Of a stretch of DNA of 51,779 nt, positions 1 through 51,779 are shown piece by piece. The stretch is from Promethearchaeota archaeon (GTDB lineage Archaea; Asgardarchaeota; Thorarchaeia; Thorarchaeales; Thorarchaeaceae). Both the position numbers and the translations under genes were made by a program. The number at the start of each line of letters is the position of its first letter. The stretch's first letter is position 1. The notes under the pieces were generated by a model. That model was not told the DNA's origin. It saw only the letters and a list, made by a program, of their open reading frames with translations, and searched no databases. The stretch spans positions 1 through 51,779 of the forward strand of contig JBHLPF010000027.1 in NCBI GenBank assembly GCA_048939765.1, written 5' to 3'.

Positions 1-2
1 TA

Positions 3-239
3 GATCTGTGTTGGGTGGCATCAGGCGCCCTCAATGCGATGGTGGATATGAGGGGTATGCTCCCAATTGTCCACGTGTCGGGTACACACATGGTTTTTGA
101 GGCAGGAGGTTATGTGGCGGAAGCGGATGGTAGTAGACTCAATTTGCCCATTATGGCAAATCAGATGATGAGCTTTGTTGCAGCATCAGATGAAGTTACT
201 GCAAATGAAATACTTGCACTCTTTAGAGGCGAACCATGA
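3..239 (+). CDS. Inositol monophosphatase / FBPase family protein, C-terminal fragment (5' truncated by window edge)
   Basis: Frame is open from the window edge. DLCWVASGALNAMVD...EAGGYV matches the IMPase C-terminal motif (LDLCxVAxG...EAGG). Confidence 0.8.
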   Translation, partial: DLCWVASGALNAMVDMRGMLPIVHVSGTHMVFEAGGYVAEADGSRLNLPIMANQMMSFVAASDEVTANEILALFRGEP

Positions 240-249
240 AAGGAAAGAT

Positions 250-687
250 CTAATCCGACTCTTCCTCTCCTGAATCAGAGACAACTTCATTGGCGGTTTC
301 TTCAAATTCCTCCTCTTCTTCCTCGTTTGTGCCCTCTTCTGCCTCAAGCTCTGATTCCTCAACCTCTTCCTCCTCTTCCTCCTCTTCTTCATCGTCAGGA
401 CCAGCGGAGGGGATAAGTCGGTTCACGTAGAAATAGCCAATGAAGACGCTTATCAAGGATAGCAGTAGTGTCACCCAGAAAGCACCACCTGCGCCAAACC
501 ATGCAACAGGATTGATTACGAGCTCAGTCGTCGAAGCCCCAAGGACAACTGACTGGAACCATATTGGCACTCCAAAAGCTAGCGGTATGCAAATCACCAC
601 TAGCAGGATAATCGACATGATGATCTCGGCTGTATAGACCAGGATTTTCCGTAATGTGCTATCCACCGCTTTCCTTGCAGTCGACAT
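250..687 (-). CDS. Hypothetical membrane protein (2-3 TM) with poly-Glu acidic C-terminal tail
   Basis: Hydrophobic segments followed by DDEEEEEEEEEVEESELEAEEG...; TATA-like TTTTAAAG upstream at ~721-728 on the minus strand. Confidence 0.75.
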   Translation of the reverse strand: MSTARKAVDSTLRKILVYTAEIIMSIILLVVICIPLAFGVPIWFQSVVLGASTTELVINPVAWFGAGGAFWVTLLLSLISVFIGYFYVNRLIPSAGPDDEEEEEEEEEVEESELEAEEGTNEEEEEEFEETANEVVSDSGEEESD

Positions 688-783
688 TTCACTCGCCTTG
701 AAATGCCGACTTGGGCTTGCCTTTAAAACCTGCCGTCAATGGAGCATCTTCAAAATGATTGACTGACAAAGAAAGGGATTCGC

Positions 784-881
784 ACAGGGAGTCCGAGAAA
801 GAGTTAGTCAGCGCGTGTATTCGTTGACAGATGATTGAGAGGAGGGAGAGGGAGGAGAGGAGAGGGTTTCGGACTCCCTGT
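784..881. repeat. 13-bp perfect inverted repeat (ACAGGGAGTCCGA 784-796 / TCGGACTCCCTGT 869-881) enclosing a GA-rich tract
   Basis: Read directly from the sequence. Confidence 0.8.
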
Positions 882-1213
882 TCACTACAAGTATTGTATA
901 ACTAGTATATAAGTGTTTATCATATTTCATATTATCATCTATGCATAATAAATATAGTATTTGTTTCACCGTCCAAGGCTGTTTAGAAGGAATGCATGTC
1001 CTCTTCCTCAAGAAACAATTAGAAGGGAAAAGCGGGGCCGGAGAACGCTTGAAGGAGGAGAGAGAGATATGAGAGAGAACGGCCCCTAAGCCCTTCACAA
1101 ATATTAGCCATTAATGCATATTTAAGCAAATCTTGTTTGAGGATAAATTTACCAGATAAAGCGCGCTTTTTCGTAAACGAATTCGAGGCACTGAGCCTAT
1201 TTCTGGATGAATT

Positions 1214-1888
1214 CTAGGCGATTCTAGATTTTACCTCTTCTATTATCTCCTGTAGTGAGTTAAAGACCTGAGAGGCACCCTCTTCAATCAGGTCTTCTTC
1301 TGGAGTTTCGCCAGTCGTCACACCCCAGAATTCAATGCCAGCCCTTTTTGCAGCGGCAGCGTCGATTCTGGCATCACCGACATATACGACCTCATTGGTG
1401 TGCACTCCCACATGTTTCATTAATTTCCTGAGACCTTCAGGAAATGGCTTGGGACTTGGAGATTCATTTCGGGTCTGAATCACATCAAAAAGGTCTTGCA
1501 TTGGAAGCTGTTTTAGGATGAGTTCAACAGCAGTTCGTCCATTATTCGTAAGAACTGCGGTTTTAAGTCCAAGGGCCTTAAGCTCACGTACAACTTCCAT
1601 TGAACCATCGATAAGTTCTGCGTTTGTCGCGGCCCATCCTTCATGCGCACTGAGTGTCTTGTCAATCTCGCGCTCCATACGCTCCCACTCACTCTCTGAC
1701 ACGCCTTGCGAGACGAAGTATTCCCTTGCCTTCACTCTGGAGCTTGAAATTCCATCGGCAGGATCGAATAAATCATGGGGCGCACCCTGACCTCGATAGT
1801 ACTCCTTTGTATCTCTCCGCATGGCATCAAGAGGGAGAGATAGAACGGTGAGAGTACCGTCTAGATCAAAGAAGACAGCCTTCAACAT
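1214..1888 (-). CDS. HAD-superfamily hydrolase (phosphoglycolate phosphatase-like)
   Basis: Motif I FDLDGTL, motif II LTNN, KPFP, motif IV YVGDARID. Confidence 0.9.
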   Translation of the reverse strand: MLKAVFFDLDGTLTVLSLPLDAMRRDTKEYYRGQGAPHDLFDPADGISSSRVKAREYFVSQGVSESEWERMEREIDKTLSAHEGWAATNAELIDGSMEVVRELKALGLKTAVLTNNGRTAVELILKQLPMQDLFDVIQTRNESPSPKPFPEGLRKLMKHVGVHTNEVVYVGDARIDAAAAKRAGIEFWGVTTGETPEEDLIEEGASQVFNSLQEIIEEVKSRIA

Positions 1889-1931
1889 TAACGACCAGCC
1901 GATTCTCTCGCATCGTGTCGCCCTCTTAAGG

Positions 1932-2576
1932 TTAGCTCTCTAAGGGCTGCTTCAGAAACTCACGAAGGTTGATCCCCACGGTGCCAAGGTGTCTCAAATA
2001 GAAATGCCCCTCCCCTTCGAGTGAAACAGTCTGGACATCCCTCCTTCCCAGATTCTTGGCCAGAAGCAGCATGTCATCAAATGGAACCATATTGTCATTG
2101 GACCCATGGAACATCAGTACTGGGCATTGAATATTAGAAAGAGGCTGTAGTCCCTTTCCAGCCTCCCTAGTCAAACTGAGAGACGCACTGAATGTCACTA
2201 AGAAGTCCGTTTCAGTACTTGATGCTAGATGAAGAGCAACAGATCCGCCAAATGAATAGCCAACAATCGCCAAAGATTCCTTTTCTGTTTCATCAAGGAG
2301 TGCTTTTGACGCAGCTTCTGCGTCTTGAATGGCTCCTGAGAATCCTCTATAATCTGCACGAGAGTCGACACCTCTGAAATTGAATCTAAAAGTGGTGTAT
2401 CCCAGATCCAGGAGGGTATCATCAACGAATCTGATGACTCGATCATCCCGGCAGCCTCCGTATAGAGGATGAGGATGAAGGAGTAGGGCGATGCCCTTGG
2501 ACGACGAATCAGGTGTGCTCATAATCCCTTCTAGTTGGTAATCATTAACAGTGAACTCTACGGCTTGTAAGTGCAT
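1932..2576 (-). CDS. Alpha/beta hydrolase (COG2945-like)
   Basis: HPHPLYGG, FNFRG, nucleophile GYSFG, HGSND and GHFY. Start set at ATG 2576 after GGTGGAGG; the ORF track extends to 2654. Confidence 0.85.
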   Translation of the reverse strand: MHLQAVEFTVNDYQLEGIMSTPDSSSKGIALLLHPHPLYGGCRDDRVIRFVDDTLLDLGYTTFRFNFRGVDSRADYRGFSGAIQDAEAASKALLDETEKESLAIVGYSFGGSVALHLASSTETDFLVTFSASLSLTREAGKGLQPLSNIQCPVLMFHGSNDNMVPFDDMLLLAKNLGRRDVQTVSLEGEGHFYLRHLGTVGINLREFLKQPLES

Positions 2577-2698
2577 GCTGAGTCCTCCACCTGAAACTTG
2601 CTCGGTACTGATGACTTCACCGGCTGCATTATTGTATTGGGCTCCTTCGAGCAATTAGATTTAAGGAAAGAAGCAAATTCACTGAATGAGGCTTCCAG

Positions 2699-3724
2699 TT
2701 GAAAGAACTTGAGGATATTGATACCACAGACATGAATGCAATGGTCGCATCATTCCCCCAAATGCTAAGATCAGGTGCCCTAAGTGATGAGATTCTGGGC
2801 GAAGCAGAGAGAATTCGCAAAGTAGGAATTGATGGTATTTGTCTTATTGGCATGGGAGGCAGTGCAATAGCAGGCGAGATTGTCAAGTGCCTGTTGGCCG
2901 ATAGTGCAGAGAAACCTATTCTAACCATCAGAGATTACGTCCTCCCCAAGACTGTGAATAGTAGATGGGTCGTGGTCGCAGTCAGCTACTCCGGAAACAC
3001 TGAGGAAACAATATCAGGTTTTAAAGAAGCAGAGTCGCGCGGATCTTCTACGTTCGTCATCACAACAGGGGGCGTCCTACTGGATATATCTGATGAAAAA
3101 CGAGTCCATGTGATGCCGACGGGATTCCAACCAAGAGCAGCCCTACCCATCATCTTCGCAGGGGTTCTTCCACTTGTTGAAACTCTACTGAACTTGAATT
3201 TGACCGACCTAGATGAGGTTTCAAGGGGTTTGGAGCTGGCATCGACTAGGTGGAATTCATCTGACCTTGAACCAGGAAGGCTTGCCAAGTCACTTCAAGA
3301 TAAAATTCCAGTCTTCATAGGATGGAGGCATTTGATTCCAGTTGCCTATCGAGCAAAATGTCAGTGTAACGAGAACTCAAAGGCCTTTGCTTCGAGCATT
3401 CAGATACCAGAGATGTATCATAATGAAATCGAAGGTACGCTCTCTTGCAAGACTCATCCCATTTCACCAGTGTTCCTAAGAAGTCGAGAAGAGGATGAGA
3501 AAGCGAGAATAGGAATCGAATCCGCAGCAGAAATCTTCAAGGAGAATGGCTGTCAACCGAAGCATCTGAATCTCGGGTTTGACTCGAGAATCGAGGAAAC
3601 CCTTGGATTCACCATGTACTTGGACACTGTATCAGTGAGTTTAGCAGAAATCCTTGGCGTAGACCCTATGTCTGTTGATAGAATTGCAATGCTGAAGAAG
3701 AATCTGAAGGTCAGAGAAAGGTAA
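2699..3724 (+). CDS. Bifunctional phosphoglucose/phosphomannose isomerase (PGI/PMI, SIS fold)
   Basis: GMGGSAIAG, SYSGNTEET, QPRAA, NENSK, PEMYHNEIEG. Confidence 0.9.
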   Translation: MKELEDIDTTDMNAMVASFPQMLRSGALSDEILGEAERIRKVGIDGICLIGMGGSAIAGEIVKCLLADSAEKPILTIRDYVLPKTVNSRWVVVAVSYSGNTEETISGFKEAESRGSSTFVITTGGVLLDISDEKRVHVMPTGFQPRAALPIIFAGVLPLVETLLNLNLTDLDEVSRGLELASTRWNSSDLEPGRLAKSLQDKIPVFIGWRHLIPVAYRAKCQCNENSKAFASSIQIPEMYHNEIEGTLSCKTHPISPVFLRSREEDEKARIGIESAAEIFKENGCQPKHLNLGFDSRIEETLGFTMYLDTVSVSLAEILGVDPMSVDRIAMLKKNLKVRER

Positions 3725-3959
3725 CTCCTTCATAGAAGAAAGCGATTGTTCGCCTGTACTGGTTTGTGGAGCTCATCACAAAATAGCAGTATTGTACTGC
3801 AAGACTCCAGGTCCAATTCGTTGAGCTGTACGCAGCGAACAACACATCTTAGTGGTTGATCGATTGGACCACCATGACTGAGATATGGGCAGCAAAGATA
3901 ATAACAATTCATGGGCTTTCTGTATCACAGGGCAAAGACATGAGAGCTGACGAATTCCC

Positions 3960-4676
3960 GTGAGGGTAGCACTAGTGACGGTAAGAATATCGGACGAATT
4001 GGACAGAACGATTGAAGTGCTTCAAAAAGCCTTGAGAAAGGTAGCAGACCTCAACAAGGCGTTAGAACCACTAGAGAACGAGCTCGGTGCGATGGACTTC
4101 GCCAAGAGTGGGATCTATGTTCTTGGAGCGTCCGCGGGTGTGGCCTGTTTCCCTACTGCGCTTGTTGAAGGAGACCCCATGAAACCTATCCTTGATGATG
4201 CAAGAACAAGAGATGCGAAGATGCCCTCAATTGTTGAAGCGGATGACCCAGAAGAATCGACAAGCACCTGTAATCGTGTTATAATGATGCTTAAGAGAGA
4301 AATATGGAACAAGAGAGAGACCATCCTTAAGCCCAGTTTTGTGCTTATCATACGATGGGACCATATGTTTGAAGACTTAGAAAAAGGCAAGACTGTTATT
4401 GTTGGCAAACGGTATATCTCTGGGTCGGAAGACAGCTTGAAGAAGTTGGCAAAGAATCTAAGGAAACTCGGACTTGCGATTATCGAAGACTCAGGCCAAT
4501 ACGGCGGAGGACCAATGACTTATGAGATCATTCAGGAGTTCTCTAAATCTAGGTCACTACTAGTTGTTCAACTCACCTTCTCTCATAGCGCTGCAACAGA
4601 CAAGGCGACAATATTGGCAATGTTAGATATGTTGTCATCATTTCAGGTGCAATCCCATGACAGATACGGGTCCTAG
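3960..4676 (+). CDS. Hypothetical protein; possibly degenerate N-formylglutamate amidohydrolase (Zn-peptidase) fold
   Basis: 238-aa ORF overlapping the next gene. The C-terminal YGGGPMT...VVQLTFS resembles FGase PYxGGxIT...IQxEI, but the metal ligands are not evident. Confidence 0.6.
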   Translation: MRVALVTVRISDELDRTIEVLQKALRKVADLNKALEPLENELGAMDFAKSGIYVLGASAGVACFPTALVEGDPMKPILDDARTRDAKMPSIVEADDPEESTSTCNRVIMMLKREIWNKRETILKPSFVLIIRWDHMFEDLEKGKTVIVGKRYISGSEDSLKKLAKNLRKLGLAIIEDSGQYGGGPMTYEIIQEFSKSRSLLVVQLTFSHSAATDKATILAMLDMLSSFQVQSHDRYGS

Positions 4677-7600
4677 AGAAAGTGAGATGCACCTGCCTTT
4701 TGTCCACGGTATTGAGGTGGAGCTTCAAGTCATCAAAAAGGATGGTTCGTGGATTCGAGGTGAAGATATACTCACCATCTTTGACAAACTAATCTCAAAC
4801 GCCAAGGCGTTGCTTGATAGGAGAATCCAAACGGCTCGAGTAGAATCTGTGAGAAGGAAGTATAAGCATTCCAGTCAGACAGAAGAAGGAGAGCGCGGCT
4901 CAAGGGTTGTGGTTGTATACGATAATGCAAGGGGACAGCCCGCCGAATTTACACTTCTCGGTCATGATCCCAATGTCACGAGTCTGACGTGGATACTGGA
5001 GATTGCGACTCCTCCATGTACCTCGATTGAGGAGCTGGCATGGTGGATGCAAACACTCATTGCCATCTCCTACGAGTCACTCCCCAAAGAAGCTCGTGCC
5101 ATTCTCATATCAACTGGGTTGAATCCTGCTCAGGAATATCTCAAGAATCTCTCATTTGGAGAGCATCATCATATTCTGGGACCAGATGTAGATGATAAGG
5201 TAAGAATTGCTGTATATAATATGCTTCGAAACTTCATCCCACATCTAATTGCTCTTTCCGTCAACTCTCCATTCGAGAATAAGAAACCGACTGATGTTGT
5301 TGAAATTGATGAGGATGGACGGACAATTGCACCAAGATGCAAGAGATCAATCAGACTCATTAGAAATACAACCCAGCTTGGACCTACAAATGAGTTTGAA
5401 CTGATTCCATATATGGTAAAACCGGACAAGGAAGCCTTTGCTAGGCATGTGAATCGTAGCTATTCTAGAATGGTGGATATGTATCCGTTTCATAGGCTAG
5501 GAACAGTTGAGCTGCGAGTCTTTGACACACAATTGTCTATACCACGGAGGATTGGCATTGCATTAATACTTCAAGCTCTTGCCCTAAAGGCTAAGAGAAT
5601 GGTGGAACGGGGAGAGAGGATACCTAATGCTGGGGCGAAGTCACTTGCAGCCAACCGTGAATCAGCTGTTTCTGCGGGGCTGTGGGGTCCGTTTCGACCA
5701 GGCACTAAAACGGACAATCCCGAGTTCATGCACATCTACAACCACATGGTAGATGATGAAGGTGCCATTGAGGATAGAAAAAGAAACCGCTTCATGGGCG
5801 ATGCTGTAGTATCAATGCTATATCTGATTCGAGATGAGTTGGAGGAGCTAGATATCGTTGATAATCCATTTATGCAGCCAATTCTTATTTCGGTGTTTGG
5901 GAGCGAGGTTGTACCCCCAAGAACCACTGGTGCAGACTTCCAGTTGGATGTTTACGCAAAATCGGAAATGAACATGGTAGTCCTGCTGAAAAGCCTAGCT
6001 GACATCACGAGAGAATGCTGTACTAACTGGGTGTATGATCCACTTGAAGGTACACCAAAATTGCCTACATGGTTGTGCTGGTGGACAGGTCTCGAACCAG
6101 AGATTCTGACAGACATTGAACAGCTCTTTGCAGGACAAGAAGCTGAATTTGTTGTTTCCCTAAGAAATACAGGTGAACGACCTCTCCTTAACCTTGGAGT
6201 GGATTTTGCTATAGAGGACTCAGACAGAAATGTAGTCCACGAGGGGACACGCACTATCCCGGAGATCAGCTCAGGACAAATTCATTCCGAACGAATTGCT
6301 TTCCAAACTGCCAAGGATGTCACTGCATACAACATCATAGTGACGATCACTCTTGCCGGGAAGCAGATTCACCTGACTGGAACATTGACTACATACTGGA
6401 TGAAGGCGAATATCAGACCTGGCACCACAACACAATTCTCTGATGGGAAGACGCCCGTTCTCTATGAAGGAGACATTGAGACCAACTTCCCAGAAGCGAC
6501 CGATGTAATAGTAGACATAGCGGTCATTGCTCCTCGCAAAGAGCGAGTTCTGGCTATAGTAACGGACAAGCTTCGAATCGAGAGCCTAGACACACTACTG
6601 TTTGACCAGACAAGCCTTCCAGATCTCATAGTTCCGACTGATGCGTCACACGGCGTTGAACGATGCATACTAAGACTCAATCTTGTGGATGCTGAAGAAG
6701 AGCTAATTACCTCAGTGATGTCTAAGCCATTCTATGTTGGATTTGCCAGAAAAGGCCCACAACTTCTATTTGATGCAGATATTAAGGGAGTATATTACCC
6801 CGGAGATTTGATTGTTGGTGAGATTGAGCTCGCATCCAAGAAACATTCGATGAGCAAATCCGCATTTCTTATTGTAGAGTTTCGCTCAGATTCAGGCGAG
6901 CACCTCGAAATTGCTCGATTTGGCATTAAGGAGGTTACTGAGGGCCCAGTGAGATTCACATGGAGAGTGCCGCCAATCGAATCTGAAGATTTGTCGCATC
7001 GTGCAGGCGTAATTGTTACCTCATTGGTGGACAAGGGAAAAGAAGTTACGTCCGCAGAATCGTCCCGATTCAGAATCGATCGCCTCGGAATCATGCTGAA
7101 TATCGACTCGCTGCGAGCTCCAGAAACAGCCCACATAGGAGGCAAGGTTGCTGGATGGTTGAGGGTTCGACGCAACACAGAACTGGGCGGACCAGCTGGA
7201 TTGACTATTTCGCTGAAGTTCCCCGACGAGAATGAGCAAGTAATTCTTGAGCAAGGGGTAAAGCAAAGCAAGAATCTCTCCTTGTCATTTGGTCCCATAG
7301 TAATTCCTGAGCCAAAGGGGAAAAAGAAATCGTCGAGTGTAACTCTCACAGCGAAACTGACATATGATGGCACAGTCATCGATCAGAGATCCACTGAGAT
7401 AGCCCTATCTGATGGTCCCGAAGGGCAAATTGCAGGCGTGAGCTTCGCAGGAGTCCCAGCGTTTGTATTGCCAGACGAGGAAATCAGACCAGTCCTTCAT
7501 GTGACTAATATCACGGGCAAGAAACTGAAGTATGATATTAGAATAGAATTAGAGTCCATAGGAGGAACTGACCAACTGCTTAAGAGTTCTCGAACCTTGG

Positions 7601-8097
7601 GGCCAGGTCAGAGTAAGATTCTACCGATTAAGCTGCGTGTGCCACTCAGTGCTGAGATGAGTACGGCGCATCTAAAGGCCATCGTGAAGTGCGGCAGACT
7701 CACCATGGAGAGAAAGGAGCGGTTCAAGGTCAAGGCTATTGAAACCCCCGTGTTTGATGTCGATTTCTGGATTCGAAAGAAATCAGGCGAGGATATACCC
7801 GGACTTGTGGCGAGGCTTACAAAGGTAGACCTAGGAGCCAAAATATGTGGGCTCAAGAAAGGGATGCGAGACCTCGGAATAATTCTCAGGGTTATGTCGA
7901 GAAGGGAAATAGTGAAGCAGTTCAAGGCGTCACTTTCTGATGTAGATGCAGGCGAAGAGGAGATCATGTTCCATTGGACTACGCCTCCTGTTGACATGGT
8001 TACTGGGTTCTACTTGGATGCTGTTATCACTCAGGATGGAAAGATGCTCCCAGACAGAGTGGTTCGACAGGATAGAAAGCAATTCACTGTGTACTGA
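4657..8097 (+). CDS. Glutamate-cysteine ligase family 2 (GCS2) carboxylate-amine ligase fused to ~6 Ig-like beta-sandwich domains
   Basis: HGIEVELQ, LEIATPPC, STGLNP, FGEHHHI, LIALSVNSPF, GTVELRVFD. The C-terminal ~670 aa consist of alternating beta-strand repeats of ~110 aa. Confidence 0.85.
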   Translation: MTDTGPRESEMHLPFVHGIEVELQVIKKDGSWIRGEDILTIFDKLISNAKALLDRRIQTARVESVRRKYKHSSQTEEGERGSRVVVVYDNARGQPAEFTLLGHDPNVTSLTWILEIATPPCTSIEELAWWMQTLIAISYESLPKEARAILISTGLNPAQEYLKNLSFGEHHHILGPDVDDKVRIAVYNMLRNFIPHLIALSVNSPFENKKPTDVVEIDEDGRTIAPRCKRSIRLIRNTTQLGPTNEFELIPYMVKPDKEAFARHVNRSYSRMVDMYPFHRLGTVELRVFDTQLSIPRRIGIALILQALALKAKRMVERGERIPNAGAKSLAANRESAVSAGLWGPFRPGTKTDNPEFMHIYNHMVDDEGAIEDRKRNRFMGDAVVSMLYLIRDELEELDIVDNPFMQPILISVFGSEVVPPRTTGADFQLDVYAKSEMNMVVLLKSLADITRECCTNWVYDPLEGTPKLPTWLCWWTGLEPEILTDIEQLFAGQEAEFVVSLRNTGERPLLNLGVDFAIEDSDRNVVHEGTRTIPEISSGQIHSERIAFQTAKDVTAYNIIVTITLAGKQIHLTGTLTTYWMKANIRPGTTTQFSDGKTPVLYEGDIETNFPEATDVIVDIAVIAPRKERVLAIVTDKLRIESLDTLLFDQTSLPDLIVPTDASHGVERCILRLNLVDAEEELITSVMSKPFYVGFARKGPQLLFDADIKGVYYPGDLIVGEIELASKKHSMSKSAFLIVEFRSDSGEHLEIARFGIKEVTEGPVRFTWRVPPIESEDLSHRAGVIVTSLVDKGKEVTSAESSRFRIDRLGIMLNIDSLRAPETAHIGGKVAGWLRVRRNTELGGPAGLTISLKFPDENEQVILEQGVKQSKNLSLSFGPIVIPEPKGKKKSSSVTLTAKLTYDGTVIDQRSTEIALSDGPEGQIAGVSFAGVPAFVLPDEEIRPVLHVTNITGKKLKYDIRIELESIGGTDQLLKSSRTLGPGQSKILPIKLRVPLSAEMSTAHLKAIVKCGRLTMERKERFKVKAIETPVFDVDFWIRKKSGEDIPGLVARLTKVDLGAKICGLKKGMRDLGIILRVMSRREIVKQFKASLSDVDAGEEEIMFHWTTPPVDMVTGFYLDAVITQDGKMLPDRVVRQDRKQFTVY

Positions 8098-8169
8098 CTG
8101 ATTTATTGGGAAATATAATACAAGTGTCTAACACTTCTAGGGCCGTAAAACAATCCTAGAAGAAAAACG

Positions 8170-8319
8170 ATGCAAAGTTCGACATTTGTCTGTTCAGTTT
8201 GCAAAGGTATAATAGGGACAGCACGGCCGCCGTTTGGTAATCGGAGTGGTTTGCTGAAGCTGGTATATGGTCATAGAACTGTATTAACGTGGAGATTGTC
8301 TGAGTCAAAAAGTGAATGA
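8170..8319 (+). CDS. Possible 49-aa CxxC microprotein (below ORF-track cutoff)
   Basis: ATG 8170 to TGA 8319 encodes MQSSTFVCSVCKGIIGTARPPFGNRSGLLKLVYGHRTVLTWRLSESKSE; AT-rich TATA-like sequence at ~8111-8120. Confidence 0.3.
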   Translation: MQSSTFVCSVCKGIIGTARPPFGNRSGLLKLVYGHRTVLTWRLSESKSE

Positions 8320-8344
8320 ATGACTGATATAACGAATTGCGGAT

Positions 8345-9283
8345 GTGAATCTGATGCAGGAACTATTGACCCACCCGGTCGTTTCCGGGCTTCTTGTGAT
8401 GGCGCTAGTCGGCGTTCTCGCATACAAGGCAGGATTCCTTGACATCTCTGGAATGATTAGCGCTTTTGTGGTGGGTTTTGCAGTCTGGTATACTGGTGGC
8501 CCACCTGCATTCACCATTCTGCTGTTCTTCTTCTTGACTTCTGGCCTGGCTACCAAGTACAAATACAAGGCCAAGGCCAAGCAAGGGCTTGCTCAAGAGG
8601 GAAAGGGCAAGAGGTCGTATAGGAATGTACTTGCTAGCGGGGTAATTCCACTGATCTTCTCAGCTGCCTGGTACATTACAAGGACATATCCATCTCTAGG
8701 AATCGATCCTTTCTGGATGTTTGGAGGCTTCGTTGGCGCCGTGGCAACGACTGCAGCTGACACATTGGCTTCAGAAATAGGCGTGTTCAGCAAAAGCAAG
8801 CCCAGACTCATCACTAATCTAAGGAGAAAAGTCCCAAGAGGCACCATTGGAGCAGTATCGCTTTTGGGTGAGGCTGCGGCTGCTGCAGCTGGTTTGGCGA
8901 TAGGCATAATCGCTGCTGTCTTTGCGTTGACATCTTCTGGACCAGAGTGGGGCTCCGTTCCAGTCGCTAATGCAGCTCAATTCATGTTCATAATCCCATT
9001 ATCCATCCTTACAGGGTTCATAGGATGCAACCTCGATAGTCTAATCGGCGCTGTAGCCCAGAATAGATTTGTCTGTGAGATTTGTGGTGCTATCACAGAC
9101 AAAGAGTTTCATTGCAGTTATGAAACTAAGTATGTGGGTGGATTCAAGCAATTTACCAATGTCCATGTCAATCTAGGATCATCGACCATGGGTGCAACGC
9201 TGGGCATAGTCCTAGGTGCTGGATTGTTCGTATGGATTTTGGGGGGCCTGTTTTTCTGGATTGCTGCATCTTCCAGCAGCTAG
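8345..9283 (+). CDS. DUF92 / TMEM19 family membrane protein
   Basis: FFLTSGLATKY, RSYRNVLASG, ADTLASEIG, GAVSLLG, DSLIGAVAQ, TNVHVN; inserted CEICG...HC Zn-ribbon. Confidence 0.9.
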   Translation: MNLMQELLTHPVVSGLLVMALVGVLAYKAGFLDISGMISAFVVGFAVWYTGGPPAFTILLFFFLTSGLATKYKYKAKAKQGLAQEGKGKRSYRNVLASGVIPLIFSAAWYITRTYPSLGIDPFWMFGGFVGAVATTAADTLASEIGVFSKSKPRLITNLRRKVPRGTIGAVSLLGEAAAAAAGLAIGIIAAVFALTSSGPEWGSVPVANAAQFMFIIPLSILTGFIGCNLDSLIGAVAQNRFVCEICGAITDKEFHCSYETKYVGGFKQFTNVHVNLGSSTMGATLGIVLGAGLFVWILGGLFFWIAASSSS

Positions 9284-10635
9284 ATTCTTGGCATCTGTTT
9301 CTGCTCATGATTCATTGCAGCACCGAAAGCTTCCGATACGCTTGATCCCTTTGCCAACGATTGTAGGAATTTCGCCATGAACCATTGGGTGATATCCTCA
9401 GTCGAGTACTCGCGAACGTGCCAGATGGGCTTAGAAGTCTTATCAGTAAAGACCTTGAAGGCATCCTTGTCTTGCATCACAATCAGAGCTGCATCCGTCA
9501 CACTTTGCAGTATAGGAATGGGATTCGACCCTAGTTGATTTCTAATCTCATCCCATTCGCGCTTCGAAACCACCAATACATCAATCTGACTTAGAACGGG
9601 CTCAATCTCATGAATACCTCGCTTCCAGAAATGCGGCGAACATCTATATACTACGGGCACTCCATTTGCTGAGGCATAGGCAGCAATTGAAACTGCAACC
9701 TCGAGGAATACCTCGCCTAGATAGACCACCTTGGCACTGCCAATGACATCCCAAGGAACTTGAGATGGAGAAGTTATTGAGAGAGCTGACGTTTCTCCAA
9801 TACCAACTAGAGTTCGAACGCCATCTTCTTCCTCAACAATGATAGTTTCGTTTGTGTGCTTTTCATCCTCGACCACAAAGTGAGATACATCCACGCTGCG
9901 GTTTACAAGATTTGATATCACAGACCACCCATGTTGATCGTTCCCTACAGAAGAAACCAAAGTGACCGGTAAGCCCATATCTGCAAGGGTGAGAGAAAGC
10001 TCTATGGTCGAGCCGCCAGGTTCTCGATGAGGAACGGTACAACCCATCTCACCTCCAATTGCAGGCATCTCCGGACAGCCAATCTTCGTGAAGTACGCAG
10101 AGGCGCCAAACAACACGTAGTCTGGCTGCTCATAAGCTTGTGACCCTTGAAGGATTACCCTGGCCCGTGTTCTTGCAAACACCTCAAAAATCGCAGACGA
10201 ATCGAGTCCGCGTTGGCGATACAGAGAAACAAGACTAGAAAGATAGTCCTCAAGTAGTGACGCAGTCAGCTCACCGAGGTCTGAGGGCAGACTAGCAGAG
10301 AACAAACGGGCAACACCCCATCCAATCTTTGTCAAAGTGTGAAAGACAACACGCTTTCCCCCTTCGACAGAAGAGGCTGTAGTAATGAGGCCGAACTCCT
10401 TGAGCGCATTCAGATAGGAAAGTATGCTTTTGTTAGAATAAGGGAGAGCCTGTACAAGATCGCGTTGCAAAGCTATGCCATTATCGTCGAAAGATGCAAG
10501 AACTCCAGAGGCAACCTTTGAAGCAAGTACTTTCTTGATGAACAACTGCTTGCGATCCAACTCCTCCGGTAAGAACATAACATAGGGCCAGAGATTCTCC
10601 TGAGATGCCATTTTACTTGTCTCCAACATGTTCAT
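9280..10635 (-). CDS. Winged-HTH + degenerate PfkB/ribokinase-fold protein (probable transcriptional regulator)
   Basis: N-terminal wHTH (QRDLVQALPYSNKSILSYLNALKEFGLI...LTKIG). PfkB features GGS...VSSVGNDQHG and VLVVSKREW are present, but the GAGD motif is absent. Real start may be 10611. Confidence 0.75.
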   Translation of the reverse strand: MNMLETSKMASQENLWPYVMFLPEELDRKQLFIKKVLASKVASGVLASFDDNGIALQRDLVQALPYSNKSILSYLNALKEFGLITTASSVEGGKRVVFHTLTKIGWGVARLFSASLPSDLGELTASLLEDYLSSLVSLYRQRGLDSSAIFEVFARTRARVILQGSQAYEQPDYVLFGASAYFTKIGCPEMPAIGGEMGCTVPHREPGGSTIELSLTLADMGLPVTLVSSVGNDQHGWSVISNLVNRSVDVSHFVVEDEKHTNETIIVEEEDGVRTLVGIGETSALSITSPSQVPWDVIGSAKVVYLGEVFLEVAVSIAAYASANGVPVVYRCSPHFWKRGIHEIEPVLSQIDVLVVSKREWDEIRNQLGSNPIPILQSVTDAALIVMQDKDAFKVFTDKTSKPIWHVREYSTEDITQWFMAKFLQSLAKGSSVSEAFGAAMNHEQKQMPRI

Positions 10636-10676
10636 ATACTCGTTTAGGGCAGTGATTTAGTGTACAAAACTGCCTA

Positions 10677-10695
10677 TGTAGTTTACTAAATTACA
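10677..10695. promoter_or_regulatory. 19-bp near-perfect palindrome TGTAGTTTACTAAATTACA, candidate operator (degenerate second copy at 10651-10669)
   Basis: 8 of 9 pairs are complementary; it lies in the short divergent intergenic region between the regulator and the ECF S-component. Confidence 0.55.
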
Positions 10696-10718
10696 CAGAA
10701 TGAGGGAGACGCGTTAGC

Positions 10719-11507
10719 ATGTCAAACTTCACACGATCAGGTGCTTATCCATGGGCTCTTGTTGGCATCTTTGCCGCGGTGCAACTTGTGATGACTTACT
10801 TTCCATTCACCTTTGCTATTGGAGCCGCAGGAATATTATCAGTAGGATTGGTATCTGCACCCATCATTGGTTATCTTTTAGGACCATTCTTTGGAACGAT
10901 ATCTGTCCTTATTGGATCCTTCTTAGGAGTTTCACTCAATGTGGCAGCACATCCACTAGCAATGTTCACACCAATAGCGCCTGCAGCCAGCGCATTGGTA
11001 GCAGGGTCGCTGAGAGTGAGGAAGCCAGTTGTTGTTCCGCTCATCTATATCGCAGCAATGGCGATATTCTTATTGAGCCCGATTGCAGGACTCTCGTGGA
11101 CCTTCCTATGGTTCCACGTCATCGCACTGATTCTGTCATTCCTCTTCCTGATGCCTCTCTTTAAGGATAGGCTGGCGGGAGGTCTGGAACTAGATGAAAA
11201 TGTAGGATATGGGATCGGTGTTGTGTCGATATGGCTACTGAGCTTAATCGCAGTGCTGGCAGACCAACTCGTCGGTTCAACAATAGCAGCTTTCTATTTT
11301 CTCACCTTAGGAATGGATGTCCCTACACTTGCAGGAATTTTCACCGGTGTAGTATTCATCTATCCCATCGAAAGGACTTTGGCTTCGATAATCGCCGCTG
11401 TAGTAATCGTGGCTCTTGCCAAGTTCCTTGCTAAGACATATTTCGATCTTCCCACCACACCATTACAACCTGGAATTCAGGAACTCCCAGAGGAAGAGAT
11501 ACAATAG
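10719..11507 (+). CDS. ECF transporter S-component-like membrane protein
   Basis: Multi-TM protein; IGYLLGPFFGTISVLIGS and YPIERTLASII are typical of archaeal S-components. Confidence 0.7.
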   Translation: MSNFTRSGAYPWALVGIFAAVQLVMTYFPFTFAIGAAGILSVGLVSAPIIGYLLGPFFGTISVLIGSFLGVSLNVAAHPLAMFTPIAPAASALVAGSLRVRKPVVVPLIYIAAMAIFLLSPIAGLSWTFLWFHVIALILSFLFLMPLFKDRLAGGLELDENVGYGIGVVSIWLLSLIAVLADQLVGSTIAAFYFLTLGMDVPTLAGIFTGVVFIYPIERTLASIIAAVVIVALAKFLAKTYFDLPTTPLQPGIQELPEEEIQ

Positions 11508-11651
11508 ACCTTTCGCCTGAAAGGAACTGGTAATGTGGCGGCACCGAGACGAAGCTTCATATGCGTTCCCGTGAATTGACACACAGAACGGGGATTTCAC
11601 ATCCGTTTCGTCCAAGCTATATGCTTGGAGAAGGACAGGAGAAAATAGAGA

Positions 11652-12491
11652 TTGCAGTTTATTGATCCATATTGGGGAACGGTCCTCATCATCGGATTTG
11701 TGTTCCTCTTCATCTTGATGTTTATCGCTAGTGGAATCAAGGTCCTCAGAGAATGGGAACGCATTGCGATTCTTCGACTCGGAAAATTCCAGGGCGTCAA
11801 GGGCCCCGGTATAACATGGGTCACACCAATCCTTGACAAGATTGCAATGAAGGTTTCGCTCAGACTATTGACCTATGCTTTCAAGACTGAGAGGTCTCTG
11901 ACGAAAGACAACGTGCCAGTTGTTGTAGACGCTGTCATGTACTTTCGCGTGATTGATCCAGAAAAGGCCATTCTGAGCGTTGAAAGATACACGGTTGCAG
12001 TAGAACTTGCCGCTCAGACTACGTTGCGTGAAACTACTGGTAAAGTCACCCTTGATGAGCTTCTCGCGGAAAGAGACAAAATAGCAGAACATCTACAGGA
12101 GCTCATTGATGAGAAAACTGAGCATTGGGGCGTTAAGGTCACATCTGTTGAGATCCGCGACGTTGTAATCCCAGCAGCTCTTCAGGACGCCATGAGCAGA
12201 GAGGCTCAAGCTGAGAGAGAACGGCGTGCGAGAATCACATTAGCAACTGCTGAGCTGGAAGCTGCAGAGAATATGATGAAAGCTGCTAAGAAGTACGAGG
12301 AATCCAATGTAGGCTTTGTTCTAAGAACTTGGAACATCATGCAAGAGATATCCAAGAATGCGAACTTGATAATCATGGTGCCTACAAACATACCTGAAGT
12401 GGGTGTAACCTCGGCTACAGCAGCTGCAATTTCTGCAGGTACTGGTGGGCTAAAAGTGCCCAAGAACAAGGGAATGGCAGATGAAGATTAG
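11652..12491 (+). CDS. SPFH/band 7 (stomatin-like) protein
   Basis: N-terminal TM; EWERIAILRLGK, TKDNVPVVVDAV, AQTTLR, WGVKVTSVEIRDV, EAQAERERRA. Confidence 0.95.
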   Translation: MQFIDPYWGTVLIIGFVFLFILMFIASGIKVLREWERIAILRLGKFQGVKGPGITWVTPILDKIAMKVSLRLLTYAFKTERSLTKDNVPVVVDAVMYFRVIDPEKAILSVERYTVAVELAAQTTLRETTGKVTLDELLAERDKIAEHLQELIDEKTEHWGVKVTSVEIRDVVIPAALQDAMSREAQAERERRARITLATAELEAAENMMKAAKKYEESNVGFVLRTWNIMQEISKNANLIIMVPTNIPEVGVTSATAAAISAGTGGLKVPKNKGMADED

Positions 12492-12511
12492 AATAACGCT
12501 GAGAGGTTGAC

Positions 12512-13213
12512 ATGATGGATGCATGGATTAAGATCTTCGTCGTGTTATTGCTGATGTCACTACTCAGTGTCCTCATAGGTTATGTCTTGTTTAATCCATT
12601 TGTCGGGTTGATTCTTGTTTCGATTGTGCTGACCCTGATGGTGGTTGCTGTTGAACCAGCAAGCGGAAAAGCCATGGCGCAGGTCGTTGTTCCCATCGTA
12701 CTCATCCTCTTCGCAATGCAGGTGTTCTTCACGCCCGGTTTCACCGTTGATATAGTCGAGCTTGTCGTCATTGCTGGAATGCTCTTCTTGATGCTTGCCA
12801 TATTCACTGGTGGCGGAGGATTCGTGGATGGCGGGTTCATAGATGCCAAAGTGACATGTAAGCTCTTTCCGTTCTACGGGGTAGCAATACTTCTCTCTGT
12901 GCTTGTAGATCCTACAAGGACAATTACTGTCTATCTCATGGTAGGAACTGTCATGGGATTAATGGTGCTCTATGGCATATTCCTTAGAGGCTATGATAAG
13001 TGGCCTGAGTTCTCAGAGTACGACAAGATGCACGATGTCATTGCCATTTCAGACATCAATCCGATTGGCAAGGTGAAAGCAGGTGCAGCCATTTGGAGAG
13101 CCAGAACAGATGGGCCGCCCATCAGCAAGGGAGAGAGTGTATCTGTTCGCGGGATAACTGGCTTGACAATGATTGTGGGCCACGAGGTCCCTGGGGAGTT
13201 CAATCAGCGCTAG
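12512..13213 (+). CDS. NfeD-like membrane protein (C-terminal OB fold), SPFH partner
   Basis: Several TM helices then GKVKAGAAIWRA...ISKGESVSVRGITGLTMIV; directly downstream of the SPFH gene. Confidence 0.8.
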   Translation: MMDAWIKIFVVLLLMSLLSVLIGYVLFNPFVGLILVSIVLTLMVVAVEPASGKAMAQVVVPIVLILFAMQVFFTPGFTVDIVELVVIAGMLFLMLAIFTGGGGFVDGGFIDAKVTCKLFPFYGVAILLSVLVDPTRTITVYLMVGTVMGLMVLYGIFLRGYDKWPEFSEYDKMHDVIAISDINPIGKVKAGAAIWRARTDGPPISKGESVSVRGITGLTMIVGHEVPGEFNQR

Positions 13214-13225
13214 TCTATTGTAGTC

Positions 13226-13247
13226 AGGGTCGGGCTTCCCCGACCCT
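13226..13247. terminator. GC-rich 9-bp hairpin between convergent genes (AGGGTCGGG-CTTC-CCCGACCCT)
   Basis: Perfect stem between the stop codons at 13213 and 13247. Confidence 0.5.
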
Positions 13248-14098
13248 CACTTATTCTTCAAGAATTCTTTTAGGAGCACCCAGATAAGGGACAGGCCAAA
13301 TAGGAATCCAAAGACTGTCGTTATACCCCATTCAATCTGAAATATCTCAACCATGTTCACAGGTTCAAGAGGGTACACTGGAAACATTACGAATGCTACA
13401 ATATTCCAAGCATAATGAAAGGCGATTGGAACCCAGAGCCGATTGCCAGACCAGTAATAGCTGTAGCCGAGTACCACTCCACCCAGAAATAGGTTGAATG
13501 TGAATATCAGAATAAGATGCAGTGGGATAGAACCCAAGGGAATCCACCAGCCGAAGTGGAGCAGTGCAAACAGAAGCGAACTGCCTAGAATGGCAGCTGA
13601 ACGTCCGACAACTACCTCCATCCTGGTCAATAGATAGCCGCGATAGACTATCTCCTCGAAGAGAGCCACGGGGATAGTGAATACTGCCTCGTTCGCTATA
13701 AGATCCCCAGTTATTTCAATCGCAGGTCGAAGGTCGCCTCCGAAGAACAATGCAATGAAGTATACCAGCCCTGCTGCTATCGTTCCAGCTACCAAGCCTA
13801 CAACGAGATGATGCAACGTCTTGCTGTCAGTCTGCAGGCCTAGACTAGTTATGTCACCACCGCGCTCCCAACGCAGAAACAGTATCACTGCAAAGTACAT
13901 CAGAAGATATAGACCGAAAAATTGGACGGTGCTGATGAGACCCCTTGTTGCCTCATCCATTGATGCTGTTACAATCGCAATGGATTCGGATAGAAGATGA
14001 ATCAGCAATAGTGTAAGGGAGAATAACAATACTCGATATGGTCCTAGTTCGTCTGACTGTGATTTGTTGGCTCCCATATGTGGTTGGAGGCAATTCAC
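13247..14098 (-). CDS. CPBP (Abi/CAAX) family intramembrane metalloprotease
   Basis: EEIVYRG, SSLLFALLH, LWVPIAFHYAWN. Start is uncertain. Confidence 0.9.
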   Translation of the reverse strand: MNCLQPHMGANKSQSDELGPYRVLLFSLTLLLIHLLSESIAIVTASMDEATRGLISTVQFFGLYLLMYFAVILFLRWERGGDITSLGLQTDSKTLHHLVVGLVAGTIAAGLVYFIALFFGGDLRPAIEITGDLIANEAVFTIPVALFEEIVYRGYLLTRMEVVVGRSAAILGSSLLFALLHFGWWIPLGSIPLHLILIFTFNLFLGGVVLGYSYYWSGNRLWVPIAFHYAWNIVAFVMFPVYPLEPVNMVEIFQIEWGITTVFGFLFGLSLIWVLLKEFLKNK

Positions 14099-14254
14099 AC
14101 CTAAATCTCATCCGGTAAGGCGCGATAGGACACACAAGAAGGGTATACATATTGCCAAATTTAATAACTGGGCGTGGCTCTTCGAACTTAATGGGTGGAT
14201 ACTAGGTATACAAATAACTAGTTCATTCCATAGATTCAATCGCGCCACGGAGGA

Positions 14255-15550
14255 TTGCTCTTGTCTGAAACAAGACGTCTGCTACTGGAGTTCGAAACGG
14301 AAGAAGTCGGAATCCGCGCTTCAAAGGATAAGAGGGTAAAAAAGGCACTGGTTAGTGCGTTTTCCGATGCATCCGATGTTGTGAGGGAGCGGGCTCTTCT
14401 AGCAGCAATTGATGTTGGCGATCCGACTATTGTGACTGACATAATCAAGGCAATGACGGATGAAGAAGACAGCGTTAGAGTTGCAGCCGCGCAGGCTCTG
14501 GCATTCTATCACCAGCCAAGGACAATCCCTAATCTATTGAAAGGACTTCAAGACATCAATACATGGGTCAGGTCGCATTGTGCTGTAGGACTCTCAAAGC
14601 TGCTAAATGGCCCAATTTGGGCAAGACTTGAGTCAAGTGACGTTGAAGACCTTATTGCTGGCTTTCCTGAAATGCAGGATTCAGCTATTCGTTCAAGACT
14701 AAACAAGATGAATCTGGACTCAGATGCCATTAATAGATACTTGACCTGGCGAGCAAAGGACTTTGACATTGAAGTCGATGTTACAGACTTTGTCAGGGGA
14801 TTGGAAGAAACGCCGATAGTATTGCCAGGTGTGGCCGAAGCCGCTGCAGCGGCTCCATCCGATGAGGCCCCGAGGAGAACTGCAGGCGTTTCTCCGGAGG
14901 TTGAGGAGATTCTTGGTGAATTGCCAGATGATCTTCGTGAAACTCTGCCGGAGGAGGACCTCAGAAGACTCACTCCTGATACAGCAAGGGAATTGGTCAC
15001 CTCCTTGACTACAGCGATGCCCACTGCGAAGCCCAAAGAGAAGGAGAAGAAGAAAGCAGTCAGGGTCAGGAAAGTCAAAAAGGTTCGCAGAAAGAAGAAG
15101 GGACCAAGCAGACAGGAACTCATGGAGATGATTCCAGAAGAAGTGAGGGAATCAGTTTCGGATGATGTTCTCAAGACATTGACATATGAGGAGCTTGAGG
15201 CGCTAATCGCATCAACAACTGAAACCGCAGCTCCCGAAGCAGACGCTTCCAAAAAGCTATCTACGAAGGAGGCAATAATTGAAACGCTTCCTGCGGAAGT
15301 AGTTGAGTCAGTCGGCGATGGTAAACTACAGAGGATGACTGTGACGGAGCTAGAGGAGCTTGCTGCTACCGCGAGTATGAGTGATGATGAACGTCGACTT
15401 CAGGATTTCACGGAGAAATTTGGTGAAGAGAAAGCGAAAGTTCTCGTAGGAGTGTCTGAGGAAATGCTTGCTGGTATCCCGGAGGAACAAATCCATGAGA
15501 TGGACTTGGACACTTTGAAGGCACTTGTTCAGGCTCTGGAACACACCTAG
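14255..15550 (+). CDS. HEAT-repeat protein with four C-terminal ~30-aa helical repeats
   Basis: PBS-lyase-type HEAT motifs (DASDVVRERA, DEEDSVRVAAAQAL, DINTWVRSHCAVGL) followed by repeated LPxxxxExxxxxxLxxxTxxxxxxL units. Confidence 0.8.
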   Translation: MLLSETRRLLLEFETEEVGIRASKDKRVKKALVSAFSDASDVVRERALLAAIDVGDPTIVTDIIKAMTDEEDSVRVAAAQALAFYHQPRTIPNLLKGLQDINTWVRSHCAVGLSKLLNGPIWARLESSDVEDLIAGFPEMQDSAIRSRLNKMNLDSDAINRYLTWRAKDFDIEVDVTDFVRGLEETPIVLPGVAEAAAAAPSDEAPRRTAGVSPEVEEILGELPDDLRETLPEEDLRRLTPDTARELVTSLTTAMPTAKPKEKEKKKAVRVRKVKKVRRKKKGPSRQELMEMIPEEVRESVSDDVLKTLTYEELEALIASTTETAAPEADASKKLSTKEAIIETLPAEVVESVGDGKLQRMTVTELEELAATASMSDDERRLQDFTEKFGEEKAKVLVGVSEEMLAGIPEEQIHEMDLDTLKALVQALEHT

Positions 15551-15557
15551 CTCATAC

Positions 15558-16838
15558 CTACTCCGATCCGCGTATGACAATTGCGAATTCACTTGCCAGC
15601 TTTCCATACCACTCTAAAAGATCTCTCATGTTGTCAACATGCCGATATGTTCCATTGCCGTACTGTGCCATTGCGAGCATCAATTCCTCATCAATCTCAC
15701 TTCGTTCGCCAAGTCCGATGGTGTAAATCACAAGGCTGGCCGTATCTGCAAATCGATCCTTGAGAACCTTAAGTGGAGCGGGGCCAGATGTCGTCATTCC
15801 ATCTGTCATCATGATGAGCATTGTCGGCTTTGTCGGGTCCCCAAATGCTTTGATGATGTCGGCAGCCCGCACGAGAGCAGTCCCCATATCTGTTAGAGTG
15901 CCTCCCTCCTCAATTTTATCCACCACGTGAGTGCTTATGATTTGAAGACCAAGAGCCTTCTCTCTTCCTGTACACTCAACATAAGGTTGGACCTCCCCGG
16001 TTTCTGAACTCAAAAAGGTCATCTCAGTAACCTCTTTCTCGAAAGTCACAACTCCAACTTTCTCGCCATAGCCTCTCCCAACCTTTTCTGCAAGGTACAG
16101 CAGGACGGCCATTGCCGCAGCCTCACCTCTGCTTACATTTGTTCCTTCCTTGAAACGATCGAGAAATGCTTGGACCTCTGGATTGTCCCCGGCGAGATCT
16201 TTGAGGCCTTCACGCGCATGAGCTATGTCCTGAACAGGGACATCGGTCGTTTTCATCGAACCGCTTGTATCAATACAAAGCACTGCATTGAAAGGAGTAG
16301 CAATTCCTATAGTCTTGAATTGATATCCGGTTCGTTCTTTAAGAGCTTCAAAGGCGAGTTTGGCGAATCTCTTGCCTGAGAGAGCTGGACGAGTTGTCAT
16401 TATCTCGACTTTCACGTTCAGCTCTGGCCAAATGAATGACATTCCTGGGTATACTAGACGTCCACCTATGAGCTTCTCTAAAGATGCGACTTGTTCAGCA
16501 GCTCGCGTCACAAGGTCTTCAGTACTTGCATCCTCAGTTAGGGGCTTGAGTCCGAATTCCACATACTCCAGTGCAATCATGTCCTCATCATACAGAGTCA
16601 CTTCTATGCCAGAGTCGCCTTCCATTAAGAGCGAGGCCTCAAGAACCAAGGTATCAATTCTGATTCTGTCAGGCGGAACTCCATCATTGATTCTTATTTG
16701 AGCAGCTCCCCAGAAAGATGATGCAGGATCCTCAAACACAACGATGGAACCCAGCTCAGCATTGAGCTTCTTAGCAGTCTTTGGGTTGAGAACGGCGTAT
16801 CCTCGCAGATCTCCGCCATCATCAATCTCCAGTTTCAC
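15558..16838 (-). CDS. Cdc48/NSF N-domain-like + von Willebrand A (intact MIDAS) protein
   Basis: N-terminus RGYAVLNPKTAKKL...G.IV...DRIRID...GRLVYPG resembles VAT-N/Cdc48-N. VWA motifs DTSGSM, TDMGTAL, MTDG, IYTIGLG. Confidence 0.8.
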   Translation of the reverse strand: MKLEIDDGGDLRGYAVLNPKTAKKLNAELGSIVVFEDPASSFWGAAQIRINDGVPPDRIRIDTLVLEASLLMEGDSGIEVTLYDEDMIALEYVEFGLKPLTEDASTEDLVTRAAEQVASLEKLIGGRLVYPGMSFIWPELNVKVEIMTTRPALSGKRFAKLAFEALKERTGYQFKTIGIATPFNAVLCIDTSGSMKTTDVPVQDIAHAREGLKDLAGDNPEVQAFLDRFKEGTNVSRGEAAAMAVLLYLAEKVGRGYGEKVGVVTFEKEVTEMTFLSSETGEVQPYVECTGREKALGLQIISTHVVDKIEEGGTLTDMGTALVRAADIIKAFGDPTKPTMLIMMTDGMTTSGPAPLKVLKDRFADTASLVIYTIGLGERSEIDEELMLAMAQYGNGTYRHVDNMRDLLEWYGKLASEFAIVIRGSE

Positions 16839-16923
16839 CGACTTGGTGATGTCATTCTCCTCCTATTGTAAGTTGTTTAACTCTTCTTCAGATTCATTAT
16901 AAACAATTGTGCCAGCCTGTTCG

Positions 16924-18432
16924 TCACACTAGTAACTTCAAAACCTCTCTAGTAAGGTCTACTGCCGTCCTGCTCTTGATGGGATTTGTATTAATCGCTT
17001 TGGTGAATGTGGCGTTAATTCTCTGAGTTCCGAACTCAAGACTATCGAGGGAATCTTCACCTTTTGTTCCAAGAACAGTGCAGCTTGTTATAGTTCCAGG
17101 CCCCCTTTTTACCCAAAGGTGCAATTCTGTTATACCGTCACGAACACCCAGAGAAATAACATACGAGTCAAAGTAAATGCCATTATGACCACCTGAACCG
17201 ATGGATTCCATCTTTGGCCATGTGTGCTTTGGAGGTATCATGTAGTCTACGGAAGTGATATCCCAACCCTCACCAGCAATCAGCTTCATCAGGGTATCTT
17301 CCAAGGTGACTATTGCGTCGCTTTCGCAACCAATACAGACAACTGTTTGAGGAGGGCGCTCTGTAGCTCTCTGTGTCCCAAATGGACGATTAACCAAGGA
17401 TAGTGCATTTCCGCCAAGAATTCTCTGAGCGTCCTCTAATCCACCTGGAAAGTCGCGTGATAAAAGGTGAAGTATGACTTCAGCAGCTTGTACTGAGAGA
17501 AAGGTATAGTCAGTCCCAAAGAGCAGATTATCCGACCAGCTCCCCATGGGCATCTCTAGTCGATCATTCGACATTCTGAAGAGGACAGGAACGTCCTTGT
17601 CATGGAGGGTAGAGGTTTCTCCGTAGATAGCAGGATCTCGCAGGATTTCATAAAGCTTGGTGCTTCCTGGACTCATAGCACAATGCGCGAGGATCACACT
17701 CAATCCCCGCATAGCATTTGCGTATTTATTATCCTCTCTCATTGACACAACGAGGTTTCTTATTCTCTCAGCTGTCCGGATGTTCCTAGTGTCCAGGATC
17801 ACAGGGACATGTAGCTCTCCTGCCCTGGCAACAACGGCCTTCACATAATCGGACTCGATGTCTTCCAAGAAGAGCTGAGCAAGAGGATGAAGCTTCAAGC
17901 CCCTGAGACCAAGCTGTCCGATAGCTCTGTCAAGCTCTCGAATTGGCAAATCAGGTTTTCCACTCAGGGCGTCCTTTGGATCTACCCTCGCAAAGCCAAT
18001 AAGTCTGGATGAATGAGGAGCATGTGATGTCCAGGCCGCAATCCTGTCGTTCGAAACGTAAAACGATGGCTCATCAGGTGACCGACTCTTGCAGTAATCA
18101 TCCGTGTAGGGGAATACAATTGTACGGTCGACTAACCAGCCATGATTCATCCGTGCCCACTTCTCTTTGGCTGTGAAGATTCTCTCAGGCAATTCGGGCG
18201 ACTCAATCCTAACAGGGTCATAGAGCAAGCTGTCATCATTCCTCATTTTCTCAGCCATTCGCTGCATCTCAATCCATAATAGCGCGTAGAACTCATATGC
18301 CCCGCTAGGAGTGTTCCGATGGCTCTTCTCTTTGCCCATATGTTGATGAGCATCCACAATGTATAGCTTGAACTCATCTCCCTTCTTGATCCTTCTCTCT
18401 GGAATGTCCTGAACTGCACGAACAACCAACAT
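16924..18432 (-). CDS. Amidohydrolase family (COG2159-like TIM barrel) with extra C-terminal domain
   Basis: VDAHQH, IGFARVDP, GLKLHP, ILAHC, LLFGTDY, ILGGNA. Confidence 0.85.
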   Translation of the reverse strand: MLVVRAVQDIPERRIKKGDEFKLYIVDAHQHMGKEKSHRNTPSGAYEFYALLWIEMQRMAEKMRNDDSLLYDPVRIESPELPERIFTAKEKWARMNHGWLVDRTIVFPYTDDYCKSRSPDEPSFYVSNDRIAAWTSHAPHSSRLIGFARVDPKDALSGKPDLPIRELDRAIGQLGLRGLKLHPLAQLFLEDIESDYVKAVVARAGELHVPVILDTRNIRTAERIRNLVVSMREDNKYANAMRGLSVILAHCAMSPGSTKLYEILRDPAIYGETSTLHDKDVPVLFRMSNDRLEMPMGSWSDNLLFGTDYTFLSVQAAEVILHLLSRDFPGGLEDAQRILGGNALSLVNRPFGTQRATERPPQTVVCIGCESDAIVTLEDTLMKLIAGEGWDITSVDYMIPPKHTWPKMESIGSGGHNGIYFDSYVISLGVRDGITELHLWVKRGPGTITSCTVLGTKGEDSLDSLEFGTQRINATFTKAINTNPIKSRTAVDLTREVLKLLV

Positions 18433-18576
18433 CTAAATGCGGCCTCGGTTAGTGGAGGCTACTGACTTGTGAGAGATAAAGTATTCCTTCATGGACAGAA
18501 GCACGAAGTCCGTCTGCGTCAGGCATATATCCGAACATGTGAAAATGGAGAACAGAGTCCCTGGGAGCATATATTG

Positions 18577-21237
18577 ATGCTTGTTGTTGAAGACACTGCA
18601 GAGGGTGAGGTGAAGCGCTTCCTGGTTGTTGATGCGCTGATACAACTAGGAGAGATTCAGGCCGGTTCTCAAAGCAGAGTCTTTGATCCCAATAGGGTAC
18701 TCTCATTCTACGATATGGTTGAGAATCAACTACACGATTATTCAAGCAAATATCCTGAGGCTTTCAAATATATCCCCCGAAGAGCCTATACGTACCTCAA
18801 GAAACCTCCTATTCTGAGCGAGTTATATCACGATGTTTCTTCTTCAGAATTAGGCTGGTTTGCCGATCTCTTTGCAGTTAGACCGATCCTAAGCATAGGT
18901 GAAACTAGACTTCCTCTTGACCAGCGTAAGAATAACATTACTCGCACCGAGAACTGGACTGTTACTCCACCCTTCAGCTCAAGGCTATATCGACTTCAAG
19001 ATATGAGATATGGGAGTCGGGGTAGAAATGGGTGGGGAGCAGTAATGACTGCAACAGATCTCAAAGAGTCGTTGAGAAACGACAATCGGGCGGACCTCTT
19101 GAGCTACTTCAAATCCCAATTGCCACTGATAATTGAGATTGAAAAAGGAGATGACCTTGATCTACTAATGGAATGGCTCGTCTTTCTAAAAGATGCTGGA
19201 CTTGAGGCCCCACCCTCCCTTTTCTTGCTTCGTGACCATAAGGCGTGGAACTCTGAGATCGTCCGACTGCTTCAGATTCCAAACTCCAGACTATTACTTG
19301 CAGGTGCAACAATCTCGTCATTATCAACGTTAATCAAAGACCTTCGCAGCTCAAAAGTGGATTCCAATTGGTCCAAGAAGTTTGTTTTTGCCAGCACATA
19401 TCCTGAAACTCAAAGAGGTGATAGCATAACAGAGATTCTCAGCTTCCTTCTGAGCAATAACTTAGGAGCTACTCCTGAAGAGCTGCAAAGGATTCTTGCA
19501 GGCAACTTTCTTAGTATGATTCCGCCAAGACCTCCATATTATGAGTATGTTGACAACACCTCGAGTGTAATTGCTGAAGGATTGATTGGAAAGGCATCGC
19601 TGGGTGAGCTGTCAAGAATCTTCAGAATTCTCGCCGCTAGAAAGGTACAGATAATCGAGTCTTTTGATTACATGATTGCAAACGAAGGCGGCGAAATCCA
19701 GCTAAATGATTCGGTTCTAACTGTAAGAAATCCTATATCAAAGACCGCCAATACTGTAGTCCTGCTAAACGAGCCAGATGACTCCCTCACGGTTTCCGGC
19801 TGGAGAGAGTCTCTAACAAGAAAGTCTCCAGATAGAGGAGTAGACCCTCTCAGAGCTCTAGTTCAATCAACAGCGAGATCAGATGGTCCCATTCTGCAGT
19901 CGCCTTCAGATATCAACCGGTTCAATCATGCCCTCCTAGAGTGTTTGAAAGTGAGGAATTTGCAGGAGGTTCTTTCTGCGCTGCATTTCAAGCTGAATAT
20001 TTCTGGCACTAAGAATGGAACCTTACTGATGTCAGAAGAGGATATGCGGGCGGTGGGTTTAGCAAATGGGAATCTAGTGTTGGGGATGGATGCCATGGAG
20101 GGCCAGTGGTGGGCGGGGCATGTCGAGCTAGATGCAGGATGCCCTCAGAGAACGATCTGTGTCTCAAAAGATGATGGACTAATTCTCGGGCTCTCGGAAG
20201 AATCCATTGTCGACATAGTCAAGAGCGAAGGCAAGATTAAGAACCTAGAGAAAGCAGTCTTTGCTTTGGACTCGACCAAGGGATTCTCAAGAGCGGAGTT
20301 ATTGTCGTACGCATACCTGCATGAGGAAAGACTACAAAAGACGCTGAATGGTCAAATCCTAGGCAAGGGAACTTCAATCTGGATCAATGGTCGTGATGCA
20401 GGTGCTTGCATGACACTCACTCACTCAGTTCCACAATTAGAACCGGGAGAATTGGCCAGACTCACAGGCGACTCATTGGAATTCAGACCTTTGCAGATGT
20501 TCAGACCATTCAACATGATTCTAGCCATATCGACAGATAGTGGAATGGGTGTTCAAGACATTGAACTCAAGACATTGCACTCCTTGAAACGAAGATTGAG
20601 CGCATTGGTTTCGATTGTGCCGGAGATTGAAGACTTCTTTTCTAGACTTGGGACCTCCATAACTAGAATGGATACGGCCACACTTGCAGCTTTACTGCTG
20701 ATTCAAAGTCTCTCCGGGAATAGAACTGATGGATCGCTGGGTATTGTCACAGTTGGAGAAACACCCACTAAATTCTCAATTCAGAAGGGAGAGATAATTC
20801 AGACGAGACTGCAGTTCTCAAATGACTTGGCGTCTGAAGATGTTGTGGTGTCAATCCTCTATTCGCTCCTGGATAGCGCCCACGATTTTGGAGGTGGAGC
20901 CAGATTGTCCGGCGCATTCAGATCTATAGCCGAGTTCCTAGAAGACTTTGGTACCGAAATGCCAACACTGATTTTATTGATGGCCAATCTAGGTGGTGAA
21001 ACCTTCGAAGATGTGAAACCATTCCTCCAAGCAATTGCATCAAGGAATAGATACCAAATGGAGATTCTCAACCTGGGAGAAGATGCTCAAAGCCTCAGCT
21101 CTGATTTCAAAGATATTAATGTAAGAGTGCACCACATGACCAGTTTTGCAGCTGACGTTTTTGAGGGCTATTTGGCTAACGTTATTGAGAAACTAGTGAT
21201 GGGAGACATTGACCGTTCTACTTCCGATGTTTTTTGA
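18577..21237 (+). CDS. Fusion of inactive amidohydrolase paralogue + Cdc48N-like + degenerate VWA
   Basis: Colinear similarity to 16924..18432 and then to 15558..16838. Start placed at ATG 18577 (MLVVED) because it matches the paralogue N-terminus MLVVRA; the ORF track starts at 18469. Confidence 0.8.
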   Translation: MLVVEDTAEGEVKRFLVVDALIQLGEIQAGSQSRVFDPNRVLSFYDMVENQLHDYSSKYPEAFKYIPRRAYTYLKKPPILSELYHDVSSSELGWFADLFAVRPILSIGETRLPLDQRKNNITRTENWTVTPPFSSRLYRLQDMRYGSRGRNGWGAVMTATDLKESLRNDNRADLLSYFKSQLPLIIEIEKGDDLDLLMEWLVFLKDAGLEAPPSLFLLRDHKAWNSEIVRLLQIPNSRLLLAGATISSLSTLIKDLRSSKVDSNWSKKFVFASTYPETQRGDSITEILSFLLSNNLGATPEELQRILAGNFLSMIPPRPPYYEYVDNTSSVIAEGLIGKASLGELSRIFRILAARKVQIIESFDYMIANEGGEIQLNDSVLTVRNPISKTANTVVLLNEPDDSLTVSGWRESLTRKSPDRGVDPLRALVQSTARSDGPILQSPSDINRFNHALLECLKVRNLQEVLSALHFKLNISGTKNGTLLMSEEDMRAVGLANGNLVLGMDAMEGQWWAGHVELDAGCPQRTICVSKDDGLILGLSEESIVDIVKSEGKIKNLEKAVFALDSTKGFSRAELLSYAYLHEERLQKTLNGQILGKGTSIWINGRDAGACMTLTHSVPQLEPGELARLTGDSLEFRPLQMFRPFNMILAISTDSGMGVQDIELKTLHSLKRRLSALVSIVPEIEDFFSRLGTSITRMDTATLAALLLIQSLSGNRTDGSLGIVTVGETPTKFSIQKGEIIQTRLQFSNDLASEDVVVSILYSLLDSAHDFGGGARLSGAFRSIAEFLEDFGTEMPTLILLMANLGGETFEDVKPFLQAIASRNRYQMEILNLGEDAQSLSSDFKDINVRVHHMTSFAADVFEGYLANVIEKLVMGDIDRSTSDVF

Positions 21238-21508
21238 GAGACTCAATTGTCCCTATTCGGGTTTCAAGCACATCTACCTCAACTACAATGGCGTCGATTG
21301 CATTGCCGATATCCTCAATGGCATTGAAGTGGTCACGAATACTCAGTCCTTCTAACCGCCTAGCATCTGCATCTATAAAGGATAGAGATTCTTCGACGCT
21401 GCGTAGGCGTGCCTCAATTTCCTCAATTATGCTCAGCGTTTCTTCAACCCGACCGATTGCAGGAGGGAGTTTCGGACTTTCTGGCACAGGATTCACATCC
21501 AACTTCAA
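21218..21508 (-). CDS. Small coiled-coil protein
   Basis: Heptad pattern; 4-nt overlap with the upstream 21505..22746 gene. Confidence 0.65.
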   Translation of the reverse strand: MKLDVNPVPESPKLPPAIGRVEETLSIIEEIEARLRSVEESLSFIDADARRLEGLSIRDHFNAIEDIGNAIDAIVVEVDVLETRIGTIESLKKHRK

Positions 21509-22746
21509 TCAATAAGCTGAGAGGCACGTTCCTCGATATTTCCTAGTCTTTCAGATAGCTCTTCAAGTCTATCAAGCAAATGTCCAAGCTTGGTGCGCAG
21601 CATCCCCACAGCTGCCCCTTCATCTCCTCCAAAATCACCTGTCATCATAGCTGAGTTCAGTCGTTCTCCAAGTAGACTGGATTGGTTCTCGATGACTTCC
21701 AATCTCTCGATGATTTCTTCAACTGGAAACTTCTCCATCCGCTCTCTTAGCTCATCAACTAGTCTGGTGAGATTCTGAGCTGCTCGTTTCTCTTCATCGC
21801 TTATTGTCGACTTCACTGGCTCTGCAAGGGAGAAGGACTTCTTCACTCCTTCTAATATGCCTCCAGGTTTGCTGACCACCACTTCTCGAGTTCTAATGGG
21901 CGGATGAATTCTATCACCCCTTTCGAACCAAGCAGGCACTAGAAACTTGCGTGTGATATCCTCAAAATCTCTATCCAATAGGATGGCGAATGTAGCTAAT
22001 TCACGTGGATTATCCCATATGGCTAGCTCTACACTGTCTTCCTTTCTAAGAATCGCCGCAGCCACTCCTAGATTCAAATCCTCAAATATCGGCAGGTCAA
22101 TGAGCCAACGGCTGAATAGAAGCGCAAAGGCTGGGATCTGTCTTAGTTTGCCACATCGGAGAGCAATTGAGTATTCCTCCTCCGGCTGTTCAATTGCCTG
22201 TTTTATCCAGATTGATGTGTTGAATTTCCTTCCAGGGATAGAGAGGCTAAGAACTTCAGCAGCCTCCCATTCTATTGCGTCTATTCTTAACTGTTCAATA
22301 TAGTCCAAGTGGGGTTCTTCAAATTCAGGAGAGAGTTTCTCTCCCAAGATATACTTCAGAACAAGGCGAATGATTTCATGCGGGGAATAGTCACGCAACC
22401 AGATTGTTGTGACTAGCTTGACTCGCCCTCCTGCATGTTCATCATCGGATAGCACAACGACGAGCTTCGATGAGTCCAGCCCCGGCTCTCCAAGAATGAA
22501 GATGCCTGTCCTTCCAGGAGCGTCCATTGCGCGATCAGCCATCAACTGTATAGCTTCGTGCGTCGGTTCAATGTAGTTCTCTTGATTGAATTTCGTGGTT
22601 GAAGACTCTTGGAGTCCCTTCACAAGCAGCCCTTCCTCAACCCAACCCGATTTGAGTCCCTTTTCTGGAAGTTGCGCTATTAGATAGCCAAGTATCTCGC
22701 TACTACTATACATTGCTTGAAGTCTGGTTATTGCCTCGTCGTTCAC
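21505..22746 (-). CDS. Hypothetical protein, alpha/beta N-terminal region + C-terminal coiled coil
   Basis: 413-aa ORF with 4-nt overlaps on both sides. Confidence 0.75.
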   Translation of the reverse strand: MNDEAITRLQAMYSSSEILGYLIAQLPEKGLKSGWVEEGLLVKGLQESSTTKFNQENYIEPTHEAIQLMADRAMDAPGRTGIFILGEPGLDSSKLVVVLSDDEHAGGRVKLVTTIWLRDYSPHEIIRLVLKYILGEKLSPEFEEPHLDYIEQLRIDAIEWEAAEVLSLSIPGRKFNTSIWIKQAIEQPEEEYSIALRCGKLRQIPAFALLFSRWLIDLPIFEDLNLGVAAAILRKEDSVELAIWDNPRELATFAILLDRDFEDITRKFLVPAWFERGDRIHPPIRTREVVVSKPGGILEGVKKSFSLAEPVKSTISDEEKRAAQNLTRLVDELRERMEKFPVEEIIERLEVIENQSSLLGERLNSAMMTGDFGGDEGAAVGMLRTKLGHLLDRLEELSERLGNIEERASQLID

Positions 22747-23870
22747 CTGCCAACAACCTCGTTCTCAATCCTATTGAATATTCCTTCAATCGCTTGTGTA
22801 ATATCTTTGAATTGGTCTATATGAATCAGACTACCATTCCCTGCATTTGCAATGGCCTGCATTAAATCCCTGTCAGATTTAACTCCCAGTGCCACGCTTG
22901 TAATCAAAATGTCTTCGCACGCACCAATTTTCCTTGCCATATTGACTGGATTGCGACCTGAAGTAAATGCGCCCCCGGATATGAGTATCACATTGGTGGA
23001 TAGTCCGTTCCGCGAATTCAGATGTCGTGCTACTTCAATAGACAATTCCAAGGCACTTCCAGGATTAGAAGGTTCATCGTTGCGATCATTATTCTGTTCT
23101 GAGAGCCAATTGAGGATTGGTTGACATGATTCTGAACTCAATTGAAGTGCGCTACCTTCACTGGTTGTCAATTGTTCGGATGACTCACCAAACGCAATAG
23201 CTGAAACCAAATTGACATCGCACTCCCTAATAGAGGACAGTATGGCTTCAATTGCACGCAGACCAGCTTTGAAACGCGTGATTCCTCCAGTGCCATTTTC
23301 CATCTCTACATCCTGAATGCTAGACGATGCTCCAACGTCTATCGCGAAGCATACATTGAAACAGGATGGTAATTCAGCCTGAGCGGTCAGATTGACTTTC
23401 AATATCTGATTCCACATGATTCTAGATGCCTGAAATTGCTCGGCAATAGGATTCAGGCGTTCCACGACAAATCCTACGCTGAGTTCAGCAATATCAATTC
23501 GCTGTCCCATCCGTACAATCAGACCATCAAGATAATCCTTGAGATCTTCGATTCGTTTGGATAAGGCATCCACAGCTTTCGTATTCACTAATCCTTCAAG
23601 GGAATAAATTAGGAGCGACAGCTCATTGGAGTCAGGAATCGTTTCAGGAACAGCTGTCAAAGAGACTTCGCTGTGCTCTTCACATCCCAACTCATCGAAT
23701 ATTCGGGAATCCATTACAATAGAGCCAGAAGCTACTTTCTCCGAAGTGCGTATGTCAGAAAAGACAATGACACCCCCATAACTCAATTGGGCTGTGGCAA
23801 TCGTGGTCACAGAAGGATGCACAAATGAGATTCCTCTCTGCTTTCGTCCTTTGATAGCTTCGAGTTCCAA
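22743..23870 (-). CDS. Cdc48N-like + VWA protein (partly degenerate MIDAS)
   Basis: GSIVMDSRIFDELG...DYLDGLIVRMGQ parallels 15558..16838; FNVCFAIDVGAS, SNPGSAL, ILISGG, SVALG. Confidence 0.75.
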   Translation of the reverse strand: MELEAIKGRKQRGISFVHPSVTTIATAQLSYGGVIVFSDIRTSEKVASGSIVMDSRIFDELGCEEHSEVSLTAVPETIPDSNELSLLIYSLEGLVNTKAVDALSKRIEDLKDYLDGLIVRMGQRIDIAELSVGFVVERLNPIAEQFQASRIMWNQILKVNLTAQAELPSCFNVCFAIDVGASSSIQDVEMENGTGGITRFKAGLRAIEAILSSIRECDVNLVSAIAFGESSEQLTTSEGSALQLSSESCQPILNWLSEQNNDRNDEPSNPGSALELSIEVARHLNSRNGLSTNVILISGGAFTSGRNPVNMARKIGACEDILITSVALGVKSDRDLMQAIANAGNGSLIHIDQFKDITQAIEGIFNRIENEVVGR

Positions 23871-23884
23871 GACCGGCCACGCAC

Positions 23885-25027
23885 CTAATACAGACGTGTA
23901 TTGTATATCGCAGTTGCGAGGGATTTGGAACCATACATGACCTCAACACGAATGCTTGCCTTGCCTTTTTCATCTGTCATTGGTGTGAGCTGCGACTCAA
24001 TATGTCGTTCAGAGTTGGGGCCAATCTCATGCTTCTCATTTGTGACCTCGGACACCCCTTCCGGCGTGATCAATGTGACTACAAGACGGATTTCTACGAC
24101 AGCATGACTTGGATTCTTCACTCTCAAGTCGTACATGAATGGTCTTCCGGCGATCAGGGCATCAGGGACTTCACCAAGCTCCACGCTCATTCCCATCTTA
24201 GATGCCGCAAGAGGCCGACCCTTTGGCCACCTCGCAATCTTACTGAGCTCAAGCAATCGTGATAGCGAGGTCTTTACATCCCTAAGATCCAGTCCAAGAT
24301 GAACTGCAGCCTCACCGATGTCAAATGTCCCATCATTGGCTTCATAGTAGGCAAGGACTTTTCGATCAGACTCAATAAGGTCACTCACTCCCTCAAGAAT
24401 TTGGAGAATAGCTTCAGGTAATTCGTGTGCTTCCTGAAGAGAATAGTATCGTCCTCCGTCTACCGAATCTGCGATGCTTTTGAAAGACTCTCTCACCAGA
24501 GGATTACAGCCACAGACGAAAATGAAGACGGTCTCCCCATAACGGCTCTTGAGAGATTGAGCTTCTCTCTGAGGGTCATGGCCTTTGGGGCATCCATCTG
24601 GAAAGTAATCATCGCTAAGGTTGTTGTACTTTCTGCCATGTGGTGGTGCATCACCGACAAGTAGCAACGCCTTGTAGGCATGTTCATCCCACGATAGCTT
24701 TGTCCTGGCATCAAACAATCCATCAGCAACAGCTTCAGGCGTATCTCCGCCCTGAGAGGGATTAAGATTTGATATCTCCCTATGTACATTCTTGATACGA
24801 TCCGAGAAATCGAAAATCCGTGTCACGTAGGAGTGATCCTGAGGCGGATGATCACGATACGAAACTATCGCGAATCGTATACTCAAGTCCTTGGTTCGTG
24901 TAGTGATTCTGTCGACTATCTCGAACAGACTGTCCTTCACCGCACGTATGTCATCCTTCATTGAACCGGTCGTATCGACCACAAAAGCAACGTCAAGTTT
25001 GGCTCGCTGCAGCCCAATCCACTCCAT
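23885..25027 (-). CDS. VWA domain + winged helix + Ig-like domain protein
   Basis: DTTGSM, SYRDHPPQD, GGDTPEAV, GDAPPHG; then FDIGEAAVHLGLDLRDVKTSLSRL (HTH) and a C-terminal beta sandwich. Confidence 0.85.
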   Translation of the reverse strand: MEWIGLQRAKLDVAFVVDTTGSMKDDIRAVKDSLFEIVDRITTRTKDLSIRFAIVSYRDHPPQDHSYVTRIFDFSDRIKNVHREISNLNPSQGGDTPEAVADGLFDARTKLSWDEHAYKALLLVGDAPPHGRKYNNLSDDYFPDGCPKGHDPQREAQSLKSRYGETVFIFVCGCNPLVRESFKSIADSVDGGRYYSLQEAHELPEAILQILEGVSDLIESDRKVLAYYEANDGTFDIGEAAVHLGLDLRDVKTSLSRLLELSKIARWPKGRPLAASKMGMSVELGEVPDALIAGRPFMYDLRVKNPSHAVVEIRLVVTLITPEGVSEVTNEKHEIGPNSERHIESQLTPMTDEKGKASIRVEVMYGSKSLATAIYNTRLY

Positions 25028-25114
25028 TTGAACCTAGAATATGCCACAATTAAGCCTTTGCTGAAGGAGCAGACGTAGGAGATTTTAGCAGCTTGAGTCG
25101 ATTTAGTTTCAACG

Positions 25115-25501
25115 GTGTTTCAGATGAGTGAGAGTGACGTGCCATTGGAGATGGAATTTGAAGGGGAACTCGTTTTGAGCGCAGTTCTGCAAAGGGTGAT
25201 GGCGCCCCTCATTGTTGAGGATATCAAATCAAAGCTTCCTCTTGAGGGCAGAGCTGCGCTGATGCGTGACGAGATGCAAATAACTCTCGGTATCGGCAGA
25301 GGCAACATTAAGCCAGTTAAGGAGGTAAAACGAGGAGATATAGCATACATGCCTTTGGGCGATAACATCTGCATCTATATGGTTGACAAAACTACCTTCA
25401 GTCCTGTCACAGTCATTGGACAAATAGAATCAGACGGGGAGAAGCTGAATCAGCTTAGGGGCATCAGACGGGGAAGCAAGGCCCTAATCAGATCAAAATG
25501 A
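25115..25501 (+). CDS. Cyclophilin-like fold protein (TM1367/DUF369 type)
   Basis: APLIVEDIKSKLPLEG, VKRGDIAYMPLGDNICIY, SPVTVIG. Confidence 0.8.
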   Translation: MFQMSESDVPLEMEFEGELVLSAVLQRVMAPLIVEDIKSKLPLEGRAALMRDEMQITLGIGRGNIKPVKEVKRGDIAYMPLGDNICIYMVDKTTFSPVTVIGQIESDGEKLNQLRGIRRGSKALIRSK

Positions 25502-25508
25502 AGTAGAT

Positions 25509-26063
25509 CTATAGACTCTGCTGAAGGTTCCGTAGAAGTAGCTCATTCTCATCAGGTTCTACCACTGTAGGATCTACGACTATGCCGGATTCATGGGCCT
25601 CAATAACTACATCAATTCCAGATTGACTAACTCTCTTTATTCCTGCATGCGAAAGAGCTCTCACTCGCAGTTGGGTGGTGTCAAACTCAGTCCTATCAGC
25701 GGCCTCGACCGCCTTGACATCTCTACGCAGCTTTGTCTTGGCTATTCGGAGCTGTTCCTTCAATTGAACCAGCTGGAGCTGTAGATCAATTCGCTCACGG
25801 TCTGCCTCCTCAAACTTCGCAACGACCTCATCATACTGGGCCTTCGAAACGAGATTGCGGCTTTGATCAATCCAAGAAATGGTTGTTCCATCAAATCGCC
25901 GTCTTGTTGATACTTGTCCTAGAGCTTTTAGAACAGCTATAACATCATATATTCGCCGTTTGGGAGTATCGAGTTGCTCAGCTAATATATCGCTCCTAAT
26001 CCCTTCCTCCCCACATTCCTGTAGTATTCTAAGAGCAGTTTTTGCCAAATCCACAAGCTTCAA
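25509..26063 (-). CDS. E2F/DP-family winged-helix transcription factor-like protein (DBD + coiled coil + beta-rich C-terminus)
   Basis: LRILQECGEEGIRSDILAEQLDTPKRRIYDVIAVLKALG...ISWI matches the E2F/DP RRxYD signature and the downstream IxW. Confidence 0.8.
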   Translation of the reverse strand: MKLVDLAKTALRILQECGEEGIRSDILAEQLDTPKRRIYDVIAVLKALGQVSTRRRFDGTTISWIDQSRNLVSKAQYDEVVAKFEEADRERIDLQLQLVQLKEQLRIAKTKLRRDVKAVEAADRTEFDTTQLRVRALSHAGIKRVSQSGIDVVIEAHESGIVVDPTVVEPDENELLLRNLQQSL

Positions 26064-26133
26064 AGTCGCACCCCACTGACAAGCCGGCGAGAGTCTCCAC
26101 AGAGCACTCTTCCACTATAGAAACCATTGACTC

Positions 26134-26141
26134 TATTTAAA
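26134..26141 (-). promoter_or_regulatory. Archaeal TATA box (TTTAAATA) for the E2F/DP-like gene
   Basis: Consensus TTTAWATA on the minus strand, ~70 nt upstream of the TTG start. Confidence 0.5.
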
Positions 26142-26156
26142 GGTAGGTGTTATATC

Positions 26157-26224
26157 TCGATTTTCCGAACCTTTCAACTGATAACCATAATTATGATTAT
26201 TGGACCAATCTTTCGAAAAATCGA
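26157..26224. promoter_or_regulatory. Concentric compound palindrome (outer 13-bp arms + inner 20-bp palindrome)
   Basis: TCGATTTTCCGAA (26157-69) and TTCGAAAAATCGA (26212-24) match 12/13. The inner ATAACCATAATTATGATTAT (26181-200) has 9/10 pairs. Both are centred at 26190.5. Confidence 0.65.
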
Positions 26225-26317
26225 CGTCGGTTTGATGAACGCATTCACCGTTAATTACTTAACACGCACCTCTGGCTAATTCAAACGTTTCTGACACGTT
26301 TCAACGGAGAGATTCCA

Positions 26318-27652
26318 ATGACCAGAAAGAAAGTAATAATCATGGGTGCAGCTGGACGTGATTTCCATAACTTCAACGTATTCTTTCGTGACAATGAGGA
26401 CTATGAGGTTGTAGCATTCACAGCTGAACAGATACCGGGTATTGAGGATAGGCTGTATCCTCCAGAATTATCGGGAGCCCTTTATCCTGATGGTATCAAG
26501 ATTTACCCCGAAGAAATGCTGCCTGAATTAGTTGAGAAGTTTGAAGTGGAGCAGTGTATTCTAGCATATTCAGATCTTTCCTACGACACAGTGGGTCACA
26601 AGATTGCATGGGTGAACAGTATTGGTGCGGACATCAGACTCATGGGTACCAACTCAACGATGTTGAAAAGCAAGAAACCAGTCGTTGCTGTCTGCGCTGT
26701 CAGAACCGGATGCGGAAAAAGTCAAACCTCTCGCCGAGTGAATCAAATTCTGGTCGATATGGGTTTCAAGCCCGTTAACATTCGTCATCCGATGCCTTAT
26801 GATCCTGATCTCACGACCCAAATAGCGCAGCGCTATGAATCTCTGGAAGATTTGGACAAATACAACTGCACGATTGAAGAACGCGAAGAATATGAACCTA
26901 TGATCAACATGGGGGTGATTCTCTATGCTGGCATTGACTATGGCAAGATACTGCGGCAGGCTGAAGGAGAAGCTGATATGATTACGTGGGATGGTGGCAA
27001 CAATGATTTTGCGTTCTATCGTCCAGACCTATACATCGTAATCACCGACCCACACAGACCAGGACATGAAGTGTCCTATTATCCAGGCGAAACCAACCTT
27101 AGGATGGCTGATGTTGTGATCATTAACAAGGTCGACACTGCCGACTATGACTCTGTTGAAGAAGTCAGAGATAACATCATGCATGTCAATCCGAAAGCAA
27201 TCATCATTGAGGCTGCCTCGCCTGTCACTATTGAAGACATGAGCATCATTCGCGGAAAACGAGTACTTGTTGTTGAGGATGGGCCAACTGTTACTCATGG
27301 TGGCATGCCCTATGGTGCCGGATACATAGCAGCCAGAAAGGCAGGAGCAGAGATTGTTGACCCAAGGCCATTTGCGGTAGGATCAATCCAAGACACATTC
27401 GAGAAGTACTACCATTTAGAGGACGTCTTACCGGCGATGGGATATGGTAAGACGCAGATGAAGGAACTAGAAGATACCATCAACAAAGCAGACGCCGATG
27501 CGGTTGTGATTGGGACTCCAATTGACCTCGGGCGACTCATCAAAATCAACAAGCCAAGTGTTAGAATCCGATATGATCTGCAAGAGATTGGAAGACCTAA
27601 CCTTGAAGATATTCTCTCTGAGTTCGCCGAGAAGATGGGTTTGAAGAAATAG
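26318..27652 (+). CDS. arcE: COG2403 P-loop protein (cDPG synthetase-like; arginine synthetase ArcE-like)
   Basis: IMGAAGRDFHNFN, AVRTGCGKSQTSR, RHPMPY, CTIEEREEYE, WDGGNND, VVEDGPTVTHGGM. Confidence 0.75.
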   Translation: MTRKKVIIMGAAGRDFHNFNVFFRDNEDYEVVAFTAEQIPGIEDRLYPPELSGALYPDGIKIYPEEMLPELVEKFEVEQCILAYSDLSYDTVGHKIAWVNSIGADIRLMGTNSTMLKSKKPVVAVCAVRTGCGKSQTSRRVNQILVDMGFKPVNIRHPMPYDPDLTTQIAQRYESLEDLDKYNCTIEEREEYEPMINMGVILYAGIDYGKILRQAEGEADMITWDGGNNDFAFYRPDLYIVITDPHRPGHEVSYYPGETNLRMADVVIINKVDTADYDSVEEVRDNIMHVNPKAIIIEAASPVTIEDMSIIRGKRVLVVEDGPTVTHGGMPYGAGYIAARKAGAEIVDPRPFAVGSIQDTFEKYYHLEDVLPAMGYGKTQMKELEDTINKADADAVVIGTPIDLGRLIKINKPSVRIRYDLQEIGRPNLEDILSEFAEKMGLKK

Positions 27653-27658
27653 AGAACA

Positions 27659-27682
27659 ACACCCGGGAGTGTTCCCGGATGT
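27659..27682. terminator. Hairpin between convergent genes (CCGGGA/TCCCGG core)
   Basis: Inverted repeat between the stops at 27652 and 27691. Confidence 0.4.
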
Positions 27683-27690
27683 CGAGTTCA

Positions 27691-28617
27691 TCACCAGTAC
27701 TCCTGCTTTGTCTGAATTGACCTTGCCGCCAAGTCCTTGTACAAAACAGCCTGATATATGTAGGTGAGAGGAGTGATAATCAGCATAGAAGCGAACGGAG
27801 TGACTAGTATCGAAAGGTTTCCGATGAAGAATCCAAGACCGAGATCAATTGCAAGTGTGATAACTACCAAGACTACATGGAAGAGAATGATGCCAGCTAG
27901 AGCATGAAGATACTTATTACGCGTTAGGCCTATTGTCCGGCTTATCGAGCCACCTGTACTCTGGTCTTCGCCTATTACCACCGCTCCATTCGGATAGAAT
28001 AATGCCACTACTAGAATATACACTATTGCCAATGCAAAAAGCGTTCCTGATACCTGCATCATTGCATCAAGATCCATGGCAATCACTGCATCATAAAGCA
28101 AGACTAGCGATTCTTGAATCGGAATCATGATTATTGCATATATTGAACCAATGATCAACGTGACTACTAGCAGAGTCGGGAATCGTTCGAGGGCTGAACC
28201 AAACCCAGACCCCATCGAGGAGTCCTGTCCAGTGTAGGTTCGAAGTGCTATGCTGACAGCCGCACCTAGCACCAGAATATTCAGAACGAAGCCAATCAAC
28301 ATCAAGACTCCGCTTACACCTACATATGTGCCAAAAACCCCAGGAGGGATTGGCTGGCCTAGGAGTAGGTATGTGCCATAGATGAAAGAAACAGGTTCAG
28401 AACCTAGATATCCAATGGAGGTGAGCATTTCTTCTCCAAACACAAGATACAATATGGTGCTGGACAGAATACTATAAATCACAGGTACAATCATGACGCC
28501 AATGTACGCAGAGATTCTCTTCCCAAACAGGCTTAGGACAGTTGAAACCTGCGTACTCAATCCAATTGCATACTGGTCGTCAACAGAAGTCGGTGTCTGA
28601 TCTTCCACGAATGCCAA
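27691..28617 (-). CDS. Multi-pass membrane protein (GDPD membrane-domain-like)
   Basis: About 6 TM segments; PNGAVVIGE...SISRTIGLTR and AVLYKDL patterns. Confidence 0.7.
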   Translation of the reverse strand: MAFVEDQTPTSVDDQYAIGLSTQVSTVLSLFGKRISAYIGVMIVPVIYSILSSTILYLVFGEEMLTSIGYLGSEPVSFIYGTYLLLGQPIPPGVFGTYVGVSGVLMLIGFVLNILVLGAAVSIALRTYTGQDSSMGSGFGSALERFPTLLVVTLIIGSIYAIIMIPIQESLVLLYDAVIAMDLDAMMQVSGTLFALAIVYILVVALFYPNGAVVIGEDQSTGGSISRTIGLTRNKYLHALAGIILFHVVLVVITLAIDLGLGFFIGNLSILVTPFASMLIITPLTYIYQAVLYKDLAARSIQTKQEYW

Positions 28618-28675
28618 TTAGTCCACCTTTACGGCGAAACGCTTCATGCACCTTATAATATCTCCGGACTTGACT

Positions 28676-30271
28676 CTAAGCTGGTTTTGGACGAGCATCA
28701 AGAATCTCCATGAATTTCATTCCACCCGCACGCTCTAGCAATTCCTCGAAGGACACGATGAATACGCCGGGAGTAACTTCTGTACTGATTTTCGTTAGCC
28801 TCTGAATCTCCAGGATGAGAGGCTCATGGTTGCCTTCTGGTCCATCTTTTGGAGCCACGTAGAGATTCAACACATCCATACTATATGGATCGCTCATGTC
28901 CTCCTTGGCAACCTGGATTTGTAATTCTTCAATCTCTGAAAGCTTCAACAAATCAGCTCTCAAAGCAGTGAGATTCACTGTTGCGCCTTTGATCTTCTTC
29001 TCCGCAAGACCCATCACTTCAATCTGAGCTTGTGCATCGTTTGTGCGGCCAATGTCCCAGAAGAAGGGTCCGTCTATTCCACAACATGGACATTTTCCGC
29101 GCTCATGTTTTGATGCCACATCTCCCAGTAGGAACCCTTCAAAGACTGTTCCAGTGCTGTCTAAATGAAAGAGCAGTGTATGTCCCGGTTCATCCTCTCC
29201 AACGAACTCATAGCTCCCATCATCATTCAGCCTGACGAACTCCCAGGACATCATCAGTGGGGACAAGTTATGATAAGGTCCATCATATTCGCACTGTACT
29301 GCGAATGAAACCTTGCTCTCTGATGAAGCATATCCCCCAACGATCCTGACTTCCTTAGCTCCTTTCTCAGTTAAAACCTGTGTGATATCATCAGCCACTC
29401 GAGGATAGATTTTCTCCCCTGCCAATAATACAACTACTTTCTCAGGAGCCTCATAATCTTCATCTTCCTTCATAGCCCGGAAGAACCTGTTTCTAAGATA
29501 ACTCGGCATTCCGGCAAAAGCGTTTGATTTGAAGGACTTCGCGAGCTCAACCAGCTTCTCACTGGGTATCGCTCCACCTGCGCTTGTGGCGTTATAGAAC
29601 TTGCTTATCTGTTTGAGACCTACATTGACAGCATGCCAACCTAGATGTGGAGCGTATGGAAATAGGTTCATGCTAGAAACCTCCCACCCGCTGTCTATAA
29701 AGGGATCAATAGCGAGCTGACCGCACTTCGCACTGTTACTGGATAGCAGTTCATTGTCATAGCGAGTCAGGAACACTGGTGATGGCAACCCTGAGGCCCG
29801 ACCGGAACTCAGCCAGTATTGAAGTGGAGAATAGGTGTAGGTCAATTGTTCCTTAATTCGATCCATCGCTGCGGAAGCTCCAATCTTAAGCTTCACACGT
29901 GCCCCATTGTTGCGCAGGAAATTGTACTGACGGCCGTTACCTGTATCCTTTGAGTAGTTCATCAAATTCTGAACAATCTCCGCAGGCTCTCGTTCCTTCC
30001 CATCAACCTCAGAAGGATTAAGCACAAAATGTGTAAGATTGTCTTTATAGTCGGTCTTCCTCACCAGTGGGATTTGATATTTCGCCCAATCTTCGATGCA
30101 GGTGATATTGTAGGGATCAACATCGTTCTCTTTGAATAGGCGCCTGTAGTAGGGATGGTTGGGCCATATCTGATATCGAATGAATGCCCGGAACTTCTGG
30201 TCCTGCATTTGCTTGATTTCACGGTGGTTAGTTCTCTTTAGCTCCTGGAATGTTAGAGTAGTTTTTGTCAT
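28676..30271 (-). CDS. Phenylacetate-CoA ligase-like (ANL/AMP-forming) protein
   Basis: HPYYRRLF, IPLVRK, SSGRASGLP, GMPSY, LAGE, GYASSE, GD, KIKGATVN. Confidence 0.8.
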   Translation of the reverse strand: MTKTTLTFQELKRTNHREIKQMQDQKFRAFIRYQIWPNHPYYRRLFKENDVDPYNITCIEDWAKYQIPLVRKTDYKDNLTHFVLNPSEVDGKEREPAEIVQNLMNYSKDTGNGRQYNFLRNNGARVKLKIGASAAMDRIKEQLTYTYSPLQYWLSSGRASGLPSPVFLTRYDNELLSSNSAKCGQLAIDPFIDSGWEVSSMNLFPYAPHLGWHAVNVGLKQISKFYNATSAGGAIPSEKLVELAKSFKSNAFAGMPSYLRNRFFRAMKEDEDYEAPEKVVVLLAGEKIYPRVADDITQVLTEKGAKEVRIVGGYASSESKVSFAVQCEYDGPYHNLSPLMMSWEFVRLNDDGSYEFVGEDEPGHTLLFHLDSTGTVFEGFLLGDVASKHERGKCPCCGIDGPFFWDIGRTNDAQAQIEVMGLAEKKIKGATVNLTALRADLLKLSEIEELQIQVAKEDMSDPYSMDVLNLYVAPKDGPEGNHEPLILEIQRLTKISTEVTPGVFIVSFEELLERAGGMKFMEILDARPKPA

Positions 30272-30453
30272 GAAGAAGACTCCGAAATAGGGCTTACGAG
30301 AGGCATGGCTTTTTGTCTATTAGATAAAAGTTCCGAGTTGTCGTTTAATGGAGTAATACACCCACTGAATAAGGGAATACAGGAGAAACCCATAATAGTG
30401 CGGGTTTCTTCATTCAATCGGCCCAAACCCTAAAGCCATGGAGTGTTCAAGCA

Positions 30454-30885
30454 TTGTCTGAATCCGATGAGAAACTTCAGAGAGGAATCATAGAACTGGA
30501 GAAGGGAAACCACAAGAAAGCATTTGGCGTTTTCAAAGATGTCTTCGAAGACAGGAAAGAGAGATTCCTGCAAAGAGTTCAGGACAATCCGAAGTCACCA
30601 ACTCTAATGCTTGAAGCCTTGCATATGATCCATGCTCTGGTTTGGCTCAGAGTTGCAGAAGCTGGAATGGATAAGCATCACGCCATGGAGCTTTACGGAA
30701 AGGCTGTTGGTACAGTTGAAGCGGCTAGAACTGCACTCGGACCCCTTGTTGGCGGACTCGCTCAATGGGCAAAGGAACAAAACATCAAAGTAGTCTACAA
30801 CAAAGCACGAGGTCTCCTAGCAGCAACTACGGATCTTGAAGAGATGGCAAAGAAGGAACTTGAAGCATTTAGAAGGATGAAATAG
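30454..30885 (+). CDS. Hypothetical all-helical protein
   Basis: 143-aa ORF with natural composition and GGAGTG upstream. Confidence 0.65.
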   Translation: MSESDEKLQRGIIELEKGNHKKAFGVFKDVFEDRKERFLQRVQDNPKSPTLMLEALHMIHALVWLRVAEAGMDKHHAMELYGKAVGTVEAARTALGPLVGGLAQWAKEQNIKVVYNKARGLLAATTDLEEMAKKELEAFRRMK

Positions 30886-30983
30886 ACTACTTCAAATGGA
30901 TCTCTGTGAATGCATTTTGAAAGAAAGGTTGGGCCTTGGGTGACAAGATGTCATACCAATGAAGAAAGAGGAGGGAGTGTATA

Positions 30984-31232
30984 CTGATTACTGCGTTTGT
31001 TAGTATGTCAGTTACACCAGGTGAAGATGAGAGTATCGTCAAGGAGCTAGTGAAGGACAGAATCATCCAAGAGGCGTGGTTGACAACTGGAGAGTATGAT
31101 GTGCTCCTCATAATCAGGGCGGAAGACACAGAGGAGATTAATCATTACGTCAATGAGAGAGTTCGTGGAATTGATGGTGTCGTACGCATTGTTGTTACAT
31201 TTGGTATTCAGTCCATCACACATAGCGATTAG
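30984..31232 (+). CDS. Stand-alone Lrp/AsnC ligand-binding (RAM) domain protein
   Basis: ITAFVSMSVTPG...TTGEYDVLLIIRA...VRGIDGV. The first beta strand lies upstream of ATG 31005, implying a non-canonical start near 30984. Confidence 0.8.
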   Translation: MITAFVSMSVTPGEDESIVKELVKDRIIQEAWLTTGEYDVLLIIRAEDTEEINHYVNERVRGIDGVVRIVVTFGIQSITHSD

Positions 31233-31571
31233 CTAGAAATCCTTCATGTGCTCCGACCATTTATCAGCAGGAAACCGGTTCTTCATGATTTCAAGCTCAG
31301 AAAGGATGCTCTTCTCGAGGTCCACTTCAAAGAAGTTGGCGAGCTGTAAGAGGAGGGCTAGAACTTGGGCGAATTCTCGAGATAGTTCATCTCGAGACGG
31401 TGCATCATGACCCAATCCAATGACCTTGTATCCCTCTTCAACAGTAATATGGCGTGAAATTTCTCCAAGTTCTTCAATGAGATGAGTGAAGACGAGAGAG
31501 GGATTGAACTTGTCCCAGCCCCTCTCCTTCTCAAATTCAGCAGTCATTCTCTGAATCTCGCTCAGGTCCAT
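31233..31571 (-). CDS. MazG-like nucleotide pyrophosphohydrolase
   Basis: ERGWDKF...LIEELGEI...EFAQVL...VDLE. Confidence 0.85.
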   Translation of the reverse strand: MDLSEIQRMTAEFEKERGWDKFNPSLVFTHLIEELGEISRHITVEEGYKVIGLGHDAPSRDELSREFAQVLALLLQLANFFEVDLEKSILSELEIMKNRFPADKWSEHMKDF

Positions 31572-32240
31572 CTATGTCATCCTCCTCGTTATTTGCAATA
31601 CCTGAGCCCGTGCTTGGTCTATTGCCTGGCTTGATGGACTCTTGAGAGGGCCGAGCTCTACATTATCAGACAGTGGCTCTCCCCCTAGAAACATCGCCTC
31701 ACTGACCACGCCCATCATATCAGCCGGCGGAAGAATAGCACAAGGAAACTTCATCCCAGGTTCCACGCTAGGTATATTTGTTACAATAGTCCAGATGCGG
31801 CTGCCATCTGTGCATCTACACTCAGTGAGATTAGAAGAACCTTCCACATCTCTTATCTGGGTGACTTCTACAGCTAGAATGTCAATTGCATGAGCAGGAT
31901 CATCAGCAGCCCTCAGGAGCCGCTCTTCAAATCCCTCCACAATGGAAAGAGAATATTGTGTTTCTGTGAAAGATAGCTTCTCCTTGACGGATTGTGGCTT
32001 GTAGCCTTGTGATTTGGATGCCTCTCTGAACAAATCTGCAAACTCAGCAATTGCACCAACAAGGCTCTTTGTCGCTTCAAGTTCAGCCAAGGTCTTGCCA
32101 TCAACATATGAATACTTCACTTCATACAGTAGAGATCCTGCAGTCTTTAAGGCGTTCACCAGTTTTGAGTACTCGATGTGCATCCTTAGCTTCCGGTTGC
32201 CTATAATTTCGTTAAGGCGTCTCAATGCATCCTCGAGCAC
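31572..32240 (-). CDS. tRNA-binding OB-fold (EMAP/COG2517-like) protein
   Basis: VKYSY, IVTN, ILPPADMMGVVSEAMFLG. Confidence 0.8.
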   Translation of the reverse strand: MLEDALRRLNEIIGNRKLRMHIEYSKLVNALKTAGSLLYEVKYSYVDGKTLAELEATKSLVGAIAEFADLFREASKSQGYKPQSVKEKLSFTETQYSLSIVEGFEERLLRAADDPAHAIDILAVEVTQIRDVEGSSNLTECRCTDGSRIWTIVTNIPSVEPGMKFPCAILPPADMMGVVSEAMFLGGEPLSDNVELGPLKSPSSQAIDQARAQVLQITRRMT

Positions 32241-32408
32241 TAGAACTCTAGCATCCTTTGCAGTGTCCAGAACGGTTCACCTAGGAAAAATGTGTATGTG
32301 GTCTTGATAAAGGCCGCGCCTGATTGGTTTAGGAGACCACGAATAGTGATATAAGACAAGATTGGTAACGCGTTCACATCAGAGACATACGCCATATGAG
32401 GTGCTTGA

Positions 32409-33026
32409 ATGATCCAAGCGTTATTCATAATCGCTGAGAGTGGGCTTTGCCTTATCAGTAAGACATACGGCGCTGAAGAGGAAGGAGGAATAGATGACAA
32501 TCTAGTGGGAGGGTTTCTTCAGGCAGTTGGATCATTTGGGGAGGAACTCCATGGTGGAGGAGTGTTAGAGGACATGAGCTTCAAGGGATTCAAGATTGTC
32601 CTCTCAAGGCACCCTGGTTTTATGGTAGCTGGGATGATAGACCAAATTGATGATAGGATATCAGCAAAAGCAGTCCTGTCGGATGTTGGAAATGAGTTTC
32701 TTGAAGGTTATAGGAATATAATAGCAGATTTTGATGGCAGCTTAGACCACTTCGAGGGGTTTTATCCGAGAATCGATGATATAACGAAGTCTGGGAAAGC
32801 CGCCGAAAAGCGAGTTATCGTGCCAGTTCTTAAAGGTAAAGTATCTCCAATGCTAGTCAGGCTTGGACAGATGACCCAAACAGTATTTGATGTTGCTAAG
32901 AAGTGTCAAGGCAAATTGACCACCAATGACATCGCGTATGACCTCAAGATGTCGCTAAAGGAGGTCGTTAAGTCCTTGCACACTCTTGAAGACATGGACA
33001 TGCTTGAGTGGAAAGAAGTGGGGTAA
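32409..33026 (+). CDS. Longin-like domain + C-terminal winged helix (Asgard-type)
   Basis: MIQALFIIAESGLCLISKTY...DDNLVGGFLQAVGSFGEE is the longin N-terminal pattern; TTNDIAYDLKMSLKEVVKSLHTLEDMDML is an HTH. Confidence 0.75.
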   Translation: MIQALFIIAESGLCLISKTYGAEEEGGIDDNLVGGFLQAVGSFGEELHGGGVLEDMSFKGFKIVLSRHPGFMVAGMIDQIDDRISAKAVLSDVGNEFLEGYRNIIADFDGSLDHFEGFYPRIDDITKSGKAAEKRVIVPVLKGKVSPMLVRLGQMTQTVFDVAKKCQGKLTTNDIAYDLKMSLKEVVKSLHTLEDMDMLEWKEVG

Positions 33027-33060
33027 TACCCACAATTGATTATTCTGCTGTTCGGACGCG

Positions 33061-33780
33061 CTATTGTGTCTGACCCCATTCGTTTCCTATGGCGATGAGA
33101 ATCAGACCAATAACGATTAATCCTGGAGCCAAGACGCCGGGAATTGTATATGACCCAGCAAAGACAAATTCTGCCAGCACGTGGCGAGCTGCGTGGATGA
33201 CTCTGCCAGCAAATAGTACGAAGAATCCCAATCCAAGCATGAAGTTGGACCGTCTCAGAATACCCCCTGACTGCCAAGCTAGGTACCAGAACAGGAGAGG
33301 AATGAACAATGCATAGATTGCCCCAGCACCACCTGAAAGAATCTGACGATCTAGTTCGGCTAGTGGCACAAGAGCTAGGACAATACCAATCAAGACGGCC
33401 GGGATGGCAAAGAGGATCTCAGCCCATCGCTTTCCAAAAATCATGAATGCTGCAGTAGCAGAAAGGATTGCAAGTGCCATCCATTGGAAGAAGGCTCCCG
33501 CACTAAGCCATGGAGCAGGATCTGATAGCAGAACTGAGAACTGCGTTTCAAGTCCTCCATATAGAGATGATATATCTGCATAGAAATCACCGACGAAATA
33601 GAAGCATCTCCCTATGGCAAGCAAGAGAAAGAAGAGGGCCATTGCAAGCTGGAAAGGATTTCTTGTCTTCCTGTATCTAAAGAAGAGGAAGAATATGAAG
33701 ATGAAGAAATAATACCCAACCACTAGGAACCATAGTCCTATGTGCACTTCTCTAATTGCCATGTCGATGGTTTGTAACAT
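33061..33780 (-). CDS. Hypothetical ~7-TM membrane protein
   Basis: Seven hydrophobic segments with short loops. Confidence 0.75.
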   Translation of the reverse strand: MLQTIDMAIREVHIGLWFLVVGYYFFIFIFFLFFRYRKTRNPFQLAMALFFLLLAIGRCFYFVGDFYADISSLYGGLETQFSVLLSDPAPWLSAGAFFQWMALAILSATAAFMIFGKRWAEILFAIPAVLIGIVLALVPLAELDRQILSGGAGAIYALFIPLLFWYLAWQSGGILRRSNFMLGLGFFVLFAGRVIHAARHVLAEFVFAGSYTIPGVLAPGLIVIGLILIAIGNEWGQTQ

Positions 33781-33966
33781 CGTACTCTCTCCATTGGCTT
33801 CTAGACAACACTAGTACGGTTCTGTTCGCTTCCCAACAAATAAGTGTATTCTGCTCCATAACGAGTTAATGAGAACAATACGTGTGCAATACACCAAAAA
33901 CACGCTCTACGCATACACAAAGACAACCTCTATATTTGGCGCGTGTGACCTTCAGTTGGTGGTCCT

Positions 33967-34380
33967 TTGAGTCCTGAGCGAACGTGGAAGTTGAAAACTG
34001 CAGACGGCACGCTTACAGAGTTCAAGGACATTCGTAGAATTGTGGGCAATCAGATTATACGAGCCTATCTGCTTGAAAAAGCAATGTCTGCAAACCGTCT
34101 TGAATGCATCAAGGCAACTCTCAGGGGGCCAAGAAACGAGTTCAAGGATTTCGATGATTTCTTTGTGTTGAGAACATCAATTGATGGAAATCTCAATATT
34201 CTCGTCGAGGCAAATGTCTATGACAATTTGAGAATCGTTGGCACTGACAGCGAGAAAATAACGAACATGAATGCGAGGCAAATCATTGAAATGTTTACTG
34301 AAATGCTTGATGACCCAGAGGGTCATGCTGCTACATTGATTCTGAGCGAGAATTCCAAGGTGAGTGCTAAGCAGGGATGA
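33967..34380 (+). CDS. Hypothetical protein
   Basis: 137-aa ORF, TTG start after GGTGG, ATGA overlap with the next gene. Confidence 0.65.
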   Translation: MSPERTWKLKTADGTLTEFKDIRRIVGNQIIRAYLLEKAMSANRLECIKATLRGPRNEFKDFDDFFVLRTSIDGNLNILVEANVYDNLRIVGTDSEKITNMNARQIIEMFTEMLDDPEGHAATLILSENSKVSAKQG

Positions 34381-34574
34381 GCGAATTCAAGCGTTATGCG
34401 AAGTGTCCTGTCTGTGGTGAGAGAACTGTGCTCTCTGTGCCTCAAAACGTCTTGAAGAAGGCAAAGAGATTCCCTTTCACACTCAAAGTTGTACATGAGG
34501 ACCATTATTTCTACATCAATATAGACTCTCAAGCATCAATCACTGATATTCTGAAACCTGAATTAGTAGAGTGA
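34377..34574 (+). CDS. Small Zn-finger protein (CxxC...HxxH)
   Basis: KCPVCG...FPFTLKVVHEDHYFYINID; translationally coupled to the upstream gene. Confidence 0.7.
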   Translation: MSEFKRYAKCPVCGERTVLSVPQNVLKKAKRFPFTLKVVHEDHYFYINIDSQASITDILKPELVE

Positions 34575-35372
34575 TTAGCCAATATAGCGGTCACTGGGCC
34601 GTTCTCCTTCCTCTTCAGCTGTTCCACGTTGGGAGATCTCATTCTTGGCCCATTCAATGAAATCGATCACCTTGGTGACATCGTCTTCCAGAATGTCAAA
34701 AGAGGCTTTGATATTGAGGAAAGAGCTAATCTTCTCAAGTACAGTTCTTGCTGCACGATAGTCCATCTTAATCATACCAAGGGTTTCCCCGAGAAGACAA
34801 GCTCCCTTCATGTCATACATCGAAGCAGCCCACGCAGGAATAAACCCATTCGCTCCATTCACAACGCCCTCTTCAGTTGCCACTGTGCCTCCAACAGTAG
34901 AGATCTCTCCAAGTAATTCAGACGAGCTTGCAGAAATGAAGACACGTGGCGGCATTGGATATGACTCGAAGAATTCTTGGTAGCTGGTTTCATAGGCAGC
35001 TAGTGCGTAGACCTCCTTTATTCCAAGACCAGTGAATTCCTGTACTACAAAATCAGCATACTCGAATACGCCGCGCCCTGATGCTGGCTGGAAGTCAGCT
35101 GATAGCAGAATGAGGTCATGGGGCTCGTCAGGGGCTGCACGATAGAGCATTATTGAACTCTTGGGGAAGTTGGCGATGCCATCTTTCACAAAGACACGTG
35201 GCGGAAAGTCATCAGAAAAGAAATCCATAACCGGCTGAGCATCAAGAACAGATGAGAGGGTGTCGACTGCAATGCGTCCCACGTTTGCTATGCCTGGAAG
35301 TCCCAAGATTGCTACGGGACTCTTGAGTGAACTTGCGTCAAGGTCAATGAATCGCCTCGTGTACATATTCAT
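34575..35372 (-). CDS. PAC2 family proteasome assembly chaperone
   Basis: GLPGIANVGRIA, DDFPP, ADFQP, GANG, GACLLGET, DYRAA. Confidence 0.9.
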   Translation of the reverse strand: MNMYTRRFIDLDASSLKSPVAILGLPGIANVGRIAVDTLSSVLDAQPVMDFFSDDFPPRVFVKDGIANFPKSSIMLYRAAPDEPHDLILLSADFQPASGRGVFEYADFVVQEFTGLGIKEVYALAAYETSYQEFFESYPMPPRVFISASSSELLGEISTVGGTVATEEGVVNGANGFIPAWAASMYDMKGACLLGETLGMIKMDYRAARTVLEKISSFLNIKASFDILEDDVTKVIDFIEWAKNEISQRGTAEEEGERPSDRYIG

Positions 35373-35427
35373 ACTTCCTGTGGTTATAGATGCCTGCCAA
35401 TTGCATTAAGTCCTATCGGTAATGGAA

Positions 35428-36180
35428 TTATAACCTATAGAAGGCCAAGGCATTTTTGGTTGTTGCCTTGGCAACGTCTTCAGAAGGTAATTCAAGCAAA
35501 TCAGCCAAAGACTCACAACCATAGGCTATATTCGCGGGTTCATTTCGGTTCTCTGTAGGTGACAGGTAGGGACCATCCGTTTCGAGGAGAATCTGCTCCA
35601 ATGGCAGAGTCCTAGCAGCGTCAACTCTACTCCTATATCTAGCGAAATTCGCAGGGAGTGTTATGCGCCATCCGTTATCGGCTATTCTTTTCGTGGTTTC
35701 TTTTGGACCGTCGTAGCAGTGCATCAGCACGTCATTCGCTGCATTCTTCTCCAAAATCTCAGTAGCCCGTGCCTCGGCTTTCCGTGAATGTATAACCAGA
35801 GGCAAGTTAAGTTCACTGGCCAAATTTATAAACATCTGGAATAGAGGTTCTTGAGCCTTTCTTTGATTGGCATCTTTCACCCAGTAATAGTCAAGACCCA
35901 CTTCTCCAACTGCGACAATAGTCGCTGCATACTTCTTGATCAGTGAAATTGTCTTCGAAGCTTCTTCTTCTGTTAGTCTTGAAGCTTGACATCCTGCAGA
36001 ATGGTGGATATACCCCTTATACTTCTTCACAATTCCAAGCGTTCTTCGAAATGATCCAGGTCCCATAGAAGATGTAACCATACCGATTAGTCCAACTTTC
36101 TTTGCCCTTTCAATGACCTGATCTCGATCATGTTGGTAATGTTTCATGTCGATGTGAGTATGTGCATCGAAGAAGCGCAT
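35428..36180 (-). CDS. tatD: TatD family DNase
   Basis: DAHTH, VGEVGLDY, LPLVIHSR, HCY, LLETDGPYL. Confidence 0.93.
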   Translation of the reverse strand: MRFFDAHTHIDMKHYQHDRDQVIERAKKVGLIGMVTSSMGPGSFRRTLGIVKKYKGYIHHSAGCQASRLTEEEASKTISLIKKYAATIVAVGEVGLDYYWVKDANQRKAQEPLFQMFINLASELNLPLVIHSRKAEARATEILEKNAANDVLMHCYDGPKETTKRIADNGWRITLPANFARYRSRVDAARTLPLEQILLETDGPYLSPTENRNEPANIAYGCESLADLLELPSEDVAKATTKNALAFYRL

Positions 36181-36264
36181 TATTCGAAATTCTCTCCTGG
36201 TTAATGGACTCGTACTAGATTCCTTTTAATCGTGTGCCATACACTCTGGTATTGGGGGCAAGCG

Positions 36265-37167
36265 ATGTCAGATGATGTCCATGCGCGTCTCAAGGAAAAG
36301 ACTCTGCAGATTGCACAACTCCAACATCAGTTGCAGGTTTTGCAGGCTCAGCTGGAAGGAACGCAGCGTCGAGCTGGAGAAACAAGCACCAAAATCGTCG
36401 CTCTAGAGAATCTCATCGCTGAGAAGGATTCAGAGAATCATATGCTGCGAACTGAACTGGGCCGTACTAAAGGTGCATTGGACACAATGGGAAAGGAAAT
36501 CCGAGGGATACGGGCTGAACAGACTCAACAGCTGGCAAAGGCGAAACCAAGCAGTGATGAACACTCTGTCAAGCAACAGCTTTCTGATGCATTAAGAAAG
36601 AATGAATTGCTGAAGGAAGAGATCAAATCTCTGTCAGAAGCGGCATCTGCAGTACTCAAGGATGAACCAAGTTCTAGGGAGCATCTTAGAGCCACAATAA
36701 TGCGTGTTGGAGACCCGAGATTCAAGATGCTCAACATTGTGCTGGAGAGGAGATCTGTGAGAGTAGAAGAACTTGCTTCAATTCTTCTGATTGATATGAA
36801 TGAAGCATTGGCACTTGTGAATGAACTCCAAGCCGCAGGTGAGATTGAGATTAGAGATGGTAGTACTGTTATTCCAAGAGAGAAGTATCGCGAAGCCAAG
36901 ATACCTGTTGAAGAGTGGAAGACTTGGGACCCTATGGATATTTTCGATTCTCTTGAGGACCTAGTTGGACGAACAGAGGGACACAAGTCTATTTCGAAGG
37001 CAATTGTGGCCGCAGTAGACATCTTAGAACAGAAAATCGCCCGGGGCGGCGCGTTGGTATTTCAAATGAGAAAGACTGCAGATCTATGGAAAAAGAGCGA
37101 GGGCAACATTGAGGAGCTTCAATATGCAATACGGGAATGGAAGGGTCGTGCGCTATCGCTAGGCTAG
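36265..37167 (+). CDS. Long coiled coil + winged helix + helical C-terminal domain protein
   Basis: About 130 aa of heptads, then VRVEELASILLIDMNEALALVNELQAAGEIEI. Start placed at MSDD (36265). Confidence 0.75.
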   Translation: MSDDVHARLKEKTLQIAQLQHQLQVLQAQLEGTQRRAGETSTKIVALENLIAEKDSENHMLRTELGRTKGALDTMGKEIRGIRAEQTQQLAKAKPSSDEHSVKQQLSDALRKNELLKEEIKSLSEAASAVLKDEPSSREHLRATIMRVGDPRFKMLNIVLERRSVRVEELASILLIDMNEALALVNELQAAGEIEIRDGSTVIPREKYREAKIPVEEWKTWDPMDIFDSLEDLVGRTEGHKSISKAIVAAVDILEQKIARGGALVFQMRKTADLWKKSEGNIEELQYAIREWKGRALSLG

Positions 37168-37562
37168 TCTTCAGAGCCTTTCCTTATGGCCTCCTTTACG
37201 TAGGCACCAAAGTCTGATGTTTCACCATCACGTTGTATGCGGATCTTAGGCTCTTCTCCCCTGATCTGACGCTCGATGTATCTCACATCCAACTGACTCA
37301 TCTGCTGTCGATATCCTCTGTAGACAATCAGATATAGAATGACCTCTTCTACTTGCTTAGCCACTCCTTGATTCTGCGTCTTCAAATTATTGAGATATGA
37401 AAGTGCCTCTGTTGTGAGAAACTTGCCAAGCAGCTTTGCTCTTTCTACTCCTACCTTCTCTTCCTGTTCACGTGCAGCTTGCATCTGCTTCTCTCGCTTA
37501 ATCATCTGTGCCATTTTCTTCCTGCGGATGACTGCAAGGTCAGGATCATCGTCTGTCAGCAT
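37164..37562 (-). CDS. PDCD5/TFAR19-like double-stranded DNA-binding protein
   Basis: DLAVIRRKKMAQM...LLGKFLTTEALSYLNNLK...AKQVE...PKIRIQR. Confidence 0.75.
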   Translation of the reverse strand: MLTDDDPDLAVIRRKKMAQMIKREKQMQAAREQEEKVGVERAKLLGKFLTTEALSYLNNLKTQNQGVAKQVEEVILYLIVYRGYRQQMSQLDVRYIERQIRGEEPKIRIQRDGETSDFGAYVKEAIRKGSED

Positions 37563-37689
37563 TGAAACCTCTGTTCCAGAGCCGTATTGAAGAGCAGTTA
37601 AGCCTAACGATACAACTAGAAGTGCTTTTTAGGATTGAATATGAGTAGACGTTAGACTGGAAGCAAGTAATAGACGAGGTATACGATAA

Positions 37690-38637
37690 TTGACAGGACT
37701 GGAAGTATGCAAATGGCTTGCTGACTCAAAGACAGGTAACACGTGTAGATTAAGAAATGTTTCACTTCCTAGAGGAGAAGTGGCTGCCAAATGCACAAAG
37801 TCAGACTTAGCTGTGATTTGCGTGGACGCTTATTCCGCGCTATCCAAGGGACTCGAGTCTCTAAAGGCTGGCAGCACTGACTCATTCCTATGGCTAATTG
37901 AATCAGCAAACCAGTTTGAGAACCTCGGAGAAACTGACAACGCAATAACAGCCATGGTCAAATCCATTGACTTTGCAACGAAGATGAATCTAATTGACAA
38001 GGGCTACGAAACCTTCAGGTACGCAAGGAGCATGATGGAAAACGGCCTGAGTCGGAGAGATCCATCTCTATCAAGCCCGATGCTTAAACAGACCCTCGTG
38101 AAGAGTGGGCAGAAGCTGATTGAAGCAGCAAGAAAGATTGCAGCTGGCTCTCCAGTTGCTGACATGCAAGCTGAATTGAAGGCAAGTATACTAAGCGGTG
38201 TCAGCTTGAAGAAGACAGAAGAGGCGTTGAGAGCTGAAGAGAAAGACAAGCTTGTAATCAGCCACGGCAGGTCCCTCTATGAAAAAAAGGCATCGGAATA
38301 CAAAGAGGGAGCTGACACATATATGGCCTCAGGAATGACACAGAATGCCATCACATTCTCCTGTTTGGGAGCCCTTGCGGATCTCATGCTGGGCAAGCCC
38401 AAGGATGGTCTACTATACCTTACGAAGTTCACAGACCAATCAGGAATAAAGGAGGAATTCAACAACCATCCCTGTTTTCAATGGACCAGGCTCGTGTTTA
38501 AGGGGCTGATTGGTAGGGATCAGGATGCCCTATTGGAGGCCAACAAGATATTCCTGAATATTCCTTGGAGCTTCAAGGATGACCACGAGTTTGCTCGAAG
38601 AGCTATGGACTCAGTAGAAAGAAGAATCACGCAGTGA
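37690..38637 (+). CDS. Helical-repeat (TPR/SNAP-like) protein with N-terminal Cys cluster
   Basis: Four Cys in the first 45 aa, alpha-solenoid pattern, C-terminus resembling alpha/gamma-SNAP. Confidence 0.65.
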   Translation: MTGLEVCKWLADSKTGNTCRLRNVSLPRGEVAAKCTKSDLAVICVDAYSALSKGLESLKAGSTDSFLWLIESANQFENLGETDNAITAMVKSIDFATKMNLIDKGYETFRYARSMMENGLSRRDPSLSSPMLKQTLVKSGQKLIEAARKIAAGSPVADMQAELKASILSGVSLKKTEEALRAEEKDKLVISHGRSLYEKKASEYKEGADTYMASGMTQNAITFSCLGALADLMLGKPKDGLLYLTKFTDQSGIKEEFNNHPCFQWTRLVFKGLIGRDQDALLEANKIFLNIPWSFKDDHEFARRAMDSVERRITQ

Positions 38638-39964
38638 TTCTCATTCTAGCAATGAAGAATCCATTTGAGTTCTCCCTGTGGGGGAATAGCCTAATCACTT
38701 TCTCAGCACATTCAAATCCAGAATAGCCAGAAGACCCCTCAAATGAAATCCGCATTAGCTCGATTGGATGACGAGCCATCGCAGAGTCGATTTGAGATTC
38801 ACCCTCATGAGGGAGAAGAGAGCATGTCGCAAAGACCACTTCAGTCCCCGGCTTATCTGAGTAGGCACCAAGGACCCCATCAAGGATTTTGTTCTGGATG
38901 GACATTAAACCCATGAGCATGTTCTTATTTAGTCGCCATTTATAGGATGGATGACTCCGAAGGATACCAGTGGAAGTGCAAGGCGCATCAATGATGATTT
39001 TTTCTGCATCTGTAACTGGCGCAATCGACGCATCAGCCTCCATGAACTCAACACCCTCACACCCAAGGGCAGAGCAACGACTCCTAGCTACTTCCAATCG
39101 CCCAGCATTTATGTCAGTGGCAGTGAGCTGACCCCGACCATTCATTGACTCCCATATGAGATGCGTCTTCATTCCTGGCGCTGCACACGCGTCCCAGACT
39201 CTCATACCAGATTTAGCTTCGAGTGCCTTTCCGACAATCACACTTCCCTTATCCTGCACTAGTATACGACCAGTCTTGAATGCGTCTGAGCTGAAAAGAG
39301 AATTAACGCCCTCGGCAACTCGAAACAGGCCTGAAACGCTTGGTTCTGGAGCTAAAGCCACACCTCGTTTTTCAAGAAGTGAAAGTACCTCATCATAGTC
39401 ATTGAGAAGTGTATTCACGCGGACAAAGTAATCACGGGGGCCGTTATTGTGCTCCATCAGGTCAATCGCTTCATCTCTTCCTAAATGTTCCAGAAATGTG
39501 TCCACAAGAAACGAAGGATGAGAGAACATAAGGCCAAGTGTATTTGAGGGACTCATATTCCGAGTCTTCTTGCGAAGGCTAATCTTTGAAGCCCTATCTA
39601 CAACTTCCAATAGTTCGAGAGATTGCAAGAGCGCTGCTAATGTGTTCTTGATAGGAGCCTGCAGCCAACGATTCTCGTAAATTGCAAGACGAAGCAGACT
39701 TTGATCGTGGGCTTTCAAATCAGACAAGTTCATTTTCCCCAGGGCGCGAACAGCCAGGAAGTCGATTGTGTTAAGAAACCTGATGACGCCCAAAGTCCTG
39801 GATTCAACATAGCTTCTGGTAGGCAAGTCATGTTCAAGGTCAGAATCAATTCCTCTCAACAGCTCGCGCATTGATACCGAACCCTTGGCATATTCGGAAA
39901 GAAGACTGAGAGTCAGTTCGATGGCTGATTTGCTCTCCTTAGTTCCGCTGATTTCTAAACACAT
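38627..39964 (-). CDS. RsmB/NOP2 family RNA m5C methyltransferase (NusB-like N-domain)
   Basis: SHP, RVNTL, VQDKGS, DACAAPGMKT, DAPCTSTG, ATCS, GFFIA. Confidence 0.92.
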   Translation of the reverse strand: MCLEISGTKESKSAIELTLSLLSEYAKGSVSMRELLRGIDSDLEHDLPTRSYVESRTLGVIRFLNTIDFLAVRALGKMNLSDLKAHDQSLLRLAIYENRWLQAPIKNTLAALLQSLELLEVVDRASKISLRKKTRNMSPSNTLGLMFSHPSFLVDTFLEHLGRDEAIDLMEHNNGPRDYFVRVNTLLNDYDEVLSLLEKRGVALAPEPSVSGLFRVAEGVNSLFSSDAFKTGRILVQDKGSVIVGKALEAKSGMRVWDACAAPGMKTHLIWESMNGRGQLTATDINAGRLEVARSRCSALGCEGVEFMEADASIAPVTDAEKIIIDAPCTSTGILRSHPSYKWRLNKNMLMGLMSIQNKILDGVLGAYSDKPGTEVVFATCSLLPHEGESQIDSAMARHPIELMRISFEGSSGYSGFECAEKVIRLFPHRENSNGFFIARMRITA

Positions 39965-40088
39965 CTCCTAACAGGGAGGACCTGCAGACGGCGCGCACTC
40001 GAGTGTAGAAGTTCTTAAATCTGCCTAGTCGTCGCCAGAGAAGTGACAAGATTGGAAGCAGATCTCTCAATATCTGGATGGTACGATC

Positions 40089-41747
40089 ATGAGGATGTTC
40101 GGTCATCTCATCAAAGGCGAGATTGTTGAGTCAGATGATGGAAAGACCTCTATCTTTCCAAATATGAATCAAGCAATCGAAGATCCCAGAATTCTGTATG
40201 CAATGGCTCTGAAGGAACAAGGGTCGCTTGGACGTTTGGCTGCACGTTACTTCAGCAATTTCCTTCCAGAGAAGTCACCAGAGATTAGATTACTAAAAGA
40301 CTACATTGGTGCTCATGGCGAACCCGCCGCGACAAAGGAAGAGATAGAGAACGTCTACTTTGCTAAATACGCGGTTGGAGGAGAACGAGAAGCTGCAACT
40401 GCATGTGAAGAGGCGCACAGAATTAGGCGACAAATGCATAGAGAACTGAATGAAAAGGGGTCAGGCATGTCTTTACAGGAGCGTGCAGAAAGCCTAGTGC
40501 CTGTGGGGCAGCATTTATGGAAGAACTATGATACCTTCAAAGAAATAGGAATTGCAGAAGGTACTCCAGTGCAGCTTTTCGACTGGCAGACCAAAGGTGT
40601 ATTCAATACGCTCTACAAGGATCATATTGACTTCGCTACCTCCAGAATTTCTCCTGAGGATATCCCTTGTGCTGTTGACGGGGAGAGAACAGTACTCACT
40701 CGCTTTCCTTATGGTGCTGTGGGAGTCTTTCCACCTTACAATGCCGCAATTGGGCTGGGTGGTATGGCTATCATATCGAGCTACTGGGCGGGAAATGCCA
40801 CCGTAATGAGAACCCCATCAAAGATGCCTCTCACCAACATGCAGCTGGCATATGTTCTAGTTGAAGCAATGAGGGAACTGGATTTTCCAACAAGTGCTTT
40901 TCAATCAGTGATAGGTCCGGCAAGAGAGATTGCAGACTATATGATCAACCGGTCGCCGCTAAATGCTATGGTCTATTATGGAGATTCAGATGTGGGCCTA
41001 GAACTCATGGCGCAGGCTGTCAGACGAGGTATGCACTTCGTGCCCGAACTTGCAGGAAGCGGAGCGAGTTTGGTTTGGAAAGATATCGATATCGATAGGG
41101 TGTCCACCTTTGTCTCTGACGCACGCTTCTTTGGTTCGGGACAGACATGTTTTGCTGCGAAGCGGCTGTTCCTCCATGAGGCGATATTCGATGACTTCAT
41201 AGCTGCTCTCGTTGAGAAAAGCGAAAAGCTGCGGGTTGGACTACCTGAAGACCCGAAGACAGATTTGCCCGTTGTTGGGACCAAGGCGCTATACCAAAAC
41301 ATCGACATGATAGATGAGGCATTGAAGAAGGGGGCAAAGCTTGAGTCAGGCGGATACAGGTTGAATGCTCAAGATGAAAGAGACCCTGCGGGACTATTCA
41401 TGAAGCCGACAATTCTCAGCGACGTACCGCTTGAATGCAAAATGTGGTATCATGAAACCTTCGGCCCCGTTCTACCAATAATGAAAGTCAGCTCATTTGA
41501 ACAGGCCATCACTCAAGCAAACAATTCGCAGTATGGACTCCGCACCTCAGTCTATAGTGATAGCCCACAGATATGGCAACGCTTCTTTGATGAAATTGAT
41601 GCTCCCGGAATAGCAATCAACACGAGCCATATACACTTCGATAACTTCTACCCGCACCTCGGCGGATTGAAAGCAAGTGGAATCTATGGGGGGAAGTACT
41701 TCTACGAGATTCTTACGTATTTGAAGTACCGTCATTTCCCTGCATAG
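40089..41747 (+). CDS. Aldehyde dehydrogenase family protein
   Basis: PYGAVGVFPPYN, catalytic PELAGSG and GQTC, ETFGPV, ANNSQYGL, GGLKASG. Confidence 0.9.
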   Translation: MRMFGHLIKGEIVESDDGKTSIFPNMNQAIEDPRILYAMALKEQGSLGRLAARYFSNFLPEKSPEIRLLKDYIGAHGEPAATKEEIENVYFAKYAVGGEREAATACEEAHRIRRQMHRELNEKGSGMSLQERAESLVPVGQHLWKNYDTFKEIGIAEGTPVQLFDWQTKGVFNTLYKDHIDFATSRISPEDIPCAVDGERTVLTRFPYGAVGVFPPYNAAIGLGGMAIISSYWAGNATVMRTPSKMPLTNMQLAYVLVEAMRELDFPTSAFQSVIGPAREIADYMINRSPLNAMVYYGDSDVGLELMAQAVRRGMHFVPELAGSGASLVWKDIDIDRVSTFVSDARFFGSGQTCFAAKRLFLHEAIFDDFIAALVEKSEKLRVGLPEDPKTDLPVVGTKALYQNIDMIDEALKKGAKLESGGYRLNAQDERDPAGLFMKPTILSDVPLECKMWYHETFGPVLPIMKVSSFEQAITQANNSQYGLRTSVYSDSPQIWQRFFDEIDAPGIAINTSHIHFDNFYPHLGGLKASGIYGGKYFYEILTYLKYRHFPA

Positions 41748-41759
41748 CAGATGGTAGAA

Positions 41760-42263
41760 TCATAGCGGTCTCTCGTACATCTGAACTAGCATGCCTTCTA
41801 TTTGCTCGTATGGCTCGCCCCATGGCCGAAAACCGAACCTCTTCATGAGCCGCTCGCTTGCTTCTTGGCCAACTAGAATATTACAGTAGTTGCGTTTACA
41901 ACCATGAACTCTGCCATATTCTGCAAATTGGATGTACATAGCTGAAGCAAGTCCGCTTCCCCTGCATGCAGGAACAACAGTCTGATGTTCTCCGAAAAGA
42001 CCCCTGTCTGTTATCTTAGCTTTATAGAGACCGACTATTTTCCCATGAAGTCGACTGCCAAAGTAATGATACCCACTGCTCATATCTTCAAGAATCTGCA
42101 CTGGAGAGTACATTCGCTTCTTGCGCCAAGCCTCGGGATAATCCTCTGCCTGAGGCCAGACATGTTTGAAGAGGGCCGATATCTCTTCTGCATCCTCTTT
42201 AGTGAGTTCTACAATGCGAATCTCCTCTTCAGGAATTTCTGTCATAGCTAGCCAGTATCGCAT
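41760..42263 (-). CDS. GNAT family N-acetyltransferase
   Basis: VVPACRGSGLA (motif A) and RLMKRFGF. Confidence 0.85.
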   Translation of the reverse strand: MRYWLAMTEIPEEEIRIVELTKEDAEEISALFKHVWPQAEDYPEAWRKKRMYSPVQILEDMSSGYHYFGSRLHGKIVGLYKAKITDRGLFGEHQTVVPACRGSGLASAMYIQFAEYGRVHGCKRNYCNILVGQEASERLMKRFGFRPWGEPYEQIEGMLVQMYERPL

Positions 42264-42304
42264 AGTTTCAACCCGACATAAACTTCTGTGTTTGCAGGAG
42301 AGTA

Positions 42305-43435
42305 CTATGATCTGCTAGCCGCCCAATCGTATGCCTCTTGAATTGGAGAGCAACCTCCACAACGATGGCATCCCGCCATTGTTTCACTTGGATTGATGCC
42401 CCCTTGAAAGAGCGCATTACCGACTTCCTTGTATAGACTCACTGATTCCTCAAGCCTTCCTACATATGTTGGAGTGAAGTCAGCTAACTGACTCCCTGGA
42501 GCTGGACGAAATGGAGCCACTATTGGTACAATGCCTGCATCAGCCAGTTCCTGAGTAAGAGCTATCGTCGAAGTCACTTCCTCTCCGAGGCCGTGTAGCA
42601 TGAAGGTGCTTACGTTGCCTCGCTCGAAGAATTCTAGGGCGTATTGCCAACGCTCGCGGTAGAAATCTAATGACCCATATTCATACTTGCCTGGGCACAT
42701 CATTTTTCGCACTGAGTCATCAGCGCTCTCGATATGCATTCCAATTGCGTTGGCACCTGCTGCAGCAAGTTTCTTGATGGTCTCAATTTCTATCGGAGGC
42801 TCAATCTGGACGCCTATTGGCAAATCACTGACTTCGCGAATCCTCTTTATAATATTCACCAAACGGTTTGCACCCATATCAGGAGAATCAGGAGTCCCCG
42901 TTGTTATGAGAATGTCAGTGATGATGCCACTCTGTTCAGCGGCATGTACGACTTCTGCCATTTGTTCAGGCGACTTGTCTAGAATGGTATCGCCTCTGAG
43001 ATGCGAAGTGGGTATAGTGCAGAATTTACATTGAGCACCGCAATCCCAATACTTGCAGGCTTGATAGGCAGTAGTAGCTAGCGTGCTATTGCAGTGAAGC
43101 AAGGCGATCTGCTGATATGGAATTCCCTCGGCCGTTTTACCATTCAAGAATTTTGGACGAGGAACAGCACGAATCTCAATACTGCCATCGTAGACCCATA
43201 CTGATGGATCATCAGTCGGCTCAAGCATTCTGGACCCAAATCTTTTGGCCATCTCTCCCCTGCGTATGGGAATACCACAATGACGGCCGTTTGGCAGAAT
43301 GAAATATCTTCCCCCCACAGGACCCGCGCCTCCCTTCCTTCCAGCATACTCACTCTCAGGAAGGGTTGCGCCTTCAGTAAGAAGGCGGACTTTGAGTCGA
43401 AGAATCTGTTCTGGGTCCATCTTGCTCTTCTCCAT
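42305..43435 (-). CDS. Radical SAM protein, MSMEG_0568-like family
   Basis: RKGGAGP, CKYWDCGAQCKFC, GMHIES, GLGE, PFRP and C-terminal AGCHRCGGCS. Confidence 0.85.
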   Translation of the reverse strand: MEKSKMDPEQILRLKVRLLTEGATLPESEYAGRKGGAGPVGGRYFILPNGRHCGIPIRRGEMAKRFGSRMLEPTDDPSVWVYDGSIEIRAVPRPKFLNGKTAEGIPYQQIALLHCNSTLATTAYQACKYWDCGAQCKFCTIPTSHLRGDTILDKSPEQMAEVVHAAEQSGIITDILITTGTPDSPDMGANRLVNIIKRIREVSDLPIGVQIEPPIEIETIKKLAAAGANAIGMHIESADDSVRKMMCPGKYEYGSLDFYRERWQYALEFFERGNVSTFMLHGLGEEVTSTIALTQELADAGIVPIVAPFRPAPGSQLADFTPTYVGRLEESVSLYKEVGNALFQGGINPSETMAGCHRCGGCSPIQEAYDWAASRS

Positions 43436-43459
43436 GGAGCCCTAGACCTTAATCTGTCT

Positions 43460-44578
43460 TCACGTGTGTGCGTTCTTCTTCTCTATGGCCATCAAGGCCA
43501 ACTCTGGCAGGTCAATGACCTTCATTTCGTTATCGCTTTGAGAAACTAGTAGGTTCTTGCAGAACGGGCATGCAGTGACAAGCACATTGGCATCAATGTC
43601 CTTCGCTTGCCGGATACGTTCTGATCCAATTACTTTGGCTTTCTCTGGCCAGAGAAGCCGCATTCCAGCCCCATTACCGCAGCACATAGCATTATCGCCA
43701 TGGCGCTCCATCTCGATAACCTTGCTACGTGTGACATGTTGTATCACTTTGCGGGGTGAATCATAGACTCCCATGTGTCTGCCCAAATGGCAAGGATCAT
43801 GGAATGTGAATTTTCCGTCAAATTCACCAAAATTCAAATCCGCAATATGCTCTTCGAGAAACTCACTGATATGCCTGACAGGCACATCCAGCTCCAGCCC
43901 GAGTTTTGCGTAGTCATTCTTCAGGGTCCTATAACAGCCAGGACAAGTCGCGACAATCTCTTCGACTTCAAGCGAATTCAGGACCTCTGCATTGTGACTT
44001 GCCTGCTCTAGACCTATGTCAACGAATCCAGTTCTTAGCAGAGGCGATCCACAGCACCACTCATCTGGGAGCACTACGTCGAACCCCAAAGTGTGTAGAA
44101 GCTCGACAGTGCTCTTCGCAATCTCCTTCTCGCGATAGGCAGAAGTGCATCCAGTGAAGTAGGCAATCCTCTTGCCTTTGTTCGGTTTAACCCTTATCCA
44201 GTCCGTTCTCTCGGAATGCGGCTCACCAAAGGGGTTGTGGTGTTCTACTACATTCGCCACCATAGAGTCCAGGCCAACAGGATATTGGCCATCCCTCACA
44301 AGCATAGTTCGGCGGTGCTCCACAATCTCAGCAATATCAATCTCAGGAAGACACCAAGTCAAGCAGTGTGAGCACTCAAGACACTGGTATAGGACTTCAA
44401 TTCCCCGCTCGTCCAACTGCCTTGTGCCCATTATCTCCTGATGTATAAGGAGGGCTCTCCCATGAGGTGTGGGAGAATCTGATCGCCATGCGAAGAAGGT
44501 CGGACAGACATGTCTGCACATCTTTGGGCAGGCACTGCACATCCGAACCTGACTGGGAATCATCTCCGGATCGATCAT
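43460..44578 (-). CDS. Fe-S oxidoreductase with 2 CCG domains (GlcF/HdrD-like)
   Basis: CSACPKMCRHVCP, CLECSHCLTWC, WCCG, CPGC, HDPCHLGR, CCG, ACPFC. Confidence 0.88.
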   Translation of the reverse strand: MIDPEMIPSQVRMCSACPKMCRHVCPTFFAWRSDSPTPHGRALLIHQEIMGTRQLDERGIEVLYQCLECSHCLTWCLPEIDIAEIVEHRRTMLVRDGQYPVGLDSMVANVVEHHNPFGEPHSERTDWIRVKPNKGKRIAYFTGCTSAYREKEIAKSTVELLHTLGFDVVLPDEWCCGSPLLRTGFVDIGLEQASHNAEVLNSLEVEEIVATCPGCYRTLKNDYAKLGLELDVPVRHISEFLEEHIADLNFGEFDGKFTFHDPCHLGRHMGVYDSPRKVIQHVTRSKVIEMERHGDNAMCCGNGAGMRLLWPEKAKVIGSERIRQAKDIDANVLVTACPFCKNLLVSQSDNEMKVIDLPELALMAIEKKNAHT

Positions 44579-45999
44579 TCCCGTACCCCCAGTCCAAGTT
44601 TCCCAGGATTCATGATTCCTTTTGGATCGAGTGTCTTCTTGATCTGCTTTAGGACTTCAAAGGCAGATCCCATCTCTCCCTCGGTATAGGTTGTCCGTGA
44701 AAGGCCAACCCCGTGTTGATGGCTCATGGTACCTCCTTCTCTGAGGCAAGCCGCCACTCCAACGTCCCATATCTTCCTATATGTAGACCAAGCAGTTTCT
44801 GCGTCCAGTTGACTGGTGAAAAAGATCATGTAGATGCTGCCGCCGTTTGGATACATGTGAGAGAAATGGGAAATGACTATGGGAGCGTGAGCCTCCATGG
44901 CCTCCTTCATCGCATGATAGACGTTCTCCAGCTTGTCATAGGTAGCCACTACATCGATGGTATCAGCAGTAGCATACCCAGAAGTGGTGAGCGGTCCGGG
45001 GTAGTACATGTCGTACCGGTGGTCCCACCATCTCTTCGCAGGGCCTTCCCCATAGTCATTCCCTCCATTTGACAGGCAAATCTCTACTGATACACTCTCA
45101 TCTATGTCATTCTTTGCTATGGACCCGTCAAAGCCCAGCATCAGCATGCAGTCACCGTCCTTGACATCGAAGTGGCTGGTAACGGTCAGTGCGGTGTCTT
45201 CTGGGTCGTAGAGTCGGATCAAGGAAGGTACTACTCCACTCCTGAATATCTCGCGGATTGACTTCAGGCCACTCCTAACGTCGGGAAATGACATGCTCCT
45301 GAAGCGGCGCTCCTCTGGGATGGGGAACATGCGTAGAGTAGCTTCTGTGATGACTCCGAGTGTACCTTCTGAACCAATGAAAAGCTGCTTCAAATCTGGA
45401 CCCACAGATTGTCTGGGTACAGCCTTAGTGCGTATAACACTGCCATCAGCAAGTACGACCTCAAGACCCAGAGTCAAGTCTTCGATTTTTCCATATAGAG
45501 ATGAAAGAGAACCTCCAGAGCGAGTTGCTATGAAACCTCCAACATTGGACGCTCTCAGGGAGGTAGGAGTGTGGCCCATTGTATACCCATGTCGGTTCAC
45601 AGCCTCTTCCAAATCGATTCCAACGATACCGGCCTGAACTGTGACAAGCAATGACTCATGATCAATATTGAGAATCCTATCCATCCGCTTCAGGTCGAGC
45701 TGAATGCCTCCATGAATTGGAAGAGTTCCGCCGCAAGTACCAGCCCCTCCTCCAACAGGCGTGACTGGAATCTCCATGTCATTTGCCACTTTCAGAATTT
45801 CAGAAACCTCTTCTGAAGATGCCGGGAAGACAATTAAATCTGCAAGTGGTAAAGATTCGCCAGCCCGAATCTTGGCTTCGCTGAGTGGCCATGCATCATG
45901 TGCATTAAGGACAGCGTCGGTTTCATGAACTGTGACATTCTCACTTCCGACAATGGATTCCATCTTTTTCAGAAGCGTGGTCTTTGTCTTAGAATCCAA
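44575..45999 (-). CDS. FAD-linked oxidase, alkyl-DHAP synthase (AGPS)-like / GlcD family
   Basis: PVGGGAGTCGG, GSEGTLGVITE, SHMYPNGGSIY, SHQHGVG, DPKGIMNPGK. Start set at TTG 45999 after GAGGTG; the ORF track extends to 46095. Confidence 0.85.
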   Translation of the reverse strand: MDSKTKTTLLKKMESIVGSENVTVHETDAVLNAHDAWPLSEAKIRAGESLPLADLIVFPASSEEVSEILKVANDMEIPVTPVGGGAGTCGGTLPIHGGIQLDLKRMDRILNIDHESLLVTVQAGIVGIDLEEAVNRHGYTMGHTPTSLRASNVGGFIATRSGGSLSSLYGKIEDLTLGLEVVLADGSVIRTKAVPRQSVGPDLKQLFIGSEGTLGVITEATLRMFPIPEERRFRSMSFPDVRSGLKSIREIFRSGVVPSLIRLYDPEDTALTVTSHFDVKDGDCMLMLGFDGSIAKNDIDESVSVEICLSNGGNDYGEGPAKRWWDHRYDMYYPGPLTTSGYATADTIDVVATYDKLENVYHAMKEAMEAHAPIVISHFSHMYPNGGSIYMIFFTSQLDAETAWSTYRKIWDVGVAACLREGGTMSHQHGVGLSRTTYTEGEMGSAFEVLKQIKKTLDPKGIMNPGKLGLGVRE

Positions 46000-46009
46000 C
46001 TCGTACACC

Positions 46010-47245
46010 TCACCCTTTGGGCAGTCTCTGTGCAATGAAGACTGTAAGGTCGTCCACCTCAACCGAGCTGCCGCTCTTGAACAGGTTTGATTCAATCTGT
46101 GCTGTGCATAGCGGACATGGTGTCACCACTCGCTCGGCTCCAGTCTTGTCAATTGCAGCCAAGTTCTCTTGGACTACCGCTTCTGCTACGTCCTTTGAAT
46201 GGTATGCAACCATACCCCCTCCTCCACAGCACGAGTCTTCGGCCTCTGACACGACCACTCTGACACCACCAATCACTCGCAAGATTTCGATTGCATCCTG
46301 CATTGTTCGCCGCGATGTATGCCTTATGAGATGACAGGGATCGTGCACAGTAACTGTCACATCACTGAATTCCTTGGAGGATCCAAGTGCCGCCTTCAGT
46401 CTATCCAGACCAACCTCCTCAGCTAGATACTCAACCATATGATAGACCCGGACATCCCAGTTGTCGCGCAAGCAGATATCTGACAGATTGGATATACAAC
46501 CAGCACATGTTGTGACGATCTTCTTGACTCCAAGTTTTTCGACCTTATCCTTCAATGACCCAGCCAATCGTCTAGAAGTTTCATCATCACCCATAAGCGC
46601 TGATGGCAATCCACAGCAGCTCATGTCGTCAAGTAGAGTATAGTCTACACCAAAATAGCTGAGAACGACCTTCGCAGCCTCACGGATTTCTTGTGCCCGT
46701 TCCTCAGCTTGACAACCAGGATAGAATAAGACCTCGGCATCCTTCTTGATCACATCTTCAATATATGGGATGCCAAGACGCTCGAGCCGCACATCACGGC
46801 TCTCAGTTTTCTCTTCAGGATCCTCCCAGGGCTCAAACGCCAAGTTATGCTCCACAATAATCTCTCGAACTATGTGAAGACCCTTTGGAACAAGATCAGG
46901 CCGATGCTCAAAGATTCGTGCGCGTACAAGATTGACGACATCCGGAATATTGACGTTCTTCGGACATATCTCTCTACATGTGCCACAACCAGTACAGAGG
47001 TAGACTTTATCTCCAGTTGACCAGAACTCAGGAGGGGACCGGCTGAGTTCCACTGCTATACTTCTAGGTCCTGAGAATCTATCTACCCCGACTGCTGCAA
47101 CAACGGGACAGTGGTTGATACATAGACCACAGTTGATGCAGGCTTCCACTGAACGGACGGTTTCAATATCATCACTATGATATGGAGTGATGCGTTCTTC
47201 CTTCAGAGTATTCTTAACGAATTCAAAAGATTCTTCCTCAGTCAT
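46010..47245 (-). CDS. glpC: Anaerobic glycerol-3-phosphate dehydrogenase subunit C-like Fe-S/CCG protein
   Basis: Two 4Fe-4S motifs plus CCG domains; follows glpB with a 4-nt overlap. Confidence 0.8.
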   Translation of the reverse strand: MTEEESFEFVKNTLKEERITPYHSDDIETVRSVEACINCGLCINHCPVVAAVGVDRFSGPRSIAVELSRSPPEFWSTGDKVYLCTGCGTCREICPKNVNIPDVVNLVRARIFEHRPDLVPKGLHIVREIIVEHNLAFEPWEDPEEKTESRDVRLERLGIPYIEDVIKKDAEVLFYPGCQAEERAQEIREAAKVVLSYFGVDYTLLDDMSCCGLPSALMGDDETSRRLAGSLKDKVEKLGVKKIVTTCAGCISNLSDICLRDNWDVRVYHMVEYLAEEVGLDRLKAALGSSKEFSDVTVTVHDPCHLIRHTSRRTMQDAIEILRVIGGVRVVVSEAEDSCCGGGGMVAYHSKDVAEAVVQENLAAIDKTGAERVVTPCPLCTAQIESNLFKSGSSVEVDDLTVFIAQRLPKG

Positions 47246-48642
47246 CTAGCCACCTCCATTGCCAGTCTTGTGGCGAACTCGCCTGCGGCAAACCCAGTAC
47301 TGAGAGCAACTCCCAATCCACTCTTTTCCAGTGAATAGTTGTATTTCGCCAAGATCGATCCGGCGCAGAAGAGATTCTTTGCACTCTCGACTCCACTGGC
47401 ATCGATTGGTCTGAATTCCGTATCTACAGCTAGACCAGTTCCGAAGACTGCATGACCATCAGGACTAAGTGAGAACACGTTCGTATGATACGCAGGACGC
47501 ACATCCTCAGCTGGATACAGACTTGTAGTCACAGGCATGAGATCGAACACGGTCTCTCTGATTCCAGTTTCATCAGCCTCCAATCCACCCCCAATGAATT
47601 TCCCAGTTGCTAACACGACAGCCTTAGGTGAGATGGTCACCTCCCGATGTGGGCTCCGTGCCACAACATTCTCAACCATATCATTCTTGATGTTCGCAGA
47701 AGTTGCTTGATGCCCAATGAGAAGTGAGCCCCCAGCATTCTTGAATACGTCATCCATCGCTCTTTGAAGCCTAAAGCCTGGAACAGAGGGCGGTAATGCT
47801 AGCAGCTCAAATATCTCCACATTGAGCTCCTTTTGCAGCAGAGATTGATTATGCGATGCGTTGTCAATTCCCAAGACGGGCGGGAGCGCAATATGGGATG
47901 CGCCAAGTTGGTCTATGTGAGGTTTAAGGGCGGAGGCAAGAGCTGCGATAGACTCTTCATGGTCAAAATGCCTTGCGAGCTCAATAGATGAGATATTGTA
48001 TGGCTTGCCAAATGGGGCGATATTCAAAACGCAATGGCCAACCTTGTGGGGAGGTTCACCAATACGTACCTGGTTCTCAAGATATGCTCTTGTGGCAGAG
48101 AGTGCATCAAATTCAGCATGTCCACGAAAACCAGCGAAGACTAGTACGTTATCTGCATCTGAGTTCAGAGTTTCAGACCACATTGATTCCTGAATCAGAC
48201 ATGTTGGCTTCGTAGTTCCAAGTACGGTTATTGGATAGATATTCTGGTCAAACTCTCCGACGAGAGGGGCACAGGAATCAGTCAGTCGCTCCTTCAGCCA
48301 TGAAATGGACTTCTTCACATTTGCAATTACAGATTCCAGGATTCTGTCCTCATCTGCTCGAAATCCAAAAATGCCATACGGGTGAAAGGGAAACAGACTC
48401 AGAATTGCCTTGAGGCCTTCAGATGGAGTTTTGAATGGCACCTCAATATCTGGAAAATACTCCTTGAGAGCAAGCCCTTCGGGCGGATATCCTATAACGT
48501 CTATTGCACCTGATGAGTATGCAGTGGCACTTTGACCAGTTCTCAGCACCAGCGTTTCCAAGCCATTCTCTGATGCGACAGTGCCTGCCACAAGGCCAGC
48601 CATTCCACCACCAATGACCAAGACATCCGGAGTAGTGTTCAA
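47242..48642 (-). CDS. glpB: Anaerobic glycerol-3-phosphate dehydrogenase subunit B
   Basis: GGGMAG, SSGAID, PPSVPGFRL, LATGKFIGGGL, NLFCAGSIL, EKSGLGVA. Confidence 0.9.
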   Translation of the reverse strand: MNTTPDVLVIGGGMAGLVAGTVASENGLETLVLRTGQSATAYSSGAIDVIGYPPEGLALKEYFPDIEVPFKTPSEGLKAILSLFPFHPYGIFGFRADEDRILESVIANVKKSISWLKERLTDSCAPLVGEFDQNIYPITVLGTTKPTCLIQESMWSETLNSDADNVLVFAGFRGHAEFDALSATRAYLENQVRIGEPPHKVGHCVLNIAPFGKPYNISSIELARHFDHEESIAALASALKPHIDQLGASHIALPPVLGIDNASHNQSLLQKELNVEIFELLALPPSVPGFRLQRAMDDVFKNAGGSLLIGHQATSANIKNDMVENVVARSPHREVTISPKAVVLATGKFIGGGLEADETGIRETVFDLMPVTTSLYPAEDVRPAYHTNVFSLSPDGHAVFGTGLAVDTEFRPIDASGVESAKNLFCAGSILAKYNYSLEKSGLGVALSTGFAAGEFATRLAMEVAR

Positions 48643-50310
48643 CTAGCCGACCTCCTCCCAGGGTTTTGGGTCGTATTCAACATCAATCTGGTCAAGATTG
48701 CCAACGCACGCATAGAGACCTTGCGCTACTTCCTCCTGGGCCAATTGGGCACCTCTCATTGGAGGTCTAATCCCTTTCCAACGCTCAGCACGGAAGTCCA
48801 GTATGTCAACAAGATAGTCTGCACCAACCAGATCGAGTTCATCGGCAAGGATTGCTGCAGCTTTGTAGGTGCAGAAGGTACCTTGACATGGACCTGTTCC
48901 CAGACGCACACGTCGTCTCAAATCGTTCAATGTCTGAGGGAACTCATTCCTTATTGAGTATCGAATCTCAGCTTCAATAACAGGTTCGCAAGTGCAAATT
49001 GTGGTTCTCCATTCTGGGTGCTCCTTGGCGAGTTCTAGAATCTCCAGCATCTGTGTTCCTCGGCGAGCCCTCAAACGCTCCAGTGCGTGTTGAGAGATAT
49101 CATAGTCCTTTGCGAGGGATAGGACATCTACATCAGATTCCATGCCCGGGAGAGGTAGTTTATGAGTGGCGCATTTTGCTTCGACGCCGAGCTTCTTGCA
49201 GACGCCGTCCGTAACAGCTTCAGCCATGTGCCGACACATTACAAGTTTCCCACCTGTGAAGCTCAGCATGCCTGAAACGCCGTCAGACTCGTGATCAATG
49301 ATTTCGTAACCTCTCGTCACTTCGCCCTCTGGAACCTTCCAGGTCGGTACTAGAGGCCTGACCCCTTCCATAGTACGGATTATTCGGGCCTCTCTAATTG
49401 AGGGAATGACCCATTCAATGCTTTTCAAAAGGTATTCGATTTCGTCGTGAGTTGCAACAAGTGTGTCAGGGTTATCCCAAGTATCAAGAGCTGTTGTCCC
49501 AAGAAGAGTAGTGTTCTCATGTGGGAACAGGTAGATCATGCGCCCATCGACTGCCTTCGCTATTATTCCCACGTTCACCACTCGGCGGTCCAGGATTACA
49601 TGTGCGCCTTTATTCAACCTAAGATTCAGTTTTGCGCCGACCAAAGCTGCGATTCTATGGGCCCAAGGACCTCCGGCATTGATGATACTCTTGGTTGTTG
49701 AGGTTTCAAGTTCACCGGTGACTCGATTATAGTATGTGACACTCTCAATTGTTCCGTATCTCTCAGAAATTCCAACAACTTCACAATAGGTCTTAATCAC
49801 AGCACCGTTCGCTTGCGCATCCAATGCTTGAAGAAGACACAGGCGAAATGGGTCGATGAAGTATTCCTCGAAGTACATACTAGAGATGATGTCTGGATTA
49901 AGTAGAGGCTCTATCTCAAGCGCATCCTCAGGTTCCAAGAACAGTACTGGAGGAACATCTCTGGACTCTGCACGCTTGGAGTATTCAGCTGCAAAATTAC
50001 CCCCTGTGGAGAGATCACTCAGTTCCAAAATCGGAGTCAGTATTGGATTCTTCATTATAATATGTCGCGCAATATGGTTGAGATGGACAACTTCCTCCGA
50101 ACACAAGTCTACGATCTTAGGCTCATCCATATACTTCAAGCCGGAGGATATCATTCCTGCACATGTGCCGACTGTCGCAGAGGCGATGTCATCTCGCTCA
50201 AGAAGAAGTGTCTTGAGCCCTCTCAGAGCACAATCTCTTGCTGTAGCTGTGCCTGTGCTACCTCCGCCAATCACAACCACATCAAAGTCCGAATCATTCA
50301 AAGCGCTCAC
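48643..50310 (-). CDS. glpA: Anaerobic glycerol-3-phosphate dehydrogenase subunit A
   Basis: GGGSTG, DCALRG, SGLKY, NAGGPWA, GVRPL, GGKL and BFD-like CTCE...GPCQGTFC. Start may be TTG 50301 after GAGGTGA. Confidence 0.92.
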   Translation of the reverse strand: MSALNDSDFDVVVIGGGSTGTATARDCALRGLKTLLLERDDIASATVGTCAGMISSGLKYMDEPKIVDLCSEEVVHLNHIARHIIMKNPILTPILELSDLSTGGNFAAEYSKRAESRDVPPVLFLEPEDALEIEPLLNPDIISSMYFEEYFIDPFRLCLLQALDAQANGAVIKTYCEVVGISERYGTIESVTYYNRVTGELETSTTKSIINAGGPWAHRIAALVGAKLNLRLNKGAHVILDRRVVNVGIIAKAVDGRMIYLFPHENTTLLGTTALDTWDNPDTLVATHDEIEYLLKSIEWVIPSIREARIIRTMEGVRPLVPTWKVPEGEVTRGYEIIDHESDGVSGMLSFTGGKLVMCRHMAEAVTDGVCKKLGVEAKCATHKLPLPGMESDVDVLSLAKDYDISQHALERLRARRGTQMLEILELAKEHPEWRTTICTCEPVIEAEIRYSIRNEFPQTLNDLRRRVRLGTGPCQGTFCTYKAAAILADELDLVGADYLVDILDFRAERWKGIRPPMRGAQLAQEEVAQGLYACVGNLDQIDVEYDPKPWEEVG

Positions 50311-50355
50311 CTCTTCTAGGAGTTTTTTTCTGTGTGGTCATTGAAACCTCAGCCT

Positions 50356-51777
50356 TCAATAGTGTGCTAGAAGGGTAGGAAGCTCCGCCAGAATAAGCTT
50401 GTTGAACACCTCAAATCGTTTTTCGTAGACTTCAACATTTTCAGGAATTGGCTCTCTTTTCTCTTCAACGTGAAACATGTTATCAAAGGCTTCATCAAAT
50501 GAGCCATATACTCCAGATCCTAGCGCAGCAATCATAGCGGCACCAATAACCGTAGAGTCTCGAGCACGTGGCAAAACTACCGTCTTGCTAGTACAGTCAG
50601 CTATAATCTGTCGCCAGAGAGGCGAGTTAGCTCCTCCGCCATCGATTCTGAGCTCGCTGTAATTCTGATCGAGCATGACCTCCATCGTCTGAGCATAGAA
50701 CTGGATACCATATCCATTGCCTTCCATTATAGCTCGAGCGAAATGGGCCTTTGTGTGGTCAAAGCCCAGATTGTAGACAATGCCCTTTGTAAATGCCATG
50801 AAAGGGAAGAACACAAGCCCATCACTTCCAGCTGGCACATCCTTTGCCGAGGATTCCATTAACTCGAAGAGGTTTTCATTGCTCTTCGCTTCATAGAATT
50901 GATCACGATACCATTTGAATGCCCAACCTGTCCCCGGAAGGACACCCTCTAAAATCCAAGTTCCCTCAATCGCGCCGGGATTGCTATAAAGCACGTAAGG
51001 GTCTTCAACATATTTGTCCGTATGAACAGTGACGAAGGTGCCAGTTCCGGTAGTTGCTTTCATTAGGCCTGATTTTGTGATTCCTGTGCCTAAGGCAGAG
51101 CACTGCTGGTCACCAGATCCCATAATGACGGGCGTTCCCCTCCGGAGGCCAGTTGCCTTGGCGGATTCAGCGGTGATCTCTCCAATTGGTATACCTGAAT
51201 TCACAATTTCCGCATACCTGTCTGCCGAAACGCCTGTTTCTTCACAGATCTCATCCGACAATTTCATTGTTGTGTGATCAATCGGACCATATCGTGCGTT
51301 TGATGGATCTGCAACCATTGCACCGCATAGTCTGTTATTTAGAAACGCATCCAAGGTAACGAACTTATCAGCAGAATCGAAGAGTTTCTTCTTATTCTCA
51401 GACAACCACAGGATCTTCCTAAGACCTCGCCTAGGTCCTATCAACTCTGCAAGTTCATCCCGTTTCTTGCTTAAGCGGTTGTCCGTCCATAAGATAGTAG
51501 GACCAAGTGGATTGCCCTTCTTATCTACAGGTGTAAAGCAATCACGAGTTGTCGCCACAACAACGCCTTCTATAGCCTCTGCTCCTGGCTCATACCCCGA
51601 TATGGCCCGTTGCATGGTTGTGCATGATGCTCTCCAAAATGTGTCAGCCAGCTGCTCATGAGTTGCTAGCTCCTTTGGGGTTGGTGGATATTCCTCGTAT
51701 GCTTTGCTCAATTCGCGGCCTTCTTCATCCACAAGGACTGACCGCGTACCAGTCGTGCCGACATCAAATACTGCAAA
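50356..51777 (-). CDS. FGGY family carbohydrate kinase (glycerol/xylulose kinase-like), 5' truncated by window edge
   Basis: Frame is open to the edge. FDVGTTGTRS, LWTDNR, GDQQCSALG, GTGTF, DGGGANSPLWRQIIAD. Confidence 0.9.
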   Translation of the reverse strand, partial: FAVFDVGTTGTRSVLVDEEGRELSKAYEEYPPTPKELATHEQLADTFWRASCTTMQRAISGYEPGAEAIEGVVVATTRDCFTPVDKKGNPLGPTILWTDNRLSKKRDELAELIGPRRGLRKILWLSENKKKLFDSADKFVTLDAFLNNRLCGAMVADPSNARYGPIDHTTMKLSDEICEETGVSADRYAEIVNSGIPIGEITAESAKATGLRRGTPVIMGSGDQQCSALGTGITKSGLMKATTGTGTFVTVHTDKYVEDPYVLYSNPGAIEGTWILEGVLPGTGWAFKWYRDQFYEAKSNENLFELMESSAKDVPAGSDGLVFFPFMAFTKGIVYNLGFDHTKAHFARAIMEGNGYGIQFYAQTMEVMLDQNYSELRIDGGGANSPLWRQIIADCTSKTVVLPRARDSTVIGAAMIAALGSGVYGSFDEAFDNMFHVEEKREPIPENVEVYEKRFEVFNKLILAELPTLLAHY

Positions 51778-51779
51778 GA

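Follow-up and report, generated by a model that had tools for sequence, protein, structure and literature searches.

According to our analysis, the genes for an amidohydrolase, a Cdc48N-VWA docking protein and a GCS2-type ligase form an undescribed gene set whose members are passed on, duplicated and lost together in Asgard archaea. The set was found in a window of 51,779 nucleotides (the whole stretch of DNA analyzed; JBHLPF010000027.1) from a Thorarchaeota genome of family f1 with a completeness of 88.5%. Within this window, the original prediction had singled out positions 15558–25027 as an undescribed locus, and no paper describing it was found in the literature that could be searched. We regard it as an evenly balanced proposal that three layers make up the stretch, namely an old core with its ligase module, a catalytically dead fusion facing this core, and a four-gene operon specific to Thorarchaeota.

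Organization of the locus

The genes considered here are the following:

3960..4676, + strand: 238-aa protein whose gene runs 20 nt into the ligase gene
4657..8097, + strand: GCS2/YbdK-type ATP-dependent carboxylate-amine ligase, 1146 aa, the third module member, outside the locus originally singled out
15558..16838, − strand: Cdc48N (double-psi barrel)-VWA docking protein, 426 aa, with an intact MIDAS (DTSGS...T...D) and profile, Pfam and fold support for both domains
16924..18432, − strand: Amidohydrolase_2 metal hydrolase, 502 aa (Pfam PF04909), upstream of the docking gene in the same direction
18469..21237, + strand: fusion of a dead amidohydrolase with a MIDAS-less Cdc48N-VWA, ORF of 922 aa, with BLASTP matches to both separate genes
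21218..21508, − strand: coiled-coil protein, 96 aa, last gene of the operon, with Pfam matches solely of coiled-coil type
21505..22746, − strand: 413-aa protein with two alpha/beta domains and a helical C-terminal bundle, Thorarchaeota only
22743..23870, − strand: Cdc48N-VWA paralogue of 375 aa, fast-evolving and with no functional MIDAS, orthologues in part of f1 only
23885..25027, − strand: first gene of the operon, encoding a 380-aa VWA protein of VWA_4 type (motif DTTGS) whose C-terminal region is Ig-like

All seven ORFs between 15558 and 25027 were reproduced at the coordinates originally given. The 380- and 375-aa genes are separated by 14 bp, and overlaps of 4 nt join the 375-aa gene to the 413-aa gene and the latter to the 96-aa gene, a spacing that matches the tightly coupled operon claimed from 25027 to 21218. 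The 96-aa gene (− strand) and the 922-aa gene (+ strand) are convergent and share 20 bp, and the hydrolase and docking genes lie 85 bp apart. The presence of an amidohydrolase was borne out (Amidohydro_2, 43.6 bits against a cut-off of 26.4), as was the absence of an ATPase from the locus, with no AAA Pfam match and the Walker A motif in none of the seven proteins. The operon and the paralogy among its proteins were confirmed, but the locus is not one seven-gene system and the genes do not form a single conserved unit, as the 375-, 413- and 96-aa genes are absent from a complete Thorarchaeota genome and their position in the sister family f2 is filled by genes without detectable homology.

Conservation of the three-gene module in Asgard archaea

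The first layer is the old core, an operon running from the amidohydrolase to the Cdc48N-VWA gene (16924–18432 and 15558–16838), which forms a module with the ligase; in Thorarchaeota the ligase lies 7.5 kb from the other two genes, with unrelated genes between. The hydrolase, docking and ligase genes co-occur in 8 of the 27 sampled Asgard families (f1, f2, f6, f7, f9, f19, f22 and f27). The remaining 19 sampled families yielded no hydrolase and no ligase, and for the docking protein they gave just weak VWA-only matches (f10, f12 and f26) or a divergent long form (f24). The copy numbers also match, each of the three genes being present twice in f7 and in f19, and all three have been lost jointly from genera g23–g26 of f1.

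The hydrolase gene adjoins the docking gene, in the same order, in f1, f2, f6, f7 and f19. In f6, f22 and f27, and with two copies each in f7 and f19, the ligase gene is a direct neighbor of the hydrolase/docking genes, and the three genes of f22 are encoded in one direction. In f9, the docking gene is 10–57 kb away from a ligase-hydrolase pair. The module core is vertically inherited, and its flanks are stable across two families.

The 1146-aa ligase was matched by NCBIfam TIGR02050 with an E-value of 1.6e-15. The module ligases are giant (979–1399 aa) and carry long non-catalytic tails. The 238-aa protein encoded upstream of the ligase is possibly a fourth, fast-evolving partner of the module: the ligase of f6, f7 and f19 is immediately preceded by a gene of 214–508 aa. 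The sole link between the 238-aa protein and an f7 copy of this upstream gene is a weak shared GGGP motif (E 0.035).

Domains of the docking protein

The docking gene is the best-conserved gene of the locus (63–98% identity among orthologues across Thorarchaeota). The original prediction of three Cdc48N-VWA proteins proved right with respect to both paralogy and domain content, according to BLASTP, profile, Pfam and fold evidence; the 426-aa protein matched residues 505–840 of the 922-aa protein (E 1e-15) and the 375-aa protein (E 3e-11), and both alignments begin at residue 1 of the N region. The same prediction had made its own validity depend on the N region being a double-psi barrel, and the profile, Pfam, AF2 and Foldseek results agree on this fold. 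Searched against PDB sequences, the family profile matched designed double-psi barrel proteins (E 3.6e-6), residues 43–117 of yeast Cdc48 (E 1.2e-4), NSF (E 4.4e-4) and also plant CDC48A. Pfam CDC48_N (PF02359) matched 15 of 36 family members, with a best E-value of 1.7e-6, and the window protein alone gave just E 0.34. The AF2 model of residues 2–82 has two beta-beta-alpha-beta units with pLDDT values of 58–91 in blocks of 10 residues, and Foldseek aligned 155–168 columns with isolated p97/CDC48A N domains at a target-normalized TM-score of ~0.48. The second, beta-clam subdomain Nc (PF02933) is tentatively present in the model (pLDDT 52–70 at residues 85–150), and CDC48_2 matched one of the 36 members at E 0.12. 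Thus, the barrel of the docking protein is homologous to the N domains of Cdc48/p97/VAT and NSF (PF02359) and to Ufd1 UT3; in contrast to Cdc48/p97/VAT, it is joined to no AAA rings. In known proteins, a Cdc48-N-type domain binds adaptors, substrates or ubiquitin.

The second half of the protein has the VWA fold (PF00092), and the MIDAS residues D190, S192, S194 and D346 are retained in at least 90% of 36 diverse family members. The motifs DTSGS, DVGAS and STDSG of the three paralogues read as originally claimed, with one full MIDAS among them, but the description of their decay as graded was generous, the 375-aa protein also lacking the distal Asp. Among solved structures, the closest archaeal match to the VWA half, and the second-best match overall, was ArnB, the Sulfolobus VWA protein of the ArnA-ArnB complex (PDB 8s05 and 5a8j; family profile against PDB sequences, E 2.9e-14 and 1.2e-11). 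However, ArnB has no Cdc48N domain, and its partner is an FHA/zinc-ribbon protein.

The dead fusion and the Thorarchaeota operon

The 502-aa hydrolase retains the HxH, His, His and Asp metal ligands, which are conserved in 10 orthologues from 7 families, and has a C-terminal domain of ~150 aa and of unknown fold. The second layer, which faces the core, is a gene that arose when hydrolase and docking protein were anciently fused; its product has neither metal ligands nor a MIDAS. In correction of the original prediction, this + strand gene encodes the third Cdc48N-VWA of the locus as the C-terminal half of a protein whose other half is a dead amidohydrolase. Alignment with orthologues of 848–893 aa suggests that translation likely begins at the ATG at 18577, giving a predicted protein of 886 aa. 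Fusions of this kind are present in f1, f2, f6, f7 and f19. In the tree, the fused sequences taken from f1, f2, f7 and f19 group as one clade (support 97/93). In all five sampled sequences from these four families, the His/His/Asp ligands are gone; of the HxH pair, two of the sequences retain one His and the others none. Where the two proteins are encoded separately, the hydrolase retains its catalytic ligands and the docking protein its MIDAS, whereas the fusions have neither. By the Rosetta-stone argument, the existence of fused copies suggests that the separate hydrolase and docking protein bind each other, a putative interaction to which the synteny also points.

The third layer, from 25027 to 21218, is a Thorarchaeota add-on of four proteins predicted to be non-catalytic binding proteins. 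The 380-aa protein was matched by PF25106 (E 1.5e-13) and PF00092 (E 1.7e-10), its Ig-like end gave a weak Pfam match (Transglut_C, E 0.014), and its orthologues occur in f1 and f2. The distribution of the 375-, 413- and 96-aa genes is confined to part of f1. Orthologues of the 375-aa paralogue share 27–81% identity, the MIDAS residues being absent in all of them, and in the tree it forms a long unplaced branch. In one family member (P0161), Cdc48N-VWA and a VWA_4 domain are naturally fused, which supports a pairing of the 380- and 375-aa proteins. The 413-aa protein, originally called a coiled-coil protein, does contain a coiled coil, but it also has a globular front of 290 aa, and its alpha/beta domains are weakly roadblock-like.

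The ubiquitin link in family f33

In family f33, a duplicate of the module docking protein has a ubiquitin domain at its C-terminus and is encoded beside Ub-E1-E2-JAB genes. In phmmer searches, this domain matched the ubiquitin of the neighboring operon with E-values of 9e-25 to 3e-27, and the fused gene was convergent to Ub-E1-E2-JAB at four loci with DNA and on one Sigynarchaeota contig. A copy without the ubiquitin-like domain in the same genome still adjoins a GCS2 ligase, and the ubiquitin-linked branch groups with the module-linked copies with a support of 100/100. This link, found in one family and for a paralogous copy, favors a protein-tagging role. The arrangement resembles the VWA proteins Rpn10 with Rpn11 and MERIT40 with BRCC36, in that the f33 VWA protein is encoded beside a JAB deubiquitinase and Ub-E1-E2; however, the likeness concerns the f33 sister copy and not the Thorarchaeota genes, f1 has no detectable E2 or ubiquitin, and no UIM was detected. 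The genome studied here gave no E2 above the cut-off and no ubiquitin, and an E2 was found in none of the 26 other f1 genomes sampled; therefore, the Thorarchaeota Cdc48N-VWA proteins cannot be ubiquitin receptors.

Possible functions of the module

We propose that the docking protein may form a complex with the hydrolase, in which its MIDAS metal site and Cdc48N cleft would hold a carboxylate-bearing protein or peptide. The ligase would use ATP to write an amide-linked mark, and the hydrolase would erase it; the dead fusion and the add-on proteins could serve as a scaffold or as regulators of the docking-hydrolase complex, and the module would work without an AAA ATPase. That the amidohydrolase removes a modification, an idea already contained in the original prediction, is plausible. 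Against this proposal, the GCS2/YbdK and Amidohydro_2 enzymes characterized to date act, to our knowledge, on small molecules; the distance of the ligase gene from the core in Thorarchaeota and of the docking gene from the ligase-hydrolase pair in f9 also counts against it, as does the confinement of the ubiquitin link to one family and a paralogous copy. The ligase-hydrolase pair recalls, as a functional analogy, the writing and erasing enzymes of PafA/Dop pupylation, but the eraser of the module has the TIM-barrel amidohydrolase fold and is no paralogue of the ligase, and neither a tag protein nor a link to a proteasomal ATPase was detected. BLASTP revealed no conserved small tag protein beside the ligase, although short, fast-evolving tags could escape such a search. 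The ligase matches the GCS2/YbdK models, but its length is three times that of YbdK.

The original prediction was that the Cdc48N-VWA proteins form an adaptor complex that hands substrates to an AAA ATPase of Cdc48/VAT or MoxR type encoded at another locus, while the amidohydrolase trims a modification. This would fit the homology of the N domain to that of Cdc48 and NSF, the two Cdc48/VAT genes and the MoxR genes on other contigs of the genome, and the sister branch with its ubiquitin-like domain, since eukaryotic architectures of such a kind dock on Cdc48 or the proteasome. However, Cdc48 already has its own N domain, and the expected synteny failed: in five genomes from five families (G000, G030, G063, G029 and G124) no AAA or MoxR gene was found beside the module genes, the MoxR genes being placed on different contigs or no closer than ~9 kb to any module gene, and the conserved partner is a GCS2-type ligase and not an unfoldase. 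In G063, a weak MoxR-type match lies ~9 kb beyond the ligase of one module copy, and at one further locus (L013) an AAA gene 7 kb from a stand-alone copy has no counterpart at other loci. The notion of a proteostasis adaptor gains indirect support from the ubiquitin-fused branch, but gene context gives no support to the AAA link, and we consider the ATPase-adaptor explanation improbable. We rate as doubtful, too, a role in small-molecule metabolism, in which the ligase and hydrolase would make and break a gamma-glutamyl-type or similar amide and the VWA protein would be a metal-insertion or assembly chaperone. The ligase does match YbdK/GCS2 models, most Amidohydro_2 enzymes act on small molecules, and VWA/MIDAS proteins such as NorD and CobT serve as metallochaperone partners. 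In NorQ-NorD, CbbQ-CbbO and CoxD-CoxE, as here, a MIDAS VWA protein adjoins the metalloenzyme that it possibly serves. NorQ/NorD is an example of such a metallochaperone partnership (PMC9976466). Nevertheless, known VWA chaperones act together with a MoxR AAA+ partner, absent beside the module in the five genomes, and those systems have no Cdc48N; the giant ligases with their tails, the many non-catalytic paralogues with coiled-coil partners, and the fusion of one branch to ubiquitin also argue against such a role.

In Foldseek searches over both domains, DEPDC5 and Iml1 chains were the top matches (E 1.9e-9 to 1.7e-7, 430–470 columns), with a poor rigid-body fit (rmsd ~21 Å) and a nearly equal score for p97 N-D1. 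The DEPDC5 NTD resembles the Sec18/NSF N domain and its SABA domain resembles Sec23, a combination otherwise unique (review, PMC8534245), and NPRL2-like proteins have been reported in most Thor MAGs (bioRxiv 10.1101/2020.10.19.343400). The domain order of DEPDC5/Iml1 (Sea1) of GATOR1/SEACIT, a Cdc48/NSF-N-like barrel followed by a VWA/Sec23-trunk-like domain with no ATPase, is common to the docking protein, although the latter has a canonical VWA with its MIDAS kept and is partnered by a hydrolase and a ligase instead of NPRL2/NPRL3. A GATOR1-like scaffold, in which the Cdc48N-VWA proteins would be archaeal counterparts of the NTD-SABA region and regulate a small GTPase together with the roadblock-like 413-aa protein, is nonetheless very unlikely: the IML1 HMM (PF12257) gave no match in this genome (E ≤ 10) or in the 36 family members (E ≤ 1), the NPR2 HMM gave no valid match in this genome, the SHEN, DEP and C-terminal domains are absent, and no GTPase gene is conserved beside the module. 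The accessory genes differ among close relatives and the 375-aa protein evolves fast within one family, as might be expected of a conflict or defense system with fast-evolving sensors, but PADLOC matched none of nine proteins, the core is inherited vertically between stable flanks, and the locus has no nuclease, toxin or mobile-element genes, which makes this explanation exceedingly improbable.

In conclusion, we tentatively put forward, as a possibility with the probability against it, that an unknown amide-linked protein or peptide modification of Asgard archaea is written by the GCS2 ligase and erased by the amidohydrolase, with the Cdc48N-VWA protein as its reader-adaptor, and that Cdc48N-VWA proteins are the prokaryotic stock of the NTD-SABA region of DEPDC5/Iml1. 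If this is true, Asgard archaea would possess an amide-linked modification parallel to ubiquitin and pupylation.

Gene Content of the Region

Seven real genes occupy the region 15558–25027, six on the minus strand and one on the plus strand. They are listed below together with a ligase gene encoded 7.5 kb away.

Genes of the region and the associated ligase
15558–16838, minus strand: 426-aa Cdc48N-VWA protein (docking protein)
16924–18432, minus strand: 502-aa Amidohydro_2 hydrolase
18469–21237, plus strand: 922-aa ORF, hydrolase/Cdc48N-VWA fusion, between the two minus-strand groups
21218–21508, minus strand: 96-aa protein, add-on operon
21505–22746, minus strand: 413-aa protein, add-on operon
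22743–23870, minus strand: 375-aa protein, add-on operon
23885–25027, minus strand: 380-aa protein of VWA_4 type, add-on operon
4657–8097: 1146-aa GCS2/YbdK-type ligase

The four genes from 25027 to 21218 are separated by 14 bp at one junction and overlap by 4 nt at the other two, in agreement with the tightly coupled operon of the original prediction. For the 922-aa ORF, alignment with orthologs of 848–893 aa suggests a start at ATG 18577.

A HEAT-repeat gene (14255–15550) is convergent to the docking gene and ends 7 bp from its stop codon; this pair is preserved in the window's Thorarchaeota family (f1) and its sister family (f2; loci L001, L003, and L020). A Band7-NfeD pair (11652–13213) is located 2.3 kb away from the docking gene, and in families f7 and f19 the fused pseudo-hydrolase/Cdc48N-VWA gene and a Band7/SPFH gene are transcribed divergently (L015:12987–13922; L017:1–354). 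These Band7 neighbors could point to a link with membrane microdomains, or else reflect chance.

Domain Structure of the Cdc48N-VWA Proteins

BLASTP shows the three Cdc48N-VWA proteins to be paralogs: from its first residue, the 426-aa protein aligns to both the 375-aa protein (E = 3e-11) and residues 505–840 of the 922-aa protein (E = 1e-15). Pairing of paralogs is a recurring theme in this family. The N region, originally described as Cdc48-N-like, is a Cdc48-N-type double-psi barrel according to profile, Pfam, and fold evidence. A profile built from 36 diverse family members and searched against PDB sequences matched designed DPBB proteins (E = 3.6e-6), residues 43–117 of yeast Cdc48 (1.2e-4), NSF (4.4e-4), and also plant CDC48A, and the Pfam CDC48_N model matched 15 of the 36 members (best 1.7e-6). 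The AF2 model of the 426-aa protein (mean pLDDT 71.5) shows a beta-beta-alpha-beta unit twice within residues 2–82, and 155–168 columns were aligned by Foldseek with isolated p97 and CDC48A N domains.

The MIDAS motif readings of the three paralogs agree with those made earlier. A complete site is present only in the 426-aa protein, and it is lacking, distal Asp included, in the 375-aa protein and in 10 of the 10 orthologs examined. Neither a Walker A motif nor an AAA Pfam match was found among the seven proteins, in line with the earlier view that the locus encodes no Walker A/B ATPase. After the MIDAS loop, the VWA domain of the docking protein carries an insert (residues about 197–262) with the motif R...AA.LA.L.YL.EK..RG.GEK, which is nearly invariant across Thorarchaeota, recognizable family-wide, and deleted from the 375-aa paralog.

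Sequence comparison shows the docking protein to be under strong constraint: it is 77% identical to its counterpart in one complete Thorarchaeota genome, whereas hydrolase, ligase, and fusion reach 49%, 46%, and 42%, respectively, against the same genome. Family members also occur in Korarchaeota and Thermoplasmatota MAGs (lineages by source names). One metagenome contig (L012:6970–11290) encodes a 1004-aa protein, composed of Cdc48N-VWA and a 570-aa tail, followed by a tandem 429-aa Cdc48N-VWA protein.

A Conserved Module of Hydrolase, Docking Protein, and Ligase

The original prediction treated the seven genes as one system, which comparison with related genomes does not support. The complete Thorarchaeota genome carries the hydrolase, docking protein, fusion, and VWA_4 genes with arrangement and flanks unchanged, and is missing the 375-, 413-, and 96-aa genes. 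These three are confined to part of family f1, and other genes without detectable homology occupy their place in f2; the replacements, of 463 and 105 aa, show no detectable relation to the 413-aa and 96-aa proteins.

Hydrolase, docking protein, and ligase are linked, co-duplicated, and co-lost, and are here called the three-gene module. When 15 loci were clustered all against all, only three gene families recurred around the docking protein in deeper lineages, namely the hydrolase, Cdc48N-VWA including the fusion, and the giant GCS2/YbdK-type ligase. In f6, f7 (two copies), f19 (two copies), f22, and f27, the ligase is the immediate neighbor of the hydrolase-docking pair; its orientation is convergent to the pair in f6, f7, and f19, and all three genes are codirectional in f22. 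Since related genomes are not independent, the distribution across 151 genomes is given as family counts and not as a statistic. All three genes are present in f1, f2, f6, f7, f9, f19, f22, and f27. Hydrolase and ligase were not found in any of the 19 other families of this sample, in which the docking protein is represented only by weak VWA-only matches (f10, f12, and f26) or a divergent long form (f24). Two copies of each module gene occur in f7 and f19, and the three have been lost jointly in the Thorarchaeota genera g23–g26.

In f9 (L022:8680–10845 and other genomes), the docking protein is about 720 aa long and has an extra N-terminal region with its own weak CDC48_N match; the ligase of this family is short (about 570 aa) and adjoins the hydrolase, with the docking gene 10–57 kb off. 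In NCBIfam searches the ligase matched GCS2 models only, the hydrolase had no phmmer match to PDB sequences at E ≤ 0.01, and an Atlas search with the 380-aa protein returned its own Thorarchaeota cluster and generic VWA_4 clusters only.

An Old Fusion With Degenerate Sites

The front half of the 922-aa protein is related to the 502-aa hydrolase by BLASTP, and the whole is a fusion of hydrolase and docking protein that is dead judging from its residues. In an alignment of ligand positions covering seven Asgard families, all ten free hydrolases retain the HxH motif, two further His, and Asp, whereas five of five fused copies carry substitutions at the two further His and at the Asp, and their HxH pair retains one His at most. 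Catalytic and MIDAS sites are intact in the free proteins and both dead in the fusion. A single clade (97/93; branches are long and details uncertain) holds the VWA-bearing halves of the fused proteins of f1, f2, f7, and f19, which argues that the fusion is old.

A 97%-complete Thorarchaeota genome (G019:C27:82034–93411) retains the fused gene and a divergent 708-aa ligase, and has no detectable ortholog of the hydrolase or the 426-aa docking protein.

A Ubiquitin-Linked Branch

A Pfam scan of longer family members identified a 570-aa protein whose C-terminus matches a ubiquitin-family domain (25.8 bits; cut-off 25.4). The Cdc48N-VWA-Ubl gene encoding this protein faces, in convergent orientation, an operon that encodes ubiquitin, E1 (ThiF), E2 (UQ_con), a JAB protease, and a 375-aa protein, an arrangement that recurs at L026, L027 (5098–11087), L035 (5350–11448), L039, and on one Sigynarchaeota contig. 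The Ubl-bearing form is found in family f33 only, and its tail lacks the terminal Gly-Gly. The tail is a close paralog of the neighboring operon's ubiquitin (phmmer E = 9e-25 to 3e-27), and in the same f33 genome a Ubl-less copy remains beside a 1327-aa GCS2 ligase. Phylogenetically, the ubiquitin-linked proteins and the module-linked copies of f7, f19, f22, and f27 constitute a 100/100 group, sister to the clade with the window's 426-aa protein. Taken together, the tail match, the Ubl-less copy, and the tree therefore point to a recent docking-protein duplicate recruited to a protein-tagging system. This branch is the best available hint that the Cdc48N-VWA family works on tagged or taggable proteins.

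The C-terminus of the operon's 375-aa protein (L027:6814–7941, minus strand, between the JAB and Cdc48N-VWA-Ubl genes) is rich in Cys and His (CxxC ... CxxCxH) and by eye resembles a RING; the protein has no Pfam match at E ≤ 0.01 and no detectable relation to the window's 413-aa protein.

The Thorarchaeota proteins were rejected as ubiquitin receptors: E2 was detected in 0 of 26 f1 genomes, and neither E2 nor ubiquitin was found in the source genome, a Thorarchaeota MAG by its protein matches (3.37 Mb, 108 contigs, 88.5% complete). Nor does the module replace ubiquitin, because E2 and module coexist in f7, f9, f19, f22, and f27. In f27 an E2 gene lies 5 kb from the ligase, which we regard as coincidence since it stands alone between a TnpB fragment and MetRS.

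Proposed Function and Alternative Explanations

We propose that an amide bond would be written by the ligase and erased by the hydrolase, and that the MIDAS site and barrel of the docking protein would hold a carboxylate-bearing ligand. The free hydrolase and free docking protein, which are joined in the natural fusion, would form a complex, with the fusion and the Thorarchaeota add-on possibly serving as scaffolds or regulators. Protein P0161 (693 aa, short metagenome contig) is a natural fusion of Cdc48N-VWA with a VWA_4 domain of the subtype of the 380-aa protein; this supports the idea that the 380-aa and 375-aa proteins pair.

The locus had been interpreted as an adaptor complex feeding an AAA ATPase encoded elsewhere, a partner for which genomic context provides no support. 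The two Cdc48/VAT genes and the several MoxR genes of the source genome are located on other contigs, and in five genomes of five families the module genes have no AAA or MoxR gene as a direct neighbor. In genome G063 a weak MoxR-type match occurs about 9 kb beyond the ligase of one of the module copies, and in G030 (L013) a stand-alone copy has an AAA gene 7 kb away, which was dismissed as a partner, having no counterpart at other loci. The main rival to the amide-bond scheme, in which the module serves small-molecule metabolism with the VWA protein as a metallochaperone, we consider unlikely. PADLOC found no defense-system match for nine proteins.

A GATOR1-like role, with the Cdc48N-VWA proteins as archaeal counterparts of the NTD-SABA part of DEPDC5/Iml1, is a low-probability lead. 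DEPDC5 combines a barrel with a VWA-like domain, as does the docking protein; its NTD is Sec18/NSF-N-like and its SABA domain Sec23-like, a combination called unique (PMC8534245). DEPDC5 and yeast Iml1 were indeed the top Foldseek matches spanning both domains (E = 1.9e-9 to 1.7e-7), but p97 N-D1 scored nearly equally, the VWA domain of the family is canonical, and the Cdc48N-VWA protein has nothing C-terminal to it. The IML1 HMM gave no signal, and neither IML1 (PF12257) nor NPR2 (PF06218) had a valid match in the source genome. NPRL2-like proteins have been described in most Thorarchaeota MAGs, with no DEPDC5 homolog mentioned (bioRxiv 10.1101/2020.10.19.343400).

Conclusion

Asgard archaea are the closest known relatives of eukaryotes. 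The module provides a prokaryotic precedent for a pair of domains that has otherwise been called unique to DEPDC5, an mTORC1 regulator. Literature searches that paired Asgard archaea with DEPDC5, a carboxylate-amine ligase, or vWA/ubiquitin/JAB returned no account of the module, and the combination of a predicted ATP-dependent amide ligase, a hydrolase, and an ATPase-less Cdc48N-VWA protein appears new, no paper having been found in the searchable literature. The dead fusion offers a ready-made hypothesis for the binding mode of hydrolase and docking protein, and the tie to a ubiquitin operon in one lineage a concrete experimental handle. If true, the proposed scheme could represent a new protein-modification pathway.

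Follow-up and report, generated by a model that had tools for sequence, protein, structure and literature searches.

The E2F-like gene and its surroundings

The DNA analysed here, called the window, is a stretch of 51,779 nucleotides whose minus strand carries a Thorarchaeota gene for a small protein related to the E2F/DP transcription factors (Table 1). An initial annotation, made from the sequence, had singled out this protein as an archaeal E2F/DP-like factor, and the peptide quoted there is indeed the translation of the 184-codon open reading frame listed in the first row. The gene lies on contig 16 of a genome bin of 3.37 Mb (88.5% complete), in which it is the only gene with a PF02319 domain.

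The TTG start of this gene is judged to be sound because homologues open with MKLV at the same position, and because both the candidate ribosome-binding site and the candidate TATA box upstream of it are conserved. Specifically, GGGGTGC is kept in all four of the Thorarchaeota regions aligned upstream of the E2F-like gene, and boxes reading TTAAATA or TAAAATA align with TTTAAATA in three other Thorarchaeota genera. The gene for MCM is also preceded by a box of the TTTAAATA type.

Table 1. Features of the E2F-like gene and its upstream region, in window coordinates. AF2, AlphaFold2.
Feature	Position	Strand	Basis or remark
Whole gene, E2F/DP-family protein, 184 aa, TTG start	25509..26063 (stop codon included)	-	Open reading frame list and translation
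Winged-helix DNA-binding domain, E2F/DP type, residues 1-65	25869..26063	-	
RRIYD, residues 36-40, the RRxYD base-contact motif of E2F/DP	25944..25958	-	Conserved in 148 Asgard homologues
Amphipathic helix of six heptads, residues 74-119, predicted coiled coil	25707..25844	-	AF2 helix 74-115, pLDDT up to 97
Conserved beta-rich module, residues 119-165, six predicted strands	25569..25709	-	AF2, block pLDDT 87-91
C-terminal helix, residues 172-183	25515..25550	-	AF2 models
TTTAAATA, candidate TATA box of the E2F-like gene, 71-78 nt before the start codon	26134..26141	-	Putative promoter function
GGGGTG, candidate ribosome-binding site, Shine-Dalgarno-like, 6-11 nt before TTG	26069..26074	-	

Another box, TTCGGAAAATCG, is located at 26158-26169 (minus strand), about 95-106 nt before the start of the gene, and four Thorarchaeota genera have kept it, reading TTCGGAAAATCG or GAGAAAATCGG. 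This box may be a candidate site for another regulator of the E2F-like gene. A GCGC-core site of the kind expected for autoregulation was found upstream of the E2F-like gene in none of the four Thorarchaeota genera.

The neighbours of the E2F-like gene are conserved across Thorarchaeota and comprise P-loop GTPase-like, cyclophilin-like, and VWA genes, which are unrelated to replication. Three adjacent genes coding for proteins of 375-413 aa occupy positions 21505-25027 (minus strand), at least one of them with a von Willebrand A domain, a trio that the different Thorarchaeota genera keep next to the cyclophilin-like gene and the E2F-like one. The segment 34575-35372 (minus strand) codes for a protein of the PAC2 family (proteasome assembly chaperone family; E 2.2e-27).

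An E2F/DP winged helix in a published Asgard family

Residues 1-65 are firmly supported, by several independent profile comparisons, as a true E2F/DP winged helix. The Pfam profile E2F_TDP (PF02319) matches residues 6-65 with 34.4 bits against a cut-off of 25.7 (E=1.8e-8), and it scores above the cut-off in 20 of 20 diverse Asgard relatives. When a profile of 148 Asgard homologues was compared with all PDB sequences, E2F8 (E 1.3e-11), E2F4 (1.2e-7), and DP2 (9e-3) were retrieved, and no other winged-helix family. Similarly, a profile built from 24 Thorarchaeota homologues found 54 proteins among 1.84 billion representative sequences, and the non-Asgard proteins in this set are eukaryotic E2Fs in which E2F_TDP is combined with E2F_CC-MB. 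Comparison of the Asgard family with 115 eukaryotic E2Fs by hhalign yields a probability of 98% (E 3e-13), and the winged helix can be superposed on the DNA-binding domain of E2F4 in fold comparisons. The homology of this domain to E2F/DP, which the initial annotation had proposed, is borne out by the Pfam score and by the restriction of PDB matches to E2F8, E2F4, and DP2.

The pentapeptide RRIYD aligns on RRIYD of E2F4 and E2F8 and on RRVYD of DP2, and in the 148 Asgard homologues R36, R37, and D40 are invariant, with Y39 present in at least 90%. RRxYD is the base-contact motif of E2F and DP, as seen in the E2F4-DP2-DNA structure 1CF7. The same role is also described by Eme et al. (2023; Supplementary Information 4.1.5, PMC10307638). 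The profile alignment agrees with the earlier observation that the Asn of the eukaryotic E2F sequence TNVL is replaced by Ala in the protein studied here (IAVL). Two homologues assigned to family f19 (L002:470-970:- and L012:765-1265:+) read RRIYDIVNPL or RRVYDIVNPL, and thus have the Asn found in eukaryotic E2F/DP (TNVL, LNVL), where Thorarchaeota have Ala.

Chance or convergence could in principle have given an E2F-like appearance to a generic winged-helix regulator of archaea, like those of the TrmB, MarR, or ArsR type. Fold searches rank Z-alpha, MarR, ArsR, and IclR proteins as high as or above E2F4, and weak TrmB matches in Pfam occur in 17 of 20 family members. However, fold searches cannot separate winged-helix families, whereas sequence profiles can. 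The initial annotation had been prepared to give up the E2F assignment if generic regulators such as TrmB proved to be the best matches, and the TrmB profile reaches only 13.4 bits in the 184-aa protein against a cut-off of 25.6, while PF02319 exceeds its own cut-off in all 20 family members compared. The retrieval of only E2F8, E2F4, and DP2 from the PDB and of true eukaryotic E2Fs from the representative proteins, as well as the invariant RRxYD signature, likewise argue against a generic regulator, and this explanation is close to refuted, with a very small probability remaining.

TrmB regulators (PF01978) consist of a winged helix, a coiled-coil arm, and a C-terminal sensor domain, and they form dimers. 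The Asgard protein resembles them in having a winged helix and a long helix followed by a strand-rich C-terminal domain. It differs from them in that the TrmB profile stays below cut-off, in that it has no Regulator_TrmB domain, and in that its RRxYD motif belongs to E2F/DP.

Two further groups of eukaryotic proteins can be set beside the Asgard winged helix. DP1 and DP2, which combine PF02319 with PF08781, have the RRxYD winged helix in common with the Asgard protein, and DP2 closes the list of three PDB matches; its match is weaker than those to E2F, and PF08781 gives no match to the Asgard protein. E2F8 is the best sequence match among solved structures. E2F7 and E2F8, the atypical E2Fs (structure 4YO2), function independently of DP and contact the same site with a pair of winged helices, an arrangement that is the functional analogue of a homodimer. 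They differ from the Asgard protein in having two winged helices per chain and no coil, whereas in the Asgard protein each chain would contribute a single winged helix, with pairing by way of the coil.

Asgard homologues of E2F/DP have been treated previously (Eme et al. 2023, Nature 618:992, PMC10307638; Supplementary Information 4.1.5 and ESP tables; PF02319, arCOG02749). In that account the base-contact residues are conserved in the Asgard homologues, homology ends at the DNA-binding domain, and the dimerisation domain is absent. An archaeal cell-cycle review also mentions E2F homologues in Asgard genomes. On the evidence of sequence comparison, the 184-aa protein is an ordinary member of this published family (arCOG02749), with which it has in common the RRxYD winged helix, the small size, and a patchy distribution across Asgard archaea. 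The Sifarchaeia WORA1 sequences in the ESP table of Eme et al. match, by eye, the translations of two of the loci compared here, L015 and L016, which score E 1e-40 and 4e-26 against the family profile.

More than 120 full-length homologues from Thorarchaeota were recovered (about 183 aa, 56-95% identity), the closest of which are labelled Candidatus Thorarchaeota and are 90-95% identical. A PF02319 domain is present in 124 of 301 Asgard genomes searched, usually in one copy. This distribution is patchy: the domain occurs in 68 of 76 genomes of the source genome's own family, and in 0 of 68 and 0 of 28 genomes of two other families.

Three layouts are seen among Asgard E2F-like proteins (loci L002-L021). 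The long layout combines winged helix, coil, and strand module, as in the 184-aa protein. In the short layout (about 115-127 aa) the winged helix is joined straight to the strand module, with no coil between them, and in the third (about 150 aa) a KKRRIYDVLDVL helix is accompanied by an unrelated C-terminal domain. Some genomes encode two forms, namely a long and a short one (G058), a long one and one of the third layout (G044 and G061), or two short ones (G148 and G235). The presence of two layouts in one genome could mean that heterodimers are formed; most Asgard genomes with this family have one copy. A search for longer relatives detected no fused archaeal forms and returned only three eukaryotic proteins resembling E2F7/8.

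The predicted coiled coil and the strand module

An AlphaFold2 model made with 148 diverse homologues (mean pLDDT 85) places a winged helix at residues 1-65, a helix at 74-115, six strands within 119-164, and a final helix at 172-183, which is the order of parts that had been proposed from the sequence. The long helix has a heptad repeat with core positions a at residues 77, 84, 91, 98, 105, 112, and 119 and d at 80, 87, 94, 101, 108, and 115. Across the family these core positions are 64% hydrophobic, compared with 15% at the remaining positions. Profile alignment to eukaryotic E2F proceeds without gaps from the winged helix into the coil (residues 3-109 against E2F 6-110), and in hmmsearch query positions 5-107 align on several eukaryotic E2Fs. 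Pfam families of leucine zippers also give weak matches to the 184-aa protein and its relatives.

The predicted helix, its conserved heptad core, and the collinear alignment uphold the claim that a coiled coil occupies the position that it has in E2F. A putatively dimerising coil at this place, contrary to the published description, is well supported by sequence, and it is probably homologous in position to the E2F coil. The match between the coil region alone and the E2F coil is weak (E 4.5e-4, probability 33%), and it counts for little, given the general likeness among coils.

The segment after the coil is predicted to form strands at residues 119-121, 124-126, 133-136, 142-147, 152-156, and 161-164. 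With a shallow alignment, AlphaFold2 assigns pLDDT values below 50 to residues 125-166. The strand module is kept across Asgard lineages. The C-terminal helix that follows is well conserved in Thorarchaeota (L176, L180, and Q181 at 90% or more) but varies or is missing elsewhere among the Asgard archaea. Residue 184 is the last of the protein, only 20 residues past the strand module, which agrees with the earlier statement that a transactivation tail for binding Rb is absent.

The initial annotation had equated the strand-rich tail with the marked box of E2F, and for this claim we found no support in sequence. Comparison of residues 120-184 with 124 eukaryotic marked boxes by hhalign detects no similarity (E 0.25-0.3); these profile comparisons of the C-terminal half covered eukaryotic E2F sequences. 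Neither E2F_CC-MB (PF16421) nor DP (PF08781) from Pfam matches the protein, 20 family members, or the 88.5%-complete source genome at E<=10. A C-terminal profile compared with the PDB retrieves nothing better than E 0.3, and no chain of E2F1, E2F4, E2F5, or DP1. When Foldseek and VIA-align were used with both models, the lists were filled by matches to the winged helix (residues 1-71) and no E2F or DP CC-MB chain appeared in them. An ESM Atlas feature search with the E2F-like protein yielded no usable match.

We considered whether each part of the protein has a homologous counterpart in E2F/DP (DNA-binding domain, coiled coil, and marked box), in which case it would represent an undivided homodimeric ancestor from before the duplication. 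The shared order of parts, the E2F profile alignment that runs collinearly into the coil, and the presence of one copy per genome are consistent with such complete homology. So is the strand module, which folds confidently only with a deep alignment, and whose last four strands resemble on inspection of the sequence the two-hairpin pattern of the E2F marked box. Against it stand the missing sequence signal for a marked box, the weakness of the match for the coil alone, and the Asgard relatives that have the module but no coil, or a different C-terminal domain. These coil-less and alternative layouts suggest domain shuffling. On balance, complete homology appears doubtful, although it is a real possibility.

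Eukaryotic E2F1-6, which combine PF02319 with PF16421 (structures 1CF7, 2AZE, and 5TUU), share with the Asgard protein an RRxYD winged helix followed directly by a leucine-zipper-like coil. The Asgard protein differs in lacking a detectable marked-box sequence and a tail for transactivation or pocket-protein binding, in its length (184 aa compared with about 350-450), and in the Ala at the position of the TNVL Asn. Moreover, the source genome, at 88.5% completeness, has no DP partner and no Rb; the search for the Rb A-box (RB_A) gave no match at E<=1.

A candidate DNA site between thyA and nrdD

In 29 Thorarchaeota loci, a site resembling the E2F consensus is located 540-700 nt upstream of nrdD, the gene for anaerobic ribonucleotide reductase. 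Most copies read CGCGCCAAA or CGCGCGAAA (TTTSGCGCG on the opposite strand), and a single one is the perfect palindrome TTTCGCGCGAAA. This site resides between divergent genes. On one side, a gene of the thymidylate synthase family (PF00303) has its conserved start about 90-110 nt away, and on the other, a small glutaredoxin-like operon ending in nrdD follows after about 130-160 nt. Strict TTTSSCGC is present in 16 of the 29 loci, and either this or an SGCGCS core in 23, counts that overstate the support because the genomes are related and not independent. All of these sites fall in a 160-nt segment of the intergenic region, in which their density is 3.66 per kb, compared with 0.119 per kb elsewhere in the same loci (about 31-fold). 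The flanks of the site differ between genera and its orientation is flipped in one genus, which suggests a constraint on the DNA itself and not on a coding sequence. In the source genome the corresponding copy is imperfect (ATTGGCGCCAC, contig C49, about 2693-2698).

Searches at other loci were less productive. Across the source genome, the strict consensus yields 92 matches in upstream windows, with no functional theme; the 20 genes annotated among them include Cdc48, a DnaG-like primase, ABCE1, a histone deacetylase, and transporters. Upstream of class II ribonucleotide reductase no site was found in 13 loci, several of which have uncertain start codons. Among ten other Asgard genomes with the E2F-like family, the regions upstream of thymidylate synthase contain no site apart from one weak match, so that in this test the site is specific to Thorarchaeota. 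No site was found at this position in 20 genomes of a family without the E2F-like factor either, and these regions, at 14-29% GC, are a poor control.

In the source genome and in 15 of 30 Thorarchaeota genomes, TTTSSCGC is also matched at a distance of 90-170 nt upstream of MCM, and we rejected this match as a coding artefact because it is located in Trp-Arg codons of the upstream open reading frame. The match sits in the last codons of this upstream gene (TGG CGC, Trp-Arg), and at the same position other genera have TGGCGT or TGGAGA (Trp-Arg) or TGGAAG (Trp-Lys). The real TTAAATA promoter box of MCM lies downstream of the consensus match. In the source genome (G000) the match is found on contig C37 at about 62230-62240, inside the 3' end of the upstream open reading frame (loci L042-L071 compared). 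This case is a warning that matches to the E2F consensus can be by-products of coding sequence.

An entirely different role, that of a winged-helix and coil protein acting outside transcription, for instance as an accessory factor in chromosome organisation or recombination like ScpB or Hop2-Mnd1, might explain why no clear regulon emerges from the source genome and why the conserved neighbours are unrelated to replication. ScpB and Hop2-Mnd1 are indeed among the weak structural matches, but these are no better than the matches to many other winged helices. The invariance of the base-reading RRxYD motif argues for sequence-specific binding, and one locus, thyA-nrdD, has kept a site that fits the consensus. 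A role outside transcription is accordingly regarded as improbable.

We favour the interpretation that the protein is a self-pairing E2F-type regulator of the published Asgard family, with the thyA-nrdD control region as its best candidate target, and assign it a probability of roughly 0.6. In this mechanism, the winged helix with its RRxYD motif would read the GCGC core, and the six-heptad helix in the position of the E2F leucine zipper, possibly aided by the strand module, would mediate self-pairing. The paired winged helices could then bind a near-palindromic site of the TTTSGCGCSAAA type. The control region shared by the thymidylate-synthase-family gene and the glutaredoxin-like-nrdD operon is the best candidate for such binding, given that its site is conserved across genera. 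Since the genome has a single copy of the gene and lacks a DP-like partner, self-pairing is the most likely arrangement. Moreover, as the protein has no tail for transactivation or Rb binding and no Rb-like gene was found, any control of the factor must work in another way than in eukaryotes. As a counterpoint, a factor other than the E2F-like protein may bind the thyA-nrdD site.

In eukaryotes, E2F/DP drives entry into S phase, and the genes for thymidylate synthase and ribonucleotide reductase are classical E2F targets. The conservation of TTTSGCGCS before genes of these two kinds in Thorarchaeota is a further likeness to E2F1-6. The Asgard family bears on the origin of the E2F/DP circuit of S phase and has so far been described only as an isolated DNA-binding domain. 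Compared with the account of Eme et al. (2023), the present analysis documents two conserved elements, a six-heptad coil placed as in E2F and a strand module, and adds a candidate site for binding between thyA and nrdD. With these two elements the Asgard E2F-like proteins could be dimers, against the published description, and Thorarchaeota retain a canonical E2F site between two DNA-precursor genes. Both points make it testable whether part of the job of E2F is older than eukaryotes.

The homodimeric pre-duplication ancestor envisaged in the initial annotation would agree with the single gene copy and with the findings of Eme et al. (2023). In its most far-reaching form, this proposal holds that winged helix, coil, and strand module together represent the undivided ancestor of E2F and DP, acting as a homodimer on TTTSGCGCS and controlling the genes for thymidylate synthase and ribonucleotide reductase. 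We consider this combination unlikely. If true, E2F would have been tied to DNA-precursor supply before eukaryotes, the E2F/DP duplication, and Rb arose.

Two 9-mers of the TTTGGCGCG type are present in the window, a number no higher than expected by chance, since 18 of 100 shuffles contain as many. One perfect TTTGGCGCG is located at 33935-33943 (plus strand), 32 nt before an unannotated open reading frame of 137 aa, between divergent genes that have no Pfam match. Other conserved boxes, GGTAnnnTTCACTAGA and GGACCTTAAGT, are found in the thyA-nrdD intergenic region 420-700 nt upstream of nrdD (loci L072-L099), and GGACCTTAAGT is probably the TATA box of the nrdD operon.
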